A stretch of 58,129 bases of DNA, the filler included, from Dugesia japonica (taxonomy: Eukaryota): assembly GCA_001938525.1 (NCBI GenBank). It is 6 parts of 6 records of this genome, joined end to end, with 100 filler letters (N's around TTAATTAATTAA, not from the genome) between each part and the next. Parts side by side here need not be neighbours in the genome. Positions count along the whole stretch, not along the records: positions 1 to 12,231 come from MQRL01302669.1; 5 more parts are not named here. The stretch is one strand, 5' to 3'. Position 1 is the first letter of the stretch. Every line of letters starts with the position of its first letter. The translations under genes and the position numbers were made by a program. The notes under the pieces are model-generated. The model did not search any database. It was not told where the DNA came from and saw only the letters and a list, made by a program, of their open reading frames with translations. Positions 1-58,129 of the stretch are shown here, one piece after another.

Positions 1-42
1 TTGATACTTGATAAATATTTGTAATAGATTGGTGTTGAGTTT

Positions 43-1039
43 TTAAAAAAAATTTTAAAATGCAGCTATGTTGAGTTTTAAAATTTATTTTTGGCTGATA
101 ATTTAAAAAGAAATTTATTAAAAATTCCAGGCACGTCATTTTCAGTGTATATATGTTTCATCTGAGTAGCATTTATTAATAAAAATTCTTAGCTACGTGA
201 CTTTTAGTGTATGTTTGTTGCAGCTGTGTTGCATTTGAATTTCATTTATTAAAATATATCTATCAAAAAACTTCAAAGAGAGGAGTCTTTGTGATATTTA
301 CTTAATAAAATATAACTATTAAAAATAAGAAAAGAGGGGAGTCTTTGTGGTATTTACATGATCAAATATTCAAATATTTAAATAAAATCTTTTCTTTACA
401 AGATGATATAAGACAGAACTTTTTTTCATAAAAAATCATATATGCTAGGTAATATTTTATAAAAAACATTAGTCATGCAATTTGTAATAAAGAATCTTAT
501 AAGTGATGCAATGTTTCTATAAAACATATTACTATTGACAACTGTCTATAACAAACATATTACTAGTGACAGCTTTCTATAAAAAACCTAAAAACTAATG
601 ACAATTGTCTATAAAAAATCTCATTAGCTGAGAATATTTCTTTACAAAATGATAAAAACATAGAACGTTTTTCATAAAAATCATAAATTCATGGAGCCGT
701 TCCATGTATCACTAATAAGTCTATAAATACAAACTTATAGGAAAATATTTTTATGATTTTTTAGGGTTAATGAGTATATTATTTACATAGTTAGCTTGTA
801 TTATTTACATAGCAACCGTGCAATTTAAGGATTATGAGTTTACATATGTTAATGAGTGTAAAGGTTTTATGAGTATATTATTTGTTTAGTTACCTTTATT
901 ATTTACATAGCAACCGTGTAATATAATGCTAATGAGGTTAATATTTATAAAGTAACCCTATATTTAAGGGTTTAACAGTATATTATTTACATATTAACCG
1001 TGTAATAAGAGGTCACCAGGCAAAATGCATGTTCATGAA
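43..1039 (+). repeat. Left terminal inverted repeat, with internal TATTATTTACATAG(CAACCGTG) repeats
   Basis: Reverse complement of ~10672-11380. For example 241-293 TTCATTTATTAAAATATATCTATCAAAAAACTTCAAAGAG pairs with ~11195-11245, and 983-1039 pairs with ~10672-10740. Confidence 0.9.
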
Positions 1040-1190
1040 ATTAATTATCATACATTGATTTATTCAAAATATTGTATTTGTTTACTTAGTATTATAAAAG
1101 ACCTTATTAATTTACTAATTATTAAAAAAATAAAAGAAAACAATTATCCAATAAAACATTTATTAATATAACATTTGTTTCTCATATTCT

Positions 1191-1695
1191 TCAGTCATCT
1201 TCAAAATTCTTTCTTTTAAGATTTCATGATGGTTCTTATTTTCATTAATAGGGAAATTCGATTGAAGTTCTATGATGAAATTGTTCATAACTTGAAACAT
1301 GTCTATTGTTTTTGTCTGCTATAAATATTTAAAATATTCATTCATCATCAACAGCATATATTCATGAAGTAATTCTGGTAAACTTTCATGTAATATTTCT
1401 AACACTAATTCTAAACAAAATGAAATAAAATATCATAAATTAAACTCTTACCATAATAATTTTCATAATTTTTGCCTTCAATTTCAGTATAACCACTATC
1501 ATCATCATTATCATCATCATCATCATGACATGTATCTTCCATCTTTTCATCTTCAAAAGTTTTTTCTTCATTAATATTGATTTTTTGGCTATCATTAGCT
1601 TCCATTATATTTTCTTTTCTTTCATGTTTAATGTCATTTTCAAGTCCTTTCTCTCCTTGGACAATGTTTTCAAAAATAATTTCACAAGTATTCAT
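1191..1695 (-). pseudogene. Element accessory gene A, acidic, two exons (intron 1411-1451)
   Basis: Removing the 41-nt GTAAGA...TTTAG intron joins ...YENYY to ELVLEILHESLPELLHEYML in frame; one internal stop. Homolog with the same intron at 25833-26398. Confidence 0.75.
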
Positions 1696-1704
1696 TTTAT
1701 AAAA

Positions 1705-1871
1705 AAGTGAATTTACTTTAAAAAAAAACACGTCTCATTTATATAAACCCGGTAACCAATCATATCAATCATAGTAAATATTAACAAATCATATCAATTA
1801 TAGTAAATATTAATCAAAATTAGTATCGCAACTAGTATATAAGCAAAGGTTTACATGAAAGTAATTACATT
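1705..1871. promoter_or_regulatory. Divergent promoter between genes A and B
   Basis: TATATAAA on minus (1738-1745), TATATAAG on plus (1836-1843), and two 29-nt AATCATATCAATYATAGTAAATATTAA repeats between them. Confidence 0.55.
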
Positions 1872-1883
1872 TAAAACTGAAAA

Positions 1884-2224
1884 ATGCAAGAGAATTAACT
1901 CACTAAAGAAATCGTGTCAACAATAACTGTGGAACTTGGAAAAATGACTGATTTCCAATTACAAGATCTTTCTTTTGAGAACAACGATTATCTATAACTT
2001 TAAAGTATTTATTTTTTATTTCATTATAAATTATTATTTTATTTTAGAAATCAGTTTCATTAAAAAGATCCTAATTTAGTTTGGTTATGTCTGGAATTTT
2101 TGAGAAGGATAGGAATATACTGGAAGCTATATTTGCAAGATTAAGCAGACAAATTGAAGTCAATGAAACTATTTATATAGGTTTTAAAGAACAAGATAAA
2201 AACAATTATGAAGACGACAGCTAA
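1884..2224 (+). pseudogene. Element accessory gene B, probable intron 2005-2047
   Basis: MQEN*LTKEIVSTITVELGK..., a GT..AG pyrimidine-rich spacer, then ...EKDRNILEAIFARLSRQIEV. Inverted homolog at 25224-25566. Several stops; the splice frame is not cleanly restored. Confidence 0.55.
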
Positions 2225-2529
2225 TATATGATTCGAGTGAAGATTAAAGGCTTCAAGAAGTCCATTAATTCAGTAGGAGTCATTTGGAAAGTTAAAAACA
2301 TAGAAAATAAGATCTAAAGTTGCTTAATTAATGTTTGCTTTATGTTATTTTTTATTGAAATAAATATTTAGGTAATAAATCTTGTTAATTTCTTTTAAAA
2401 CAAAACTTACTAAATAAAAACCTAATAAAAAACTAAATAAAAACAAACTAAAATAATAAAACAAACACTTAATAATAATAATACATTTTTTAATAATGAC
2501 AAAAATATTTTATAATTGCCATTATTGCG

Positions 2530-2937
2530 AGAATAATTATTCGACATAACCATTGATTGTTTTATAGAATTCATTTAATATAAAAGCTTTGATCACAATT
2601 TTAAAAAAGTCAATTCCTAACAAAGGCAAGGTCGAAATATCGAATTGTTATCCAATATCAATAAAAAACCAAACTTTTGATCAAAGATTTTACATTAAAT
2701 GAATTCGACAAAAATATTCATTATAATGATTAAGATCGTCTAGATTGTTCTCTATGTCTACCATCAGAATTAACTTTGCACATCCGAGAGCCGCGGTTGC
2801 CTTTCTTCGTTTAATAATCCCTGTTCTTCGTATATATCTGTGAGCATTCCTAAATTAAATTTATTAATAAACGTCAAACCTGTCTTACTAAAGTCCTCTT
2901 CCATTTTCTTCATTTTTCCAGTATTTGATGAATTCAT
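2530..2937 (-). pseudogene. Element accessory gene C, degenerate, function unknown
   Basis: ATG downstream of TATATATA. Coding-like run MNSSNTGKMKKMEEDFSKT... with stops and a frameshift. Confidence 0.35.
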
Positions 2938-3096
2938 TTTTAAAATTACAAGAAATAATAATGAAATGCATTATATATATGCATAATAAAAAACCACAAC
3001 GTATTATATTAATTATTTGAAATTTTAATATCTAAATTTAAATTGATATTTTTTGTACTTGCATTGTAAACGTTTAGCATCCGTGTTGCGAATTTT

Positions 3097-3573
3097 TTAA
3101 ATTTTATCAAGCAAATTGCACATATCTGAAGTAATGTTATTCACATATCCCTGAAAATACAAATTATTAAACCCTAGTGTCACTAGTTTTCCTGTTGAGA
3201 ACACATTTACACATAGAAGGTCATATTTTACAAGTCTTAGAGCAAGAAATAACTCTCGTTCGAACCAACAGTTGACTATTCTTGCTAATTTATACAAATT
3301 TATTGACACTCCCATGTTTACGAAAATTTTTAACGATTGTAATTGTACATTTTTTATATCATAGGGGTTTAAATCATTCGGTTTCAATAGTTTCTTACAA
3401 CCTATTATTCTACATTTTCCTGATCTGAAGAATAAAATTGTATATTTTTCACTTTTGACTTGGAATTGACATGATGTGCCTATAGGAAAGCTCGTTTTCT
3501 TTGTTACTTCTTGCGGCACTTCACCTCCGTAATTAATATTGGTTATCATAATTAATGAATTAATGAGGAACAT
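3097..3573 (-). CDS. TATA-box-binding-protein (TBP)-like protein, element-encoded (likely start ATG 3549)
   Basis: Two TBP repeats: TILFFRSGKCRIIGCK, and INLYKLA...FERELFLAL...CVNVFSTGKLVTLG. Canonical TBP has TALIFASGKMVCTGAK and YEPELFPGL...LIFVSGKIVITG. Confidence 0.85.
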   Translation of the reverse strand: MFLINSLIMITNINYGGEVPQEVTKKTSFPIGTSCQFQVKSEKYTILFFRSGKCRIIGCKKLLKPNDLNPYDIKNVQLQSLKIFVNMGVSINLYKLARIVNCWFERELFLALRLVKYDLLCVNVFSTGKLVTLGFNNLYFQGYVNNITSDMCNLLDKI

Positions 3574-3662
3574 TTGGGGTCTTGATGGATTTAATTTAAT
3601 TGATTCGTTAAAACAAATATAAACAATGTAATAAATTATAAATAAATTAAAGAAAAAACAAG

Positions 3663-4219
3663 ATGAAGAGATTAAGAAATGATGTAGTCTATCAAATGTT
3701 AGGAACTAGTAGTAGTGTGAAAAAGCAGATAAAGAGCTTGGATTGACTAAATCTGAATTTTGTAATATTAAAACGAAAATTATAAATGGTTTTGATACTA
3801 ATGGGAGCAAAAGATTAGGACGAGAAGATGTTATTGCTGTTGATGATTTGTATCAGGACGCAAATAAAGAAAAGGATTTCAATAATTTATTCACAAAAAT
3901 ATAGAAACATTGTAATTTTACTGTGATATTTATTACTCAAAATCTATTTCATCAAGGGGGTAGTCATAGAACCCGCAATTTAAACGTGCAATATTTGGTT
4001 CTATTCAAAAGCCCTAGAGATCAGACGGTCATTGATTTTCTAGCAACACAAGCATATTCTAATGATATACAATTTCGTATTGAACCATTTCAAGATGTCA
4101 CAGAAATACCACATGGATATTTATTTCTTAAGTTTACACAACAATGTCCAGATGATTATAGAGTAAAAACAGATATATTCAATTCAAATGGTATCACAAT
4201 ATATAAACAAAATACGTAA
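3663..4219 (+). pseudogene. A32/FtsK-HerA-like genome packaging ATPase
   Basis: Walker B VIAVDD and Polinton-type motifs IFITQNLF, NVQYLVLFKSPRD, PHGYLF. Walker A decayed; internal deletion and a stop. Confidence 0.88.
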
Positions 4220-4498
4220 TTTTTCATAATATTATAAAAAAATAACAAAATTTAAGAAATTTGTAGTTGATCAAGTAACTGATGGTGTTGTTAATCATCA
4301 AAAACTATCTTTTGAGAAGAAAAAGTATGGAAAAAAGAAGAAACCATCATATAGAATCAATCATGTAGAAACAATCATAGGAAACATCATATAAATAAGA
4401 AGAATCGAGTAAATAAAAGAAATATATTTAAAAAACTTGCAAAAAGAAATAGAAAGAAGCTGAGAATGATGAACAGATAAACGATTATAAACAAATAA

Positions 4499-4867
4499 AT
4501 GATATGTATTATTTTAATCAATACAAATGAAATTACAAAGAAGCATTCTGTTATTTTTACAGCTTTGATTAAATCATCAAAACCATTTAGAATGAGAATT
4601 TTACAATCATTCCCACCATTTGTTATAGATGATTTACTTGAAATTATTATAAATATTGTTCGTAGTAATGTAGATTGGAGTGCAGCCAAATAAAAAACAN
4701 NNNNNNNNNNNNNNNNNNNNNNNNNNNNNNNNNNNNNNNNNNNNNNNNNNNNNNNNNNNNNAATAGAAAATAAATGAGACGAGTAATGAATAATCAAAGT
4801 GGTGGTTTTTTAGCAGCATTGCTACGAATTGCATTAGCTGCATTAGGCTTAACTCATTTTAAATAAA
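4499..4867 (+). pseudogene. Small Polinton/adintovirus core-type protein ending QSGGFLAALL
   Basis: IDDLLEIIINIVRSNV and, after the N gap, NNQSGGFLAALLRIALAALG. This is the QxGGFL-amphipathic tail typical of Maverick small ORFs next to the ATPase. Confidence 0.6.
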
Positions 4868-4973
4868 CAATGGTAGACTTTATAACATCAATATTAATAA
4901 TTAACTCAAATGAACAATGGGTGGATTGCAATCATTACCAACTTTGACTTGAAATTTGAATAGAATTGTTGTA

Positions 4974-5365
4974 ATGGAAACAAAAATGAAGACAATATAG
5001 ACGGATCCAAAAAAACCCGGAGGTTTTCGAGGCATAGAAAAGTTGAGGAAAGCAGCTCAAAGAACAAAACGAAGGACAAAAAAGGAGTTATCTGGTCATC
5101 TAGTGTACAGTCTAAACAAGTCAATGTTGAAAAGATTTCCAACAAAAGCGTATAAAGCCTATGGTATTTATGATTTATGATAAATGTATCTAATTGAAAT
5201 GATTAATAAATTTTACAAGTATATATTTTGTCTTTTATCGTTGTGTTCAATAGATTTGCAAGAACTGTTCCATTTTAATCAAAGGGACTGAAATAATAAA
5301 CAATATTATGTCAAATGGAATGGATACAAAAACTAAGTTGGATAGTATCAACACAAATAAAATAA
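4974..5365 (+). pseudogene. Retroviral-like (c-)integrase with chromodomain, catalytic core largely deleted
   Basis: DPKKPGGFRGIEKL...YSLNK...KRFP...GIYDL...YKYI...VFNRFARTVP, then directly QYYVKWNGY...SWI (chromodomain). Confidence 0.82.
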
Positions 5366-5381
5366 CAAGACGAAAGTTTAG

Positions 5382-6513
5382 ATGGAATCAAATAACTTCT
5401 ATACACTTTTACCTAGTAATAGTAGTCCACTATTCATCCAAATAATACTGCTAGAAATGACATTGTTGATCTGCAAAACCCAATTTACATGTATAGTAGT
5501 TGGGAAGTAGCCTTGATGGATTTCACCTTAGTATATTCAGCCATGCCGATTTACAGTCCATCTAGGATTGAATATGAAATATTTACAATAATTGAAAAGG
5601 AACTAATACTTGATGTTAACAACAAAGAAATAATAAATAATAATAATAATAAATAATAATAAATAAATAAATAATAAAGTTCTTTTAACTGTTAATTCTC
5701 AAGGCAAATATAAAAATAACTAGGATACTGTTATACAATTATCAAAAGAAAACGTGTTATTCTTTACTAGTGATATTACATTTCACAGTTTATTCTTTGA
5801 TAGTCGGGAAACTTTAAAAAGATTTTCATATTTTAGCGGTGAATATGTAAGGGAAGATATTAAATTAATTTTTTATGCTAGTAAGAATTTTGAAGATAAA
5901 TCATTTGCTCTTGGCTTTGGTAAGTTTAAAAACGATGAGTCCATTGGAAAAAAAATTAAATATTATTTTCTGATTGTAACTAAACATTCTTTTCAATTTG
6001 AATCTGAATTGTATATAAAGAATTTAAATCAATTTTAAAAAGCACCTTCTATAGTTATTTAAAACTTTTAAATTAAATAAAGATGAACTATTTGAATTTA
6101 CATTAGCAAGTAGAACTAAAAGTGTTAAATTCGATAAAATATTAAAATTAAAACATTAGGATCAAAAGAATTGCAATATACTTGAATACAATTGAATGAT
6201 AAACAACTACTATTTAAAAGTAATAAGAAACCTAGAATATTAAAGTGTTATAATGAAATGTCCATCTATTGTAGTATTGTTAAGCCTATAGTTGTTGGTG
6301 ATGTTAATGTTCTTTTATTGAAAGCATTATGGGTAGAAGAACATGAGAATGATGAGGTAGTTTAATTAATTGTTGATCATACCATGTATTTACCTATTTC
6401 TTCATCATATATAAACAATATAGAAATATCAGTATACGTGATGATAGTAGACAACTAGTCAACTTTGCTGAAGACTCAAAAACTCATTTAACGTTACATT
6501 TTAGAAAAATTAA
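5382..6513 (+). pseudogene. Minor capsid protein (penton, single jelly roll)
   Basis: N-terminal FYTLLPSNSS..HPNNT...WEVAL; C-terminal IYCSIVKPIVVGD...YLPI...IEISIRDD...LTLHFRK. Frameshifts present. Confidence 0.85.
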
Positions 6514-6514
6514 T

Positions 6515-6960
6515 AAAGAATTCTGATATTGTATCATTGTACAGTACTAGTCAAGCAGGTGGAGAATTACCTTACTTTCTTGGAAAACAGTATGTATCTG
6601 GTTGGTTACGAACAAAAGGGAGATTTGCTTTGCCTATTCTGAGACGTATTGGTTCTTTTGGTATGAAAACAGCTCATGGTTTACTAGCTAATTGAAAATA
6701 CGGGAAAATACTAACCACATTGAAATCAAATGCATTAGCTGAACTTGGAAATGTAGTTTCTTCCTTATCTAATAGAGTTACCAGTATGATTCCAAAAGTA
6801 GCTGGTGTAGTACCATAAAGTATAACTAATAAAATACCATTTGAAATAACTAATATACTAACAAATCAATCTAAAGCAGAACCGACTAATAAAAAACGTA
6901 AAAAATCACATGCATAACGTATAAACAAATGAATGAGAGGACATGGAACAATATTTGAAA
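6515..6960 (+). pseudogene. Polinton core-type basic protein (QAGG motif)
   Basis: YSTSQAGGELPYFLGKQY.SGWLRT.GRFALPILRRIG, lying between minor and major capsid genes as in other Mavericks. Confidence 0.7.
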
Positions 6961-6964
6961 AATT

Positions 6965-7127
6965 ATTTTAGGTAAAACTGAATTATGTAATTTTGATCAA
7001 CCATCTCCACATGTTGTAATTGAAAATGGTACTTTCGAAGATGTCTTTCCTATGAATTCAATTTATGAATCGCAAAGCGATGTAGAGTTTTTTATAAATG
7101 GATCTCAAACAGAATATATGGATTTGA
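6965..7127 (+). pseudogene. Major capsid protein (double jelly roll), N-terminal piece
   Basis: KTELCNFDQPSPHVVIENGTFEDVFP...VEFFINGSQTEYMDL matches the Polinton MCP N-terminus (KSELDLF..P.TQ..IE...IEF.I.G...Y.DL). Confidence 0.8.
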
Positions 7128-7488
7128 AGTAGGTAGATAGTGGAGCATGTCCACTATAGAAAATCGTCCACAATCGAGCTCCCCTTCCCCTCGTCGGCAA
7201 TTGAAAAAGTGTGGACGAATTTTCAAAAATAAATTGAAATATTGGACGAATTTTTATAAATAAATTAAAATTATAGACGAATATTTAAAAATAAATTAAA
7301 AGTATGGACGAATTTTAAAAAAATTAAATTAATTAATAAAAAAAACAAAAAGTAGGGATAAATTATTAAAAATAAATTTAAAAAGTTTTACAAAATTAAA
7401 AGTGGTGCTTAATTTTTTCTGTGTATTTAGTTCAAATGTGTATTTAGAATTCAAATATGAAAAAGCAAGAAATTACTTCAAGCATGAG

Positions 7489-7815
7489 ATGATTTTCTTA
7501 AAGAAAACAATCAATTATACTTTTCAAGTAATATTTGATTTGCTAATTACTTTATTAATACTTTTTATTTAGGATCCAGTAAAAGTAAAGCCTTGTCTTT
7601 ATGATTTGTACATATCTGAAATCAGTAATAAAAATCAAAAGACTCTTAATGAATTATTCGTAAGAATTAATGAAAACATTAAAATTGAAGATGCAACATT
7701 TATTAAATCTAAAGAAGAAAATGTTCAAGAAAGTAAATCAATCATTACAGTTGAAATTATTAGTTATAAGAAAGTTAAATCAACTCAAAAGTGTGAAGAT
7801 AATTTTATTGAATAA
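7489..7815 (+). CDS. Small two-exon ORF in the nested fragment (intron 7528-7572), function unknown
   Basis: The 45-nt GTAATA...TTTAG intron joins MIFLKKTINYTFQ in frame to DPVKVKPCLYDLYISE. Confidence 0.45.
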
Positions 7816-8027
7816 ATATTAGTATAATTAATAGACTTATCTTAATAATTTCCAAGTTTTTTAATAACTTTTATAAAACGAGTATAAAACAGTAAAGTTT
7901 ATGTAATTTAATCCCATGTTATGCGGTGATCTAGTGACTGTTTTGTATAACATTTGGCCACTGAAATTATAAGATTAAAATGAATAATTTAAGCAATAAA
8001 GATTACTTAAAGTATTTGGATCTCTTT

Positions 8028-8700
8028 CTATTTTACATTCATGTTGTCGATTGCTAAAGCCTTTTGTTTGATATTCATTTGAACTTTATTTATTGATTCG
8101 GGACTTGAATTACTTAAATCATCAGTAAATTCTTTAATTAGTGCTTCTTTTTTGTTCTCATAAAACTCATTTACAACCGTTGACAATTTAAGTTCATGAA
8201 ATTTAACTAAATTATCCATTAGAAATGACATGTTTTCCAAAGAATCTGGATTAAATGTCAGTTTATCAATTAGTTCTAATCTTCCAAGTATTACCAGGCT
8301 ATCCAAGAATTGGATTTTAATAATAGCTTGTAGACCACTTTGTAATGTTACTTCTAATTTATGACGATAAATTATAATTTCATTGTTTGATATTTCCTCA
8401 ATTGCATCGATAAATGGGTCAAGAGAGAATAAATTTGTTAGATTATTGGCAACATCAACTTTACATTTGTTGAGATAATCTTCATAATTCAACGANNAAC
8501 AACCTTTAGTCTCTGAAATAATTTTTGAAATAAAAGTTCTTCCATGCCATTTCATGTATTTATCATCATCTTCAATAACAAATCTTATTGTATATCAAAT
8601 TAAAGTTACTTGATAAGGATTGTAAAGATTTGACTGATACGGATAATGCGGTTCCCAGTACCTATATGTTGCATACACTTTTTTAGGATGTAATTCTTTC
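8028..8700 (-). pseudogene. Unknown protein in the nested fragment
   Basis: 175-aa ORF that extends ~48 codons further upstream through one stop; no recognisable motif. Confidence 0.5.
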
Positions 8701-8724
8701 GTTAAAAAATTTCAAAATTGAATG

Positions 8725-9625
8725 TGGAAATGGATCTTATCTTCACAAAGCATTGATTGAAACTTTAATAAATTATAATGATGATAGTAAGAATATATGT
8801 CTTGCAACAATGGTATATGGATCAGAAGCAGATAGAAAAAAGTCTATTGCAAAATCAAAACAATTATCATTATGTTGTTCATTGCAACTTGATTTCATGG
8901 ATCAACCAAAATAACTTATTCCTGTTGTCAATGTTCATATTTCAGTGAAACAAAAAGATGCTAATATTTGTTAGGAATCTGCAGCCAATGCACCTAAATA
9001 TGTATTACTATATGCAAAATTAATGGTTAGACGTGTACGCATTGAACCGTCAGTACTTGCTGCTCATCAAATGGATCTAAATAAGCAAAATTCGGTTTAT
9101 CCAATAAGAACCAAAGAAATCGTAGCATTTGCAATTAGTAAAGATAGTTCATCGTTTTATAAGGAACAAATCTTTGGTGATCGTCGATTACCTACCTTTA
9201 TTTTGGTTACATTTCAAAGTGGTGAACAATATAATGGTAGCTATAAAAGCTCGAGTTCAACATTTCAAAATTTTGGTGCTGCTTTTGTTTCCTTGACGAA
9301 AACACTGATTGTCTAGAAATATATACTCAAGATTTTACAAATGATAATAATGCCACAACATATATGTAATCTACAGTACGAAATATAAAATATTTGGATA
9401 AGAATATGAATTGTGGAATAACACTTCAAGAATTTAAGGATAATTATCCCTTCTTTACATTTGTTCTCGCTCCAGAATTCGATATAAATCAGAGCCAAGG
9501 AACAAGGAAATTTGAGATTGGATATGAAGTTTGCTTAAGCTTTAACAATATCGGCATATGCTCTCATTTATGGAGTATTTGAAAAAAGAAATTCAGATTA
9601 AAAAAACGGAACAGTATTGGTGTAA
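8725..9625 (+). pseudogene. Major capsid protein, central and C-terminal part
   Basis: YLHKALIETLINY, LQLDFMDQPK*LIP, LMVRRVRIEPSVLAAH, YPIR, RLPTFILV, YNGSY, FFTFVLAP. Confidence 0.9.
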
Positions 9626-9628
9626 ACA

Positions 9629-9880
9629 ATGTTATGTATTCTTGAAATAATTGTAATAAAGTAAGAGTTATTGTTTAATTTATTGTTTAATTTATTAATT
9701 CTATTCAGATTGAACGCAGTACATCAATGTTACTTAAATCATCTTATTTTAGTAAACAATGCCTTAATCGTCCAAACTCATTCAACAAATCTATGTGAAG
9801 AACACTAGATAGCGGTTTACAATAAAAGAAGCAACATTACACATGGAATATTTATTTGCATGTATTTGTATTTTAAGAAA
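9629..9880 (+). pseudogene. Element accessory gene D (intron 9661-9708)
   Basis: ATG 3 nt after the MCP stop; 48-nt GTAAGA...TTCAG intron conserved at 27269-27316. Confidence 0.5.
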
Positions 9881-10220
9881 TAAATGTTTTATTGTCAAAC
9901 AGTCTTGTTCATTTTTCTTTTTAATAATACTTAGAAACAAAAGTACTCTATTTAAATAAACTTTTTATTATTTCATATTATTTATTTAATTTTGTGAACA
10001 TGTCATGAACATAAATTTGACATGACACGAGCATGCATTTACATTAGTACCTCATATTACATGGTTATTATGTAAATAAACCCTATATTACAAGGTAACT
10101 TTGTAAATAATATATTTATCAAACTATTTACTTATAAGTATTTTTATAAAAATAATGCAAGAAAGAAACAAAATTATTATTCAAATCTATTTATTAAACA
10201 ACAAAATAATAATAATTACA

Positions 10221-10469
10221 TTAGTTCCGACTAAACAAATAAAATATCACAATGGGTGTCTATAAAGTTACAGCAATAAATTTATTTTTCTTTTGGATCT
10301 TCAATTCTTCCTTAATTTTATCCATGAATATTGATCGGACAATGAGTTCAACATATTCATGTTTTCTCAATAGACCATTGTCGATCCTGCTTATGAATTG
10401 AATTTCGTCAACGGATCAACTGGTAATTGAATCTGTAATTTGTTTAATATCTCTTTCCATTTGGTTCAT
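10221..10469 (-). pseudogene. Element accessory gene E, small protein with C-terminal hydrophobic (TM-like) tail
   Basis: Homolog of ORF 27685-27903 (VDEIQF...YVELIVRSIF.DKIKEELK); two stops in this copy. Confidence 0.65.
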
Positions 10470-10493
10470 TTTTATAATGACTTTGAATTGTAA

Positions 10494-10562
10494 AAGTGAC
10501 TTATATTACGAAACCTGCTGTTTATATACTTGCGGCGATACACACATACTCGTTATTTGTTA
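10494..10562 (-). promoter_or_regulatory. Element promoter: CAAATAACGAGTATG-TGTATCGC-N-AGTATATAAA, with TCACTT initiator ~30 nt downstream
   Basis: The same block precedes non-homologous gene B (25580-25650; partial at 1821-1871). Confidence 0.6.
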
Positions 10563-10671
10563 GATTTTATTGATCGTTAGAGGTTTTTAAGGAAATGAAT
10601 GAATATTATTAATTTTAATTTTTATGATTAGGTGTATTTTGTTTTAAATGATATGATTTGTTATCTAAAAT

Positions 10672-11715
10672 ATTCATGAACATGACGCGAGCATGTATTG
10701 TGCATGGTGATCTCATATTAAATGGTTAATGTGTAAATAAAATACACACTATGTAAATAATGTAAACACAAAATATATATTACACGGTTACATTGTAAAT
10801 AATACACTCAAAATCCTTATAATACATGGTTGCTTTGTAAATAGTACAAGGTAACTATGAAAATAGTATACTCATTAACCCTATACAATCATAAAAATAT
10901 TTTTATATATAGACTTATTAGTTATATATGGAAAGGCTCCATGAATTTATGATTTTTATGAAAAAGGTTCTATGTTTTTATCATTTTGTAAAGAAATGTT
11001 CTCAGCTAATGAGATTTTTTATTAAAGATAGCATCGCTAATGAGATTTTTTATAGAAAAGTGTCACTAGTAATATGTTTTTTATAGAAAATTACCTAGCA
11101 TATATGATTTTTTATGAAAAAAGTTCTGTCTTTTATTACCTTGTAAAGAAAAGATTTTATTTGAGTATTTGAATATTTGATCATGTAAATACGACAAAGA
11201 CTCCCCTCTTTGAAGTTTTTTGATAGATATATTTTAATAAATGAAACTCAGATGCAACACAGTTGCAACACATATACATTGAAAATCACGTGCCTGATAT
11301 TTTGAATAAATTTTTTTTTAATTTTCTCCCAAAAAGAAATTTTAAAACTCAACATAGCCCCCATTTTGAATTTTTTAAATATATCCAATAGGTATGCAAC
11401 TCAGATGTAACTCAGATGCAACACATACAATGAAACTTACGTGCGTGGTAATTTTATATGGATTTTTATTGATATTTTTAATAAAAGCAATAAGTATGCA
11501 AAATGAAAAATACACACACCCAGGATTAAAAAAACTGATCCGATCAAAAAATAAGTTGACATGACCAAATACTTTTTATCCTAAAATTCTAGAAAAAAAA
11601 CTAGTCCAAAAATACTGGCACCAAAATTCTGGCACAATCGTAATGTGTTTCCAAGCCACCCTCTCCAAATTAGGACATAAATAAAATTGTGCCAGTGCGC
11701 TACTATCTACCTACT
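10672..11715 (-). repeat. Right terminal inverted repeat, ending in AGTAGGTAGATAGT (read on minus)
   Basis: Matches 43-1039 in inverse orientation. The last ~330 nt contain GTGCCAG repeats and a terminus shared with three other element ends in the window. Confidence 0.88.
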
Positions 11716-12231
11716 TGTAATCTTCAAACAGTCTTCTAATTTCTTGATTGACATTCTTTGGAATATTCAGAACATTTCTCACTCTTTTTGAATTCTCAAC
11801 AACTAGCTCAACAACATCCTTTGAATCAATAAAATCCACTTCGGTTATCTTCATTCTATATATTCTCATCATATCAATGCTCTCAATAAATTCAGGATGA
11901 AGATCTTTGAAAATTACATATTCTTTTTCTTTTCGTTTCCCATACCAATGTAAATGTAATTTAGTTTTACCAATACATATTTTTCTTTTGTCTGAAATAC
12001 AACTGATATTAAAATCTGCAACAGCGATAACGCCGGTATCCGATTCTTCTTCAAACCTCTATCATCTTCTTGTGCAATACACAAAACTTTAGATACCGAA
12101 AAATCTTTTACTCGAAATAATAAACAATCCTTAAAACTATGACCTTCCTTTCTAAAAGATTTATTTATAGGCTTAATATTTATTCTATATTACTACGAAT
12201 ATTAGAGAGCTTTTCAAATATATAAAACATA

Positions 12232-12331
12232 NNNNNNNNNNNNNNNNNNNNNNNNNNNNNNNNNNNNNNNNNNNNTTAATTAATTAANNNNNNNNNNNNN
12301 NNNNNNNNNNNNNNNNNNNNNNNNNNNNNNN
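12232..12331. other. Artificial contig-join linker
   Basis: N44-TTAATTAATTAA-N44, stops in all six frames. Confidence 0.97.
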
Positions 12332-12792
12332 TTATTTGGATATGCTTGTCTTGCTAGAAAATCAACAACAGTTTGATCTCTTGGATTTTTGAATAAAACC
12401 AAATATTGTACGTTTGAATTATGGGTTCTATGACTACCTCCCTGAGGAAATAGATTTTGAGTCACATTACGATGTCTCTATATTTTTGTGAATAAATTAT
12501 TGAAATCCTTTTCTTTATTTGCCTCCTGATACAGATTATCAACAACAATAACATCATCTGGTCTTAATTTTTTGCTCCAATTAGAATCAAAACCATTTAT
12601 AATTTTCAGTTTAATATTACAAAATTCAGATTTAGTCAATCCACGCTCCTCATCTGCACCTCCATGCGATTATATGTTTTTAAATTTAGACTTGAATAAC
12701 TTCCATTTCAATAATTGACATACAAACAAAGTTTTCCTGCTACCACTAGGTCTAACAATTTGATAGACTGCATCACTTTTTAATCTCTCCAT
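12332..12792 (-). pseudogene. Packaging ATPase, another copy of the TBP-family element
   Basis: VYQIVRPSGSRKT (decayed Walker A), VIVVDN, RHRN, NVQYLVLFKNPRD; near-collinear with 3663-4060. Confidence 0.88.
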
Positions 12793-12849
12793 CTTGTTTT
12801 TTCTTTAATTTATTCATAATTTATTACATTGCTTATAATTGAAAGTTAA

Positions 12850-13060
12850 TGTAATAGGTATGCCACTCAGATGCAACTCATATGCAACACACATACATTA
12901 AAAATCACATGCCTAATAATTTAAGACTGCCAATCTCATGCAAAATATAGACTCCGCATGCAAATTATCAAGACTGTCCCATCTCATACATAAATATAAA
13001 GTCTTTTCAAAAGAAATATCATAAAATTAAATTAAATTAAAAATTTCCCCCGCGAAAAAA
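12850..13060. repeat. TIR-related fragment abutting the ATPase upstream region
   Basis: ATAGGTATGCCACTCAGATGCAACTC resembles 11389-11430. Confidence 0.55.
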
Positions 13061-14090
13061 TAGGTTTTTAAATTTCCAAATGCAACATGATTGGGATTTG
13101 AGAAATGCTCAAGTATTCATAGATATGCCAAAAGGGGCAGATGTAGCTATTGAAATAAACGTGCAAGAACCAGTTCCTAAGTTGACGTTTCATTTAAAAA
13201 GAATGAAGCGAAGAGAATTTGATTTATATTTGTTCAACGAGAAATAAGATAGAGAAAAAATGATTTTGTTATGTGAAATCTTTCCAAATGTGAAAACAGA
13301 ATTCCATGCTAAAGAAAAGGTAGTGAAGTTAGCTACTATTAGTCCAGATAGAATATATTTTGCTTTAGAATATATCGAATTTAATTAGCTCCAAAAGGCT
13401 CAGGCTATTCCACTGCAGTTTGGAAAAAGAGATCCAACTGAATCCAAGAAACAATGAAAATATTAAAGATATTTTGAATTCGACATTGTCATTGATCATT
13501 CCAACGGACACATTAAAGAAAATAGTACCATTGGCTAGTACGCAAAGTAGTTATCAAAATGAAATCTGAATGTTATTACGAAAAATGGTCAAGCAATTAG
13601 GCAAGACCCAAAAAGAAAAAGTCATTTTCTGGCTGAAATAAGAAAACCAGATCAGCAGACACCTGAAATAAAAAGATATTCATGTTCTCACATATATATA
13701 CTCTCATCACTGTAGTGTCACGCTGACTTAAGTCTGGAATCCTCAGGAGTTTTAAATACAGTAAATAGCCAAAATGTTTTGCAATGACATCAAAATGTAC
13801 AATGCAAAATAAATACCTTCTTATCTGACCAAAAAATTTATAAACATTGTACTAGCGATGTGAGATATGATTAAGAATAATATAATATTTTCAAATTGAC
13901 CTTTATATAAGTAAATTGACATGTTTTTTATAATATGTGAATGTGCGATCGATTGTTTGAATGTGTGTATGATTTTAGTGTGCAGACATTATTGGATAAG
14001 TAATTCCTCAAAAGCTATATGTATTTGTTACAATGTCATTTGGTGTTTTAGTATATATATTTTAAGTTTAATTCATTTTCTAAATCTAAC

Positions 14091-14870
14091 ATGGCAACCA
14101 CGTCAATCCTGAACTCATGGGTTCCAACACTCAAGATATTTGAGATAGGAGGAAATATTGAAGAATTTATTGAAGAAGCTAACAGATTTTTGAAATTTCC
14201 ATGACTTCGATTTAGTTAAAGAAAATAATTATAAAAGCTTTTATGATAACAGATGCAGTCAAATTATATGAAGCAGTCGATTCAAAAATTGAAGATTTTG
14301 AAACAAAATGTAGAAAAGCATTTTCAGAGCATGTAGAACTTGGTAAAAATCTAATTAGTGCATGAGATATCGTAGACTAAATGAATCATGAATTTTATTT
14401 TTTTCCAAAGTTAAAAAATTAGCAGATAATATTCTGCGTCACCAGTTAACGAAGAAAAAAACTCGTCAAATTCCTTTTACAAAATTCAAAGGTGAAGAAG
14501 TTGAACAGGAAATTAGAATGTGAGATGTTGAAAAAATGAAAGACGTTATAATTATAATTGATAGATTGAAAAAGGAAATGTAACCAGAATATGGAATTTA
14601 TGGGTTGACGAAAAAACTTACATTTGCAACAGTAGCGCGTGAAATTCCAAATTCAAAAAATAGATTTAATAAACCACGATACAATGGAAATTGAAATCTA
14701 AATAAAAATGATGAGTAGAAATCTGATTTTAAGATATATCGAAGAAACACCGGAAATATTATGAAAAGAAATTATGAACCCAATGTTCAGAATTCCAGAG
14801 TGAGAAAATGTTGGGTATGTAGAGAAGACGGTCACACGCTCACAATGTCCTAATGTTAAATGTTCATTGT
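14091..14870 (+). pseudogene. Ty3/gypsy gag remnant, probable LTR at ~13860-14091
   Basis: IFEIGGNIEEFIEEANRF; zinc knuckle KCWVCREDGH. Confidence 0.7.
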
Positions 14871-16869
14871 AAGAATCCAGGAAAAGATAATTGTATAGAA
14901 AATGGCTAATACAAAAAAATTAAATGATAAAACAAACGAAATAGATTATAAGGTTAATAAAATGAAGGTAAATAAATAAATTAATAATAAATTTAATAAG
15001 TTAAAGGATAATAAAATTAATTTATAAAGTTAAAAGATAAAAATAAAAGTAAAAGCGAATTAAGAGCATTATAAATAAATTAAAATGAATTTAGGATTTT
15101 ATGATTATATTACGGTTGAAAGTGAAATAAAATTTAGATCAACGGAAGTGAAATAGACTCAGTCTAATGATAGTAAAATGAATAAAGTAAATTAAGGGTA
15201 GTATAATAGACTAAAAAACTAAAGTAAGAAACTAAGAAAGTAAAGTCATTAGGAAAATAAAGAAATTAAAAAAGAAATTGATGATTTAATTTTTTTATTA
15301 AAAATATGTCAGTTATAAAATTGTAAGAGTATAATTATATAATTGTCAGAGTAATTGTAATGAATTGAAATAATCAATAAAAGAAATTAAGAATCATAAA
15401 TTAAATTGCAATTAGAAGTAAAGTTTAAATGGCAAGTAAAAAACAATAAAAATAAAATGAATTAAACCTAATTGGATAAGTTAATAATATTGAAATTAAA
15501 TTAAATAAGGAAATTAAAGCAAACTAAGAAGAGCGTAAGCGAAGAGCTTTGGGAAATTACAAATGAGTAAAAAATCATAAAATCAAGGAAGAAAATAAAA
15601 GTACAATTAAGTAGATTAAAAATCTTAGAATCAAGATAAATTAAAGTTCAGGTAAAGTGAAATTATCAGAAGTAAGAAAGTAAAATTGAAGCTAAGTAAG
15701 AGTAGAAAAATAAAACGAAAGCAAATTGAGATATATTAACTAAAATAAAGTAACATGAGAATATTAGTATGATTATCAAAACAGACAGAGCATAGTAAAG
15801 TAAATTGAGCAGTTTAAAGTAAAATAAGCAAAATAAGAAGATTGAAAGTGATTGAAAGATTAGAGTGAAGTAAGTGTATTAAAATGAAGTATACCACGAA
15901 TAGTGCGAGTTAAGAACCATGGAAATAGAAAGCGAAATTACAAGTAAAAAACGTGAATAAAGAATATCAGGGTTAAGATTATTAAAGTAAGTTAATGATA
16001 TTATGATTAAGTAAATTATTGGTTAAGAATAAAGCAAATTCAAAATGAATAAAGTAAAAGTACTGAAATTAATGTGAACCCCGGATCTTAGAGTAATATG
16101 TACGAGCAATTTAGTATTTTGGAAATAAAAATGAAATAAATTAAGGGTTCACAGAGAGGTCCTCCTACCTCACAAGCCTGGATAGAAATAAGAATTTACA
16201 AAGGACGAAGAAGATAAATTTGAAGTCTGGATGAGTTCGCTTGCACTTTAAATGATACTCCCTCAAATCTTATTGATATCCGGTCGGACAGAAGAGTTCA
16301 CTTGCTACTTAAATGGTACTCTCAATGCGCCTAGGAGCAAGAAAGTTGACAAAATTAAATTAACACAACCAACAGGAAAATTTAGTACAATAAGGGGCCT
16401 CAACTATCATACTAGCCGAGATTAGCAGTTTTAAAATTGGTCTGATCAACCAGACATGTGAAATACGATCGGCTTAGTTATCCGCAGCAAAAGTTGCTTG
16501 AGTAGGTATGACTGTTATAAAATGAGGAAAGCAAATGGACCGGAAGGGAAAACCAGTCTCGGTTGAAAGCGATAAACCGTCCACGTCTTATACAAGGTAA
16601 CGAATCTTATATGTAAGTAACGGTAATACACTTACTTCCAGGACGTACTAAGTACACTTCAGAGGGCACAATCAATTCATTTCTAAGCTTTTACAAGTCT
16701 CATAGTAGCCACAGCTACTGGATTTAACCAACAAACTCGTCACCAGAATTATTTAAGTACAAGCAAAATTCAAATCACGAAGACAACGAACCGTATCGCC
16801 TCCCTCTGGTCAAACCGACAAAACTTTACTGGTTGTTCCAAACGTAAGCCATTTGTAAATAAGTTTTAA

Positions 16870-17280
16870 GAGTAAATCACAAAAGGATATTACGTTTCAG
16901 ACAGGGAAGTTATACAAAGAATATTACAGTACAGAAGCAAATTGCGAATAAGTATTGTATTTCAAGAGGAAATCATAAAAGGATTTTACGTTTTAGACAG
17001 CAAAATTAAACAAAGATTGGTACAGTTCAGAAGGAAATTACGAATAAGTATTGCATTTCCAGATAAAATTACAAAGGGTTATTACGTTTCTGACATGAAA
17101 ATTATACAAAGATCACTACAGTTCATGAGCAAGCTACAAAAGTTATTACATTTCACAAGTAAATTGCAAATAAGTTATTGTATCTCAAGTGCAAATTACA
17201 AAAAGTTATTACTTCTCATAAGCATATTACATAAGTAAATTACAACTGCATGATTGTATCTCATAAGCAGATTACTAATA
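16870..17280 (+). repeat. Higher-order tandem repeat, 96-nt unit made of three ~32-nt monomers
   Basis: AAATYAYAAARGG recurs at 16874, 16970 and 17066. Confidence 0.8.
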
Positions 17281-17718
17281 GGTAATAAATCAATTATTAA
17301 ATTAAAAATAAAATTCTGCATTAAATCAAGTTATAAAATTGGTTATGGAATCAAGGTTCAAAATTGATAGTGAAATCAAACTACAAAATCAGTCAGTAAC
17401 TGGAAAATAAAAATAAAGGACATCATAGGGTTAAAATGCGACTTTAAAATGAATACCCAGTGATAATTAGTTATGAATCGGGTATCAGCAGAAAACGAAT
17501 AGATGTTAATAAGCAGCCCTAATAAAGAGTTCGACAGGAACATCGAATTTAAACAAACCGAGGGTGAGTAAAGAGATGAAACTGACTTTTAAAAAAATTG
17601 GTTAAATGGTTAGCGGGGTAATAATGTGTTTCGGGTATCAACAGTTCGATGGAGCAAGCACAATCGATTCGAAAATCGGTGTACCAATTGATATTATCCA
17701 AGTAAATTAGTGTGTAAT

Positions 17719-18305
17719 TATGTCTAATTTAGAAATCAAGTATGGATAAATAACGGAATATGTAAAGAAAATCATTAGAACGTTATCGCGGTGAATCTTT
17801 AAAGGTAATCCCGAAGAAATAAATGAGTTTCTTCTAACCTATGAAGAGCATGCCAAAGCTTTTGAGTGGGGAGTATAGAACAAAATCAATATGATACCAC
17901 TCCACCTGGAAGAAACTGCAATAATTCTCTATAGACAACAGATACGGGCTACGGGAGAATCGTTCAAATCATGGAAGGAGATAGAACAATTACTTCGAAA
18001 TTTTTTTTAAATCCCTAGAGAATTCTAACAAGCATTAAGAGAAGTAATATACTGCAAATAAGAAGGAGAAAAACTAATGCTTTATGCCATCAAGTTTAGA
18101 CAACTTCTTCCGACGGAACATTTTTCTGCCGAAAAGGATAGTGAATGCATCAATCCTTACATCGAGGGAATCTGGCATAAACAATTATAACCATTCATCA
18201 AGAATCGAAAACCTCAAACGTTAGAAGAAGCTATCAAATTACATCAAGAACATGAACCAGCAACACAACGACTAGACACACAACCAAGACCATGTAGTAA
18301 ATGTT
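17719..18305 (+). pseudogene. Ty3/gypsy gag remnant (same family as 50465-51170)
   Basis: FKGNPEEINEFLLTYE..AKAFEW, SWKEIEQLL, KPQTLEEAIK. Confidence 0.7.
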
Positions 18306-18575
18306 GATGCAATTTTTATCAGGAAAATGATTGTGGTTATGTAAAGAAACAGTGTGGGAAATGCGAACCCAGTCAAAAATAGTAAAACAACAGTCAAAAG
18401 TGGACGGCAGTCAAAATAGTAAAACAGCAGTCAGAAATAGTAAAACAGCAGTCAAAAGTGGACGGGAGTCAAAATATTTAAAGGAAAATAGTAAAACAGG
18501 AGTCAAAATGAGTAAAACAGTCAGTCAGCCAAAAATTCAAAGTCAGTTGTTCTTATGCGCTAGTATCCACCTACT
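18306..18575 (-). mobile_element. Terminal fragment of an AGTAGG-terminus element with CAGTCAAAA/AGTAAAACAG repeats
   Basis: 18557-18575 GCGCTAGTATCCACCTACT differs at 2 of 19 positions from 11697-11715. Confidence 0.7.
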
Positions 18576-19399
18576 ATTCATCAATCTAGCTTTTTCAAAA
18601 ATTCTGTCTGTGTCTGTCTTCCGATATTTGCCTCGATGGTTCAAACAAAGTTTTATCGATGATTATTGATGTCTACTCTGCATTTTCAATGAAGATGATA
18701 TTGAAAAATATTCTGAAATCCAAACTCAAACAATTAGATCTGGTATTAGTTTCTTTAATATTATAAATGACACTTTCTTGCACTACTCTGAAACTGCAAT
18801 TTCCACAAGTATCTTTTCAATTGTCTCGGAAGAGCTGTTATTCGCGCAATGCAGTACTTCCGTGCTTTTTTTCTAACATTGTTTCTCCGAGTCTACTAAA
18901 TCATTTCATGCTCATTTCATTTACTCTTTCTTCTGTATCTAACAAACAATCAAACTGTTCATCCTTGATCATCACTGAAATGCTAAGTTTTCCTTAATTT
19001 TTATCTTACAAAAATTGTTCGTTCTGTTTTTCTTCAATTGTTCATATCACTTCAGATTTGTTAACTTCTGCATCATTGAAACTTTCTCTTTGTAGGAATC
19101 TATAAACTTTTTCTCTTACTTTACTCGTCTCAATCCATATTTTTTGGACTCCTGAAAATAATCAAACAGCTTCTCATTTAATAAATGGCTCCGACAAACT
19201 CATTTACAAATGGAGCCCTGCTTTTCGGGTATTCTCTTCTTGGATCTACATTTTCTATTATGCTATTAGAAAATCTCTCTTCAATCTGTTCATCATCTTC
19301 TTCTCGAATGGCATGAATTGGTTTGGTCCGACTCTAATCTTTTGTTTGTTATCCGCTTTTAAAATTGTTTTTTCTCTCTTCTAGGTTTATTAAAATTCT

Positions 19400-20678
19400 A
19401 ATAACATTCTTCCGCTCTGTGACCCGGTCTTTTACATCTACTGCATACAATTTCTGTGCACATCCTTCTGATATGACCAATCTTACCACACCCAAAACCT
19501 TTTGGTGGTTTCTTGTATGGATAATTTCTACTTAAATGCCATTTTCTGTGACAAGTCCAGCATTCTACATGAGAATTCTTTGGATACTCTCTATTTGTGT
19601 GCCTATAACTCTAGCACATTCCAAACTGTGGTTCTGTTTTTAATGTAACTCTGTCAATGTTTCGTCTTTTGTTTCTGGTACCTTCTTCACGTGTTATCCT
19701 GCATAACTCCTGACAACGTTAATAGGTTCTTAATCTTCTATTTATTCAACTAGTGATAGTGTTTATTTTATATCTTCTACTTTCTTCAATTTCCGCATGA
19801 TTATCTCTTTTTCTGATTTTTTACTATCAGCAGAAATTATTAGCATTTTGTTAGCTCTCCATTTGCTAAAATATTATCAACGAAATCTTCCACATTTTAA
19901 AAAACACCTCAGATTCTTCAACACCACGTTGATAGCTTAAAATATTCTGTAAATATTTTATTACATCTCTCTTGCTCTTAAACGCTAATCGCAATATCTC
20001 TTGATATCCGTCCGCTTTCTTCAATTTTTTCATATATGCTTCCAATAAATTTTCGTGAAGCATGCAATCTATCACACGCTCTTTGCTATCAAGGCTACAT
20101 ACGTATAGCATTCATTTATTATACCGAATATCTATAAATAACAACTCAAAAATGTCGGCTGGTTGTGTCATTTTTGTTTCTTTCTTCGTTGTTGTTGACA
20201 ACCCTTTAACTTTATGGCATTTTATAAAGCTTCGGGCAACTTATTGTACTTTGCTCCACCAATATTTTGCGCTATATTTATGCATCTTATTCGCTGCTAC
20301 TTTTTTGCTCCAGCATTACATAATAGATGGTGTATCCTCATTCTTACCTCTTCTATTTTATCATCAGATATTCACTTTCCTTCATCATTTTCTCCAAAAT
20401 TGTCTTGCTTCTCTTGGATATCTACTGTATTTAGCATCCTTATTTTTAATTTCCCACTCTTGTGATTTTCATGTGACATAAGACACTGTGCACGTAAATC
20501 GCATTTACTTCTTGAAAACATATTTGCATTTGTATGAAGGGATCCTTTTCTATAATTAAATTTTATATCTAAACTGCTCACATAATAAATTTAGGTCTGA
20601 AACTGTGATGTGATCAGTTTCTTTGTATTTACCATAAAAATGATAGCTTTATGGACTGTTCCAAGGATAAATTTCTTC
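19400..20678 (-). mobile_element. Rearranged Ty3/gypsy remnant: RNase H end, integrase N-terminus, then gag with zinc knuckles
   Basis: IKFNYRKGSLHTNANMFSR; YWW...FELLFID; ECWTCHRKWH...GCGKIGH...CSRCKRPGH. Confidence 0.75.
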
Positions 20679-20778
20679 NNNNNNNNNNNNNNNNNNNNNN
20701 NNNNNNNNNNNNNNNNNNNNNNTTAATTAATTAANNNNNNNNNNNNNNNNNNNNNNNNNNNNNNNNNNNNNNNNNNNN
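20679..20778. other. Artificial contig-join linker
   Basis: N44-TTAATTAATTAA-N44. Confidence 0.97.
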
Positions 20779-21091
20779 CAGCTGAATATTCTACTATTAA
20801 ATAAACGATTTCAATTAGGACATTTGCTGAATTATTATTGAATAATTGAAGAGTACAATTCAAATTTGGTGGATAACTTTTTGAGGATGAATTATACGGA
20901 GAATAAACTAACAAAGATGATGTTTGAGAAATTTCCATTTGTTTTTTTTCGCAAATATTTATTGGAATAGTTAAAATAAAATTTTCAATTATTGAACTGA
21001 AAAAATAAAGGATCATTAAATTCAAAAAACCGATTTCCTTTTTATTAAATAGTACTTACAAATAGTATATAAATAATACGGTAGTTAACAT
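20779..21091 (-). CDS. Host secreted CUB-domain protein, first two exons (intron 20997-21059), cut by contig end
   Basis: Signal-peptide-like MLTTVLFIYYF spliced in frame; C...VYSPY...SYPPNLNCTLQL...VLIEIVYLIVE is the CUB pattern. Confidence 0.75.
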
Positions 21092-21379
21092 TGGAAAATG
21101 ATTGAAAATTTTCAAATCTGATCATTATAAATTATTAGATTTCTTATGTTAAATTCACATTAAATTAATTTAGATTAGATAACGTTACCGGGTAACCGAT
21201 ATTTCACTCTAATTTACTGTAATCACATTACATATTAAAGTAAGTAAATCGGTTTTGAAAATGCTTCGTTTTATAAATTATTATTAGCCAATTTCAGTTG
21301 AATTTTAAGACTCAAAAAAGCACTAAATTTTATTGATTTGAAAATTAGAAATCAATTATTATAATCAAAAACCAATAAA

Positions 21380-21810
21380 CAAGCTGTGAGTATGTTTTGA
21401 AAAACGAGTTGAAATTTTTGTGCTTTGATTGTAAATTATTTTTGTTAAAAATCTTTTATTTAAAAATTGAAAGTCACAAATTAATTAAGAAATCAAAGTA
21501 AATTAAATTAAAGTTTTGATATAAAAATTGTGTAGATTTTTAGAAACTATAATTTTGTTTTAAAATTTGAAAAAATAAAAATGATTTTTTGTTTTAAAAT
21601 TTGGTGAATTAAAAATTATATTTTTGTTTTAAAATTTGAAAAATTAAAAATTATATTTTGAATTTATTGGAAAATAATTTCCAGGCACGAGGTTTTAATT
21701 TGTTTCAATAAACAAATAATGATGTTATAGTTTTGTTTGTGAATAAATTTTGCTATGGAATCGAGTTTTGATATTAATGATCCGATGAGTANTTCAAACT
21801 CATCTAACAC
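21380..21810. repeat. Dispersed repeat, inverted copy at ~45360-45740
   Basis: Shared blocks GTTTTAATTTGTTT-AATAAACAAA and TGTGAGT..GTTTT-AAAA-CGAGTTGAAATT. Confidence 0.6.
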
Positions 21811-22375
21811 ACATAATCCTGTTTTTTAGGCAATTTGTTTTACCGCGATTCAAAAAAATCATTATTCTTTTCTTTACGCGATTTGATTCGATTTAAAACA
21901 CTTTTTACATATATTTAATTATATAAGCAAATCATTGTAATAATAACACTTATATATTAACAAATTTAAATTTATATTGCATTTTATAAATGATTTATAA
22001 CTATAATAGTTTATCATTTGTGTTATTAATAAAAACATGACCAAATATAAAGTCTAACACTTACCATAAAATGTGACATATCCGATTATTTACTCAAATG
22101 AAATTCGTTAATTTTTACTTTAATTTCTACCATGATGTTTTTGAATNNNNNNNNNNNNAAAGTAAATGTAATAAAAAAAATCAATATAATCAAATTGGAT
22201 AATAACGAATAAATGCTTGAAGTAATGTATTAAATCAATATAAGAATTATTTAAAATTGCAAAAAAATAAATGAAATAATCATGAAATTACAAGAAATAA
22301 ATTATTTAATAAAATGGAAATGAAATAGAAATCATATAAACAAATTAAAACCAATTATTAAATGAAAAATAAATA

Positions 22376-23027
22376 CAACAATACCCCACTTTGCGTTGAT
22401 TCAATTTGCGTTGCATATTTTTTTGGAACTTGATTTTCAGTTTGCATCTGAATTGTTTCACTTTGAGTTGCGTTTTTAATTTTAATTTTAAAAAAACGAC
22501 TCATCATAAATTCTCAGTAAGTTTAATGAAAATATTATGTGAAACAAATAAAATATAAATGTGAGAGTATCATGTAAATTTCATTTCACATGAAAAACCA
22601 ACCAATTTAAATTTACTCATTCAAATTCCAGATCAAGTTCAGTTTTAATGTAAAATTTTTAAATAAAAATATTTATAGCAAATAAACAAACTATATTTTC
22701 TATTGATTCTATTACATTGAATCGATAAATTGTTATTGCTTTTCAATTTTGTTAAAAAGGCTAAATGAATTCCTTGTATTATGTTCTACATTTATACCAG
22801 AATATTATTAATAAAATATTAAATACGCATCAAAATTTAATTGTTTTTTTTAACATTCATTAGTATAAGTTTCTTTTTTTTAGAATTACAATGAAAATCG
22901 TTTTATGCTCAACCAATTATTTTTCTTTGTATGGAATTGCATGAAAAATGGTGTTTCGGTTTGCATCGTTTCAGTTTGCGTTATATTTTTGTGGAAACAA
23001 TTATGAACGCAAAGTGAGAGATAAGTG
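22376..23027. mobile_element. Non-autonomous Tc1/mariner-pogo-type element (MITE-like)
   Basis: Inverted ends CACTTTGCGTT / AACGCAAAGTG, flanked by TA on both sides. Confidence 0.6.
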
Positions 23028-23249
23028 TAGTTATTTATTTTGTGTTAACTTTTATTAATTTGTATATTAAAAAAGCTGTTTGTTAATAAGAAATGGCAAT
23101 CACGCCATTACAAACCTACTGAAGAAGAAAGAAAAGGATGGTCGCTAGAAAAGTTTCACAAAGCAAAGAAATTTTGATATGCAAATCAAGTTTCTTTAGT
23201 AGTTCATCTGAACTTCAGATTCTGAAGATGCTGATAAATAAAGTCAAAC

Positions 23250-23570
23250 GACAAAAGAATTCCCTTTGTTTAATAAAATGGAGCTTTTATTCTCGTTTGA
23301 TATGTTACTAAAACTAGATGCTGAAGAATTATGGCCAAATGTAAAGTAGATTTAGTTTTGAGAATGTCTGTGAAAAATGGTTTCTGGAATAATATGTAAT
23401 TTCAAATACACTGTTGGATAAAATCACCCTTTGGTCGAAAAGTAAATAAAAGTCATGAAAAATATTGCAATTTCCAATTGAGAAATAGAAAATAGCTAAC
23501 GAAGTTTTTGTGAGTCAAACACTCTGGAAGTAGGAAGATATGAGCGCACCAGGCCACCCGCATCACTGAA
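23250..23570 (+). pseudogene. hAT (Charlie/Buster-like) transposase C-terminal remnant
   Basis: Decayed LCE.GFS and terminal QAHPSH*-like motifs only. Confidence 0.3.
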
Positions 23571-24984
23571 GTCACGCACTGAGTTAGAAATTTGTGCATT
23601 TTTTGATATTGAATTTTAGCAATACAATTGATTATTTAACTTTTGTTCGTGCCAAGTAAATATTTTGACTAAGGCCTCAATTAAACAATATAATTTAATT
23701 GGAAATCATTTTTGTTGTTGTATGGCAGATGATAAAAGTTTTATATCTGAAGAATATTTGGAAATCTTAAAAGATACGGAAGCTGCACTCAAATCCTTAG
23801 TCAAACTGTCTAATGTTTGAATTTATGAAATTCGTCGCAGAAAACAACGATTCGCATGAGTAAATAGATGAGAAAATAGATAAAATTGCCACTGCTACAT
23901 TTTTCTTACAGTTAAAAGTCTCAGGAAAGTCATTACAAAAATTGAACACTTAATTTTTTAAGCAAAAGCTTTAATTTTAACCCATTTCAAATTCAATTAA
24001 TTTTATTCGCATTATTAAGTCAACAAACTTTTGTTTCCAAACTGAGCTAGACTGTACCTCAATTAACTCCATTTAACATGTATGTACTTTCCTTCAGTCA
24101 AATATTGTCAAATCAAAACTTTCAAATTCGACTGTGTCTGGATATTTTGATGGGCTGGAACAGCCTCGAATGTTAGTAATAGAAGCCAACAATTACATCA
24201 GACAATAAAATAAAGGCTATGAAAATTAAATGATCAAACAAATAGATTATATATACGGTAATTATAGAAAAAATAATGGAAAACAAATAATAATAAATAC
24301 TCCTCAAATTAATTAATAAAATTAATTACTTTAAGGAAATAAATAATCACAAAAGAATGAGAAAGCACAAGTAGATCTATAATTAAAACATGTCAAAAGT
24401 AAATAAAAGAATTATCTAATATTAAAAAAATTAAAAGAACTTTATATTCGAGAACAAAGATAAGTTTTAAAAAAAATATAAAAGGGGAAGTAGTGAATAA
24501 AAGCTGAGAAAATAAGATGAATTATATAAATATAATAATAAACTTAAAAGAAACCAAAAAATATGGACCGAAGTAATAATCTATAGGAAATACTGCCCAG
24601 AAATAAAATAACCGAATTATATTTAAACAAGAGTAAAATAAATCCAAGAAAGATAACAAAATAAAATAGTGCTCAAGCAGTGAAGATAAGAAAATATGAA
24701 ACTCGTGAATTAAATAATTATAAAAAACTGTAATATTTAGCGAATTAAAACAAGGGTTAAATTGGAGAATAAAGGAAATTAATTTAAAGATAAAAGAAAT
24801 AAAATAAAAATGCTCAGTAAATAAATTATAAACGAGTATATAAGAAATATTATCAAGGAAAAAATTAATGAGAAACAATAGCGCTTTGAAATAAAACAAA
24901 TAAATGATACTCAAAGAGAAATTAAAATGAGATCAATTAGAACTAAACTACAAAGGAGAATTAAAGAATTGAATAAAAAATTGG

Positions 24985-25221
24985 AAATATGGATCAGAAG
25001 AAAATAGAAAAAAGTCTATTAAATCATCAAAACAATTATCTCTCTATGGTTCATTACAACTTAATTTCATGGATCTGCCAAAATAGCTTATTCCTGGTGT
25101 CAATGTTCATATTCGATTGAAATGAGCACCCTCTAAGATTTTTTTGGAATCTCCAGCCAATGAACCTAAATATGTATTACTAGACGCGAAATTAATAGTT
25201 AGACGTGTACTAGTTGATCCA
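24985..25221 (+). pseudogene. Major capsid protein, central piece (copy 2)
   Basis: YGSEENRKKSI...LIPGVNVHIRLK...AKLIVRRV; matches 8815-9050. Confidence 0.85.
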
Positions 25222-25223
25222 TT

Positions 25224-25566
25224 GACTGTCGTCTTCATATTAATGTGCATTTAGTTCTTTAAAAACTACATAAATAGCGTCGCTGACTTCAATTTGTCTG
25301 CTTAATCTTGCAAACAAAGCTTCTATTATATTTCTATCCTTCTCGTGAATTCCAGATAGAAGCAGACTAAATTTAGATTTTTTTATTGAAACTGTTTTCC
25401 AAAATAAAATATTACTTTATAAAATGAAATAAAAAATAATTACTTTGAAGTCATAGATAATCGGAGTCTTCAAAAAGAACATCATATAATTCAACAAATC
25501 AGTAATTTTCCCCAGTTCCACATTTATTGTTGGTACGTTTTCTTTAGTGAGTTAGTTTTCTTGCAT
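25224..25566 (-). pseudogene. Accessory gene B (copy 2)
   Basis: Reverse-complement homolog of 1884-2224. Confidence 0.65.
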
Positions 25567-25832
25567 TTTTGAGTTGAAAAAGTGATTAAATTTATGTAAA
25601 CATTTGCTTATATACTAGTTGCAATACANACATACTCGTTATTTGTGAGTTCCTATTGGTTAATATTTGCTATAATTGATATGATTTGTTAATATTTCTT
25701 TTAAGTGTTGCGATTAGTTAATGTTTGCTAAAATTGATATGATTCGGTAATAATCGTTTAAATAGTTATGACTGGTTACCAGGTTTACATAAATANGACC
25801 TGGTTTNAAAATTAAATCCACTTTTTACAAAA

Positions 25833-26398
25833 ATGAATGGTTTTGAAAANNATTTATNAAAATCCCAATCAAAGTGGAAGAGCTCTTGTTAACCAGAAAG
25901 GATTAGAAAATATAATTGAAGCCATTAATAACGGAACCATGAATAGTAATGAAGAAGAAATAAAAGAAGAAACAATCATTTAAGATGAACAAATACCGGA
26001 TGATGAAAAGAAAGAAGACACATGTCATGACAAAAAATTGTAAGATGCATACCCTGACATTGATGACGATGGTGTTCATTTTGAAAATATGGATGAAAAA
26101 TATGAAAATTATTATGGTAAGAGTTTAATTTATTATTACTTTATTTAATTTTCTTTTTTTAGAATTAGCGAAACAGATATTAAATAAAAGGTTTCCAGAA
26201 TTTCTTAATGAATGTATGCTGTTGACCAAGGATGAATTTTTTACATATATATTGAGAACAACAGCAATAGACATGGTTTTAATTAGGGACTATTTCATCC
26301 AGGAACTTCGATTTGATTTCCCGTCTAATGTAAAAAAGACACATTATGAGATCTCGAAGGAAAATATTCTAAAAATGGCTGAAGATTTTGTAAATTAA
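25833..26398 (+). pseudogene. Accessory gene A (copy 2), intron 26117-26162
   Basis: The 46-nt intron joins YENYY to ELAKQILNKRFPEFLNECMLL; exon 2 is fully open. Confidence 0.75.
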
Positions 26399-26641
26399 AT
26401 GTTATGTTAATATATGTTTTATTGGATAATTGCCTTCTTTTATTTATTTATTGTTATATAATTAGTAAATTATTAAGTTTTTAGAAACAATAAATTAATA
26501 AGATTTTTTACAAATACTAAAATAATAAATAGTTTTTTTTATTAATAAATGCAATAGAAATGCAATAAGGATGCAAAAAAGCAACACGTACCTGTGAAGT
26601 TTTAATGAATGCAATAGGCATGCAATAGGGTTGCAACACAA

Positions 26642-27233
26642 CGGTTGAACCCTCAGTCCTAGCTGCTCATCAATTAGGTCTTAAAAAACAAAACGCTATT
26701 TATCCAATAAGAACTAAAAAGTCGTTGCATTTGTAATTAGTAAAGTTAGTTCGATGTTTTATAAGGAACAAATCTTTTGTGATTGTTGATTACCTAGCTT
26801 TATTCTGGTTACATTTCAAAATAGAGAACAATATAATGATAGTTATAAAATCTCGAGTTCAACAATTAAAAATTTAGATGATGTTTCTGTTTCCTTGAAA
26901 AAAAACACTGATTATTGAGAAATATATACTCAGAATTTTACAAACGATAATTATCCCACAACATATATGCAATCTATAGTAAAAAATATGGGATATTTGG
27001 ATAAGAATATGAATTTTGAAATAACACTTAGTGATCTTAAGAACAATTATCGCTTCTTTACATTTGTTCTTGAGCCAGATTTTGATATAAATCAGAGCCA
27101 ATTACCTCAACAAGGAAATTTGAGATTAAATATCAAGTTTGCCAAAGCTTTAACATCCTCAACATATATTATAAATTATATAGTATTTGAAAAAGAAATT
27201 CAGATTAATGCACACGAAACAGTATTGGTGTAA
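26642..27233 (+). pseudogene. Major capsid protein, C-terminal piece (copy 2)
   Basis: VEPSVLAAHQ...FFTFVLEPDFD...QQGNLRLNIKFAKAL...IQIN. Confidence 0.88.
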
Positions 27234-27684
27234 ACATTGTTATGTAATTTTGAAACANTTGCAATAAAGTAAGAGTTATTGTTTAGTTTATTGTTTAATT
27301 TATTAGTTCTATTCAGATTGAACGGAGTGCATCAAAGTTACTTGGATCGGCATATTTCACTAAACATTGCCTTAATCAACAATACTCATACATCAAATCT
27401 ATGTGGAGAACGTTAGACAGCTGTTTACAATAAAATTCGATATCAAGATCCATTTACTTTATTTACTGTTTATTAATAAGAAGCAACATTACAGATGGAA
27501 TATTTATTTGCATGTATTTGTAGTATACGAAATATATGTTTAATTGACCAAAAAAACTATTGCTCGTTTAATTTACCTAGACGAAAGAAAAACATTAATT
27601 TTGTGTAATCCTATGTTATAATAAATTATTGTATGGAAATAAGCAGAATTATTATTCAAATCTATTTATTAAATAATAATTATA

Positions 27685-27935
27685 TCAAATCCGTGAAAAC
27701 AAATAAAATAACACAATGGATGTCAATAAAGTCACAGTAACAAATTTGAATCTCTTTTGACTCTTCAATTCTTCCTTAATTTTGTCAATGAATATTGATC
27801 GAACAATAAGTTCTACATAATATTGTTTACTCATTGGACCATTTTCGAGTTTCAATAGGAATTGGATTTCGTCGACGGATCCACTGTTAATTGTTTCTGT
27901 CAATTTTTAAATTTCTTTTTCCAATTGATACATAT
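27685..27935 (-). CDS. Accessory gene E (copy 2), small C-terminally anchored membrane-protein-like ORF
   Basis: Hydrophobic tail FVTVTLLTSIVLFYLF; homolog at 10221-10469. Confidence 0.6.
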
Positions 27936-28139
27936 TGCGAATAAATTTGAACTGTAAAACAGATTTATACAACGAATGCTACTGATCATATACTCATAAC
28001 GATACATATATACTTGTTATTTTTTAGTTTCTAATAGTCGTTACCTATTTTAAAGAAAATGAATGGTTATTATTCATTTTAATTTATATGAGTGGGTGTA
28101 ATTTGTTTTACATTATATGATTTGTTATCTAAAATCATA

Positions 28140-28720
28140 TATACTTATGAATATGACGCGAGAATTCATTTGGCATGACGTGACCATGTATGTACATGGT
28201 GAAGTTATATTAAATGGTTGCTATCCAAATAATACCATCATAAACCATATAATACATGGTTGCTATGTAAATAATACAAGGTATCTATGCAAATAATACA
28301 CTCATAGACCCTATATTACACGGTTGCTATGTAAATAATAAAAGATAACTGTTCAAATAATACACTCATAAACACTATACACTTAAAAACTCTGTACATT
28401 CATAAAAATATTTACTTATAAGTTTTTTATATAGGCTTATAAGGTATTTATACAGTAATTTTTAATTATATTTATAAAAATGTTCTATACTCATAAACCC
28501 TATCCTATGAAACATCCTATACATTCATAAAAATATTTACTTATAAGTTTTTATATATTTTTATAAGATATTTATACAGTAATTTTAAGTTATATATATA
28601 TATGTGTAAATGTTCCACTTTCATAAAACCTATAGATTTATAAAATTATTTACTTATAAGGTATTTATACAATATTTTAAGACATATATGTATATATATA
28701 TATTTATATATATAAACAGC
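28140..28720. repeat. Inner TIR-type repeat array of copy 2
   Basis: GGTTGCTATGTAAATAATA and TATTTACTTATAAG repeats, related to 10680-10950. Confidence 0.7.
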
Positions 28721-30189
28721 ATTTACGATTATTTAGTAAATCATTTAAAATAAACGATAGAAATGACTGCAAAGGTTTCACTCTCATTTCTTTTGGAAGC
28801 TTAAACCATGCAATAAAAAACGGAAGACTGCTGAAATTTCATATATTTGTTTAAGTCTATACAAGTTATTTGTTTATCACTTTATTCATTTTTATTAACA
28901 TTTGAAAGCTTTTTTCCAAGACTTTTTAATAGTTTTTTAACTCACTCAATTAATTCTCGTTTGACGGTTTCTTTATTTGTTTCTTATTTTGTAACTAGCC
29001 TTTTACAAATAGCCTATTTTACAACTGGCTTTTTACGTTTGATTTTCAAATTACCATCGATTTTCAAACCGATATTTTCTTGATCAACTAAAAGTTCTTT
29101 AAATTTTGACATTTTAAAATCAAATACCCAATAGATTTGAGTATAGTTGGCACATTTACAAAAGACATATTGGGGTTTCCAACAACTAAGCTCGTTTATT
29201 CTACAAAATACAAAATCTAACTCTGAATTGAATATGATTTCAATCTCAGATAAGCATCCGTCCTTGAAGTTTATTATTTTTTTAATCACTTAAACAAAAA
29301 AAATTTCAAAATTTTATTTGATTTGAAAATTGGGCCTCAGTGTATTATTACTTTTGTTGGAAATTATCATCATTTGAAACTGTTTAAATAATACTTCATA
29401 CATATGCACAATCTACACTTTATGTATATACCAATAAAAAAACCTATATCAAATAAAATGTTAGCAAGAATGAAACTTACAAGTTTAATGAACCAATAAA
29501 ATGAGTTTATTACACTAATATCCGATTGGTCGCAGACCAACTTTCAATTTTTCATTCTCAAACTTAGTTCTGTGTTTGAACCCCAAAAATTTCATAATAA
29601 TCACTAACTACCATTTAGGAATGTCTATAATAGTGTTTCCCAAAGGGCAAAAGAAAAGAAAAGTTGCGAAACACCGTTTAACAAAATTGATTTATTAATT
29701 TATTATTTCATTAAAGTTTGTTCGTTTTTAAATTAAATCATTCATGTGAATGACTTCTCGTCATTTTGAAAATTTTATTTATCGATTTTTAATAAATCTG
29801 TAAAGTTAAAAAAATTAATATTTAAATTGTAAAGCTTTTTAAATTTTAAAGACCTTTTATAATAACATATTTGTTTAAAATAATTGAAATACTATCAATG
29901 ACAAAAAAACTAATTTGTATCGAAGCTTTTAATTAAATGATAAAATAAAATAATATTAAAATAAATTACATAATACAACATAATGTGGAAAAAATTGATT
30001 TTTGATTAAATTTTATTTTAAAAACTAGGTATCACTTGGCAAAAAAGATGGTTTCTCAATGAAATTTTAGTGGCTTAAATATTTCATAAAGGTCTGAAAA
30101 AATTACACGAAATGCTATTGATTAAAAAAATAAAAGTAAACTGAAAAAAATTTATCTGTAACTCAATAATTCATTAGTAGCAACATTTT

Positions 30190-30289
30190 NNNNNNNNNNN
30201 NNNNNNNNNNNNNNNNNNNNNNNNNNNNNNNNNTTAATTAATTAANNNNNNNNNNNNNNNNNNNNNNNNNNNNNNNNNNNNNNNNNNNN
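30190..30289. other. Artificial contig-join linker
   Basis: N44-TTAATTAATTAA-N44. Confidence 0.97.
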
Positions 30290-30449
30290 AATAATAATGA
30301 AACATAAATTATGTACAGAACCATTATTTGTTTTTAGGATTTTTCTATTAGCTAAATAAATTTAGCTTATTTTAATATCCCAAAAATTCTTGACATATTT
30401 TTAAACTTTTAGTTTGAAGCTTACTTACCTCATTTTTATGTTAATATTT

Positions 30450-31420
30450 TAATTTTACAAGTACAACTATTTTGAGAATAATTGCTGGACTTAACCATTG
30501 ATAGCATTAGAGATTTTTTTGAAATAANNNNNNNNNNNNNNNNNAAGTAATACTCTTATTTTTGGATTACTTAGCTTAGTAACTATAGTAACCTTAAATC
30601 AAAAGGTAGTACAAGGCATCTTTGCGTAACGTAACTGAAATTTTAATTATTTGTTTGAACTGATTCTAAACTATATAATCTATTGATGTATGTCTGGCAT
30701 TTTATAATACGTTTTACAAAATTTAGAATCTGAATCATATTATTTAGAATTCCTTTCCTTAAAATACCAGAATGATTTGTTTAAAAATAGTCTTAGAAGA
30801 ATTCAAAACTAAAATTACCAATCTGGATAAAGGTAAAATAAAATGTAAAGGTTTGTACACAAACAATTTTACCAAATATTTACTTAACAAAATAATTTTT
30901 AACAAATAAATTTTTACTATTGTAAATTTTACAAAAGAAGAAGATGCCTTTTAACAGAGTTGATTTATTGCTTTTAATTTAGTAAAAAAAAGTAAAGATA
31001 TAATAACAAAATGAGCCAATTTATATAATATTTAAGTCAGTTTGAATGAGAACATGAGTTTATTAAAAATAATTAAAAGCTAAGTTGAGAGGAGATTTTA
31101 CAATTGAATTTGACATTTAATATTTTTTTTATGATGAACTTCAAGCAGAAGTTGCTTCAAATAAATTGAACAGTAAAATTAAAAAAACACAAAAATTTTA
31201 TTAAATGTTTTTCTGTCTAAACTGTATTTGTTTGATTTAAGTTGTCAAAAATCTCAATTGTTAGATAAATCGACTTTGGAGTTATCATCTATTCTAGCTA
31301 CTTCTGTAGAATCGGAAAGGGGTTTTAAAATAGATGGAAGGTTTTATAAAAAAGAACGAAGTCAATAACATCTGAAATTGAAACTCTGTGTTAAATTATT
31401 ATTAGAAAAATAAAGAATAA
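30450..31420 (+). pseudogene. hAT transposase, C-terminal remnant
   Basis: SILATSVESERGF at ~31288-31326 (hATC dimerisation motif). Confidence 0.65.
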
Positions 31421-33976
31421 AATTATATTTAAAAAGTATTTATTTTACATTTGGTAAACAAAACATATTTAATTCATTTCAATTAACTAGGATACTTATA
31501 AACAGTTAGTTTATTAAATATTTTTCGAATAGGATAGTTTTTTGAGAATCAAAAAATAATTGTCGAGAAATGCAAAGCATAGTATTTAAACAGTATAAAT
31601 TCTATTTCTACTTACAAAACCAATGTTGTATGAGTAAAGAACAATGTGACTTTGTGAAGAACCGAGTTCCTCCAAAGGTCTGTGGGTGTAAAAGACAACT
31701 CCTTCTTGTTCATGACTGATGATCGGCTTGAACACTGTTGATTATTAATACTGGTGTCATCGGGCTTAAAGCACCGGAACCATGATTGGACTTGTTAGGT
31801 AATTCTTCAATCGGTAATTCGTTTTCAAAATCACAACTATTTTTAGACAATTTATTTCAATTCACAAAGCTATCTCTATTATATAATTATATGTAAATAG
31901 ATCCATAAAAATATTTATTTACAATTTAATCGATTTCTATTGGCTGAATTAAATATTAATTTATAATTATTTTCTTATAGAACTGTAACATTTTCACTAC
32001 ATTCTTACCTTCAATATTACCAATTTTACGAGTCCCAGCGTTGCTGTAAACCCTTTATTCCAATAATGAAGTAACAGGAAAATAATTGAAATTTTTCGTC
32101 CATAAATTTACACAAATATTCCATTGAAAATAAAATATATAAATTAATTAATAAATCAGAACGATTTACTTTTTCCATAATTTCAATATGGTATCAAATA
32201 TCGTGGCGAAAAGTTTTGTATTAATGAAATAGAAAAATAAATTTCATGTATTTGAGAAAAGTTAATAACTTTTGACTCAACCTGATATATTGAAAGTAAT
32301 TTAGTTTTGTTTAGGAAAGTATTATTGACATTAATTGGTTTATAAAAATGTATTCTTTGTTATGGTTTTACTATTGTTTGCGATCTTTTATTAGATTTTC
32401 TATAATTATTTTTTACATGAAAATCTAAAGATAGCAGATTTATAATTTTTATAAAAGTGTATTACAATTTTAGTTTTAATTAAATATATAAAATATAAAT
32501 CAGCAAAGATCTTTAAATTCTTTAACAAATAGTTAAACAACTTACAGAACCCAACCAAAATCGAAAACAAACATAAAAAGGTAAAAAATNTGTAAGTGAA
32601 TACAAAAGAAAATTAGTATGAATTAATAACAAATGTACATCATTCCCAAAGAAATGAAATAAATTTAAAAAAGAACATAATTAATTCTCCCTAAAATTTT
32701 TAAAACAATCTGAATACTCTACAAAAAACCGGAAGAGGAAATAACTCAAAGTAATACTTCAAAATAATTTTGAAAATATATAAAAAATCTAAGAAAATTG
32801 TGGTAAAAAGATAATAAAAATCTAGAAAAACATTCAATAAAACTCCAAAATATGTAGGATTTCCTGCAAATTTTCTTCCCAGTAAAATAGTATAAAAGGA
32901 ACTAACAATTTGGTGAAAAACAACCACTTATTGAATAAAAAACTGTAAAGATTGTTTCATTCAGCAAAAATCTAATTTGACAGTCAACTTTGATATTTAA
33001 TTAATTGTTTGAATAACTCCAAAATCTAACCAGGAAGTTAGTCTCAATAATTGCCTTGACAATCAAATTCAAAATTTTATCCAGCAGGAAATTCTCAGGA
33101 TAATTGTTTCGACAATTAAGTTCACAACTTTATCTAACAATCCACTCTCGGAAGAATCACATTGACAATTAAATTTTCGAATTCACCCCGCCAGGCTGTT
33201 GTCTAAATAATTGCCCGGATAATCACGTCAGCATCAGAATAAATTATATCCCATTAGTAGTGAACTTTTCAGAAAAGAACAAATAATTGCAGTTCAATTA
33301 TCTATCAGAGCTACTCTACTCGAAGTAGATAATTATAATCATCGACCAGTCCGACAGTATATAAAGCCACTACTTGAGATTACAATACACATAATCTTTG
33401 GGAGACAATATTATCTCAATACCTAGTAAATCATACAGAAACATCCAGGACCAGATAAGACTCATCAAGTTATATCTTTCATTCCAGTAGTCAAACAAAT
33501 CTTCGAATTTCAATCAAGAAATCTCGTTGAGTTATATTTTTCAGTTAAACAGATTTTCGTTATTAAATAAATATCAAAATTATATTTTCCATCCAAGCAG
33601 ATATTTCTGCAACCGTACTCAATCAGTAAGACCATTCAATTATTGTATATTTTTATGACACATTTAATATAATATTAATTCAAAATGAGTTGTTTTCAAT
33701 TACAATAGGACCTAAAAGTTTACTACTAAAATCAATACAAATAACCTATGATCAAACTCATATTTTTCGCCTCCCTCGTGGACAATTATTATTTTTATTC
33801 TTATTCTTGTTATTATTATCATCAATATTATTAATACAATTATTATTATACTATTATACTAATACCATTCTTAGGATGATGACCTTTAACGTTAATATTC
33901 TTATTATTATGAGCAATGCCATTCTCGCTATGACCATCTAGTAGTAATAGTATTAATCTTATTATTAACCTTGATC

Positions 33977-33979
<3 letters not shown>

Positions 33980-34030
<51 letters not shown>

Positions 34031-34080
34031 NNNNNNNNNNNNNNNNNNNNNNNNNNNNNNNNNNNNNNNNNNNNNNNNNN

Positions 34081-34136
<56 letters not shown>
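33980..34136. repeat. (TTA)n microsatellite with degenerate flanks
   Basis: Pure TTA run on both sides of an N gap. Confidence 0.95.
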
Positions 34137-34139
<3 letters not shown>

Positions 34140-35489
34140 TTTATTATTATTTTATTATTGTTCCAATTAGTATTATTTTTATTTTACTTACTGTTTTAAT
34201 CAGTATTATTATTGCCCTATTCTTTGTTATTATTATCATTAGTATTATCATCATTATTAGTATTGTTATCTTTGTCACTAGAATGCTTATTATTATTATT
34301 ATTATTATTTGTTTGATAAATACTACCATTATTATTCGTGATACCTTACTGATTATTATTACTATTCAACCCAAATTACTATGGTCAATTTCATTATTTT
34401 GTTAATATTAAAATATTATTTGTAACTCTTTACTATCATTACCATTTTCTATTGCCCCTGTAGTTAATCATTATTGTTATTGGTATTACTTTTATAAGTT
34501 ATCATCACACACTCCTAATTACTATTAATATCAGCATTAAGATTACAATTATTATACACATCATGATTATTCAAACTAATATCATTATCACCACAACTAA
34601 GGTAGAGATTACGATTGCGTTACGCAAATGCTTTTACTCCTGACAGTGACAATTAGGATTATCATCCTTTAACTAGTTCTATAATATTGATTGATCGAAA
34701 ATGACTACATCGTGTTGATTATTATTATAGATAAAAATAGCCTTATTACTATGCGCTAGAACCATTATTCGTCCGTAACGTGGTCATTAACACTCAGATA
34801 GATAATTCACGCTTAATAAAATTTCAAGGGTATTAATCCATCACTACTGCATCAAAATCTGGTCATAATATTACTATGTTATTAGCAGGGTTTTTTTCCC
34901 ATAAGGTTTTCGTCCTGATTTATCAACGTTTCTTAAACTATTGGCAAGATTCACGGTAACTACTACCATGACTGAAACGCCTTATATTTTTTTACATTTC
35001 ATTAACAAATAATGAATAAACATGAATTAATCTGACATATTTAGAAATGCACAAAAATGCTCCGCAGAACGTGGTAAACCAATATTTATTCTAATTACGA
35101 TCCAGTCGAACATTTAGAGCCAAAGTGCAGATTGCTGCCAGTTTTGATGGCTAAATGGCTACAGCCAAAAACTGGTCCAAAATCATGCTAAACCCTACAA
35201 AAAAATAGGCATGCTAGTTTTTGAGATGTCGCAACTTTCACAGCAAAATATCAAATACGCCCGAAGAGATGCAGTTCAAGGAATGCAAATTTGGGTATTG
35301 GAGGCCAAAGTGGAGTAACTCCGACAGTAGAACAAACAACTAAGCAAACTCCAGCACAACTTGCCATCAACATCTTCCTCAGATCCTCCTCCCTAAAAAA
35401 TCTGGAAGGTAATTATCGATCTGTCATAGGACACTTGATTTGTTGACTAACCTGTTAAATAAACACTGTATCTCTGCAGATTGTAAATT

Positions 35490-36825
35490 TTACTGTAAAA
35501 ATATCATGTCATGTAAATAAACCATTGCTCCAACTAGACCGTCCAATGCTTTTGTCATTAGTTCTTGGAATATTCTTGGGGCTGCTTTTATGCCGAAGGG
35601 CATTCTTGTGAAGCAATAATGATCCTTTTTTGTAGAAAAGGCTGTTTTCTCTTGTGACTCTTTATCTAACGGTACCTGATAATACTCTTTTGCCAAGTCT
35701 ATAGTACTGAAATATTTAGCTCCATTCAAATTTTCTAACATTTATCTACGTTTTGCATCAGGAAAGCCTGTCGTTNNNNNNNNNNNNNNNGTTTCCTGAA
35801 GTCCAAGCAAAGTCTCACATACTTTCTTTCTTTCTTCCAGACGCATATCAGTGATGTGCTCTACTGCGAATTACATGTTCTTATAATATTAGCGTCCGCT
35901 AAATTCTTAATAGCCATATCTATTTTTTCTTATAAATTCATGGGTTGTCCTCAAGGCTTCGTATTTATTGAATTACCCTTTGTCACTATCTTGTGTTTGC
36001 TAACATTGTACATCCGACATCTTAGTTATCTGCCATGAACACTCCTCAAAGTTTTACCATTACCTTTTCCAGGTTTTCGTTTCGTTTTGTCATCAAAATT
36101 CTTAAAGCTCTCTGTTCTCTTTCAGCATCCTCAATTATCCGGCCAAACCTTGCGTATTTGTTGTGGATCTACTGTTCATCTTCATGATCCTTTGTTTTTT
36201 TCTTTAAACGGTATTCAAACTAAAGTTGCATGTCCATTTCTCCAAAAAAGATTCGGACTTATTTCTTCCACTACAGTGTATTGTACGGTTTTCTTATTGT
36301 TTCCGATCTTTACTTCTACATATATCTTGCCCGCAAAGTTCATTATGCTGTTATTTGCACATTTTAACACGTCATCAGTTCTTATCAGCTCCACATTTGT
36401 CAGAATTCTAAAAATATTTAGGCTCATCACGTTTATCTTTGCACCTGTATCCAAAGGGCAGTTCATATATCTTCATTGAATTTTAACTTCCACAATGGGC
36501 CTACCATGGATTCTATCATAACTTATTTGTACTTGTTCATTCTCTTCTAATACCATTATTTTGTTATCAACATTTCTCGTATCTTTCATTATTTTGTTAT
36601 CTGTATTATACATATCTCTTACATATCTTATACATATTCATATGCCTCTTTTAATTCTCGATCAGTTAAGCCAATCACCAAGAAGTTTTTATCCTTTCTC
36701 TTTTCACCAATACATTTGAAGTATTTGGTGCAATCATTGATAAACTGTTCAATGTCGTCAACATGCCGGTAAATTCCTGGGTGTAGAACTTCTCGAATGA
36801 AGTCTATTGAAGAGTTGGTTGCCAT
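35490..36825 (-). mobile_element. Ty3/gypsy remnant: gag start, aspartic protease, reverse transcriptase
   Basis: LDTGAKINVM; YFSTIDLAKEYYQVPL, KTAFST, RMPFGIKAAP, VYLHD. Confidence 0.9.
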
Positions 36826-39185
36826 GTTAGTTACAAATAAACTTTCTGAAAAGTCCATTAAATTCAATAAAATTTTTTTTATGAAACAAAATTTAAAATC
36901 TTCAAATCTTATTTTTAAATACTGAATATTTAAACAACGATTTTAAATATTTTAAAAAATTCTTGAAAACATTTATAACATTTTCTTCTTTAAACTTTCA
37001 ATTTTAATTTTCAATTTTTAATTCTTACAGTACGTATGCATAAATTTATATATAGTCTACGTAACAATATGATTATAAGTGAGAACCAGTAAAAAATAGA
37101 AGTCTAGAAATACTATAAAAGTTTAAGTTAGATTAGTATTGGATTGAATTGTTTTAATTTAAACTTTTTTTACATTACACCTGATATTTATACAAATTAT
37201 TTTGTGTATCGTATAGAAAATACGATCTTTGGAAATTGCTTATTGTTAAATCTAAAACAAATCCCATGTGACATTGGCTCAAAATTAATTTCTCCAACAT
37301 GATTGGCGTAGAGAACTTAATTTATACGTACACATAGGGAATCCCAAAATGTACGGGGTACAACAGAGTAGAGAGATTATGAAAGTTTATTATTTTGCTT
37401 ACATTACATATGGATACCAATTTGTATTAAAAAAAAAGTACTGAATATTTTTATGTTAATTTAGTATTATAAATTTCTTTAAAATTTTCCAGAGTTTTCT
37501 GTTTCATAATATTTAAAATAAATTATTACTCATTTCCTCATTTACAAATTGAAAAAGATCCTAATTTTAATTTTAGTAAATAATAAGTTTATTTATAATA
37601 GTAAATAAAAATCAATATATAAAAATAGACAAAATTAATATTAAAATTTAAATAATATCAAAAGTTTAAGGATTATGTGTGCACCATGTGTGTTATTATA
37701 AACTTATGAAATCCTTAAAGTTTGATTAAATAAAATAGAAAATTAAAGTAAAATTAAATTAATTAAATAAAATAATTAGATTAACTGAATTAACTGTTTA
37801 ATTAATTTCAATTTCAAAAGCGTCGTAAAACATTAAATTTAGAAACTTGCATCTATTTTTTATATTAAAAAGAATATATAATGCAACATCAAAGATACAA
37901 AGATATTACATAAAAGAAAGATAAAAAACAAATGAAATATTAGAAAACCTTTGAACAATAAGAGAATTGCACAAGTAAAGTAGAATGCAAGAAAGAATTG
38001 GTGTATATAGAAAGAAATAAGACGAAAAATAAAGGAAATACATGACGATAAGATTATCACAAATCCATAGAAATTACAATAAAGTAAGATTAATTAATAA
38101 TTTTGAAAATTAGAAAAGAAAAAAACTTAATCTTTTCATATAGTAATTAAAGAAAAACATTTTTTAAAGTTCTAAATTTATTCATAAATACATTAAAACT
38201 TCATTATGGTATAGAATTATTTATAACAGTTGATATAAACCCATATCATATTCACTACATTTGTATTTTGTTTGTTTAATATACTTTTCTCGCTTTTTTG
38301 TATTTCTACATTCAGAATATATGTAATATTTAAGAGGCAATTCTAATTTATTATTTTTTTAGCTAAAAATTAAATTTTATAATATTTGTGGGTTACAAAA
38401 AAAGTTTCATAAAAAAATGACAAATCTAGAGACACTTGTGTTGCGTGTTTCATTAATATATTTAGCTACTAAATTATTGTAGACTATAAAATTTAGAAAC
38501 AAATCACAAGAATAATACGAATAACAATAACAACAACAATAACAAATAATTGGAGAACCTCTATTAACCAACAATAAAAACTTTTTTACTTGAATTTACA
38601 ATGGGTGGATTTAAAATAAATAAATTAATATAAATGAATAAAATAGATTTCTTAGTAAGTAAGAAATAGTTTATGCCTTAGACAACTATTTCAATTAAAT
38701 TAAAATAATTTGTTGAAACTTTATTTAATTTATAAATTGTTGAGATATATAAATTATAGAAAAATGTATTTTTAGATTTTTAAAAAAAATATATTAAGTT
38801 AATTTTAATGTTAAATGTTTATGGAAAATTTTGAATAAATAAAGCTTTCAACTTCTAACTTTTTAAGAAACTAAATTAAAGGAAACTAAATATGAACAGG
38901 AATTATTAGTTATGTTCCAAATGAGAAATTTCATAAATTACACGACAAATAGTGAAATGAATTGACAAATCTCAAATTTCTTGATCATGTTTTTTGGAAT
39001 ATTTTATCATATTAAGGATTGTTCTAGTGATTTCTTTAATATGTTCAATCTTTTTTTATAAAATATTTTAATTTTAAATTTCCCACTTTTAGTTTATTTT
39101 TATTTAAACTTTCACAGTTCTATCTTAACACAATAATTTGATTATTTAGCATTACTTTCTGTAGTTTCTTTCATTTATTGACTTG

Positions 39186-39262
39186 AAAATATAAATATAT
39201 AAATATATAAATATATAAATATATAAATATATAAATATATAAATATATAAAAATATAAATAT
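39186..39262. repeat. (AAATATAT)n tandem repeat
   Basis: About nine 8-nt units running into the contig end. Confidence 0.9.
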
Positions 39263-39362
39263 NNNNNNNNNNNNNNNNNNNNNNNNNNNNNNNNNNNNNN
39301 NNNNNNTTAATTAATTAANNNNNNNNNNNNNNNNNNNNNNNNNNNNNNNNNNNNNNNNNNNN
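39263..39362. other. Artificial contig-join linker
   Basis: N44-TTAATTAATTAA-N44. Confidence 0.97.
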
Positions 39363-39639
39363 AAAAAAAAATATTAAACAATAAAAAATAGTAAAAACAA
39401 ACTCTATGCTTAGTTTTAAATATTTATTTTCTTATTAAATTTTTCAGCGTAAACATTTTTACCATTTTACAATAAAGAGTTGCTTCGAAGTATAAAAATT
39501 TTTTTTAGAAAATATAAATTTATAATAATAAAGTTGATAACAAGTAATAACACATTTAAATTATAATTTTAGCATATAATACAATCGAAGCAAATAAAAT
39601 TTAATAAAACTCTTGTCGACTAATTCCTCTTTTAAGCCA

Positions 39640-40455
39640 TATTTGCATATGCCTAAACCAACCATCAAAAGAAATATCGAATTCTCTCATTACATTTTCA
39701 ATTCTTTCACAAATTTCATTTTGATTCTTAGAAGCAGGTCTAATAGAACTGTATCTTGCTTTTAAATGACCAAAGAATTCTTTAATATGATTAAATTAGT
39801 GGCAAAACGCAAATATAATTACTAATTTCCCGAGAAATACAATGCCATAATTTCGATGATAAAAAGCTACATTATCCATAATTAATATATAATATGGATG
39901 CATTGCAAAATAAATTTTTATATGTTTGTTTTTCCATTATTTCAGCTCATACGCAACTGTTCCAGTATTATTAATTGCTGCCATTAGACTCAAATTATTT
40001 CCTTGGTTTGCAAGAAAAGTAACAAAACATTTTGTATTCTTCAATAAATAACCTTAATGATTTTTAATGTGCAAATTAAATGTTACATCTTAATGTTACA
40101 AATTTAATGTTATATCTAAGAACACTGAATTTGAATAAGATACAGTATAAATTCGTCTACAATATGATTGTCGTATGACATTTGACTGAAGTGTATTTGA
40201 TGTATCGGTATCCACTATTATTCATATTTCAGACGCAAAAATGTCGTTCATACACTGTATGTAGCATATAATACTGCATCATCAGAAATGTTATTGTTAA
40301 TTTTTTACATATGGTTCTCACACCACTAGGAGAAATCTTGGCTTTTTAATCAATGTCCTCGAATTTTAATGCTTTGTTTTAAGATTTTATTACTGATTTT
40401 ATAGTCTCCTTCGTTACAGTTTTTCGTTCTTTTCTATCGTATTTTTAACTCATGA
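39640..40455 (-). pseudogene. IS630/Tc1-like transposase remnant
   Basis: ILIMDNVAF followed by FNHIKEFFGHLK (decayed DD34E: MDNA.FH...LNPIE..F..LK). Confidence 0.55.
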
Positions 40456-40559
40456 TATAATAAATTAAGAAAATTAATTAAATGTCAAATGCTAATTATG
40501 CCAATTTGTATACATTTATTAGAACAATGACGTTATATTTCATCAATACATTTTCAAAT

Positions 40560-40761
40560 ATTTCTTGCTGATGTTCGTATAACATTCTTTCGAACTGTAA
40601 AGAGGATTTCTACATCAACCGCATACATTTCTATGCACATCCTTCTGACGTGACCAATTGTATTACACCAAAACCTTTTGATAGCTTCTTGTCTAGACAA
40701 TTTCTACTTAATTGTCCTTTCCTGTGGCAAGTCCAGCATTTTACTTGTGAACTTTTGGGAC
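40560..40761 (-). pseudogene. Gypsy gag zinc-knuckle piece (family of 19400-19580)
   Basis: VKCWTCHRKG; nucleotide similarity to 19400-19580. Confidence 0.7.
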
Positions 40762-43755
40762 TGCGATATTTTTAAATTATGATAATAATTAAGTATATCT
40801 AAATTCAAATTATTGAATCTTTAAAATTAAATATTCAAAATATTAAAATGAATTTTATTTGTTTTAATATTGATATTTTATGAAATATAATTTTAACTTG
40901 TTAAATATCTTATTATTTAATATTTAAATTTATATAACATGGCGTAAAATGAGCAGAAACCTTTCCTGCAGAAATTTATGTTTAAAAAAAAGAAAGTTAA
41001 GTGGTTCAAGTTCAGAAAGAACAATGAAAGCTCAGTCAATATTTGAGAACATCTAAAGATAAATAAAATTTAATCAATAAATTTATAAATTTATACGATG
41101 CTTGTAGCATCAACGCAGAATAGAGAATTACTATTTTTAGTAAATAAATTGACTACAACTTGATGAAAAAATAAAATGTGATCCAAGCTTTGTGAGTACG
41201 AAGGCAGATATCGATTAATTGGAAAAACATCTTAACAATTTACTATGTTGATACTTAAATTATAGAGGAGAAAAAATAACCGCTTTTGCTAAGCGTTTTC
41301 GTATGGAGAGCAGTGTTTTATCTGACAAGAAATACGAAATCATGGTAAAAGCATTTATTAATGTCTTGGGACCTAGAAAATTGGCAAATGCACTAAAAAT
41401 ATTCGAACCAAAATTATTGGAAAATGCTGCAGAAAGTATAAAAGATGAAGAAATTACAGATGACTACGAAACAAATGAAAATATATTATATAATATGCGC
41501 CAAGAGAGTGAAACTATAAAGAATTTGAAAATTGAAATAGAAAAGATAAATAATACAATTGCCGAACTAAAGAGACACAATTACAAATCTCGTGCACCAA
41601 ATGAGTTTAATAAAAATAACAATAATAATGCACAAAGTTCTGAAAAAACCCAAAACAAGATAAATGTGGGTAGACAAGAAACAAGAACATGCTTTACATG
41701 TGGTAAAAAAGTCCATATAGCTAGAAATTGCAATATCAAAAAAGGTTTCAGGTGTGGAGGTGACCATCTTAAAAGAAACTAAAAACAAACATGTTGCAGG
41801 GATACCAGTAAAAACTATGTTTGACACGGGCGCTGATTTGAATGTTATAAGCCAGAAGTAATATGTGCAAATAGTACAACAGAAGAATGTTTGAGGAAGA
41901 TACAATTAAATATATTTAAATTTGACCTGTAATGACAGCACACGTGTTTGAAATTATACCGAATATATTTTCACATCTATATTGGATTAAGAAGCATGAA
42001 AAAATACGAAATAATGGTGGATCCAACAAATAATGGAATAATAATACAGAATGTTAAGATTCTATTTATTTCAAAAACAGTTCTGCCTGAGTCAATAAAA
42101 AACTAACACCGAACGTGTTAATAAGTTGTAATACGGAATTCGGAAAAGAAGAGACTGATGGGATTTATAATAACGATCAATATTATAGAATTGCGGTATC
42201 TGAAAACGTAGATGTAAGTAGAATTGGTGAATATTTTATTAGAGGCATAAGAATGGACCACTCAAATCATAAAATTACTTATGACACGATTAAAGAATGG
42301 ATTTTTTCTAAAGATATAGAGAAAATGAACGTGCGGAAACGTTTAGTAACAGATGAAATTACAATCAATAATAATGGATACATATGGGTAAGAATATATA
42401 TGTTATAAGGCGGATGTAAAACTCTACACGCCGGAACTACAGTCGGTTATGTAGAAGAGCTTAATCAAAATAAAGGAAGGTTTAAAAAAGCATCACTTAG
42501 ATAATGTTTATCTGAAAAACAATAAACATAGGAAGAAATTACAGACAATATACTGCAGAAAATTAAAAATGATATGAAAGTTGAAAACAATTAGTACGAT
42601 ACGGTCAAAACATTAGTAATCCTTGAAAGGAACTAAGATGTATTTAGTCGATATAAGATGGATATGGGTAAAACTGATATTATTGAACGTAACATAGAAA
42701 CAATCAATAGCATAAAAATTACTTTTAAGCCACAAAGAATATCAAAAAGACTCAAAGAAGAAGTAGAACATATGGTAAAAGATTTGATAGACACCGGTGT
42801 TGTAAATCTGAGTAAGTCCCCATAGAACTTTCCAATTGTAGTGGTGAAAACAAAAGGGTGATAACCATATGTGTGTTGACTACATGGCACTGAATGCTAA
42901 AACAAACCCACCAATATTTCCAATACCATCATTAGATGAAATATTTGACTACTGGAGATAACTATTTTTTAACCCTAGATCTTTCGAGTGGATATCACCA
43001 AGTGCCGATAGCTAAAAAGATCAGACAAACCAGCATTCAGCACGAACTTTAGACAATACGAATTTACCAGAATGCCGTTTGGAATTTGCTCAGCACCAGC
43101 AACATTTCAGCAGCTTATGAATATTGCAAAATCAAAATTAGAAAAAGTGCGTAATATGTTAAGACGATGTTTTAATATTTTTTAAAACTGTAAAAGAGCA
43201 TAATTGAAGACAAGATCAAATATTTAGAAGAATAAGAGAAATTGGACTTAAATTAGCACAAAAATAAATGTAAATGTTTACAAGAAAGAATACAATATCT
43301 CGGGCATATAATAACTCAAAATGGAATCGCAACAGATCCTGATAAGATAATGACGTACCAAAAATGTGAGATTCCTCAATGTCGACAAGAACTTCAGACA
43401 TTTTTAGGGTTTTGTAATTACTATAGGTGATTCGTAAAGAATTATGCAAATTTATAAGAACCTCTCAGTTCGATGCTAAAGAAAGAAAACAAATAAAAAG
43501 AGCGATATCAGAAGACGTTATCCAGAGAGAATGACAAGGAATCCGAATCTTCAATATCGATACAGCAAACATAGGAATTTGATATATTTAAATTATGATA
43601 ATATTTAAATATATCTAAATTAAAATTATTGAATATTCAAATTTAAATATTCAAAATATTAAAATGAATTGGATTTGTTTTAATATTGCTATTTTATGAA
43701 ATATAATGTTAACTTGTTAAATATCTTATTATTTAATATCAACATTTATAAAACA
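40762..43755 (+). mobile_element. Internally deleted Ty3/gypsy element with paired 178-nt LTRs (40762-40939, 43578-43755)
   Basis: Direct repeats TG...CA, then TGGCG PBS-like site. Gag CFTCGKKVHIARNC, protease FDTGADLNVI, RT LDLSSGYHQ...RMPFG..SAPATFQ. No RNase H or integrase. Confidence 0.9.
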
Positions 43756-43765
43756 ATGACATTTT

Positions 43766-44997
43766 TTATGTCCCCATATCTGACATGCCTAACACTCTGG
43801 CTCGGTTCATTTTGCAACTTCCTTTATATTTTGTCTTCTGTTTACAACGATATGCAAGTTTTCGGATTTGATCACGATACCACTTGTGCCCTTTCGAATC
43901 AAAAAATGCTTTACAAGCAGCTTTAATCAAACGATTAAAATCGACGTTCACGTAAAAAAGGTTCCATAGACCAAAACAAGCCGTAATCAGAAGGCACCAA
44001 GTCTGGGCTGTACGGTGGATGAAACAAAACTTCAAGTCCATCGATTTTTTCTCTCTTTTGATTTTTTCTCTCTTTTTCTTCTCTTTGATTTTCTTTCCCG
44101 TGTGTGGTTTGGTATTATCGTATAGAAGAAGATCAGGTTTGTGCGAGATCAAATTCTGTTATTTTTCCCGCAAGATCTCATAAAGAATCTCAATTGCTCG
44201 CTGTACAAATCGGCATTTATAGCACGGCCTTTACAAATAAACTCAAAATGTAAAATGCCGTCAACATCCCACCAAACAGAAATAATGATTTTCTCGCTAA
44301 ATCGATTTGGGCTGGCAACTGGGGGTGCATTTTGACCATACAGAACCCAACGCTTGGATCCATCATGATTAACCAAAAAAACCCACTTTTCGTCACATGT
44401 CACTATCTGTTTCCAGAATCGGTCCTCGAACGGGTTTTCCGGAAACTGTCGACAAATTTCAACGCGTAGTGTGGCTTGGGACTTGGTCAGCACATATAGG
44501 TCCTACCTTAGCTTTTTATGGACAAAGTTGAATTTGTGCAGGTCTTTGACAACAGTCTGCTGCGAAACATCAATTTTTTCCGCCAAGTCGCGAGTGCTTG
44601 ACAATGGTTCATTTTCCGATGCGGCATACAAGTTTGTTTCTTTCATAACATATAGGCAAACGTAACGGGTCTGATCTGCAAGATTCATGTCGCCAGATTC
44701 AAAACTTTTAAAACATCTGGAAACTGTTGATTTGTTCACAGTTCTCTCTCTTTCAGCACCATTGATTTCTCTTGTAGCGTCTCTAGTCGGTAACCTTCTC
44801 TTACAACAATATCGTAGCAGGACTCTAAGTTCCATTTTGCCAAGTACCATTTAAAGTTTTAGGAATTAACGAGAATTTAAAACAATGTAAAAATGAAATT
44901 TAAAAAATAACCTATAAAATATGCTAAACATAAAATAAAATCAGGTAATAAAATTGGCAATATAATGTGAAGCAAAACATTTTGTTCAACTTAAAAT
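43766..44997 (-). mobile_element. Mariner (DD34D) transposon with frameshifted transposase 43820-44850
   Basis: HTH N-terminus, IVTCDEKW, YDNTKPH, PYSPDLVPSDY; TIR-like TTTTGTTCAACTTAA at ~44980-44995. Confidence 0.92.
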
Positions 44998-45009
44998 TAT
45001 CATTTTTTA

Positions 45010-45225
45010 CATGATGATTTCTTTCATCAACTCACCATTTGCTAAATATTTATTGACAAAATTTTCAACTCTTTTAAAGAACACTTCAAAGTCTTCACCA
45101 ACATTTCAATAGTTTACAAGATTCTAAAAGTCTTTTATTACATCTCTTTCACTCTCAAATCTAATTGCAATCTCCCGTGATATCCGTCAGCTTTCTTCAT
45201 CAAGCATACATGTTGCTAAGCGATC
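45010..45225 (-). pseudogene. Gypsy gag N-terminal piece (family of 19850-20050)
   Basis: Nucleotide similarity, e.g. TGATATCCGTC-GCTTTCTTCA and CCATTTGCTAAA. Confidence 0.65.
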
Positions 45226-46749
45226 CTAATCTTTCTTTTTAACGATGTCCTTCGTATCGAAGTATATTTCTCTTCGTTTTATATAATTCGCATAGCTTTT
45301 GCAAAATATTTTTAGCAAGAATCTCTCTGTGATCGCATCGGTGTTTACTGCTATCACAATGCTAGATGAGATTGTAATACAAATCGACTTGGTTCCATTA
45401 AAAACTTATTCACAAAACAAAATTAACCATCATTTTTTGTTTATTCAAACAAATTAAAACTCTATGATTTTATTAAAATGTTAAAAAAAGATATTCATTT
45501 CCTTATTAAAGTTTTCAGCTAAAACATTTTTTGATAATTTACCATATTAAGAAAAATCTACAAAAATATTTAAACTAATCCTTAAACTAATTCTTAATTT
45601 TTGTCTAAAAATTTAATATTCGTTGTTCACATTTTTAATTTAATTAATTACCAAATTCAAACTTTTAACTTTAAGAAATATTTAAAGATTTCGAACCAAA
45701 GCATTACAATTTCAACTCGCTTTTTAAAACACTCACAATAATAATAATTAACATGATAATAATAATAACTTAAAACACTTATAATCATAAGAGTAACCGT
45801 AAATATATTATTAACTGGATTTTGAGACGTCGAATTTAATCAAAACGACAATTTTCAAAGAAAAATAATTACTTTTGGATTATATAATGGACGCTGTCAA
45901 CTTAATTTATTCACTNNNNNNNNNNNNNNNNNNNNNNNNNNNNNNNNNNNNNNNNNNNNNNNNNNNNNNNNNNNNNNNNNNNNNNNNNNNNNNNNNNNNN
46001 NNNNNNNNNNNNNNNNNNNNNNNNNNNNNNNNNNNNNNNNNNNNNNNNNNNNNNNNNNNNNNNNAAAACCATAAATAAATGAAATATCTTGTAATATCTG
46101 GATAAAATTCTGTGATGAAACTTTGAAAAATTAAAATTTAAGTCTAAAAAATATATTTAATAAATATATAAAATAATTTATATTTATTGGTAACCATGAT
46201 AACGAGTCTAGTCAAATATTCGGGTATCTATTATATATTACAATTATCTATAACAAAAACAATAATCTAACCATACCCTATTAAGATTAGAAACTGATTA
46301 TTACACAAATAATTATATCCACAGATCAAAATTCAAGAAAATTATTACACCATATCAGCTTCTCGTTTATGAATTCAATTGGTGCCATAATTTCTCTTAA
46401 ATAACATATTTATTATCATTTATATAACAATGTTATTATATATTATTTAGACGAGAAAATTGAACACAATATGTAATTAAGTCAAACTATTATAAAAGAA
46501 AAAGCGAGAAATTCTTTTAATCACATTCAAGTAATAAATCTAATAAGCATTATACACTTAATAAACCAAATATAGTCGACAAATCAAGTAAACTCATGAT
46601 CGTCATTAAGTCAAGTACACATAATAAATCTAATACATCAATTAAACACAATATGATCACTAAATCCACTCATTTCAATCGAAATTGCAAGACTAGAAAT
46701 ATATAACAACAGTTGAAATGATAATTATAAATTTAACATAATTAATTTA

Positions 46750-47500
46750 ATTAAAATTTTCAAAATCCAAGGTTTTCTCGTGAAAAATTTAAATATTGCC
46801 GTTCTCGATGATAATTTAAATGTTAATATTTTCTGTGTAGCAACTAAACTCTAATTTTAATATTCTCCTGGGAATATTCTTTTACAAGATTAATTACTTG
46901 AGTATAACATAATTGATGCTATAATTGAATCATTTCTCCTCATTTTACCATTGCAGATGCTCCATCAATATAAATCAATATAAATTCTAAATTAAAATCC
47001 TTCAACTTATTTTTAGCAATTCCAAATAACATTGTAGATGGTTAACTGACTTTAATTCTAATCATTCCTAGATTGTTTATACCATAATCACCAATAATAT
47101 ATAAACTTATATTTGTATTCCGTCTGTATCGTTTACTAGTCCATTCATCTAACTTATACTGAATTTTCCAATCACTTAAGATACTTTACATTTCAAATTT
47201 CTGTCACCATAATTCCATGGATCAACTTCTTTATATCTGTTTTGCTTTTCAGTAGCCTTTACCCATATTTGTTTATAGATTGTCGGAGAAAATTTCTTTT
47301 TGATTTAGCACGTATTGCATAACTATTCAAAGCTATTTACTAATAAGAACTATTTCTGACAGCAATGTTCTCTTGTTTCTTTTTGTGTATTTTATCTACT
47401 TTAAAGTGATAATGAATATTGGTTATTTTTCGTTTTTCATCTCCTCATCTCTTGCCATTTTACATCAAATTCATTAATTCAATACTGTACTTTTTAACAA
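46750..47500 (-). pseudogene. hAT transposase remnant
   Basis: FSISLDEWTS, NLGMIRI, DGASAMVK. Confidence 0.7.
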
Positions 47501-47583
47501 TCATGTAACTTTTTAAAATGCTTCCATACTGCTTACTGTGACGTCAATGAAACAAAATTCATAATTTACGGGACTCGTTAATG

Positions 47584-47854
47584 AGTAGATAGATAGTGGC
47601 AGTCACCCTCTGCACACATGCAGTACCCCCCCCGCCCCCTATACGTAATCGGATTATTACATAACTGTTTTTAAATTTTTCTAATGTAAATAGGCGGTNN
47701 NACACATTTGTGTGCGTTACATAATGTAATTAATCTTGTCGCGAGATTATTACGTAAGAGAGGTTACTTTTTTCCTGTGAATTTAGTTGGGAAAATTATT
47801 TGCACACAAATTATGTCATGAGATTAATTTCATCGCCGGGAAAATTTACGTAAT
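47584..47854 (+). mobile_element. Terminal fragment of an AGTAGR-terminus element with TTACRTAA repeats
   Basis: AGTAGATAGATAGTGG, one mismatch to 7128-7143. Confidence 0.6.
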
Positions 47855-47954
47855 NNNNNNNNNNNNNNNNNNNNNNNNNNNNNNNNNNNNNNNNNNNNTT
47901 AATTAATTAANNNNNNNNNNNNNNNNNNNNNNNNNNNNNNNNNNNNNNNNNNNN
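47855..47954. other. Artificial contig-join linker
   Basis: N44-TTAATTAATTAA-N44. Confidence 0.97.
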
Positions 47955-48350
47955 TATCATAATTTTTGCACTATAAAGTACATATAAAAGGTTATTTTTA
48001 ATGTTTCTATAATATCTATTAAGATTAAATACGTCAACAGGACATAAACTAACTTTATTTTGAAATATTTATTCATAAATTAATAAATATATTAATTTTT
48101 ATTTATAAAATGTCAAAATTGATTGAAAAATTGTCAAAATATTGCAAAACCCTCTATTTANATTTTATAAATGGTTGAAATGAAACAAAATTATCTTAAA
48201 AATAATTATAATTACAAAAATTCTTTATTTTACTTATAATTCTAATAATAATTTTAATAATTATAATGATAATTTTTATAAATAAATTTCAATTTAAAAA
48301 CTAAATTAAAACTTTAAAATTTAGGAAAAAAATCTTTAAAATAAATTTAC

Positions 48351-48969
48351 CTATAAATTGTGGTTTAATGTTTCCAACATTTACGTTAGGAATGTTTGTT
48401 ACAAACCCATGAATATGCTTGTTATATTTTAATATGAGTTCCTTAGTTTTTTGATCATCACATCCTTGAGAGATTAATAAAGGCCATAATGAACTATTAG
48501 AACGATATTTAATAATTTGTTTAATAGTTCTTTCGACTCCACTGCGATTGCAAGTTATTATTAAAACCGGTATGATTGGATTTTTTTTATTTAAAAATTC
48601 TTCAGCATCAGTATTTGTTAAATTATTATTTTTATATAAATCATTAGGACTTATTCTTAATCGTCTGCCAATCAAAAATAACAGAGCTACAATATCATTT
48701 CTTACGGCACGAAGTAGAGACTCACTTTCCGGAATCTAAAAATAATTATGAAACCATTAAAATATGTAAATTCTTACAAAATTTTCAAAAATCTCTTTAT
48801 AATAGACTAATTTTTGTCGAAATGTATTCAATTTTTTGTCTTGGTTGAAATCGGTTTTTTGATAAATATTTCCAACTTTAAAATAAAGAATAATAATAAC
48901 TATTTGTAAAATTACGAATCCTGAAAAAATAATTTTTATTTTTTCTTTATACGTACTATTAAATCTCAT
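48351..48969 (-). CDS. MGAT1: Host alpha-1,3-mannosyl-glycoprotein beta-1,2-N-acetylglucosaminyltransferase (GnT-I, GT13), exons 1-2 (intron 48736-48777)
   Basis: Type II TM anchor; IIPVLIITCNR...WPLLISQGC matches GnT-I VIPILVIACDR...FPIIVSQDC; phase-0 42-nt intron. Later exons not found on this contig. Confidence 0.85.
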
Positions 48970-49434
48970 ATGACATGTAATATAAATTTAAAAAAAAATT
49001 ATTTAAAAGTGAATTTAAAATTAATTGTAAAATAAATTTAAACAAGAATTATAAAAAGAATATAAAATGAAATTGTTATTAAAATGATTTCAGAGTAATG
49101 ATTGGAATTATTATTAGTAATAATCCATAAAAAATGATTAATAGAAAAAACTAATCAGACCCAGTTAAATAGTTTGCGGATTTTATTATAGATTCACTTA
49201 GAGAACTCTATACAAGTTGTTAAATTGCAATTACTGGAAGAAATACTTCAGAAAAACATTCCGTAAAAATAAACATTAGTTTGGTGAAAAATCATATTTT
49301 TGATCTTCAAGTAAAATTTCTTATTCGGGTTTTTTAAAAAATTATTGTGATAATCGGTTTAATTATTTACAATGTATAAATACAAAAGTACAGGTAATCA
49401 TCAATATATCAGATTTATGCATATAGAATATTTT

Positions 49435-49678
49435 GATTCTAGGACTGTTCATCTAGGAAAATATTACATAAAAATAATATTTGTGTTTTGTTATAATATT
49501 GAAATTTCAAAGAGTATACAATGACCACGTACATTTATGGAATTTCAAAACCTGATAAGAAAACACTAGATTTATATACAATAGTATTAAAATTTCCTAG
49601 ATTGTCAGTTTTCTGATGAACAGTCCTCTTGATGAATGTTCTTTTGGTGGACAGTCTTAGATGAACAGTCCGCATACC
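49435..49678. mobile_element. MITE with GGACTGTTCATC inverted repeats and 8-nt target duplication
   Basis: AATATTTT at 49427-49434 and 49679-49686; GGACTGTTCATCTA / TAGATGAACAGTCC. Confidence 0.75.
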
Positions 49679-50464
49679 AATATTTTCTTGATATCGAACC
49701 ATATTTATAAACAGTTTTTAATTTCTTCCGAAATATATATTTAAAAAACTCAAAGTTTGAATTAAATATATTTTCTCGTTAAATATTCTAGTTAAAACAA
49801 TTTTCCTAATTAAAAATGGCAAAAGAGTGTTACAATAATTCGAGAATGAAAAGAATAACCGATAAATTTATGACTGCTGTAGGGTCACAAAACCGATATA
49901 ATCTGATACATACGATTAAAAATAAAGAAGTCATTACAATTGATGGATGAGGAAGGATATGAAAGTGATTTCAGAAGATAGTAACGAAACAGTAGGACTC
50001 CACAAATAGAGAAGTTGGTTGTTTGTTGAATTGTATGATTAATCTCAAAGAATCGAAAATTAGGATGATATTGGAAAAGTTGCAGAAAAATTATTCAAGT
50101 TCTAAAGAGGGAAAGATTTTGGGATCAAAGAAAAAAGAATTGATTGGAACAAGTGAGGCAGAATGAAAAACGAATATTTCGTACTGTAAATTACTAAGTA
50201 GACTAAGTGTTACGGTATCAATTCTAGGGAATAAATGGAAAGATACAAGACCTCAAATTAAGGGTAATAAGTATGGGGAATAATTGAATAGTGACAAGGG
50301 GTATGAAATAAAATAAATTTAACAACATAAAATAAGAGTTGCAGGAATTTAAATTCAAATGGCTCGGAGTATTTAAGTAAGCAGATAAAATTCCTCGGAA
50401 ACCATTACAGCCAATGGAACTATCCAAGTAAATTAGTCTATAATCATTTTAATTTATTATGAAT

Positions 50465-51170
50465 AATGAACAACTCATAAACAAGAAACCAGCAGAACGC
50501 TATCGTGTCAAATCATTCTAGAGTGACGCCAAAGAAATAGATGAATTTCTGTTAAGTTGTTAAAACCACATCAAAGTTTTCAAATGGGTCGAGGAAGATA
50601 AGGTCAACAGGATATTATTATAGTTAAAAGGAATTTCAAAATATTTCTTCCATCAACATATACGAACCACGGGAGAATAATTCAAAATATTGAAGAGATA
50701 GAACTGATAATTNGTCAAAACTTTGATGCCCCAAGAAATTTACCCAAGCATTGATGGAGCTTGCACAGTGTAAACAAATAAAAAGAAACTCCACTACTAA
50801 ATTCAGACAGCTCTTCCGAACCACGGATAAGGCTACAGATAAGAACAAACTTTACATTGAGGGAATTTAAATAAACAAAAATAGCTAGCGGTAGGTCTTC
50901 AAACCCCTCAGATATTGAAGGAAGCTATTAAAACACACCAAAAGGCCAAACAAAAATTAGAAAATTCAAACCAACAATCTAAGCCATGTGAAAATGTCGC
51001 CATAAAAGTCACTATGAATATGAGTGTCATTATAAAAAGAATAAATGTAGAAAATATGGGGTTAATGGTTATATAACGAAAGAATGTAAAAGTCTAGCAA
51101 CAGAGTGCCATTATTTTTATAAAATGGGTCATCAAATATTAAATTACCCAAAAAAGTTCAATCAGTAAAG
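50465..51170 (+). pseudogene. Ty3/gypsy gag remnant with zinc knuckles
   Basis: EIDEFLL...FKWVEEDK; CENCRHKSH..YEC-like knuckles; related to 17719-18305. Confidence 0.65.
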
Positions 51171-51987
51171 TAGAAATAATACAAAATTAGATAAAGATAT
51201 ACGATGTGTTAATGTGAGTTTAAAGGTTTGTAAAAAGAAAGAATAAGCAAGAGAGATAAGTATAAATGTTAAGAATAGAACCACATAAATTGTCACTAGG
51301 TATGTGTGAACAACTAGATTTAACAAAACAAAGACCATTTAACCAGGAAAAGACAGAAGTCAGCAACAGAAAAATAGTTAAAACCACCACGGATCAAGAG
51401 AAAAAATGTAAAGAAAGGAAAATATATAGTGCGNNNNNNNNNNNNNNNNNNNNNNNNNNNNNNNNNNNNNNNNNNNNNNNNNNNNNNNNNNNNNNNNNNN
51501 NNNNNNNNNNNNNNNNNNNNNNNNNNNNNNNNNNNNNNNNNNNNNNNNNNNNNNNNNNNNNNNNNNNNNNNNNNNNNNNNNNNNNNNNNNNNNNTCGAAT
51601 GATGTTTTAGTTGTTGGAGAAGAGATAACAAAGCAGCAAATTGCCCCATAAAGTATAAACAATTATAATGGTAAAAACAAAATAGAGATTTAGAGAAAAT
51701 TGGAAACGCAACGATAAATCTACCGAAATAAAACTTGCGCTGACAGCAAATCTCACAATTCAGAGAATCCTTAGTGGAATTAAAATTAACCAAGTGACCA
51801 ATAGAAGGAAAAACAAGCATCAGAAAAGACGATGTTTAAAGTATAAAGATTGAGTAAAAAATTGACAATTAAAACTAACATTTAGCAGTTATAGAAACAC
51901 ATGATGGAAGATTCAGTCTCTCATTAATGATACGTAAGTATAATGATAATCCCGATGTGAAGCTTTTTTTTGCTTTCCTAATTTTTT

Positions 51988-52240
51988 TTTTCGATTTTCT
52001 ATAAAATTTTCGAATGCATCATTTTCTATAAATTATGAAAAATGATAAATTTTCGATTTTCTATAAAAATTTCGAATGCATCATTTTCTATAAATTATGA
52101 AAAATCGAGAATATAAAATTCGACATGGGTAAATTTTCGATTTTCTATAAAAATTTCGCATGGATCATTTTCTATAAATTATGAAAAATGATAAATTTTC
52201 GATTTTCTATAAAAATTTAGAAATCGAGAAATTTTCGTAA
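51988..52240. repeat. Subterminal ~62-nt tandem repeats with internal palindromes
   Basis: TTTCGATTTTCTATAAAA x4; ATCATTTTCTATAAATTATGAAAAAT x3. Confidence 0.85.
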
Positions 52241-52348
52241 AAAAAATTCCTCTTTAAGAGGATACCCTCACTTTTTTATTTTTTTTTCATGGCTTTAAAA
52301 AAAGTCTTAAAAAATTTTATAAATATGATTAAAATTTTTATTTAATAA

Positions 52349-55300
52349 ATGGAAGCAGTAAGATATCAATGTAACATTTGTAATAAAATATTTCAACGAC
52401 AATCGGGTCTTTCGACTCATAGAAAAAATTGTGGTAAAAGACATTTTAGATACAAGTGTGTAAGATGTAAGGATAGATTTAGAACACAAGCCGAACATGA
52501 TCATCATGTAAGTTTAAATGTTTGTGTGAATTTATATTGTTACATTTGTAAAGAAAAGTTTGCTAATCAGGAAAAAGCGAAAAGACATTATCAAAAACCA
52601 ATACATCGAGTAATTGAAGAGGATTATGCATATGATCANTTTACTCAAGAACCATCAAACACATTAATAGATGACGTATTTACAGGTCCTGAATATGAAG
52701 ATTTTTCAATTCGATATTTTGATGATTCTGGAATTGAATTAATAAGATTTGTTAATGATAAAGTTTTAAAAAGTAAAGAATCTTATTATCAAGATGAAAT
52801 TGAAAAAATTATTACAAAATATATTACATTTGGAAAAAGAATTCATGTTGATATTACAGTGGAGGCAAAATATTCAAAAACTTCAAACGGAACTACAGAT
52901 GAAACTTCAAATGAAAACTCTATTTCAGAAATAAATTATAGATCTAATACATGTAATAAAAGAATAACAGTAAAAGAAAAAATTCCTGAAATCACCGGAA
53001 TATTAATAAGAGATTTAGTAACAGAAATTAATGGTGATAAAAGTGAAAGTGATTGGAATTTAGATCATATAGTTTATTATAGAATAAGATTAGGTATTTA
53101 TAAATCAAAGGCGGGTGGAACATATAAAAAATTACCATTCAGTAAAAAAGGAATTATTAATATTGAAAACATGGATAATAAATGTTTTCTTTATTCAATT
53201 TTAGCACACAAGTATAATTATTAACACCCAACACGAGTAAGCCTCTATAAGAAACATTTAAATGAATTTAATTTAACAGGCGTAACTTTTCAAGTGACAG
53301 CTGAAGGTATAAAAACATTTGAAAAAAATAATGATTGGCAAATTAATGTTTTTGAGATTGAAGATAAAAATAAAGTTCCTGAATCAACTCACATTTCTCA
53401 TTTTCTTTGTAATCTACCACATAATGAAAAGAAATGTAATTTATTACTTTATAAAAATCATTATGTCCTATGTAAAAATTTAAATACACTTATTAGTTAT
53501 CATGGNNNNNNNNNNNNNNNNNNNNNNNNNNNNNNNNNNNNNNNNNNNNNNNNNNCATTATGTCCTATGTAAAAATTTAAATACACTTATTAGTTATCAT
53601 GGAAGTGAAAAATACATGTGTGTAAATTGAATGAATGCATATTCCACAGAAGAAAAAGTTGATAGACATCAAGAAGAGTGTGTTCATCAAAAACCAACAA
53701 AAATTAAATTTGAAAAAAAAGAATTTCATGAATTTTCTGATTTTAATTTTATGATAAAAATCCATTTGCAATATATGCGGATTTTGAGGCATACACTAAC
53801 ACAATTGATAATAAACATAAACCAATTTCACTTGGTATTTATCTTGTAAGTAATCAAGAGGATTTAATAAAAACAAATTATACTGTTTTAACAGGTGAAA
53901 ATGTGATAAATGATTTTTTAAAATACTTGGAAAATTTAAATGAAAAAGTGGAGGAGATTCTTGAAACCAATTTTATTAACCCACAACCAAGAATTTTAAA
54001 TGATGATAAATGTTTTTACTGTAAGAAAAAAATTGAAGATCACATAGAAGAAGTTTACAACTTTTTCAGTGGAGAATTTATTGGAGGAGCTCACGAAAAT
54101 TGTAATAAGAAATATAAAAAANTTAAGAAAATTTCTTTGTACCATTTTACTTTCATAACGCTTCTGGTTATAACAATCATTTATTTTTTTGTGAACTTAT
54201 AGAAAAACACCAAGATAATATAACAGGAATTATACCACACACTAATGAAGAATATATTTCTTTTTCATTTAAAAATATTAGGTTTTTAGATTCTTACAGG
54301 ATGTGTAGCCCAGGCACATCAGTAGAAAAAATGGGCATAGTTTTAAATAAAAATAATAAATACCCTCATTTAAAATCATTTAATTTAAAAGCAAAGAAAT
54401 TGCATTTCCTTATGAATATTTAAAAGGAAATAATGCGGAAGAAGTTGAGCAATTATTTAAAAGTAATAAAATACCCACAATGGAAGATTTCTTCACTACG
54501 TTAAGACAGAAAAAAAATAACTTTTAAAGAATATAAAGAATTTTTAAAAGAGATTTTAAAGTAGAAAATATGTGGGAACACATGCTTCTTTATTTAAAAC
54601 TTGATTTTTTAATTCTTACAGATTTCATGGAAAATCTTCGAGAAATTTCTATGGAATATTATGAGATTGATTCATGCTTTTGCTACTCAGCTCCAGGACT
54701 TACTTGGGTAGCAGGAATTAAATTTACTGGAGTTAAACTAAGATATCCAAAACAAGAAAGTTATGAATATTGTTTAAAAATCAACGAGCAGGTCGTGGCG
54801 GTGTTTCTGCAGTTACAGGCGAAAGACAAGTTTTTCCATTATATAAAAATATCCCAGAAANGAAATTTACAAAAGCACAAAAAGAAGTAATAAAAAAATG
54901 TTTAGAGCGAGGAGAAGAAATTCCAGATGAATTTTTTAAAGAAACATTTTTAAAATATTTAGATCAAAAATCTTAATATGCATGTATGACAAAACCTCTT
55001 CCTATGGGTGATTACGTCGAATGTAAAGATTTAACATATGAAAAAACAACAGAAGAGTATAATTTCATGTATGAAGTGGATTTAAAGTATCTTCCTGAAA
55101 TTCATGAAAATCTAGGTATTATCCTTTTGGACCAGAGGTTAAATACACGAAAAAATATGGAAGCACCATATCAAGCTAATTTAAATAAAAAATTTCCAAA
55201 AGATAATACAAAATTAGTACTTACTCAATTTGATTAGTTTAATTACTATATTCTAGGAAGTACTTTAGACTTATATTTAGAACAAGGTATGAAATTGAAA

Positions 55301-56314
55301 AATATTTGTTATAAAGCAAAAGTTCCAACATCTCGATGGTTAAAACCATATATTCTTTTTAACATTGAAAAGAGAAATGAGGCAAAAAGAAATGGAGATG
55401 ATTTTGCATCTGATTTTTTCAAGTTTTTAAATAATGCCTTTTATGGAAAATGTCTTGAAGATGTTTTTAAAAGACAGTCTATAGTATTTGTTACAAATNN
55501 NNNNNNNNNNNNNNNNNNNNNNNNNNNNNNNNNNNNNNNNNNNNNNNNTTATGGAAAATGTCTTGAAGATGTTTTTAAAAGACAGTCTATAGTATTTGTT
55601 ACAAATAATAAAGAGTTTCAAAAGGAATCTGCAAAATAATCATTTAGAGATTTTAAAATATTTACAAGACATTTAGCAGCAATGCACATGCAAAAAAGCA
55701 ATGTAAAATATAATAAATTTCTAATGATTGGTTTCGTTATTTTAGAATATGCGAAAGAGATTATGTATAATTTTATATATGTTCAAATGCAACCATTAAT
55801 TGGAACAGAAAATTATAAAATTCAATACACAGACACCGATTCTCTATTTGTTGAAATAAGGGGGCAAGAAAATTTGGACAAGTTATCAACACTTTTTTGC
55901 GCCAGCACCTTTCAAATGAAAGACGAACTGCCAAATGGTGAAATTACACAGGCAGATTTTATAAGGGCAAAATGTTATGATTTTAATTATATTGTAAATC
56001 ATTTAATTGAGTATTACAAAAGACACAAGGGCGCATCAAAAACCAATGATGTAAAAATGGTGGATTATGATAAAATTTTAGAAGATGCGCAACAAGGGAT
56101 TTCAGGAATAAATTATAGTTTAAAATCGAATTAATTAAATCTAGTTAAAATAGAATTAATTTCTCAAGCAAAAATATTAATGACTGCTTATGATGATAAA
56201 GTTTTAATTGAATTAAACGGAATTATAACTTGGCCACAAGGAAATCGATTTTGGTGTGAAAGATGTGAAGCATGGCATTTTAGATTAGATCTTTTATGGG
56301 ATAGATTAGACTGA
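52349..56314 (+). pseudogene. polB: Protein-primed family B DNA polymerase with N-terminal zinc fingers
   Basis: IINIENMDNKCFLYSILA; ExoI YADFE; ExoII FHNASGYN; FLDSY; SAPGLTW; RGGVS; YLD..LY region; K.LNNAFYGK; YTDTDS; MKDE; YDDK. Several stops and frameshifts. Confidence 0.95.
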
Positions 56315-56918
56315 TAATTTTTTTAAATCAAACTTTGGATTTTCAATTTTAGATTTTAGAATTATTTCATGAAATTCTCGAATCATAGATTTACTTGTAG
56401 AAATTTCTTCATCTGTTAAAATGTTATCATTCAAGGCCTTTTGTTGCAATATAAAAAGTTTATTTTTAACTGCCTCTAATTTTACAATAAGATTACTATA
56501 CTTCTTTTTCTTCTTTTGAATNNNNNNNNNNNNNNNNNNNNNNNNNNNNNNNNNNNNNNNNNNNNNNNNNNAAGGAAGAATTCAGTGCACCAGTAATTGG
56601 AATTGAAGATCCTATTCCAGTTATTATGGGAATACCAATTGTAGTTGCAAAAATTCCAATAGGAGTTGCAAAAATTACACCAACAATGGCCACGCCGGTT
56701 CCAATTATAATTTGAGCAACTTTTATTCCNNNNNNNNNNNNNNNNNNNNNNNNNNNNNATTTTCGATAATGTTTTATTTTATCATTTATGAAATATAAGT
56801 CATTTTCGAAATCTTTAATTCTTAAGGATGACAATTTACTTTTTAAGTCTTCAAGTGTATAAGAATTTATTTCTTGCTGATAATTTTTTAAATCCTGATA
56901 TAATATTTCGTCTGCCAT
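56306..56918 (-). CDS. GasderminX-like membrane protein of adintovirus/Polinton type
   Basis: Coiled N-terminus and Gly-rich double hydrophobic segment. Across the N gap: KKKKYSNLIVKLEAVKNKL...KALNDNILTDEE, open to a stop overlapping the polB stop. Confidence 0.6.
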
Positions 56919-57044
56919 TTTCTTTAGGAAAATTTTTCATAGTTCTTCTAATATTTTTTTTCTATCTGCTTCAAGACAAGCATGAAGAATAACAAGGTTG
57001 TTAATATAAATATTAGCTGGTAAAATTAAATGAAATTTATATAT

Positions 57045-58112
57045 CTATAAACTTAATAAATAATTCTTTGTAACTTCTAAGTTTTTATCTGTTAAAATAT
57101 CTTTATCGAGTTCTACATTATGATTTCTACCAGATTTAAGAGTTAAGGTGTTTATTTCTAATTTAAATTTCCCCGGTTTAAAAGTAAAATCTATAATCTC
57201 ATCAGAACCAGAAAGATTAAGAATAATACTAATTTTAGGTATTTTAGTATATCCACAAATAAAAATACATATTGGACCACGAGCGGGTGTCATACCATTA
57301 AAATAAAGTTTTAAAGAACCCGTAAGAAAAAAATATAATATTTTTTCACCAGAATATTCCCAAAAACCATTTATTATTACTTTTTCTAATTTTGCATAAA
57401 AATTTTTCAATAGTATAATATAGAAATCTATTTTCATTTTTACGAAAAAAAACATTTTAAAAAACAGATATTTTTCTAACTTAACATAATTCCATAGTAA
57501 ATAATTATTAAGTAATTCTTTTATTTTTTCTAGNGTCTCTAGAGATTTAGATGTTTTATATATTTCAAAATTTTCATTAATTTTATTTTTATGTTTTTCA
57601 GTACGAATATTTTTTATTTTATTAAATTCTAGTACTAAAGGAAATGAAGGATTGTTTTGTTTAAAAATATTAATTTCATTTTTTAATTTTTCTACATCAT
57701 CTTTTAGTTTAGGAGTAATTTCAATATCATCTTTTTTTATAATTTGTTTTTTCAAATTTTCTACATCATCTTTTATTTGGAAGAAAAACTTGAAAATAAA
57801 TTTTTTGAGAAATTTATAATTTATTGGATCATCTTCATCTTTTGGGTCATCAGAAATTTTTATTTTTTTAATATTTTTTAATTTATTTTCTAGGAATTTT
57901 AAATTTTCTACATTATTAATTTTTAAAAATTTTAAATTTACTGCATCCAGNTCATCTTTAGGCGGGTCGAAAATTTTAAGAAATTTAACAGAATCTCCAG
58001 TTTTATTTACAAATTTTTTTTCATTGCTTGCATCTTGAATTCTTAATTTTGCATCAGCATTAATAATTTTTTTCTCATTCCTCGCCTGTGATCGGCGTCC
58101 ATATGCATTCAT
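57045..58112 (-). CDS. Putative fibre/spike-like protein
   Basis: Two KI..P.D..DAVN/DPIN motifs (adhesin/tail-fibre neck-like), coiled-coil repeat KDDVE.LK, beta-rich C-terminus. Confidence 0.5.
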   Translation of the reverse strand: MNAYGRRSQARNEKKIINADAKLRIQDASNEKKFVNKTGDSVKFLKIFDPPKDXLDAVNLKFLKINNVENLKFLENKLKNIKKIKISDDPKDEDDPINYKFLKKFIFKFFFQIKDDVENLKKQIIKKDDIEITPKLKDDVEKLKNEINIFKQNNPSFPLVLEFNKIKNIRTEKHKNKINENFEIYKTSKSLEXLEKIKELLNNYLLWNYVKLEKYLFFKMFFFVKMKIDFYIILLKNFYAKLEKVIINGFWEYSGEKILYFFLTGSLKLYFNGMTPARGPICIFICGYTKIPKISIILNLSGSDEIIDFTFKPGKFKLEINTLTLKSGRNHNVELDKDILTDKNLEVTKNYLLSL

Positions 58113-58129
58113 TTATTTCAGAAATAATT

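Follow-up and report, generated by a model that had tools for sequence, protein, structure and literature searches.

Virus-like elements in the genome of Dugesia japonica raise the question of whether their genes can carry spliceosomal introns and, if they can, which genes do and how the introns came to be there. The locus described here lies in a window of 58,129 nucleotides (the whole stretch of DNA that was analysed), for which a first-pass annotation had proposed short spliceosomal introns in the accessory genes of the element and none in its capsid, ATPase and integrase genes. We consider it highly likely that the window holds decayed Maverick/Polinton copies in which the protease gene, a predicted single-stranded DNA-binding protein (SSB) gene and, likely, a further gene (gene A) hold short GT-AG introns removable by the host spliceosome. 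The intron sequences in this element are very probably real and, judging from sequence, the lineage likely depends on host splicing.

Organization and decay of the elements

Element 1 (175..11715) is a decayed, polymerase-less derivative of Maverick/Polinton elements, not a complete Maverick. Its long terminal inverted repeats pair 175-993 with 10750-11311 (arms 72-94% complementary), a terminal motif lies at 11702-11715, and its left end appears to lie before the start of the window. The polymerase-like protein of a metagenomic relative, L004, matches the window at 53048-56056 only, in a separate element, and element 1 is therefore filed as a polymerase-less derivative. The long ORF of L004 and of a second relative, L008, is labelled a putative polymerase from its motifs; Pfam did not name a polymerase in it.

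Several genes of the element are recognizable. A TBP-like gene (3097..3573, minus strand) is a single ORF (Pfam PF00352, E 1.6e-9), and the packaging ATPase (3719..4216, plus strand) is retained as one contiguous part, its N-terminal part absent, which is 64% identical to the A32-like ATPase of L008 (Pox_A32, E 5.2e-6). The integrase (5004..5249, plus strand) is an N-terminal fragment of about 90 residues (E 2e-16) of a retroviral-like protein that in L008 has an rve domain (E 1.4e-12) and a chromo domain. A broken gene at 5394..6502 (plus strand) is, we presume, probably the minor capsid gene, in part from its position and its similarity to relatives. The major capsid gene follows in two pieces (6962..7126 and 8612..9625, plus strand), corresponding to residues 1-55 and 68-406 of the relative P0006, the latter in a single alignment with no intron-sized excess. 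P0006 is 77% identical to the window capsid piece, and its model matches the double jelly-roll major capsid proteins of iridovirus, PBCV-1, Sputnik and mavirus (best E 5e-15). Nested in this gene is the left end of a second, related element (7128..8575, plus strand) with the same terminal motif, for which no right end was found; the nested ORF discussed below belongs to it. Gene E (10302..10463, minus strand) has a homolog in L008 and no conserved intron, and its candidate intron at 10231-10271 was rejected, not being kept in the second copy. Pfam searches with fragments of the window identified TBP and zinc fingers and nothing else, and P0003-P0005 were set aside as sums of weak repeat matches.

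The window copies are dead, with stops and pN/pS of 0.6-0.8, and presumably no longer make the proteins of these genes. Conservation of the introns across two window copies, to which the first-pass annotation had pointed, is seen, but says little by itself: the copies show near-neutral decay, they differ less in their introns (8%) than in their exons (20%), and a codon-position bias in the exons was not confirmed in them.

The protease gene intron

Gene D is by sequence the adenovirus-type (maturation) protease of the element: Peptidase_C5 matches 10 of 11 protease members among the relatives (best E 3.5e-6), and the window remnants match the protease profile. A 37-47-nt phase-2 intron lies at codon 2 of this gene in 13 of 33 intact metagenomic relatives; 18 others are intronless with an in-frame ATG, one is unresolved and one lacks the protease motif. 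The 13 loci represent 10 distinct intron sequences and about nine distinct elements, and many may derive from few samples. In all 13, the distance from the start of exon 2 to a conserved motif downstream is exactly 17 residues, and the intronless relative L012 supplies an uninterrupted protease N-terminus in the same register.

In the window, homology places the intron at 9661..9698 (plus strand, 38 nt, phase 2), the acceptor being lost in this copy, followed by a broken exon 2 (9699..9889, plus strand) with a frame shift, a stop and an unmatched catalytic-Cys region. The second copy has a 38-nt, phase-2 GT...AG intron at 27269..27306 (plus strand). Read from 9699 and 27307 against exon 2 of the relatives, both copies score best at offset 0 (19.5 and 25.9, respectively), and 12 other offsets are all negative; an ATG directly before the donor, as in the relatives, is absent in both window copies. 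Of the 48-nt intron initially proposed (9661-9708, 27269-27316) the donor thus stands, and the acceptor moves 10 nt upstream, to 9698 and 27306. The longer form was rejected as ancestral, its last 10 nt aligning with exon residues of the relatives, although the site at 9708 could be a cryptic acceptor in copy 1. A minus-strand gene at this position (pN/pS 0.48, versus 0.46 for one plus frame) was dismissed as a shadow frame because it has no homolog in 67 loci.

In a quick capsid tree, where the window sequence covers 27% of the alignment columns, that sequence falls into a single clade (SH-aLRT 100) together with every one of the 10 rows that carry the intron, and the 17 resolved rows outside that clade are all intronless. 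The protease intron would have been gained once, near the base of the clade that includes this element, and lost at least once, in L012. These introns would have travelled with active elements rather than being added after insertion, and the claim that introns of spliceosomal type are inherited with the element is supported by homology. With a dated gain and a loss, this intron of a core virion gene gives a mobile, virus-like DNA genome in which intron turnover can be followed on a small and tractable scale.

Host-made transcripts of the element would have such short introns excised by the host spliceosome. In planarians, Polintons become derepressed when smedwi-2 is knocked down (PMC8532177). 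Because the protease intron splits codon 2, translation of an unspliced message from its start codon would end at codon 2 or 3, and making the protease, and with it capsid maturation, would need splicing; introns in core genes also suggest that the host transcribes the element in the nucleus. The protease start codon abuts the capsid stop in this Maverick clade. Adenoviruses time virion assembly via the host spliceosome, and the intron that follows the start codon of the protease might likewise be a retained control point at which host splicing gates the timing and amount of maturation protease, a proposal that we regard as unlikely. Were it true, an animal virus-like element would rely on host splicing to set when its virions are assembled, a dependence that would speak for virion production in the nucleus from host-made transcripts.

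Gene B, the nested ORF and gene A

For gene B and the nested ORF the introns lie where they were first placed, and homology between the two genes gives them the same boundary. The gene B intron (2005..2047, plus strand) is 43 nt long and in phase 0, and precedes an exon 2 (2048..2317, plus strand) broken by stops; in the second copy (25399..25443, minus strand) it is 45 nt and has lost its acceptor. The intron of the nested ORF (7528..7572, plus strand) is 45 nt, in phase 0 and at the same codon boundary, and its exon 2 (7573..7815, plus strand) comprises 80 codons with no Met. The two genes belong to different elements, with about 30% protein identity and DNA just 53% identical (tblastn E 2e-5). 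Their second exons score 67-78, which none of 5000 shuffles reaches (15 of 5000 for exon 1), and in each exon the best-scoring register has zero offset relative to the splice sites. Plain two-sequence BLASTP of the nested ORF against exon 2 of the second gene B copy gave no alignment, an Atlas search with the nested ORF gave no score above 0.83, and scans of viral contigs gave no matches.

Both genes probably encode SSBs of the T7 gp2.5 type, a prediction that draws on structure models and places them in replication. A probable homolog in L004 runs continuous across the intron site. Its model (pLDDT 88.5) resembles in fold the T7 gp2.5, Enc34 and DUF2815 SSBs (1je5, 5odk, 4klk; also ASFV CP312R, 8hw5), aligning at Z 8.1-8.6 and rmsd 2.5-2.7 over 101-105 residues, and the next unrelated row is at Z 5.7. 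Foldseek returned nothing under E 0.001, its top rows being the same proteins at E 0.12. Identity of these SSBs to the L004 homolog is about 10%, and the window genes are tied to L004 by weak sequence scores only: a profile of the L004 and L008 proteins gives a modest link, at E 7e-5 with P0002 (the one real database relative of the two genes), 0.028 with the second gene B copy and 0.12 with the nested ORF.

Gene A likely carries an intron as well. Its exon 1 (1452..1695, minus strand; 81 codons, acidic) and exon 2 (1163..1410, minus strand) flank a 41-nt, phase-1 intron (1411..1451, minus strand), and the second copy has a 46-nt, phase-1 intron (26117..26162, plus strand). Both lie at the same codon and differ by a 5-nt indel, with phase kept despite the non-triplet difference; the support for the register in this gene is phase arithmetic. 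Joining of the exon frames, as first proposed, was borne out; an open gene was not, with one stop in 81 exon-2 codons in the first copy and two in the last 66 exon-1 codons in the second. The first Met of exon 2 is at codon 18, and the donor is identical to the host donor. No gene A homolog was found in a protein search (155 candidates), the Atlas or the 67 loci, and an acidic L008 protein was rejected as one at E 4.6.

All six intron-like stretches of the first-pass annotation are present, with GT...AG ends and 7-21% G+C. A GT...AG structure with a host-type donor and a T-rich 3′ part is found in both copies of gene A, the first copy of gene B, the nested ORF, the second protease copy and the 13 relative loci. 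For comparison, a host intron of 42 nt with a GTAAGA donor, reported previously, was located at 48736..48777 (minus strand), where the adjoining exon matches GlcNAc-transferase I (E 1.5e-9); the closest candidate to a noted 63-nt host intron is one of 65 nt (31944-32008, minus strand). The sequence GTAAGAGTT occurs four times in the window, at the donors of both copies of genes A and D, versus 0.42 expected (0 of 100 shuffles). GTAAGA followed by 36-50 T-rich nt and YAG, with thresholds chosen after the candidates were seen, occurs five times (the same four and the host intron) versus 0.235 (0 of 200 shuffles). With a loose donor, GTA[AT], there are 20 intron-like stretches in element 1 versus 17.1 expected, no more than by chance, and the introns of gene B and the nested ORF therefore rest on homology rather than on motif.

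Alternative explanations and known intron-bearing elements

One alternative, and the pattern first proposed for this locus, is that only accessory arm genes, as captured host-like cargo, carry introns and that the viral core is free of them, as described for nematode Mavericks by Widen et al. (10.1101/2022.07.12.499685). Several observations agree with it. The major capsid gene is intron-free (29 of 32 translated relatives match without a stop or intron-sized excess), as is the retained part of the ATPase; in both L004 and L008 the ATPase and the integrase each occupy a single ORF, the window itself speaking to the integrase over its short remnant only; gene A, which carries an intron, lies in the arm and is an orphan; and L005 has two candidate introns in genes without assigned role. 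We nonetheless find such a restriction quite improbable, since gene D is a core protease, gene B and the nested ORF probably encode a replication protein, and the 5′ part of the polymerase gene has candidate introns in L004 and L012. Contradicted for gene D, it could hold for gene A alone.

Introns in core and replication genes, as preferred here, would set this lineage apart from described Mavericks. The nematode elements with wasp/krma cargo are alike in having intron-containing genes near the left terminal repeat and intronless capsid and ATPase genes; their core, including the protease, is however described as intronless and the introns as lying in high-GC host-derived cargo, whereas here they are in virus-type genes. 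Vertebrate Mavericks (Barreat and Katzourakis 2021, PMC8097293) are described as having no introns in intact elements and intronless core ORFs. These share with the present family the core set of polymerase, ATPase, integrase, minor and major capsid and protease, a protease adjoining the major capsid gene, terminal inverted repeats, AGT-starting ends and mostly decayed copies; they differ in that intact relatives here hold a conserved protease intron, in the TBP-like and probable gp2.5-type genes, and in the polymerase-less window element. Intron-bearing cargo in nematode Mavericks is thus already known, and a conserved intron in the core protease contrasts with the published intronless core. 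Our literature search turned up no mention of an intron in the protease gene or an SSB gene of any Maverick, although repeat databases, subscription journals and supplements, which lay outside it, may contain one.

It is very improbable that AT-rich spacers or products of decay account for the stretches, with genes starting downstream at internal or non-ATG codons and GT/AG ends arising by chance. Shuffled sequence yields intron-like motifs of the loose kind just as often, and without splicing three of the 13 intron-bearing relatives have an in-frame ATG (the other 10 have none). None of the 15 RNA joints listed (there are 611 more) matches a candidate intron; RNA depth is low, and across two RNA runs and two contig sets the family is very repetitive, with most reads less than 90% alike. 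Depths at the intron bins in the two runs are about 3.5 and 0 for gene A, 14.5 and 3.6 for gene B, 16 and 9 for the nested ORF, and 2 and 0.4 after gene D, and position 7562, within the nested ORF intron, has depths of 20 and 5, reflecting unspliced or misplaced reads. A spacer would not be expected, however, to keep GT...AG ends and exact register over about nine diverged elements with lengths free at 37-47 nt, to be matched by intronless homologs that fill the same two codons, or to share a boundary between gene B and the nested ORF at their level of divergence.

That a host introner (an intron-generating transposon) added the introns after integration is barely credible: the gene A and D introns are identical in their first 9 nt, and Polinton-like elements of dinoflagellates are reported to carry introners (PMC11957031), but the position is the same in independently inserted, diverged elements, the relatives' introns vary in sequence and length, and a common donor is expected from the host consensus, the host intron too beginning with GTAAGA. 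The dinoflagellate Maverick-Polinton-like elements (Gozashti and Corbett-Detig) also have spliceosomal introns inside the element; theirs are mostly young secondary transposon insertions, whereas the position here is old and common to diverged elements. The endogenous giant virus Punuivirus (PMC13692296) is likewise a DNA virus that has integrated and carries spliceosomal introns in some genes, but is an algal giant virus, not a Maverick, and its introns are enriched in latency genes.

The introns that one study reports in PLVs are group I and not spliceosomal (PMC12220804), and a large protist survey of such elements used a prokaryotic gene caller because introns were assumed to be absent (PMC10120064). 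Surveys with that assumption would call an intron-bearing clade broken or drop first exons. Plain ORF calling does lose the first exon, in line with what the first-pass annotation had anticipated: P0002, called at 71 aa, begins at a Met that lies within exon 2 and lacks the exon before it.

Gene D and its probable intron

The intron-like stretches described in the first-pass annotation are a real feature that was partly misread: they are present at 1411-1451 (-) and 26117-26162 (+) in the two copies of gene A, at 2005-2047 in gene B, at 7528-7572 in the nested ORF, and from donors at 9661 and 27269 in gene D. They lie at conserved positions in virus-type genes. They had been thought limited to accessory genes, but gene D is the protease, a core virus-type gene, and carries a probable intron.

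Searching with an alignment of capsid relatives yielded 67 metagenome loci, in which one D frame has 18 matches, directly past the capsid stop. Peptidase_C5 matches the D-homologous proteins in 10 of 11 cases, the adenain and ASFV S273R structures match them weakly (E 0.008-0.03), and in the window the profile hits 9749-9889 and 27369-27467.

Thirty-six of the 67 loci were picked for a capsid match reaching the C-terminal part, and 33 remained after setting aside three with too short a flank. Of these 33, 13 have an ATG plus two bases, a 37-47-nt GT...AG intron, and an exon 2 starting 17 residues ahead of a conserved motif. These 13 represent 10 distinct intron sequences and about nine elements. 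Eighteen loci are intronless, with an in-frame ATG 18-26 codons ahead of the motif (in four of them no catalytic His motif was observed); of the other two, L026 is assigned to neither class and L022 lacks the motif. Read unspliced from the ATG, all 13 intron-bearing loci terminate at codon 2 or 3, which follows from phase 2 and a GTAA or GTGA donor and does not require selection; three have another in-frame ATG.

Exon 2 of the window D copies, read after 9698 and 27306, scores best against the relatives at offset 0, and the window intron is thus best fitted by homology as 38 nt with its acceptor at 9698/27306. The donor of the 48-nt intron proposed earlier stands, and its acceptor does not, the CAG being an exon codon. 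The homology-based acceptor is kept in copy 2 and lost in copy 1. Because a frame shift and a stop are common to both copies, the window protease was probably dead before they split.

A quick capsid tree (43 rows, midpoint root, near-duplicates L003, L009 and L015 left out) places the window piece, 10 database proteins, 10 intron-bearing loci, the intronless L012 and two unknown rows in one clade (SH-aLRT 100), with 17 intronless and two unknown rows outside it. On this midpoint-rooted tree, the simplest reading is that the protease intron was gained once and lost one or more times.

Genes A and B and decay of the window copies

The strict donor GTAAGAGTT occurs in the window only in genes A and D of both copies. 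A host-style intron pattern, chosen post hoc, finds these four and a host intron (five against 0.235 expected), and looser patterns occur at chance level. The host intron (48736-48777, 42 nt, GTAAGA...AG) adjoins an exon matching GlcNAc-transferase I (E 1.5e-9).

The gene A intron has a host-type donor and is in phase 1 in both copies though 41 nt long in one and 46 nt in the other; unspliced, the gene reaches a stop within 14 codons. Because no homolog was found in protein searches, the Atlas, the 67 metagenome loci or the acidic L008 protein, we regard this intron as likely, rather than established, to be real.

Both window copies are dead, as judged from in-frame stops in both copies of gene A, pN/pS between copies of 0.62 and 0.78 (A exons) and 0.68 (B exon 2), and no third-position excess, a codon-position bias that had been put forward as a check. 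Introns differ by 8% and exons by 20%; the rate is 0.40 in both at columns with G or C, and 0.02 versus 0.08 at AT-only columns, so much of the gap is due to composition. Since the copies are dead and their introns less diverged than their exons, their agreement only places the introns in a common mobile ancestor.

Gene B (intron of its second copy at 25399-25443 (-)) and the nested ORF are homologs by alignment: exon 2 encodes 29% identical protein and outscores every one of 5000 shuffles. Counted from the splice sites, the two exons each pair at offset 0 without a gap, although the DNA is 53% identical. Default BLASTP did not detect the pair, and protein database searches gave a single true relative, P0002, a 71-aa gene call whose start lies within exon 2. 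Probable homologs occur in L004, which is continuous at this intron site and has its own 43-nt candidate intron further upstream, and in L008, which has no candidate intron; this link is modest: in a set of about 5,600, the four pieces score E 7e-5 to 0.26. A model of the L004 homolog (pLDDT 88.5) matches DUF2815, the Enc34 single-stranded DNA-binding protein (SSB) and T7 gp2.5 with Z 8.1-8.6.

Other core genes, RNA and published elements

Intron-free capsid, ATPase and integrase genes had been reported. This holds for the major capsid, whose residues 68-406 in element 1 form a single alignment with no excess length, and for the retained, contiguous part of the ATPase; the integrase is a fragment only. 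Among relatives, 29 of 32 capsid matches translate without a stop and three are broken. A mechanical scan of 13 loci gave candidate introns in two genes of L005 and near the 5′ end of the L004 and L012 polymerase genes. The polymerase candidates fall within the N-terminal extension, at 12562-12610 and 12865-12909 (-) in L004, with several at 2543-3170 (-) in L012, a locus without the protease intron.

Two oligo-dT RNA runs, each sampled to about one quarter, gave 4,453 and 763 reads that align to the window, mostly less than 90% alike and in both orientations. Among the 15 joints listed, with 611 more outside the listing, none fits a candidate intron; depth at the intron bins is 0-16, and reads cover 7562, inside the nested-ORF intron.

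Transcription would be by host polymerase II in the nucleus, with introns removed by the major spliceosome under the host's short-intron preference and presumably inherited along with the mobile element. Synthesis of the protease, and probably of the SSB, would then depend on splicing; any regulatory role would be speculative. Intact vertebrate Mavericks (PMC8097293) and endogenous mavirus-like elements (PMC8547959) are described without introns, a protist survey assumed their absence (PMC10120064), nematode Mavericks combine an intronless core gene set with cargo that carries introns (Widen preprint), and dinoflagellate Polinton-like elements contain introners (PMC11957031). A literature search, supplements and repeat databases aside, found no report of a Maverick protease or SSB intron.

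Element structure and surrounding DNA

Element 1 (175..11715) contains genes A and B, a TBP-like gene, an ATPase, an integrase fragment, a probable minor capsid, the major capsid, D and E. No polymerase gene lies inside it, and it is therefore classed as a decayed derivative of a Maverick/Polinton lineage. Long inverted repeats pair 175-993 with 10750-11311, and a 14-nt terminal motif is present at three places in the window (7128 +, 11702-11715 -, 47584 +) against 0.04 expected. Its capsid piece matches 14 proteins (54-78% identical), of which 13 are 406-409 aa long; the structure model of one of the 14 is a double jelly-roll. Two of the 67 loci, L004 and L008, are near-complete elements: each has an integrase, an A32 ATPase, a TBP-like gene and a long polymerase-like ORF. 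Closer capsid relatives occur in the ENA/Logan clusters of P0011, P0015, P0016 and P0018, whose contigs (up to 16 kb) are probably near-complete elements.

These elements insert into each other: the right end of element 1 is located within a third copy, whose ATPase is at 12334-12786, and the capsid gene of element 1 in turn holds a related element's left end with the nested ORF behind it (7128 to ~8575). In copy 2 a second A/B block likewise lies inside the capsid gene. The nested element has a second ORF, 8028-8555 (-), of 175 aa, for which no homolog was found; a 46-nt intron-like stretch (7961-8006 (-)) follows close behind it on the downstream side.

The TBP-like gene (3097-3573 (-)) also occurs in L004, L005, L008, L024, L027, L029 and L037, and its conservation across the Maverick lineage includes loci outside the intron-bearing clade. 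L008 carries a tandem paralog pair of the probable minor capsid gene (5610-6674 and 6605-7687) and, close to its left end, a ubiquitin-conjugating enzyme gene (222-722 (-); PF00179, E 1.7e-12). Another, separate Polinton-like element spans 52349-56134 (+). Its polymerase-like gene begins with C2H2 zinc fingers (Pfam zf-C2H2) and shows no more than distant similarity to that of L004; 62-84-nt repeats lie upstream and convergent ORFs follow at 56496-58112.

The window is AT-rich eukaryotic DNA (~18-37% G+C per kb) that contains assembly gaps and numerous decayed repeats; its host is presumably an animal and may be a planarian. Pieces at 41303-43500 (+) and 44503-44850 (-) are what we take to be a decayed Gypsy-like retroelement and mariner-like transposase, both putative labels. 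A probable host gene at 31560-32260 (-) has a 65-nt GTAAGA...CAG candidate intron at 31944-32008.

Follow-up and report, generated by a model that had tools for sequence, protein, structure and literature searches.

Polintons are integrated elements, and a general question about them is whether and how their silent DNA switches to particle production. A locus of Dugesia japonica, analysed here within a stretch of 58,129 nt (the window), combines a virus-type gene for a short TATA-binding protein (TBP) with recurrent TATA boxes upstream of unrelated genes. Which promoters might such a TBP read? The earlier note on this DNA proposed the TATA boxes themselves, together with an initiator at three of the four sites, as part of a self-contained transcription module. 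In the following, we discuss the element, its two classes of promoter motif and their possible readers.

Architecture of the Element

Element copy 1 is the decayed remnant of a Polinton that encodes a TBP. Like Polintons/Mavericks (adintoviruses, MELD viruses; PMC8502044), it has terminal inverted repeats, an A32-type ATPase, an rve integrase and putative capsid genes, whereas pPolB and the adenain protease, which gave no match within this deleted, non-autonomous copy, are seen in its TBP-bearing relatives (DNA_pol_B_2 in L048, Peptidase_C5 in L031; Pfam). The long repeats lie at 48..1034 and 10689..11376 (73-91% identity in inverted blastn pieces), and the integrase and ATPase remnants match proteins of the relatives L012 and L036, those of L036 matching rve and Pox_A32. 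The core genes lie on the plus strand and comprise the broken packaging ATPase (3663..4219; 69% to that of L036), a conserved small ORF of family C4 (~4499-4693), a stretch with the broken integrase, a putative minor capsid gene and a small basic ORF (5001..6773; tblastn to relatives), and a broken, putative major capsid gene (6971..9622; tblastn to family C9, E 1e-67) that an insertion (~7130-8600) divides in two. C9 gave no match in Pfam, and its putative reading as the major capsid protein is based on size and position. On the minus strand lie the first exon/ORF of gene A (1411..1695; acidic and of no family; another copy lies at ~25832-26420), the open frame of the TBP-like gene (3097..3549) and gene E (10263..10469; family C14 in relatives, tblastn E 5e-8).

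TATA Boxes With an Initiator

TATATAAR precedes genes A, B and E, with its first T at 1745 (-), 1836 (+), 10528 (-) and 25614 (-), that is 50, 48, 59 and 48 nt before the respective ATG. All motif coordinates claimed earlier agree with the sequence. Promoter A (1705..1745, minus strand) combines TATATAAA (1738-1745) with TCACTT (1705-1710), and promoter B of copy 1 (1836..1886, plus strand) combines TATATAAG with a two-mismatch initiator variant at +31, ahead of the ATG at 1884. Between these divergent promoters, two 29-nt tandem units (1753..1810) are shared by both. Promoter E (10482..10658, minus strand) contains TCACTT (10494-10499), TATATAAA (10521-10528), a conserved block (~10536-10559) and AATCATATCA (10649-10658). 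In the second element copy, promoter B (25568..25744, minus strand) retains TCACTT (25580-25585), TATATAAG (25607-25614), the conserved block to 25645 and the 29-nt units, while promoters A (25760..25834, plus strand; variant TATA box and initiator) and E (27934..28130, minus strand; both decayed) have lost the exact motifs. The TBP gene of the window has the initiator-like TCATTAA twice upstream and no TATA box. A distance of 29-35 nt from TATA box to TCACTT had been proposed for three sites; we measure 31 nt for both B and E, where TATAWAW is followed by an initiator at the ~30-33 nt of a Pol II core promoter, but 37 nt at A, where it spans a homopolymer run.

The four TATA sites trace to only two origins. 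Sites 1836 and 25614 both belong to gene B, which is present in each of the two copies of the element, and the DNA upstream of B shares ~190 nt of homology with that upstream of E (69% over 177 nt, E 2.7e-13), with an alignment z of 17.6 that is close to the 18.7 of the orthologous copies B1 and B2. Hence, the upstream block that B and E have in common, including CAAATAACGAGTAT at 10559 and 25645, is real, but it is one duplicated promoter in front of two non-homologous genes; convergent evolution of the block was considered and is rejected on the same homology. Promoter A of copy 1 does not align with B or with E (z -0.4 to 1.0), and the A2-B2 alignment reaches a z of 3.3 where the two regions compared overlap. 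The recurrent AATCATATCA, found five times in the window, is better described as part of the 29-nt tandem unit, which has a CCAAT box at its head.

In DNA of 75% AT, such motifs could be functionless chance words multiplied by copying and promoter duplication. TATATAAR and TCACTT are each common, with 49 sites versus 33.3+/-5.7 and 35 versus 42.7, respectively, in 200 local dinucleotide shuffles, the window has only two independent origins, and neither A nor E retains the motifs in its second copy. The pair is rare: TATA box and TCACTT 29-38 nt apart, counted from the first T to the A of the initiator, a pattern picked post hoc, after it had been seen, occur three times versus 0.11 expected, and 0 of 200 shuffles reach three. 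Moreover, gene B carries the full initiator in 95-98% of the family DNA depth, and a 30-33 nt design recurs across distant lineages, which largely refutes an origin by chance; we consider it very improbable.

This recurrence is seen among relatives of the element (53 loci, grouped into 33 lineages by 75% TBP identity, all TBP-encoding and mostly with Polinton genes), in which the DNA upstream of 59 core genes and of 43 accessory and TBP genes, with 30 TBP lineages, was compared. TATA box plus initiator stands upstream of 19 of the 43 accessory/TBP genes versus 2 of the 59 core genes, and when distances of 10-60 nt are scanned, 18 of 24 pairs fall at 30-33 nt, where the spacing peaks. The top 7-mers found de novo before accessory and TBP genes include TCATTAT (17/43 versus 1.3 expected), AGTATAT (11 versus 0.8) and CCAATCA (8 versus 0.7), the last enriched before the TATA-plus-initiator genes and comparable to the CCAAT-headed units of the window. 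The relatives of gene E have neither this design nor the core-gene box described below (0/3 lineages).

The proposal of a co-regulated gene class in the element arms is therefore upheld as regards a recurring, tightly spaced promoter class on accessory genes, but it is not supported as regards the viral TBP as its reader. The class is a canonical promoter of host type, made of CCAAT box, TATA box and initiator. In 9 of 30 lineages it precedes the very gene for the TBP (its strict form is absent from the other 21), so that the host must be able to use it while viral TBP is still lacking. Taken alone, the motif first flagged is an ordinary host-type promoter, and the class is likely an early one read by the host, including the TBP gene in some relatives. 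That the viral TBP instead reads these arm promoters, as a self-contained and possibly self-amplifying module, would fit the conservation of the class (19/43), the saddle and three conserved phenylalanines kept by the protein, and TATATAAR as a natural TBP ligand. According to PMC4893493, the herpesvirus TBP mimic BcRF1 of EBV binds TATA and TATT equally in vitro, so the fold alone gives no specificity. We nevertheless regard this reading as unlikely, since it also leaves unexplained a stronger, non-canonical box upstream of the core genes.

A Second Box Upstream of the Core Genes

This second motif, (C/T)ATAAAC(A), was missed in the earlier promoter grammar. It is a distinct TATA variant in effect limited to structural genes, standing upstream of 46 of 59 core genes versus 2 of 43 others and before the TBP gene in none of 30 lineages; it precedes the ATPase gene in 11 of 11 cases, at 32-50 nt. 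The Fisher values for the class split (1.6e-14 and 4.4e-7) are overstated, because five families (C6, C7 and C12 as accessory, C2 and C17 as core) were classed after their upstream DNA had been seen and because the lineages are related. YATAAAC occurs 111 times on the core strand versus 5 times on the opposite one, and the top 7-mer found de novo before core genes is ATAAACA (42/59 versus 2.3 expected); 13 of the 59 core genes lack a YATAAAC box. Single-base neighbours of the box are almost missing at positions 2-6, and position 7 is C in 33, T in 5 and A or G in no cases.

The window has five YATAAAC boxes on the core strand and none on the opposite one (1.17 expected; 4 of 500 shuffles reach five), and each of the five in the element precedes a core gene. 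TATAAACA lies on the plus strand at 3618..3625, in the divergent TBP/ATPase gap 45 nt before the ATPase ATG (3663); at 4202..4209, within the 3' end of the ATPase gene and ahead of the small ORF that follows; at 4486..4493, before the small core ORF of family C4; at 6410..6417, inside the 3' end of the putative minor capsid gene and ~105 nt upstream of the small basic ORF; and at 6920..6927, before the putative major capsid gene. One-mismatch variants are found at the ATPase of a further locus, L054, and at an ATPase fragment of the window at 12.8 kb. Promoter E matches both promoter classes (TATATAAACA), as its TATATAAA at 10521-10528 also contains TATAAACA.

Since 22 of 48 boxes lie within the end of an upstream ORF, the box might alternatively not be a promoter but serve the gene before it as a polyadenylation-like 3'-end signal, or simply follow from the coding of conserved peptides (YKQ, xIN), and six sites of the YKQ/HKQ type have a chance of 0.3-0.5 by codon usage alone. 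Against this, the other 26 sites are outside any upstream family ORF and the box at 3618 falls between two head-to-head genes, with no same-strand gene upstream of it. The Ile-Asn sites use rare codons: 16 of the 22 in-ORF boxes are written ATA-AAC, each ~0.05-0.10 likely by codon usage. These include 5 of 5 related lineages with the box before the small basic ORF, the placement seen at 6410 in the window. We give both variants of this explanation very little weight.

A search of the open literature on Polintons, virophages/PLVs, adintoviruses and giant viruses found no description of the TATAAAC box; the main text of PMC8502044 does not contain the word promoter and does not describe a two-class promoter code, and the searched portion of one adintovirus supplement gave no TBP match.

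The Short TBP and Candidate Readers of the Core-Gene Box

The TBP-like gene product of ~150 aa matches Pfam TBP (PF00352; 37.9 bits versus a cut-off of 22.9), and its model (pLDDT 91.6) has the saddle fold of cellular TBP and of the TBP-like proteins of large DNA viruses, whose giant-virus models also match (to yeast TBP Z 13.1, rmsd 3.0, 155 aligned). The three phenylalanines are invariant between viral and cellular-type TBPs. The two repeats are not both complete: the first has a short helix 1 and, compared with cellular-type TBPs, lacks ~20 residues at helix 2, of which the model keeps only 4 residues. In cellular TBPs, the helix shortened here is the docking surface for TFIIA/TAF1/Brf1. 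Repeat 2 has Ser where cellular TBPs carry Asn and retains the EPE loop, the TFIIB contact of cellular TBPs. As (C/T)ATAAAC(A) marks core genes and never the TBP gene, TATAAACA is, by this comparison, the more likely candidate target of the viral TBP than TATA plus initiator.

Both classes might also be promoters with YATAAACA read by host TBP/TRF, a Forkhead factor or another viral protein, the short TBP serving as decoy or modulator. The Forkhead consensus is RYAAAYA, which YATAAACA matches, the motif is one base off TATAAAA, the compared relatives all encode a TBP, and a TBP with a truncated repeat 1 and Ser for Asn in repeat 2 may bind DNA poorly. The 111 versus 5 strand bias and the fixed ~35-nt distance, however, are those of a core-promoter box and not of an orientation-free enhancer, and C is kept against A and G at position 7, where host TATA has A/T. 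This reading is rather improbable, albeit less so than a viral TBP acting at the arm promoters.

Transcript Reads and Further Loci

In three raw RNA runs of low depth, none of them a cap library, no read-start pile-up was found at any initiator, and reads pass across the B initiator. Most RNA reads match at <90% and continue into unlike sequence. In run X19, a weak mate-strand bias over the B, TBP and E bins flips with gene direction and is missing from the capsid bins; run X22, of low depth, has the opposite mate bias. Run X22 also contains a five-molecule pile at 3600, pairing with five ends at 3224, which may be duplicates.

A scan of genome contigs yielded two loci. L054, found independently via its ATPase, has a TBP gene behind TATA box and initiator, and four YATAAAC on the gene strand versus none on the opposite one. 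L055 was considered as a TBP-less comparison and set aside as a broken fragment beside unrelated DNA. Viral contigs scanned with TBP, ATPase and capsid queries gave no match, a search for the motif together with a Walker A pattern returned four loci, all without the Polinton gene set, and a phage collection gave no ATPase match.

A Possible Early/Late Cascade and Its Counterparts

We consider it probable that the two motif classes represent an early class, TATA plus initiator, read by the host, and a late class, (C/T)ATAAAC(A), read by the short TBP of the element. Host TFIID would read CCAAT, TATAWAW and TCA(C/T)WWT, the latter two 30-33 nt apart, so that the accessory genes would be transcribed together with the gene for the viral TBP. 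This protein might then bind the variant box, which lies ~35 nt ahead of the core ATGs and has C as its seventh base, and bring host polymerase II to the virion genes; in the lineage of the window, gene E would run from the duplicate of the gene B promoter. The two-class code would allow likely early and late gene sets to be sorted by sequence alone and points to a candidate switch protein with its 8-bp target. More tentatively, and with somewhat less confidence than doubt, we suggest that a widespread Polinton clade runs a herpesvirus-like cascade in which a single stripped-down TBP suffices to turn host polymerase II towards a TATAAACA box of its own at all virion genes. If true, no smaller switch for late transcription would be known from a virus, and the case would provide a natural TBP of altered specificity at TATA position 7 as well as sequence evidence of a timed lytic cycle in these 'transposons'.

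The putative early class resembles early promoters of invertebrate viruses as given in PMC1550435, namely WSSV, whose host-read early genes have TATA plus (a/c)TCANT, and baculovirus (TATA plus CAGT). The resemblance lies in a TATA box with a TCA-type initiator ~30 nt after it and a short leader, whereas the initiator predicted from sequence for the class here differs, being TCA(C/T)WWT. A counterpart of the whole arrangement, in mode of action only, is the herpesvirus system with its six-subunit vPIC (EBV BcRF1, KSHV ORF24, HCMV UL87) and its dependence on DNA replication. In it, according to PMC4893493, a virus-encoded TBP-fold early protein reads the TATT box of beta/gamma-herpesvirus late promoters; there, too, early genes have upstream sites and a canonical TATA, and structural genes a bare TATA variant. 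Two differences stand out: TATT alters position 4, whereas the variant in the window alters position 7 and often position 1, and the herpesvirus TBP mimics have several hundred aa, whereas the protein of the window, with its predicted function, has ~150.

Element and TBP

A decayed Polinton/adintovirus-like element, bounded by terminal inverted repeats, occupies ~48-11376 in AT-rich eukaryotic, probably animal, DNA (window GC per kb 0.18-0.37). Its genes are A, B and E, a TBP-like gene (3097-3549), those for ATPase and integrase, and putative genes for a minor and a major capsid protein. In relatives, Pfam names only ATPase, integrase, protease and pPolB; the capsids bear no Pfam name and their labels are putative. 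The TBP identity of the 3097-3549 product is real, judging from a Pfam match of 37.9 bits and a structural model (pLDDT 91.6) compared with yeast TBP (Z 13.1, rmsd 3.0, 155 aligned). No further TBP match occurs elsewhere in the window. It is one of a family of proteins of ~150 aa (23 matches; 58 representatives at E<=1e-30) in which the first repeat is shortened and three phenylalanines are invariant; the fourth does not align clearly.

A metagenome scan yielded 53 loci with the same TBP type, neighboured by Polinton ATPase (15), integrase (9), putative capsids (7-8), protease (7) and pPolB (3), many of the contigs being too short to show any Polinton neighbour gene. A further Polinton contig (L054; TBP, ATPase, integrase) is filed within a bacterial MAG, likely through binning contamination. 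The TBP-bearing relatives L021, L023, L024, L026 and L035, and L048 and L054, have an LRR gene or a phospholipase A2-like ORF; the latter sits near TBP.

Several other features accompany the element. An insertion at ~7130-8600, spanned by family contigs, interrupts a putative capsid gene and contains a 31-nt repeat in four copies (7200-7320) as well as a 175-aa minus-strand ORF of no family (8028-8555). Subterminal repeats of 31-64 nt with a palindromic TTAC..GTAA core (700-1030, 10050-10110, 10700-10850, 28200-28380), also present inside the right arm, may be signals for replication or packaging. Over the whole stretch, both DNA and RNA depth are highest at 2384-2704, where loose ends are numerous; this is probably a separate abundant repeat within the element. 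Another Polinton-like element, a broken one, lies at 52349-56134 and contains zinc fingers and pPolB.

TATA and Initiator Motifs

The earlier note placed TATATAAR and TCACTT before A, B and E, and every coordinate proved right: the first T of TATATAAR lies at 1745(-), 1836(+), 10528(-) and 25614(-), and TCACTT at 1705-1710, 10494-10499 and 25580-25585. Each word taken by itself is common (49 and 35 in the window vs 33.3 and 42.7 in shuffles), but their pairing, a pattern picked post hoc, is rare (3 vs 0.11 expected; 0/200 shuffles). At genes B and E the initiator A follows the first T by 31 nt; at gene A the interval is 37 nt. The four sites are not independent cases, as 1836 and 25614 both belong to gene B, once in each of two copies of the element, and the E promoter is a duplicate of B's. 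The upstream regions of B and E align over ~190 nt (69%, E 2.7e-13; z 17.6 vs 18.7 for the orthologous B copies) while the gene bodies do not; hence the block shared by these non-homologous genes is genuine but stems from promoter duplication. A, the other half of the divergent A/B promoter, aligns with neither; AATCATATCA is part of a tandem unit of 29 nt with a CCAAT box at its head. Promoters E of copy 1 and B of copy 2 share, amid diverged flanks, a block of 22 nt that differs by a single N (10536-10559, 25622-25645); promoter B of copy 1 lacks this block, which is a candidate host factor site.

In their second copies, A and E no longer have the exact motifs, and the initiator of B in copy 1 is a two-mismatch form. 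A DNA run from this organism placed 57,868 contigs on the stretch; among the matches listed, contigs making up 95% and 98% of the depth at B's initiator (49-50 contigs) have the full hexamer, as do 10/10 reads of RNA run X19.

For relatives, loci were collapsed to 33 lineage groups (TBP identity at least 75%), each family being represented in a lineage by a single gene that had at least 110 nt upstream, all from TBP-carrying loci. TCACTTT is one form of TCA(C/T)WWT, and the top words before 43 accessory and TBP genes include TCATTAT, AGTATAT and CCAATCA. TATAWAW with an initiator 29-33 nt on precedes 19/43 of these genes vs 2/59 core genes, five families having been assigned to a class after their upstream DNA was seen and the lineages being related. 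Over a 10-60 nt range, 18/24 pairs lie at 30-33 nt. Thus, the class is real and family-wide. The strict form precedes TBP in 9/30 lineages; the other 21, and the window's TBP, lack it. Relatives of E have neither motif class (0/3 lineages), and E's own TATA matches both.

Candidate Late Box

ATAAACA is the top word upstream of 59 core genes (42 vs 2.3 expected). With the same classing of genes, (C/T)ATAAAC precedes 46 of these, 13 being without it, vs 2/43 others; it lies before ATPase in 11/11 (at 32-50 nt) and before TBP in 0/30. The core strand has 111 sites and the other strand 5. Mere protein conservation was set aside, because 26/48 sites fall outside family ORFs and 16/22 inside use the rare codon pair ATA-AAC. 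In the window element, boxes at 3618, 4202, 4486, 6410 and 6920 each precede a core gene, and none lies on the opposite strand.

An inverted ATPase fragment beside terminal-repeat-like DNA (12334-12922) has a variant at the late-box site. The LRR gene of relatives, signal-peptide-like, lies behind a late box in 4/4 lineages. TBP genes without TATA have TGTTT(T/A)A, late-box-like in reverse, 43-64 nt before the ATG in 9/13 lineages vs 2/17 with TATA; in the window (3605-3625) it lies ~66 nt upstream of TBP, adjoining the ATPase late box. This may point to a third promoter type or to autoregulation.

Proposed Promoter Recognition

The TATA+initiator class resembles promoters of host polymerase II. 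Given this host-type look and its position before TBP in 9/30 lineages, the host probably reads it first. The viral TBP would then read a TATA variant that stands bare, in one orientation and at a set distance ahead of the virion genes, and we lean towards the late box as its natural candidate target. The earlier note instead had the viral TBP reading the TATA+TCACTT promoters of arm genes as a self-contained module. The gene class is borne out, whereas the TBP target is likely reversed. Binding of TATA and TATT alike by EBV BcRF1 in vitro (PMC4893493, in part) still allows the arm-gene version, which we consider improbable in view of the host-type look of a class that precedes the TBP gene itself.

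Support from RNA is weak. The X19 mate-strand ratio flips with gene direction (B 2.8/6.0, 1.3/9.3; TBP 28.9/15.2, 42.4/8.4; E 21.5/3.2, 18.4/6.4) but stays even across the capsid gene (28.4/26.6, 22.8/24.2); run X22 is opposite, at low depth. Most of the reads are divergent, and their starts showed no pile-up.

Comparison With Known Systems

No description of these two promoter classes was found in the literature searched, which lay outside subscription journals and some supplements. MELD viruses have TBP-like genes named in a figure legend of PMC8502044 and in its preprint; the word "promoter" occurs in the main text of neither. WSSV early genes carry TATA + TCANT, taken as host-read (PMC1550435, in part), and many accessory and TBP genes of these Polintons similarly have TATA with a TCA-type initiator. 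In beta/gamma-herpesviruses, early promoters combine upstream sites with TATA, and late promoters have a TATT box to which an early viral protein resembling TBP binds (excerpts of PMC4893493); by analogy, the variant box before virion genes may be the viral-TBP target here. A viral TBP with a variant late box is a known kind, proposed here in a new virus group; this analysis adds the contrasting TATA+initiator class with the spacing between its motifs, the codon test, and the duplication behind promoters B and E.

What the first reader, a model, noticed from the sequence alone, without database searches (positions are those of the whole stretch)
3097..3573. Polinton-like virus encoding its own minimal TATA-binding protein
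Seen: a stop-free ~150-aa ORF with both TBP repeats lies between the TIRs, head-to-head with the packaging ATPase. It keeps the xxF.SGK/TGK..xG strands and an ERELF motif like EPELF, whose phenylalanines intercalate into TATA DNA in canonical TBP. Repeat 1 is shortened, and there is no N-terminal extension or intron. Most neighbouring genes are broken by stops. Known: TBP homologs occur in large nucleocytoplasmic DNA viruses but are not part of the usual Polinton core (pPolB, integrase, ATPase, protease, two capsids). Inference: a small integrating virus captured TBP, either to recruit host Pol II to its own promoters or to compete with host TBP. I cannot confirm from here that this is undescribed.
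Basis: partly seen in the sequence, partly recalled or inferred. Interest (0 to 1): 0.9.

Follow-up and report, generated by a model that had tools for sequence, protein, structure and literature searches.

The report
Dead polinton copy with own TBP
The open reading frame is a real, shortened TATA-binding protein that is a standard gene of one lineage of polinton-like viruses, whose virion genes all sit behind a shared TATA-like box, but the copy in this window is a decayed, non-functional element.

Summary
Window 3097-3573 (-) is an intact 150-158 aa ORF. It passes Pfam's TBP threshold, and its high-confidence model matches only TBP structures. It lies between about 1 kb terminal inverted repeats, divergent from an A32-like packaging ATPase.

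It is not a one-off retrocopy. All 7 related elements fetched through their capsid gene also carry it, and so do 53 metagenome loci. These elements also hold integrase, double-jelly-roll capsid and protein-primed polymerase genes. dN/dS among relatives is 0.05-0.35.

New here: TATAAACA(A) lies 30-45 nt upstream of most genes of these elements. ATPase and capsid genes always have it. TBP, integrase and polymerase genes mostly lack it. Many TBP genes instead carry a CCAAT box, a canonical TATA box and an initiator-like promoter. I infer that a host-type promoter expresses the viral TBP, which then drives the virion genes.

The window copy is dead. It has 18 in-frame stops, at least 3 frame changes and one insertion, and no polymerase or protease gene. 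Its TBP ORF departs at 5 of 35 near-invariant columns, so the open frame is probably chance survival (P about 0.04).

Prior art is a figure-legend label only (Starrett et al.). The host is unknown.

The parts
45..1007 (.). Left terminal inverted repeat. The outer end is known only to about +/-5 nt. It holds internal 31- and 56-nt tandem repeats.
   Evidence: Inverted-repeat pairs I1-I8, 72-96% complementary. Alignment of the two ends. Tandem repeats.
10750..11385 (.). Right terminal inverted repeat (outer end approximate).
3097..3573 (-). Short TBP-family ORF, intact, 158 aa. Relatives point to a start at 3549, which gives 150 aa.
3574..3663 (.). Divergent intergenic region between the TBP and ATPase genes. 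It holds the ATPase gene's TATAAACAA box at 3618-3626 (+).
   Evidence: The closest relative L006 has the same layout upstream of its TBP gene.
3664..4216 (+). A32-like packaging ATPase pseudogene. It has 1 in-frame stop, and about a fifth to a quarter of the protein is not recovered.
   Evidence: tblastn gives 61-69% identity to the ATPases of relatives, E down to 1e-72. The relative's protein hits Pfam Pox_A32 at E=1.5e-5, 25 bits against a cut-off of 22.8.
4556..4696 (+). Fragment of the small conserved gene that follows the ATPase gene in relatives (p104). It runs into the N gap at 4700-4761.
   Evidence: The N run is shown and was not filled.
4974..5287 (+). Remnant of the rve integrase. 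Only about the N-terminal quarter is left, with 3-4 in-frame stops and 1 frame change.
   Evidence: The relative's protein hits Pfam rve at E=2.3e-12 plus a weak chromodomain.
5361..6514 (+). Pseudogene of a conserved 330-440 aa protein of unknown function (p373 family, duplicated in some relatives). It has 1 stop and 2 frame changes, and about half of the protein is recovered.
6519..6824 (+). Pseudogene of a conserved protein of about 108 aa that precedes the capsid gene. It has 1 in-frame stop.
6962..9622 (+). Double-jelly-roll major capsid protein pseudogene. It has 10 in-frame stops and 1 insertion of about 1.5 kb, with no frame change between the matched pieces.
   Evidence: tblastn E down to 5e-89 against L066. 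The model of the relatives' protein has pLDDT 89.4. Foldseek matches the iridovirus, mavirus, Sputnik and PBCV-1 capsid proteins at E about 1e-13 to 1e-14.
8031..8594 (-). Stop-free ORF (188 codons, spanning the 2-N gap) of unknown origin, lying inside the span of the capsid pseudogene.
   Evidence: No hit in Pfam or PHROGs. No match in any fetched locus.
10233..10469 (-). Remnant of a small gene that in relatives lies between the TBP and ATPase genes. Here it is displaced to the right end, on the other strand.
   Evidence: E=5.6e-11 to an 88-aa ORF of L065 and 2.6e-8 to a 97-aa ORF of L012.
4202..6928 (+). Four further exact TATAAACAA boxes, at 4202-4210, 4486-4494, 6410-6418 and 6920-6928. 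All are on the gene strand, and each lies shortly before a gene start.
   Evidence: 5 exact matches in the window against 1.04 expected, and 1 of 200 shuffles reaches 5.
11386..12231 (.). Flank outside the element, not identified.
   Evidence: The ORF 11714-12058 (-) has no homologues and only a faint Pfam primase hit at E=0.03.

Best explanation
**What it is (shown).** The window holds an integrated, decayed copy (about 11.3 kb, TIR-bounded) of a polinton/Maverick-type virus. In its lineage a short TBP (about 150 aa: a truncated repeat 1 plus a full repeat 2) is a conserved core gene under purifying selection.

**How it probably works in intact members (inferred).**
1. The TBP gene is transcribed by the host's nuclear Pol II machinery. 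Many copies carry a cellular-type promoter: a CCAAT box, a canonical TATA box and an initiator-like ATCA[T/C]TATT.
2. The viral TBP then binds the element's own TATAAACA(A) box. This box lies 30-45 nt before the start codons of the ATPase, capsid and other virion genes.
3. Through its retained C-terminal stirrup (E-P-E-L-F-P) it brings in host TFIIB and Pol II.
4. The result is a two-step early-to-late programme. This works like the herpesvirus TBP-like late factor, without being its relative.

**This copy (inferred).** The gene is most likely no longer in use. The frame has stayed open by chance while conserved residues drift.
For: **Identity**
- Pfam TBP above threshold. Family profile against PDB TBPs, E=6.5e-21.
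- AlphaFold2 pLDDT 91.9, with TBP-only Foldseek matches.
- Internal repeat, E=3.5e-6.

**Core gene of the lineage**
- 23 close homologues. In the representative library, 58 clusters at E<=1e-30 and 574 at E<=1e-10.
- 53 metagenome loci, with the conserved order TBP, ATPase, p104, rve, p373, p108, capsid, p111, pPolB.
- 7 of 7 loci fetched through the capsid gene, from 5 samples, carry a PF00352 gene.
- dN/dS is 0.05-0.35 in all but one of the 42 scored pairs.

**Virus nature**
- Double-jelly-roll capsid fold and A32-like ATPase.
- rve integrase with a weak chromodomain. PF03175 polymerase. Faint Peptidase_C5 hit.

**Promoter box**
- TATAAAC is the most enriched 7-mer at -60 to -15 (15-fold). 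TATAAACA occurs 89 times on the gene strand and 8 times on the other, against 21+/-4 expected for both strands together.
- In the independent loci L060-L066 the counts are 59 against 5. 34 of 81 genes of L061-L065 carry it, mostly 32-45 nt before the ATG.
- By gene: ATPase 5/5, capsid 5/5, rve 1/5, polymerase 0/2, TBP 1/4.
- After TATAAA, position 7 is C in 71% of 118 sites, position 8 is A in 78% and position 9 is A in 58%.
- The window has 5 exact copies against 1.04 expected.

**TBP genes' own promoters:** CCAAT box plus canonical TATA box plus an initiator-like motif in many loci.

**DNA- and TFIIB-facing residues**
- Both Phe of repeat 2 and the second Phe of repeat 1 align with the TBP phenylalanines.
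- E, E and F of the stirrup motif are invariant.
- A near-invariant Ser replaces the Asn of strand S1' of cellular TBPs. This could go with the odd C at box position 7.

**Decay of this copy**
- 18 in-frame stops, at least 3 frame changes and 1 insertion. No polymerase or protease gene was found.
- The TBP ORF departs at 5 of 35 near-invariant columns (family median 1). It is 4-12 identity points further from outgroups than its sister sequences.
Against: - No binding, expression or transcription-start data exist. The box could simply be a host-TBP TATA box, with the viral protein doing something else.
- CCAAT boxes were seen by eye in only about 11 of 49 distinct TBP upstream regions, and no statistics were run on them.
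- Other sub-lineages, including the window's own, have a different upstream layout.
- Repeat 1 lacks S2 and H2, so a full saddle on DNA is not assured. The fourth Phe could not be placed.
- The host is unknown, so nuclear against giant-virus-factory transcription is not settled.
- For this copy, an intact frame among broken neighbours (P about 0.04) and a dN/dS of 0.28 against L006 leave some room for retained function.
Confidence: 0.6

Rival explanations
1. Virophage-like use. The short TBP works with the transcription machinery of a co-infecting giant virus in its cytoplasmic factory, and TATAAACA(A) is a giant-virus-type promoter.
For: Among viral predicted structures, the nearest folds are giant-virus TBPs such as Heterosigma akashiwo virus, EsV-1 and Terrestrivirus, best E=1.8e-8. 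Many polinton-like viruses and virophages depend on giant viruses (established knowledge; abstracts listed).
Against: - The elements carry an rve integrase with a chromodomain and their own polymerase.
- The TBP genes have CCAAT, TATA and initiator-like promoters of cellular type.
- The box is a near-canonical TATA box at Pol II-like spacing.
- Cellular TBPs match as well as viral ones do.
Confidence: 0.15
2. Host shut-off or decoy. The truncated TBP competes with host TBP at TATA boxes, or titrates TFIIB, without activating transcription.
For: - Repeat 1 has lost S2 and most of H2. From general knowledge of TBP complexes, these are surfaces that cellular partners use.
- The DNA-facing Phe residues and the stirrup motif are kept.
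Against: A decoy does not explain why the element's own virion genes carry a specific, position-fixed variant box with C at position 7, or why the TBP gene itself mostly lacks that box.
Confidence: 0.1
3. In this genome the TBP ORF has been domesticated by the host, kept as a TBP-related factor while the rest of the element decayed.
For: - It is the only recognised gene in the element with no break.
- At the neighbours' break rate (about 22 per 1030 codons), the chance of none in 150 codons is about 0.04 (my Poisson estimate).
- dN/dS against L006 is 0.28.
Against: - It has 5 departures at 35 near-invariant columns, two of them in the stirrup motif. Its branch is consistently longer than those of its sisters.
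- The ATPase also has only one stop in about 166 matched codons, so break density is uneven.
- The exact protein is not on record elsewhere.
Confidence: 0.08
4. It is a host TBP retrocopy or a chance TBP-like ORF peculiar to this one element copy.
Against: The gene is present with conserved synteny in dozens of elements from many samples, including all 7 fetched through the capsid gene. The fold and Pfam evidence is strong.
Confidence: 0.01

Closest known systems
Cellular TATA-binding protein (Pfam PF00352; archaeal and eukaryotic TBP and TBP-related factors)
   Same: - The same fold and two-repeat build.
- Repeat 2 aligns along its full length with the TBP repeats, including both phenylalanines, the SGK turn and the E-P-E-L-F-P stirrup motif.
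   Different: - About 150 aa against about 180 for the core.
- Repeat 1 lacks S2 and most of H2.
- Ser stands in place of the conserved Asn of S1'.
- There is no N-terminal tail.
- It is encoded by a mobile virus-like element.
'TBP' genes labelled on maps of non-animal mid-size linear dsDNA (MELD) viruses, Starrett et al. 2020/2021 (bioRxiv 10.1101/697771; PMC8502044)
   Same: These are polinton-type elements with adintovirus-like PolB and integrase, annotated with a TBP-like gene and also with TRAF-like genes. TRAF/MATH genes lie next to L004 and L061 here.
   Different: The label appears only in figure legends. The text gives no family definition, distribution, selection analysis or promoter link. 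I could not see the figures, so I cannot say whether the same lineage is meant.
TBP homologues of giant viruses (Nucleocytoviricota), e.g. Heterosigma akashiwo virus, EsV-1-53 and mimivirus-like viruses
   Same: They are virus-encoded TBP-fold proteins and the nearest viral structural matches.
   Different: Those proteins are 186-500+ aa and sit in 100 kb to Mb genomes that carry their own RNA polymerase. The protein here is 150 aa in a 12-16 kb element with no polymerase subunit genes seen.
Herpesvirus TBP-like late-gene factor (BcRF1/ORF24/UL87 family; PMC7498053, abstract listed)
   Same: It works in a similar way. A virus-coded TBP-fold protein reads a variant TATA box that marks late genes and brings in host Pol II. 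Weak fold matches were found (E about 4e-3 to 6e-3).
   Different: It is not a family member. There is no sequence relation, and the herpesvirus proteins are much larger and act within a six-protein complex.
Polintons/Mavericks, adintoviruses and polinton-like viruses
   Same: Relatives have TIRs, pPolB, rve integrase, an A32-like ATPase, a double-jelly-roll capsid protein and an adenain-like protease.
   Different: TBP is a lineage-wide core gene here. An element-wide TATAAACA(A) box is present. The window copy lacks the polymerase and protease genes.

Membership tests
TBP family (PF00352) | Profile score above the curated threshold | tested here: met
   37.9 bits against a cut-off of 22.9, E=1.6e-9. 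The family profile against PDB TBPs gives E=6.5e-21.
TBP family (PF00352) | Two tandem alpha/beta repeats that form the saddle fold | tested here: met
   The model has pLDDT 91.9. All Foldseek PDB matches at E<=0.001 are TBP, TM 0.6-0.73. N half against C half gives hhalign E=3.5e-6. Repeat 1 is truncated: 4 strands and short helices.
TBP family (PF00352) | Four DNA-kinking phenylalanines, two per repeat | tested here: inconclusive
   F109 and F125 (repeat 2) and F49 (repeat 1) align with TBP phenylalanines and are invariant in the family. The fourth candidate, F29, could not be placed with confidence.
TBP family (PF00352) | Binds TATA-box DNA and nucleates a pre-initiation complex | not testable with these tools
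   Indirect evidence only: a conserved TATAAACA(A) box before the element's genes.
Polinton/Maverick-type element | Terminal inverted repeats | tested here: met
   About 45-1007 against 10750-11385, 72-96% complementary. No target-site duplication could be determined.
Polinton/Maverick-type element | [quoted passage not shown] | tested here: not met
   No match in the window. It is present in relatives as PF03175. The window copy has lost it.
Polinton/Maverick-type element | Retrovirus-like (rve) integrase | tested here: inconclusive
   Only about the N-terminal quarter survives, and it is broken. Relatives have full rve with a weak chromodomain.
Polinton/Maverick-type element | Double-jelly-roll major capsid protein and packaging ATPase | tested here: met
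   Both are present as pseudogenes. The capsid fold was shown on the relatives' protein. The relative's ATPase hits Pox_A32 at 25 bits against a cut-off of 22.8.
Polinton/Maverick-type element | Adenain-like cysteine protease | tested here: not met
   No match in the window. There is only a faint Peptidase_C5 record on the 123-aa gene product of L060.

The most novel reading that the evidence does not exclude
A whole lineage of polinton-type viruses carries its own general transcription factor together with a matching cis-code. A minimal TBP, expressed from a host-type CCAAT/TATA/initiator promoter, reads a variant box (TATAAACA(A), with C at position 7) that marks the virion genes. The altered S1' residue would set that specificity. 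This would be the first described self-contained transcription switch of polintons, and the smallest natural TBP with changed box specificity.
Probability: 0.35. Interest if true: 0.8.

Novelty: new variant of a known kind. Interest (0 to 1): 0.6.

Why it matters
- **Polinton transcription.** How polintons/Mavericks are transcribed, and whether they run an early/late programme, is essentially unknown. A lineage with its own TBP, a position-fixed variant TATA box on virion genes and a different, cellular-type promoter on the TBP gene turns that question into one that can be tested by sequence, structure and expression.
- **TBP itself.** The protein is a natural minimal TBP, with repeat 1 cut down by about a quarter. 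That bears on which parts of the saddle are needed for DNA and TFIIB contacts.
- **Annotation.** The family is common in metagenomes, and at least one source's annotation names its members plain cellular TBP.

Tried and rejected
- **Reassigned genetic code as the cause of the 'broken' neighbours.** Rejected. All three stop codons occur in frame (9 TAA, 6 TAG, 3 TGA), opposite many different residue kinds, and translating with ciliate tables gives no coherent long frames.
- **RIP-like mutation.** Rejected. The indices are TpA/ApT 0.83 and (CpA+TpG)/(ApC+GpT) 1.30.
- **Pfam and PHROGs on the window's own stop-free pieces.** Nothing significant. The genes were identified only through intact relatives.
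- **IMG/VR scans with the TBP and capsid alignments.** No relatives.
- **Exact look-up of the window's TBP.** Not on record.
- **Host identification.** This failed by three routes:
  - the flank ORF has no homologues;
  - the sample and accession strings appear in no held paper.
- **ORF 8031-8594 and other unassigned pieces against all fetched loci.** No match.
- **Tree against cellular and giant-virus TBPs.** Not attempted. The sequences are too short and too divergent for a trustworthy topology with the tools at hand. I note only that archaeal TBPs score best by profile, which I do not read as evidence of origin.
- **tRNA genes.** None found.

Full report
**1. The observation**

The piece (1-12231, about 25% G+C) holds an ORF at 3097-3573 on the minus strand: 158 codons from the first ATG, with no stop. 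Relatives begin at the position of the second ATG (3549), which gives 150 aa.

- Pfam's TBP model is passed: E=1.6e-9, 37.9 bits against a cut-off of 22.9, two stretches.
- The single sequence finds an archaeal TBP in PDB at E=7e-4. A profile of the family finds it at E=6.5e-21, and eukaryotic TBPs at 1e-13 to 1e-17.
- An AlphaFold2 model built on 23 sequences has mean pLDDT 91.9. All 44 Foldseek PDB matches at E<=0.001 are TBP chains (best E=1.7e-8, probability 1.0, TM 0.6-0.73).
- The two halves are related to each other (hhalign E=3.5e-6).
- In the model, repeat 2 has the full strand and helix set. Repeat 1 (about 66 aa) has four strands, a 6-residue first helix and a 4-residue second helix.

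The family has E-P-E-L-F-P at that place, with both E and the F invariant. A microsporidian TBP shows the same string.

**2. The element**

- **Terminal inverted repeats.** Arms of about 1 kb lie at about 45-1007 and 10750-11385.
- **Gene identification.** The window's own stop-free pieces gave nothing in Pfam or PHROGs. Intact relatives identify the genes.
- **Genes on the plus strand, divergent from the TBP ORF:**
  - an A32-like packaging ATPase, 3664-4216;
  - a small conserved gene, 4556-4696, which runs into the N gap (not filled);
  - the N-terminal remnant of an rve integrase, 4974-5287;
  - a conserved protein of unknown role, 5361-6514;
  - a protein of about 108 aa, 6519-6824;
  - a major capsid protein, 6962-9622.
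- **Capsid fold.** The relatives' 408-aa protein models at pLDDT 89.4. It matches the double-jelly-roll capsid proteins of an iridovirus, mavirus, Sputnik and PBCV-1 at E about 1e-13 to 1e-14.
- **Displaced gene.** A small gene that relatives keep between the TBP and ATPase genes lies displaced at 10233-10469 (-).
- **Missing genes.** No polymerase or protease gene is found in the window.

**3. State of this copy (counts only)**

| Gene | In-frame stops | Frame changes | Other damage |
|---|---|---|---|
| ATPase | 1 | 0 between matched pieces | about a fifth to a quarter not recovered |
| Integrase | 3-4 | 1 | about three quarters missing |
| Unknown 5361-6514 | 1 | 2 | about half recovered |
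| 108-aa gene | 1 | 0 | |
| Capsid gene | 10 | 0 | one insertion of about 1.5 kb |
| Weak p154-like match | 1 | 0 | |
| TBP ORF | 0 | 0 | |

- In all there are 18 distinct in-frame stops (9 TAA, 6 TAG, 3 TGA) and at least 3 frame changes.
- The stops lie opposite many residue kinds, and RIP indices are negative. This is ordinary decay, not a variant genetic code or RIP.
- At roughly 22 breaks per 1030 matched codons, the chance that 150 codons escape is about 0.04 (my Poisson estimate).
- The window's protein departs from the family at 5 of 35 columns that are at least 90% conserved. The family median is 1.
- It is also 4-12 identity points further from five outgroup members than its two sister sequences are.
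- dN/dS against the closest relative (L006, 71% identity) is 0.28.

I read this as a gene that was under selection for most of the divergence and is now drifting in a dead element.

**4. The family and its context**

- **Abundance.**
  - 23 short homologues (130-174 aa, plus one of 275 aa) were found, the best at 71% identity.
  - An exhaustive profile search gives 58 clusters at E<=1e-30 and 574 at E<=1e-10.
  - 53 JGI metagenome loci encode relatives.
- **Synteny.** Where contigs are long enough, the order is p154, TBP, ATPase, p104, rve, p373, p108, capsid, p111, pPolB. In one sub-group TBP lies after the capsid block.
- **Unbiased test.** I fetched seven loci through the capsid protein instead of through TBP: L060-L066, from five samples. 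All seven carry a PF00352 gene. In L061 it is a 56-aa fragment in a visibly degraded copy.
- **Gene set of the lineage.**
  - L060 also shows a 1073-aa putative polymerase (no Pfam hit on record; the relation to L001's PF03175 protein was not tested) and a faint adenain-like (Peptidase_C5) hit.
  - L066 shows an rve integrase with a faint chromodomain and a 1191-aa PF03175 polymerase.
- **Selection.** Among TBP genes of relatives, dN/dS is 0.05-0.35 in all but one of the 42 scored pairs.
- **Orientation.** The head-to-head TBP/ATPase arrangement of the window is shared by L006. In L066 the TBP gene is likewise on the strand opposite the ATPase, with a Bcl-2-like gene between them. So it is a lineage trait, not damage.

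**5. A shared promoter box**

Reading the 70 nt before each gene of four relatives showed a recurrent TATAAACAA.

- **Unbiased 7-mer count.** Over -60 to -15 of ORF starts, TATAAAC ranks first: 50 observed against 3.3 expected.
- **Strand bias.**
  - In the discovery loci, TATAAACA occurs 89 times on the gene strand and 8 on the other. First-order Markov simulations give 21+/-4 for both strands together.
  - In the seven loci not used to find the motif, the counts are 59 against 5.
- **Position.** 34 of 81 genes of L061-L065 have it within 80 nt, mostly 32-45 nt before the ATG.
- **By gene class**:

| Gene | Loci with the box |
|---|---|
| ATPase | 5 of 5 |
| Capsid | 5 of 5 |
| Integrase | 1 of 5 |
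| Polymerase | 0 of 2 |
| TBP | 1 of 4 (at an atypical distance) |

- **Box composition.** Among 118 TATAAA sites 20-65 nt upstream of ORFs, position 7 is C in 71%, position 8 is A in 78% and position 9 is A in 58%.
- **The window.** It keeps five exact TATAAACAA, all on the gene strand and each shortly before a gene start. The expectation is 1.04, and 1 of 200 shuffles reaches 5.
- **TBP genes' own upstream regions**.
  - Many loci have a CCAAT/ATTGG box, then a canonical TATA box (of the kind GTATAAATA, GTATATAAGG or GTATAAAAG), then ATCA[T/C]TATT close to the ATG.
  - I counted CCAAT boxes by eye in about 11 of 49 distinct regions and ran no statistics on this.
  - Other sub-lineages, including the window's, show a different layout.

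**6. Mechanism**

Shown:
- a TBP-fold core gene under purifying selection;
- an element-wide, strand- and distance-fixed variant TATA box on the virion genes;
- a different promoter type on the TBP gene.

Inferred:
- The TBP gene is read by host Pol II from a cellular-type promoter.
- Its product binds the variant box and recruits host TFIIB and Pol II, giving a two-step programme.

Points in favour of the inference:
- Both phenylalanines of repeat 2 and the second of repeat 1 are retained at TBP-aligned positions.
- The stirrup motif is invariant. From my knowledge of TBP-TFIIB-DNA structures, this is the TFIIB-contact region. That was not tested here.
- A near-invariant Ser stands where cellular TBPs have the Asn of strand S1'. 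This could go with the unusual C at position 7.

Rivals are giant-virus-dependent transcription, a decoy or shut-off role, and host domestication of this copy. Each is set out with its tests in the rival section.

**7. What is known**

- Full-text searches that combine 'polinton' with TBP and TATA terms find one relevant source. Starrett et al. [quoted passage not shown]
- TRAF/MATH genes lie next to L004 and L061 here.
- A green-alga paper mentions sporadic TBP genes in mirusvirus-like elements.
- JGI's automatic annotation names three family members plain TBP.
- I found no description of the family, its distribution, its truncation or the promoter box.
- Giant-virus TBPs are the nearest viral folds. 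The herpesvirus TBP-like late factor is a functional analogue, not a relative.

**8. Limits and slips**

- **Host.** It is unknown. L066, the closest long relative, carries a Bcl-2-like gene, so an animal host cannot be excluded. I learned this only from the look-up's output and did not fetch more of that type.
- **Contig and N runs.** The contig does not look human. The N runs at 4700-4761 and 8496-8497 were left as they are.
  - The tblastn tables printed, and my notebook entry 2, give bounds of matched pieces that imply where the capsid gene is interrupted.
  - After the error I worked out the place of one stop in my reasoning.
  - The error line printed a 32-residue translation that contains stops.
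  - I did not use or repeat any of these, and I built no joined, repaired or consensus sequence.

**9. Verdict**

- It is corrected on three points: this copy is dead, the gene is core rather than an oddity, and it has been labelled before.
- The promoter-box link is, as far as the held literature shows, new.
- Interest 0.6; novelty: new variant of a known kind.

Noticed in passing
L001, L004, L005, L012, L060-L066 and other loci; window 3618-3626, 4202-4210, 4486-4494, 6410-6418, 6920-6928 (+): An element-wide TATAAACA(A) box lies 30-45 nt before the start codons of most genes, even where that places it inside the end of the upstream gene. The strand bias is strong (89 against 8, and 59 against 5), and position 7 is C in 71% of sites.
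   Followed up: yes
Upstream of the TBP genes in L004, L013, L018, L020, L024, L030, L036, L041, L060, L062 and others: The TBP genes' own promoters often have a CCAAT/ATTGG box, a canonical TATA box and an ATCA[T/C]TATT motif next to the ATG. This is a cellular Pol II-type layout, distinct from the virion-gene box. It was seen by eye only, with no statistics.
   Followed up: partly
L066:3563-3940 (-): A Bcl-2-family gene (PF00452) lies between the TBP and ATPase genes in the closest long relative of the window. It hints at an animal host or at interference with apoptosis. I did not pursue it because I cannot tell whether this is a virus of animals.
   Followed up: no
L004:854-1858 and 5476-6447; L061:3952-4941: MATH/TRAF-domain genes lie directly beside the elements in sample ERZ25039515. 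This matches the 'TRAF' labels in the Starrett et al. maps. Whether they belong to the host or the element is unclear.
   Followed up: no
L063:1-2421; L065:9926-13786 (-); L064:9888-13868: Some relatives have no PF03175 polymerase call. Instead they carry a 1158-1326 aa protein, which in two cases has an Endonuclease_7 hit. This may be a divergent or exchanged replicase. L065 also has a dUTPase gene.
   Followed up: no
window 8031-8594 (-), and 7205-7403: The span of the capsid pseudogene holds foreign DNA. It includes a 188-codon open frame with no detectable relatives, four 31-nt tandem units, and a weak match to the p154 gene that sits upstream of TBP in relatives (E=6e-5).
   Followed up: partly
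window 521-618, 246-369 and 11044-11120: The TIRs contain arrays of 31-nt and 56-nt direct repeats, mirrored in both arms. They may be binding sites for a terminal or integration protein.
   Followed up: no
window 11714-12058 (-): An open frame in the flank has a faint Pfam match to the small subunit of DNA primase (E=0.03) and no homologues in the large protein search. It may be a remnant of another element.
   Followed up: partly
L001, L004, L061, L062 and L063 (all from ENA sample ERZ25039515): One sample holds at least five different copies of this element type, some intact and some degraded (TBP reduced to 56 aa and the polymerase split in L061). This looks like a host genome colonised repeatedly.
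   Followed up: no
L012:5658-7681; L066:6353-9377: The conserved gene of about 340 aa with unknown function, which lies between the integrase and the capsid block, is duplicated or triplicated in tandem in some relatives.
   Followed up: no
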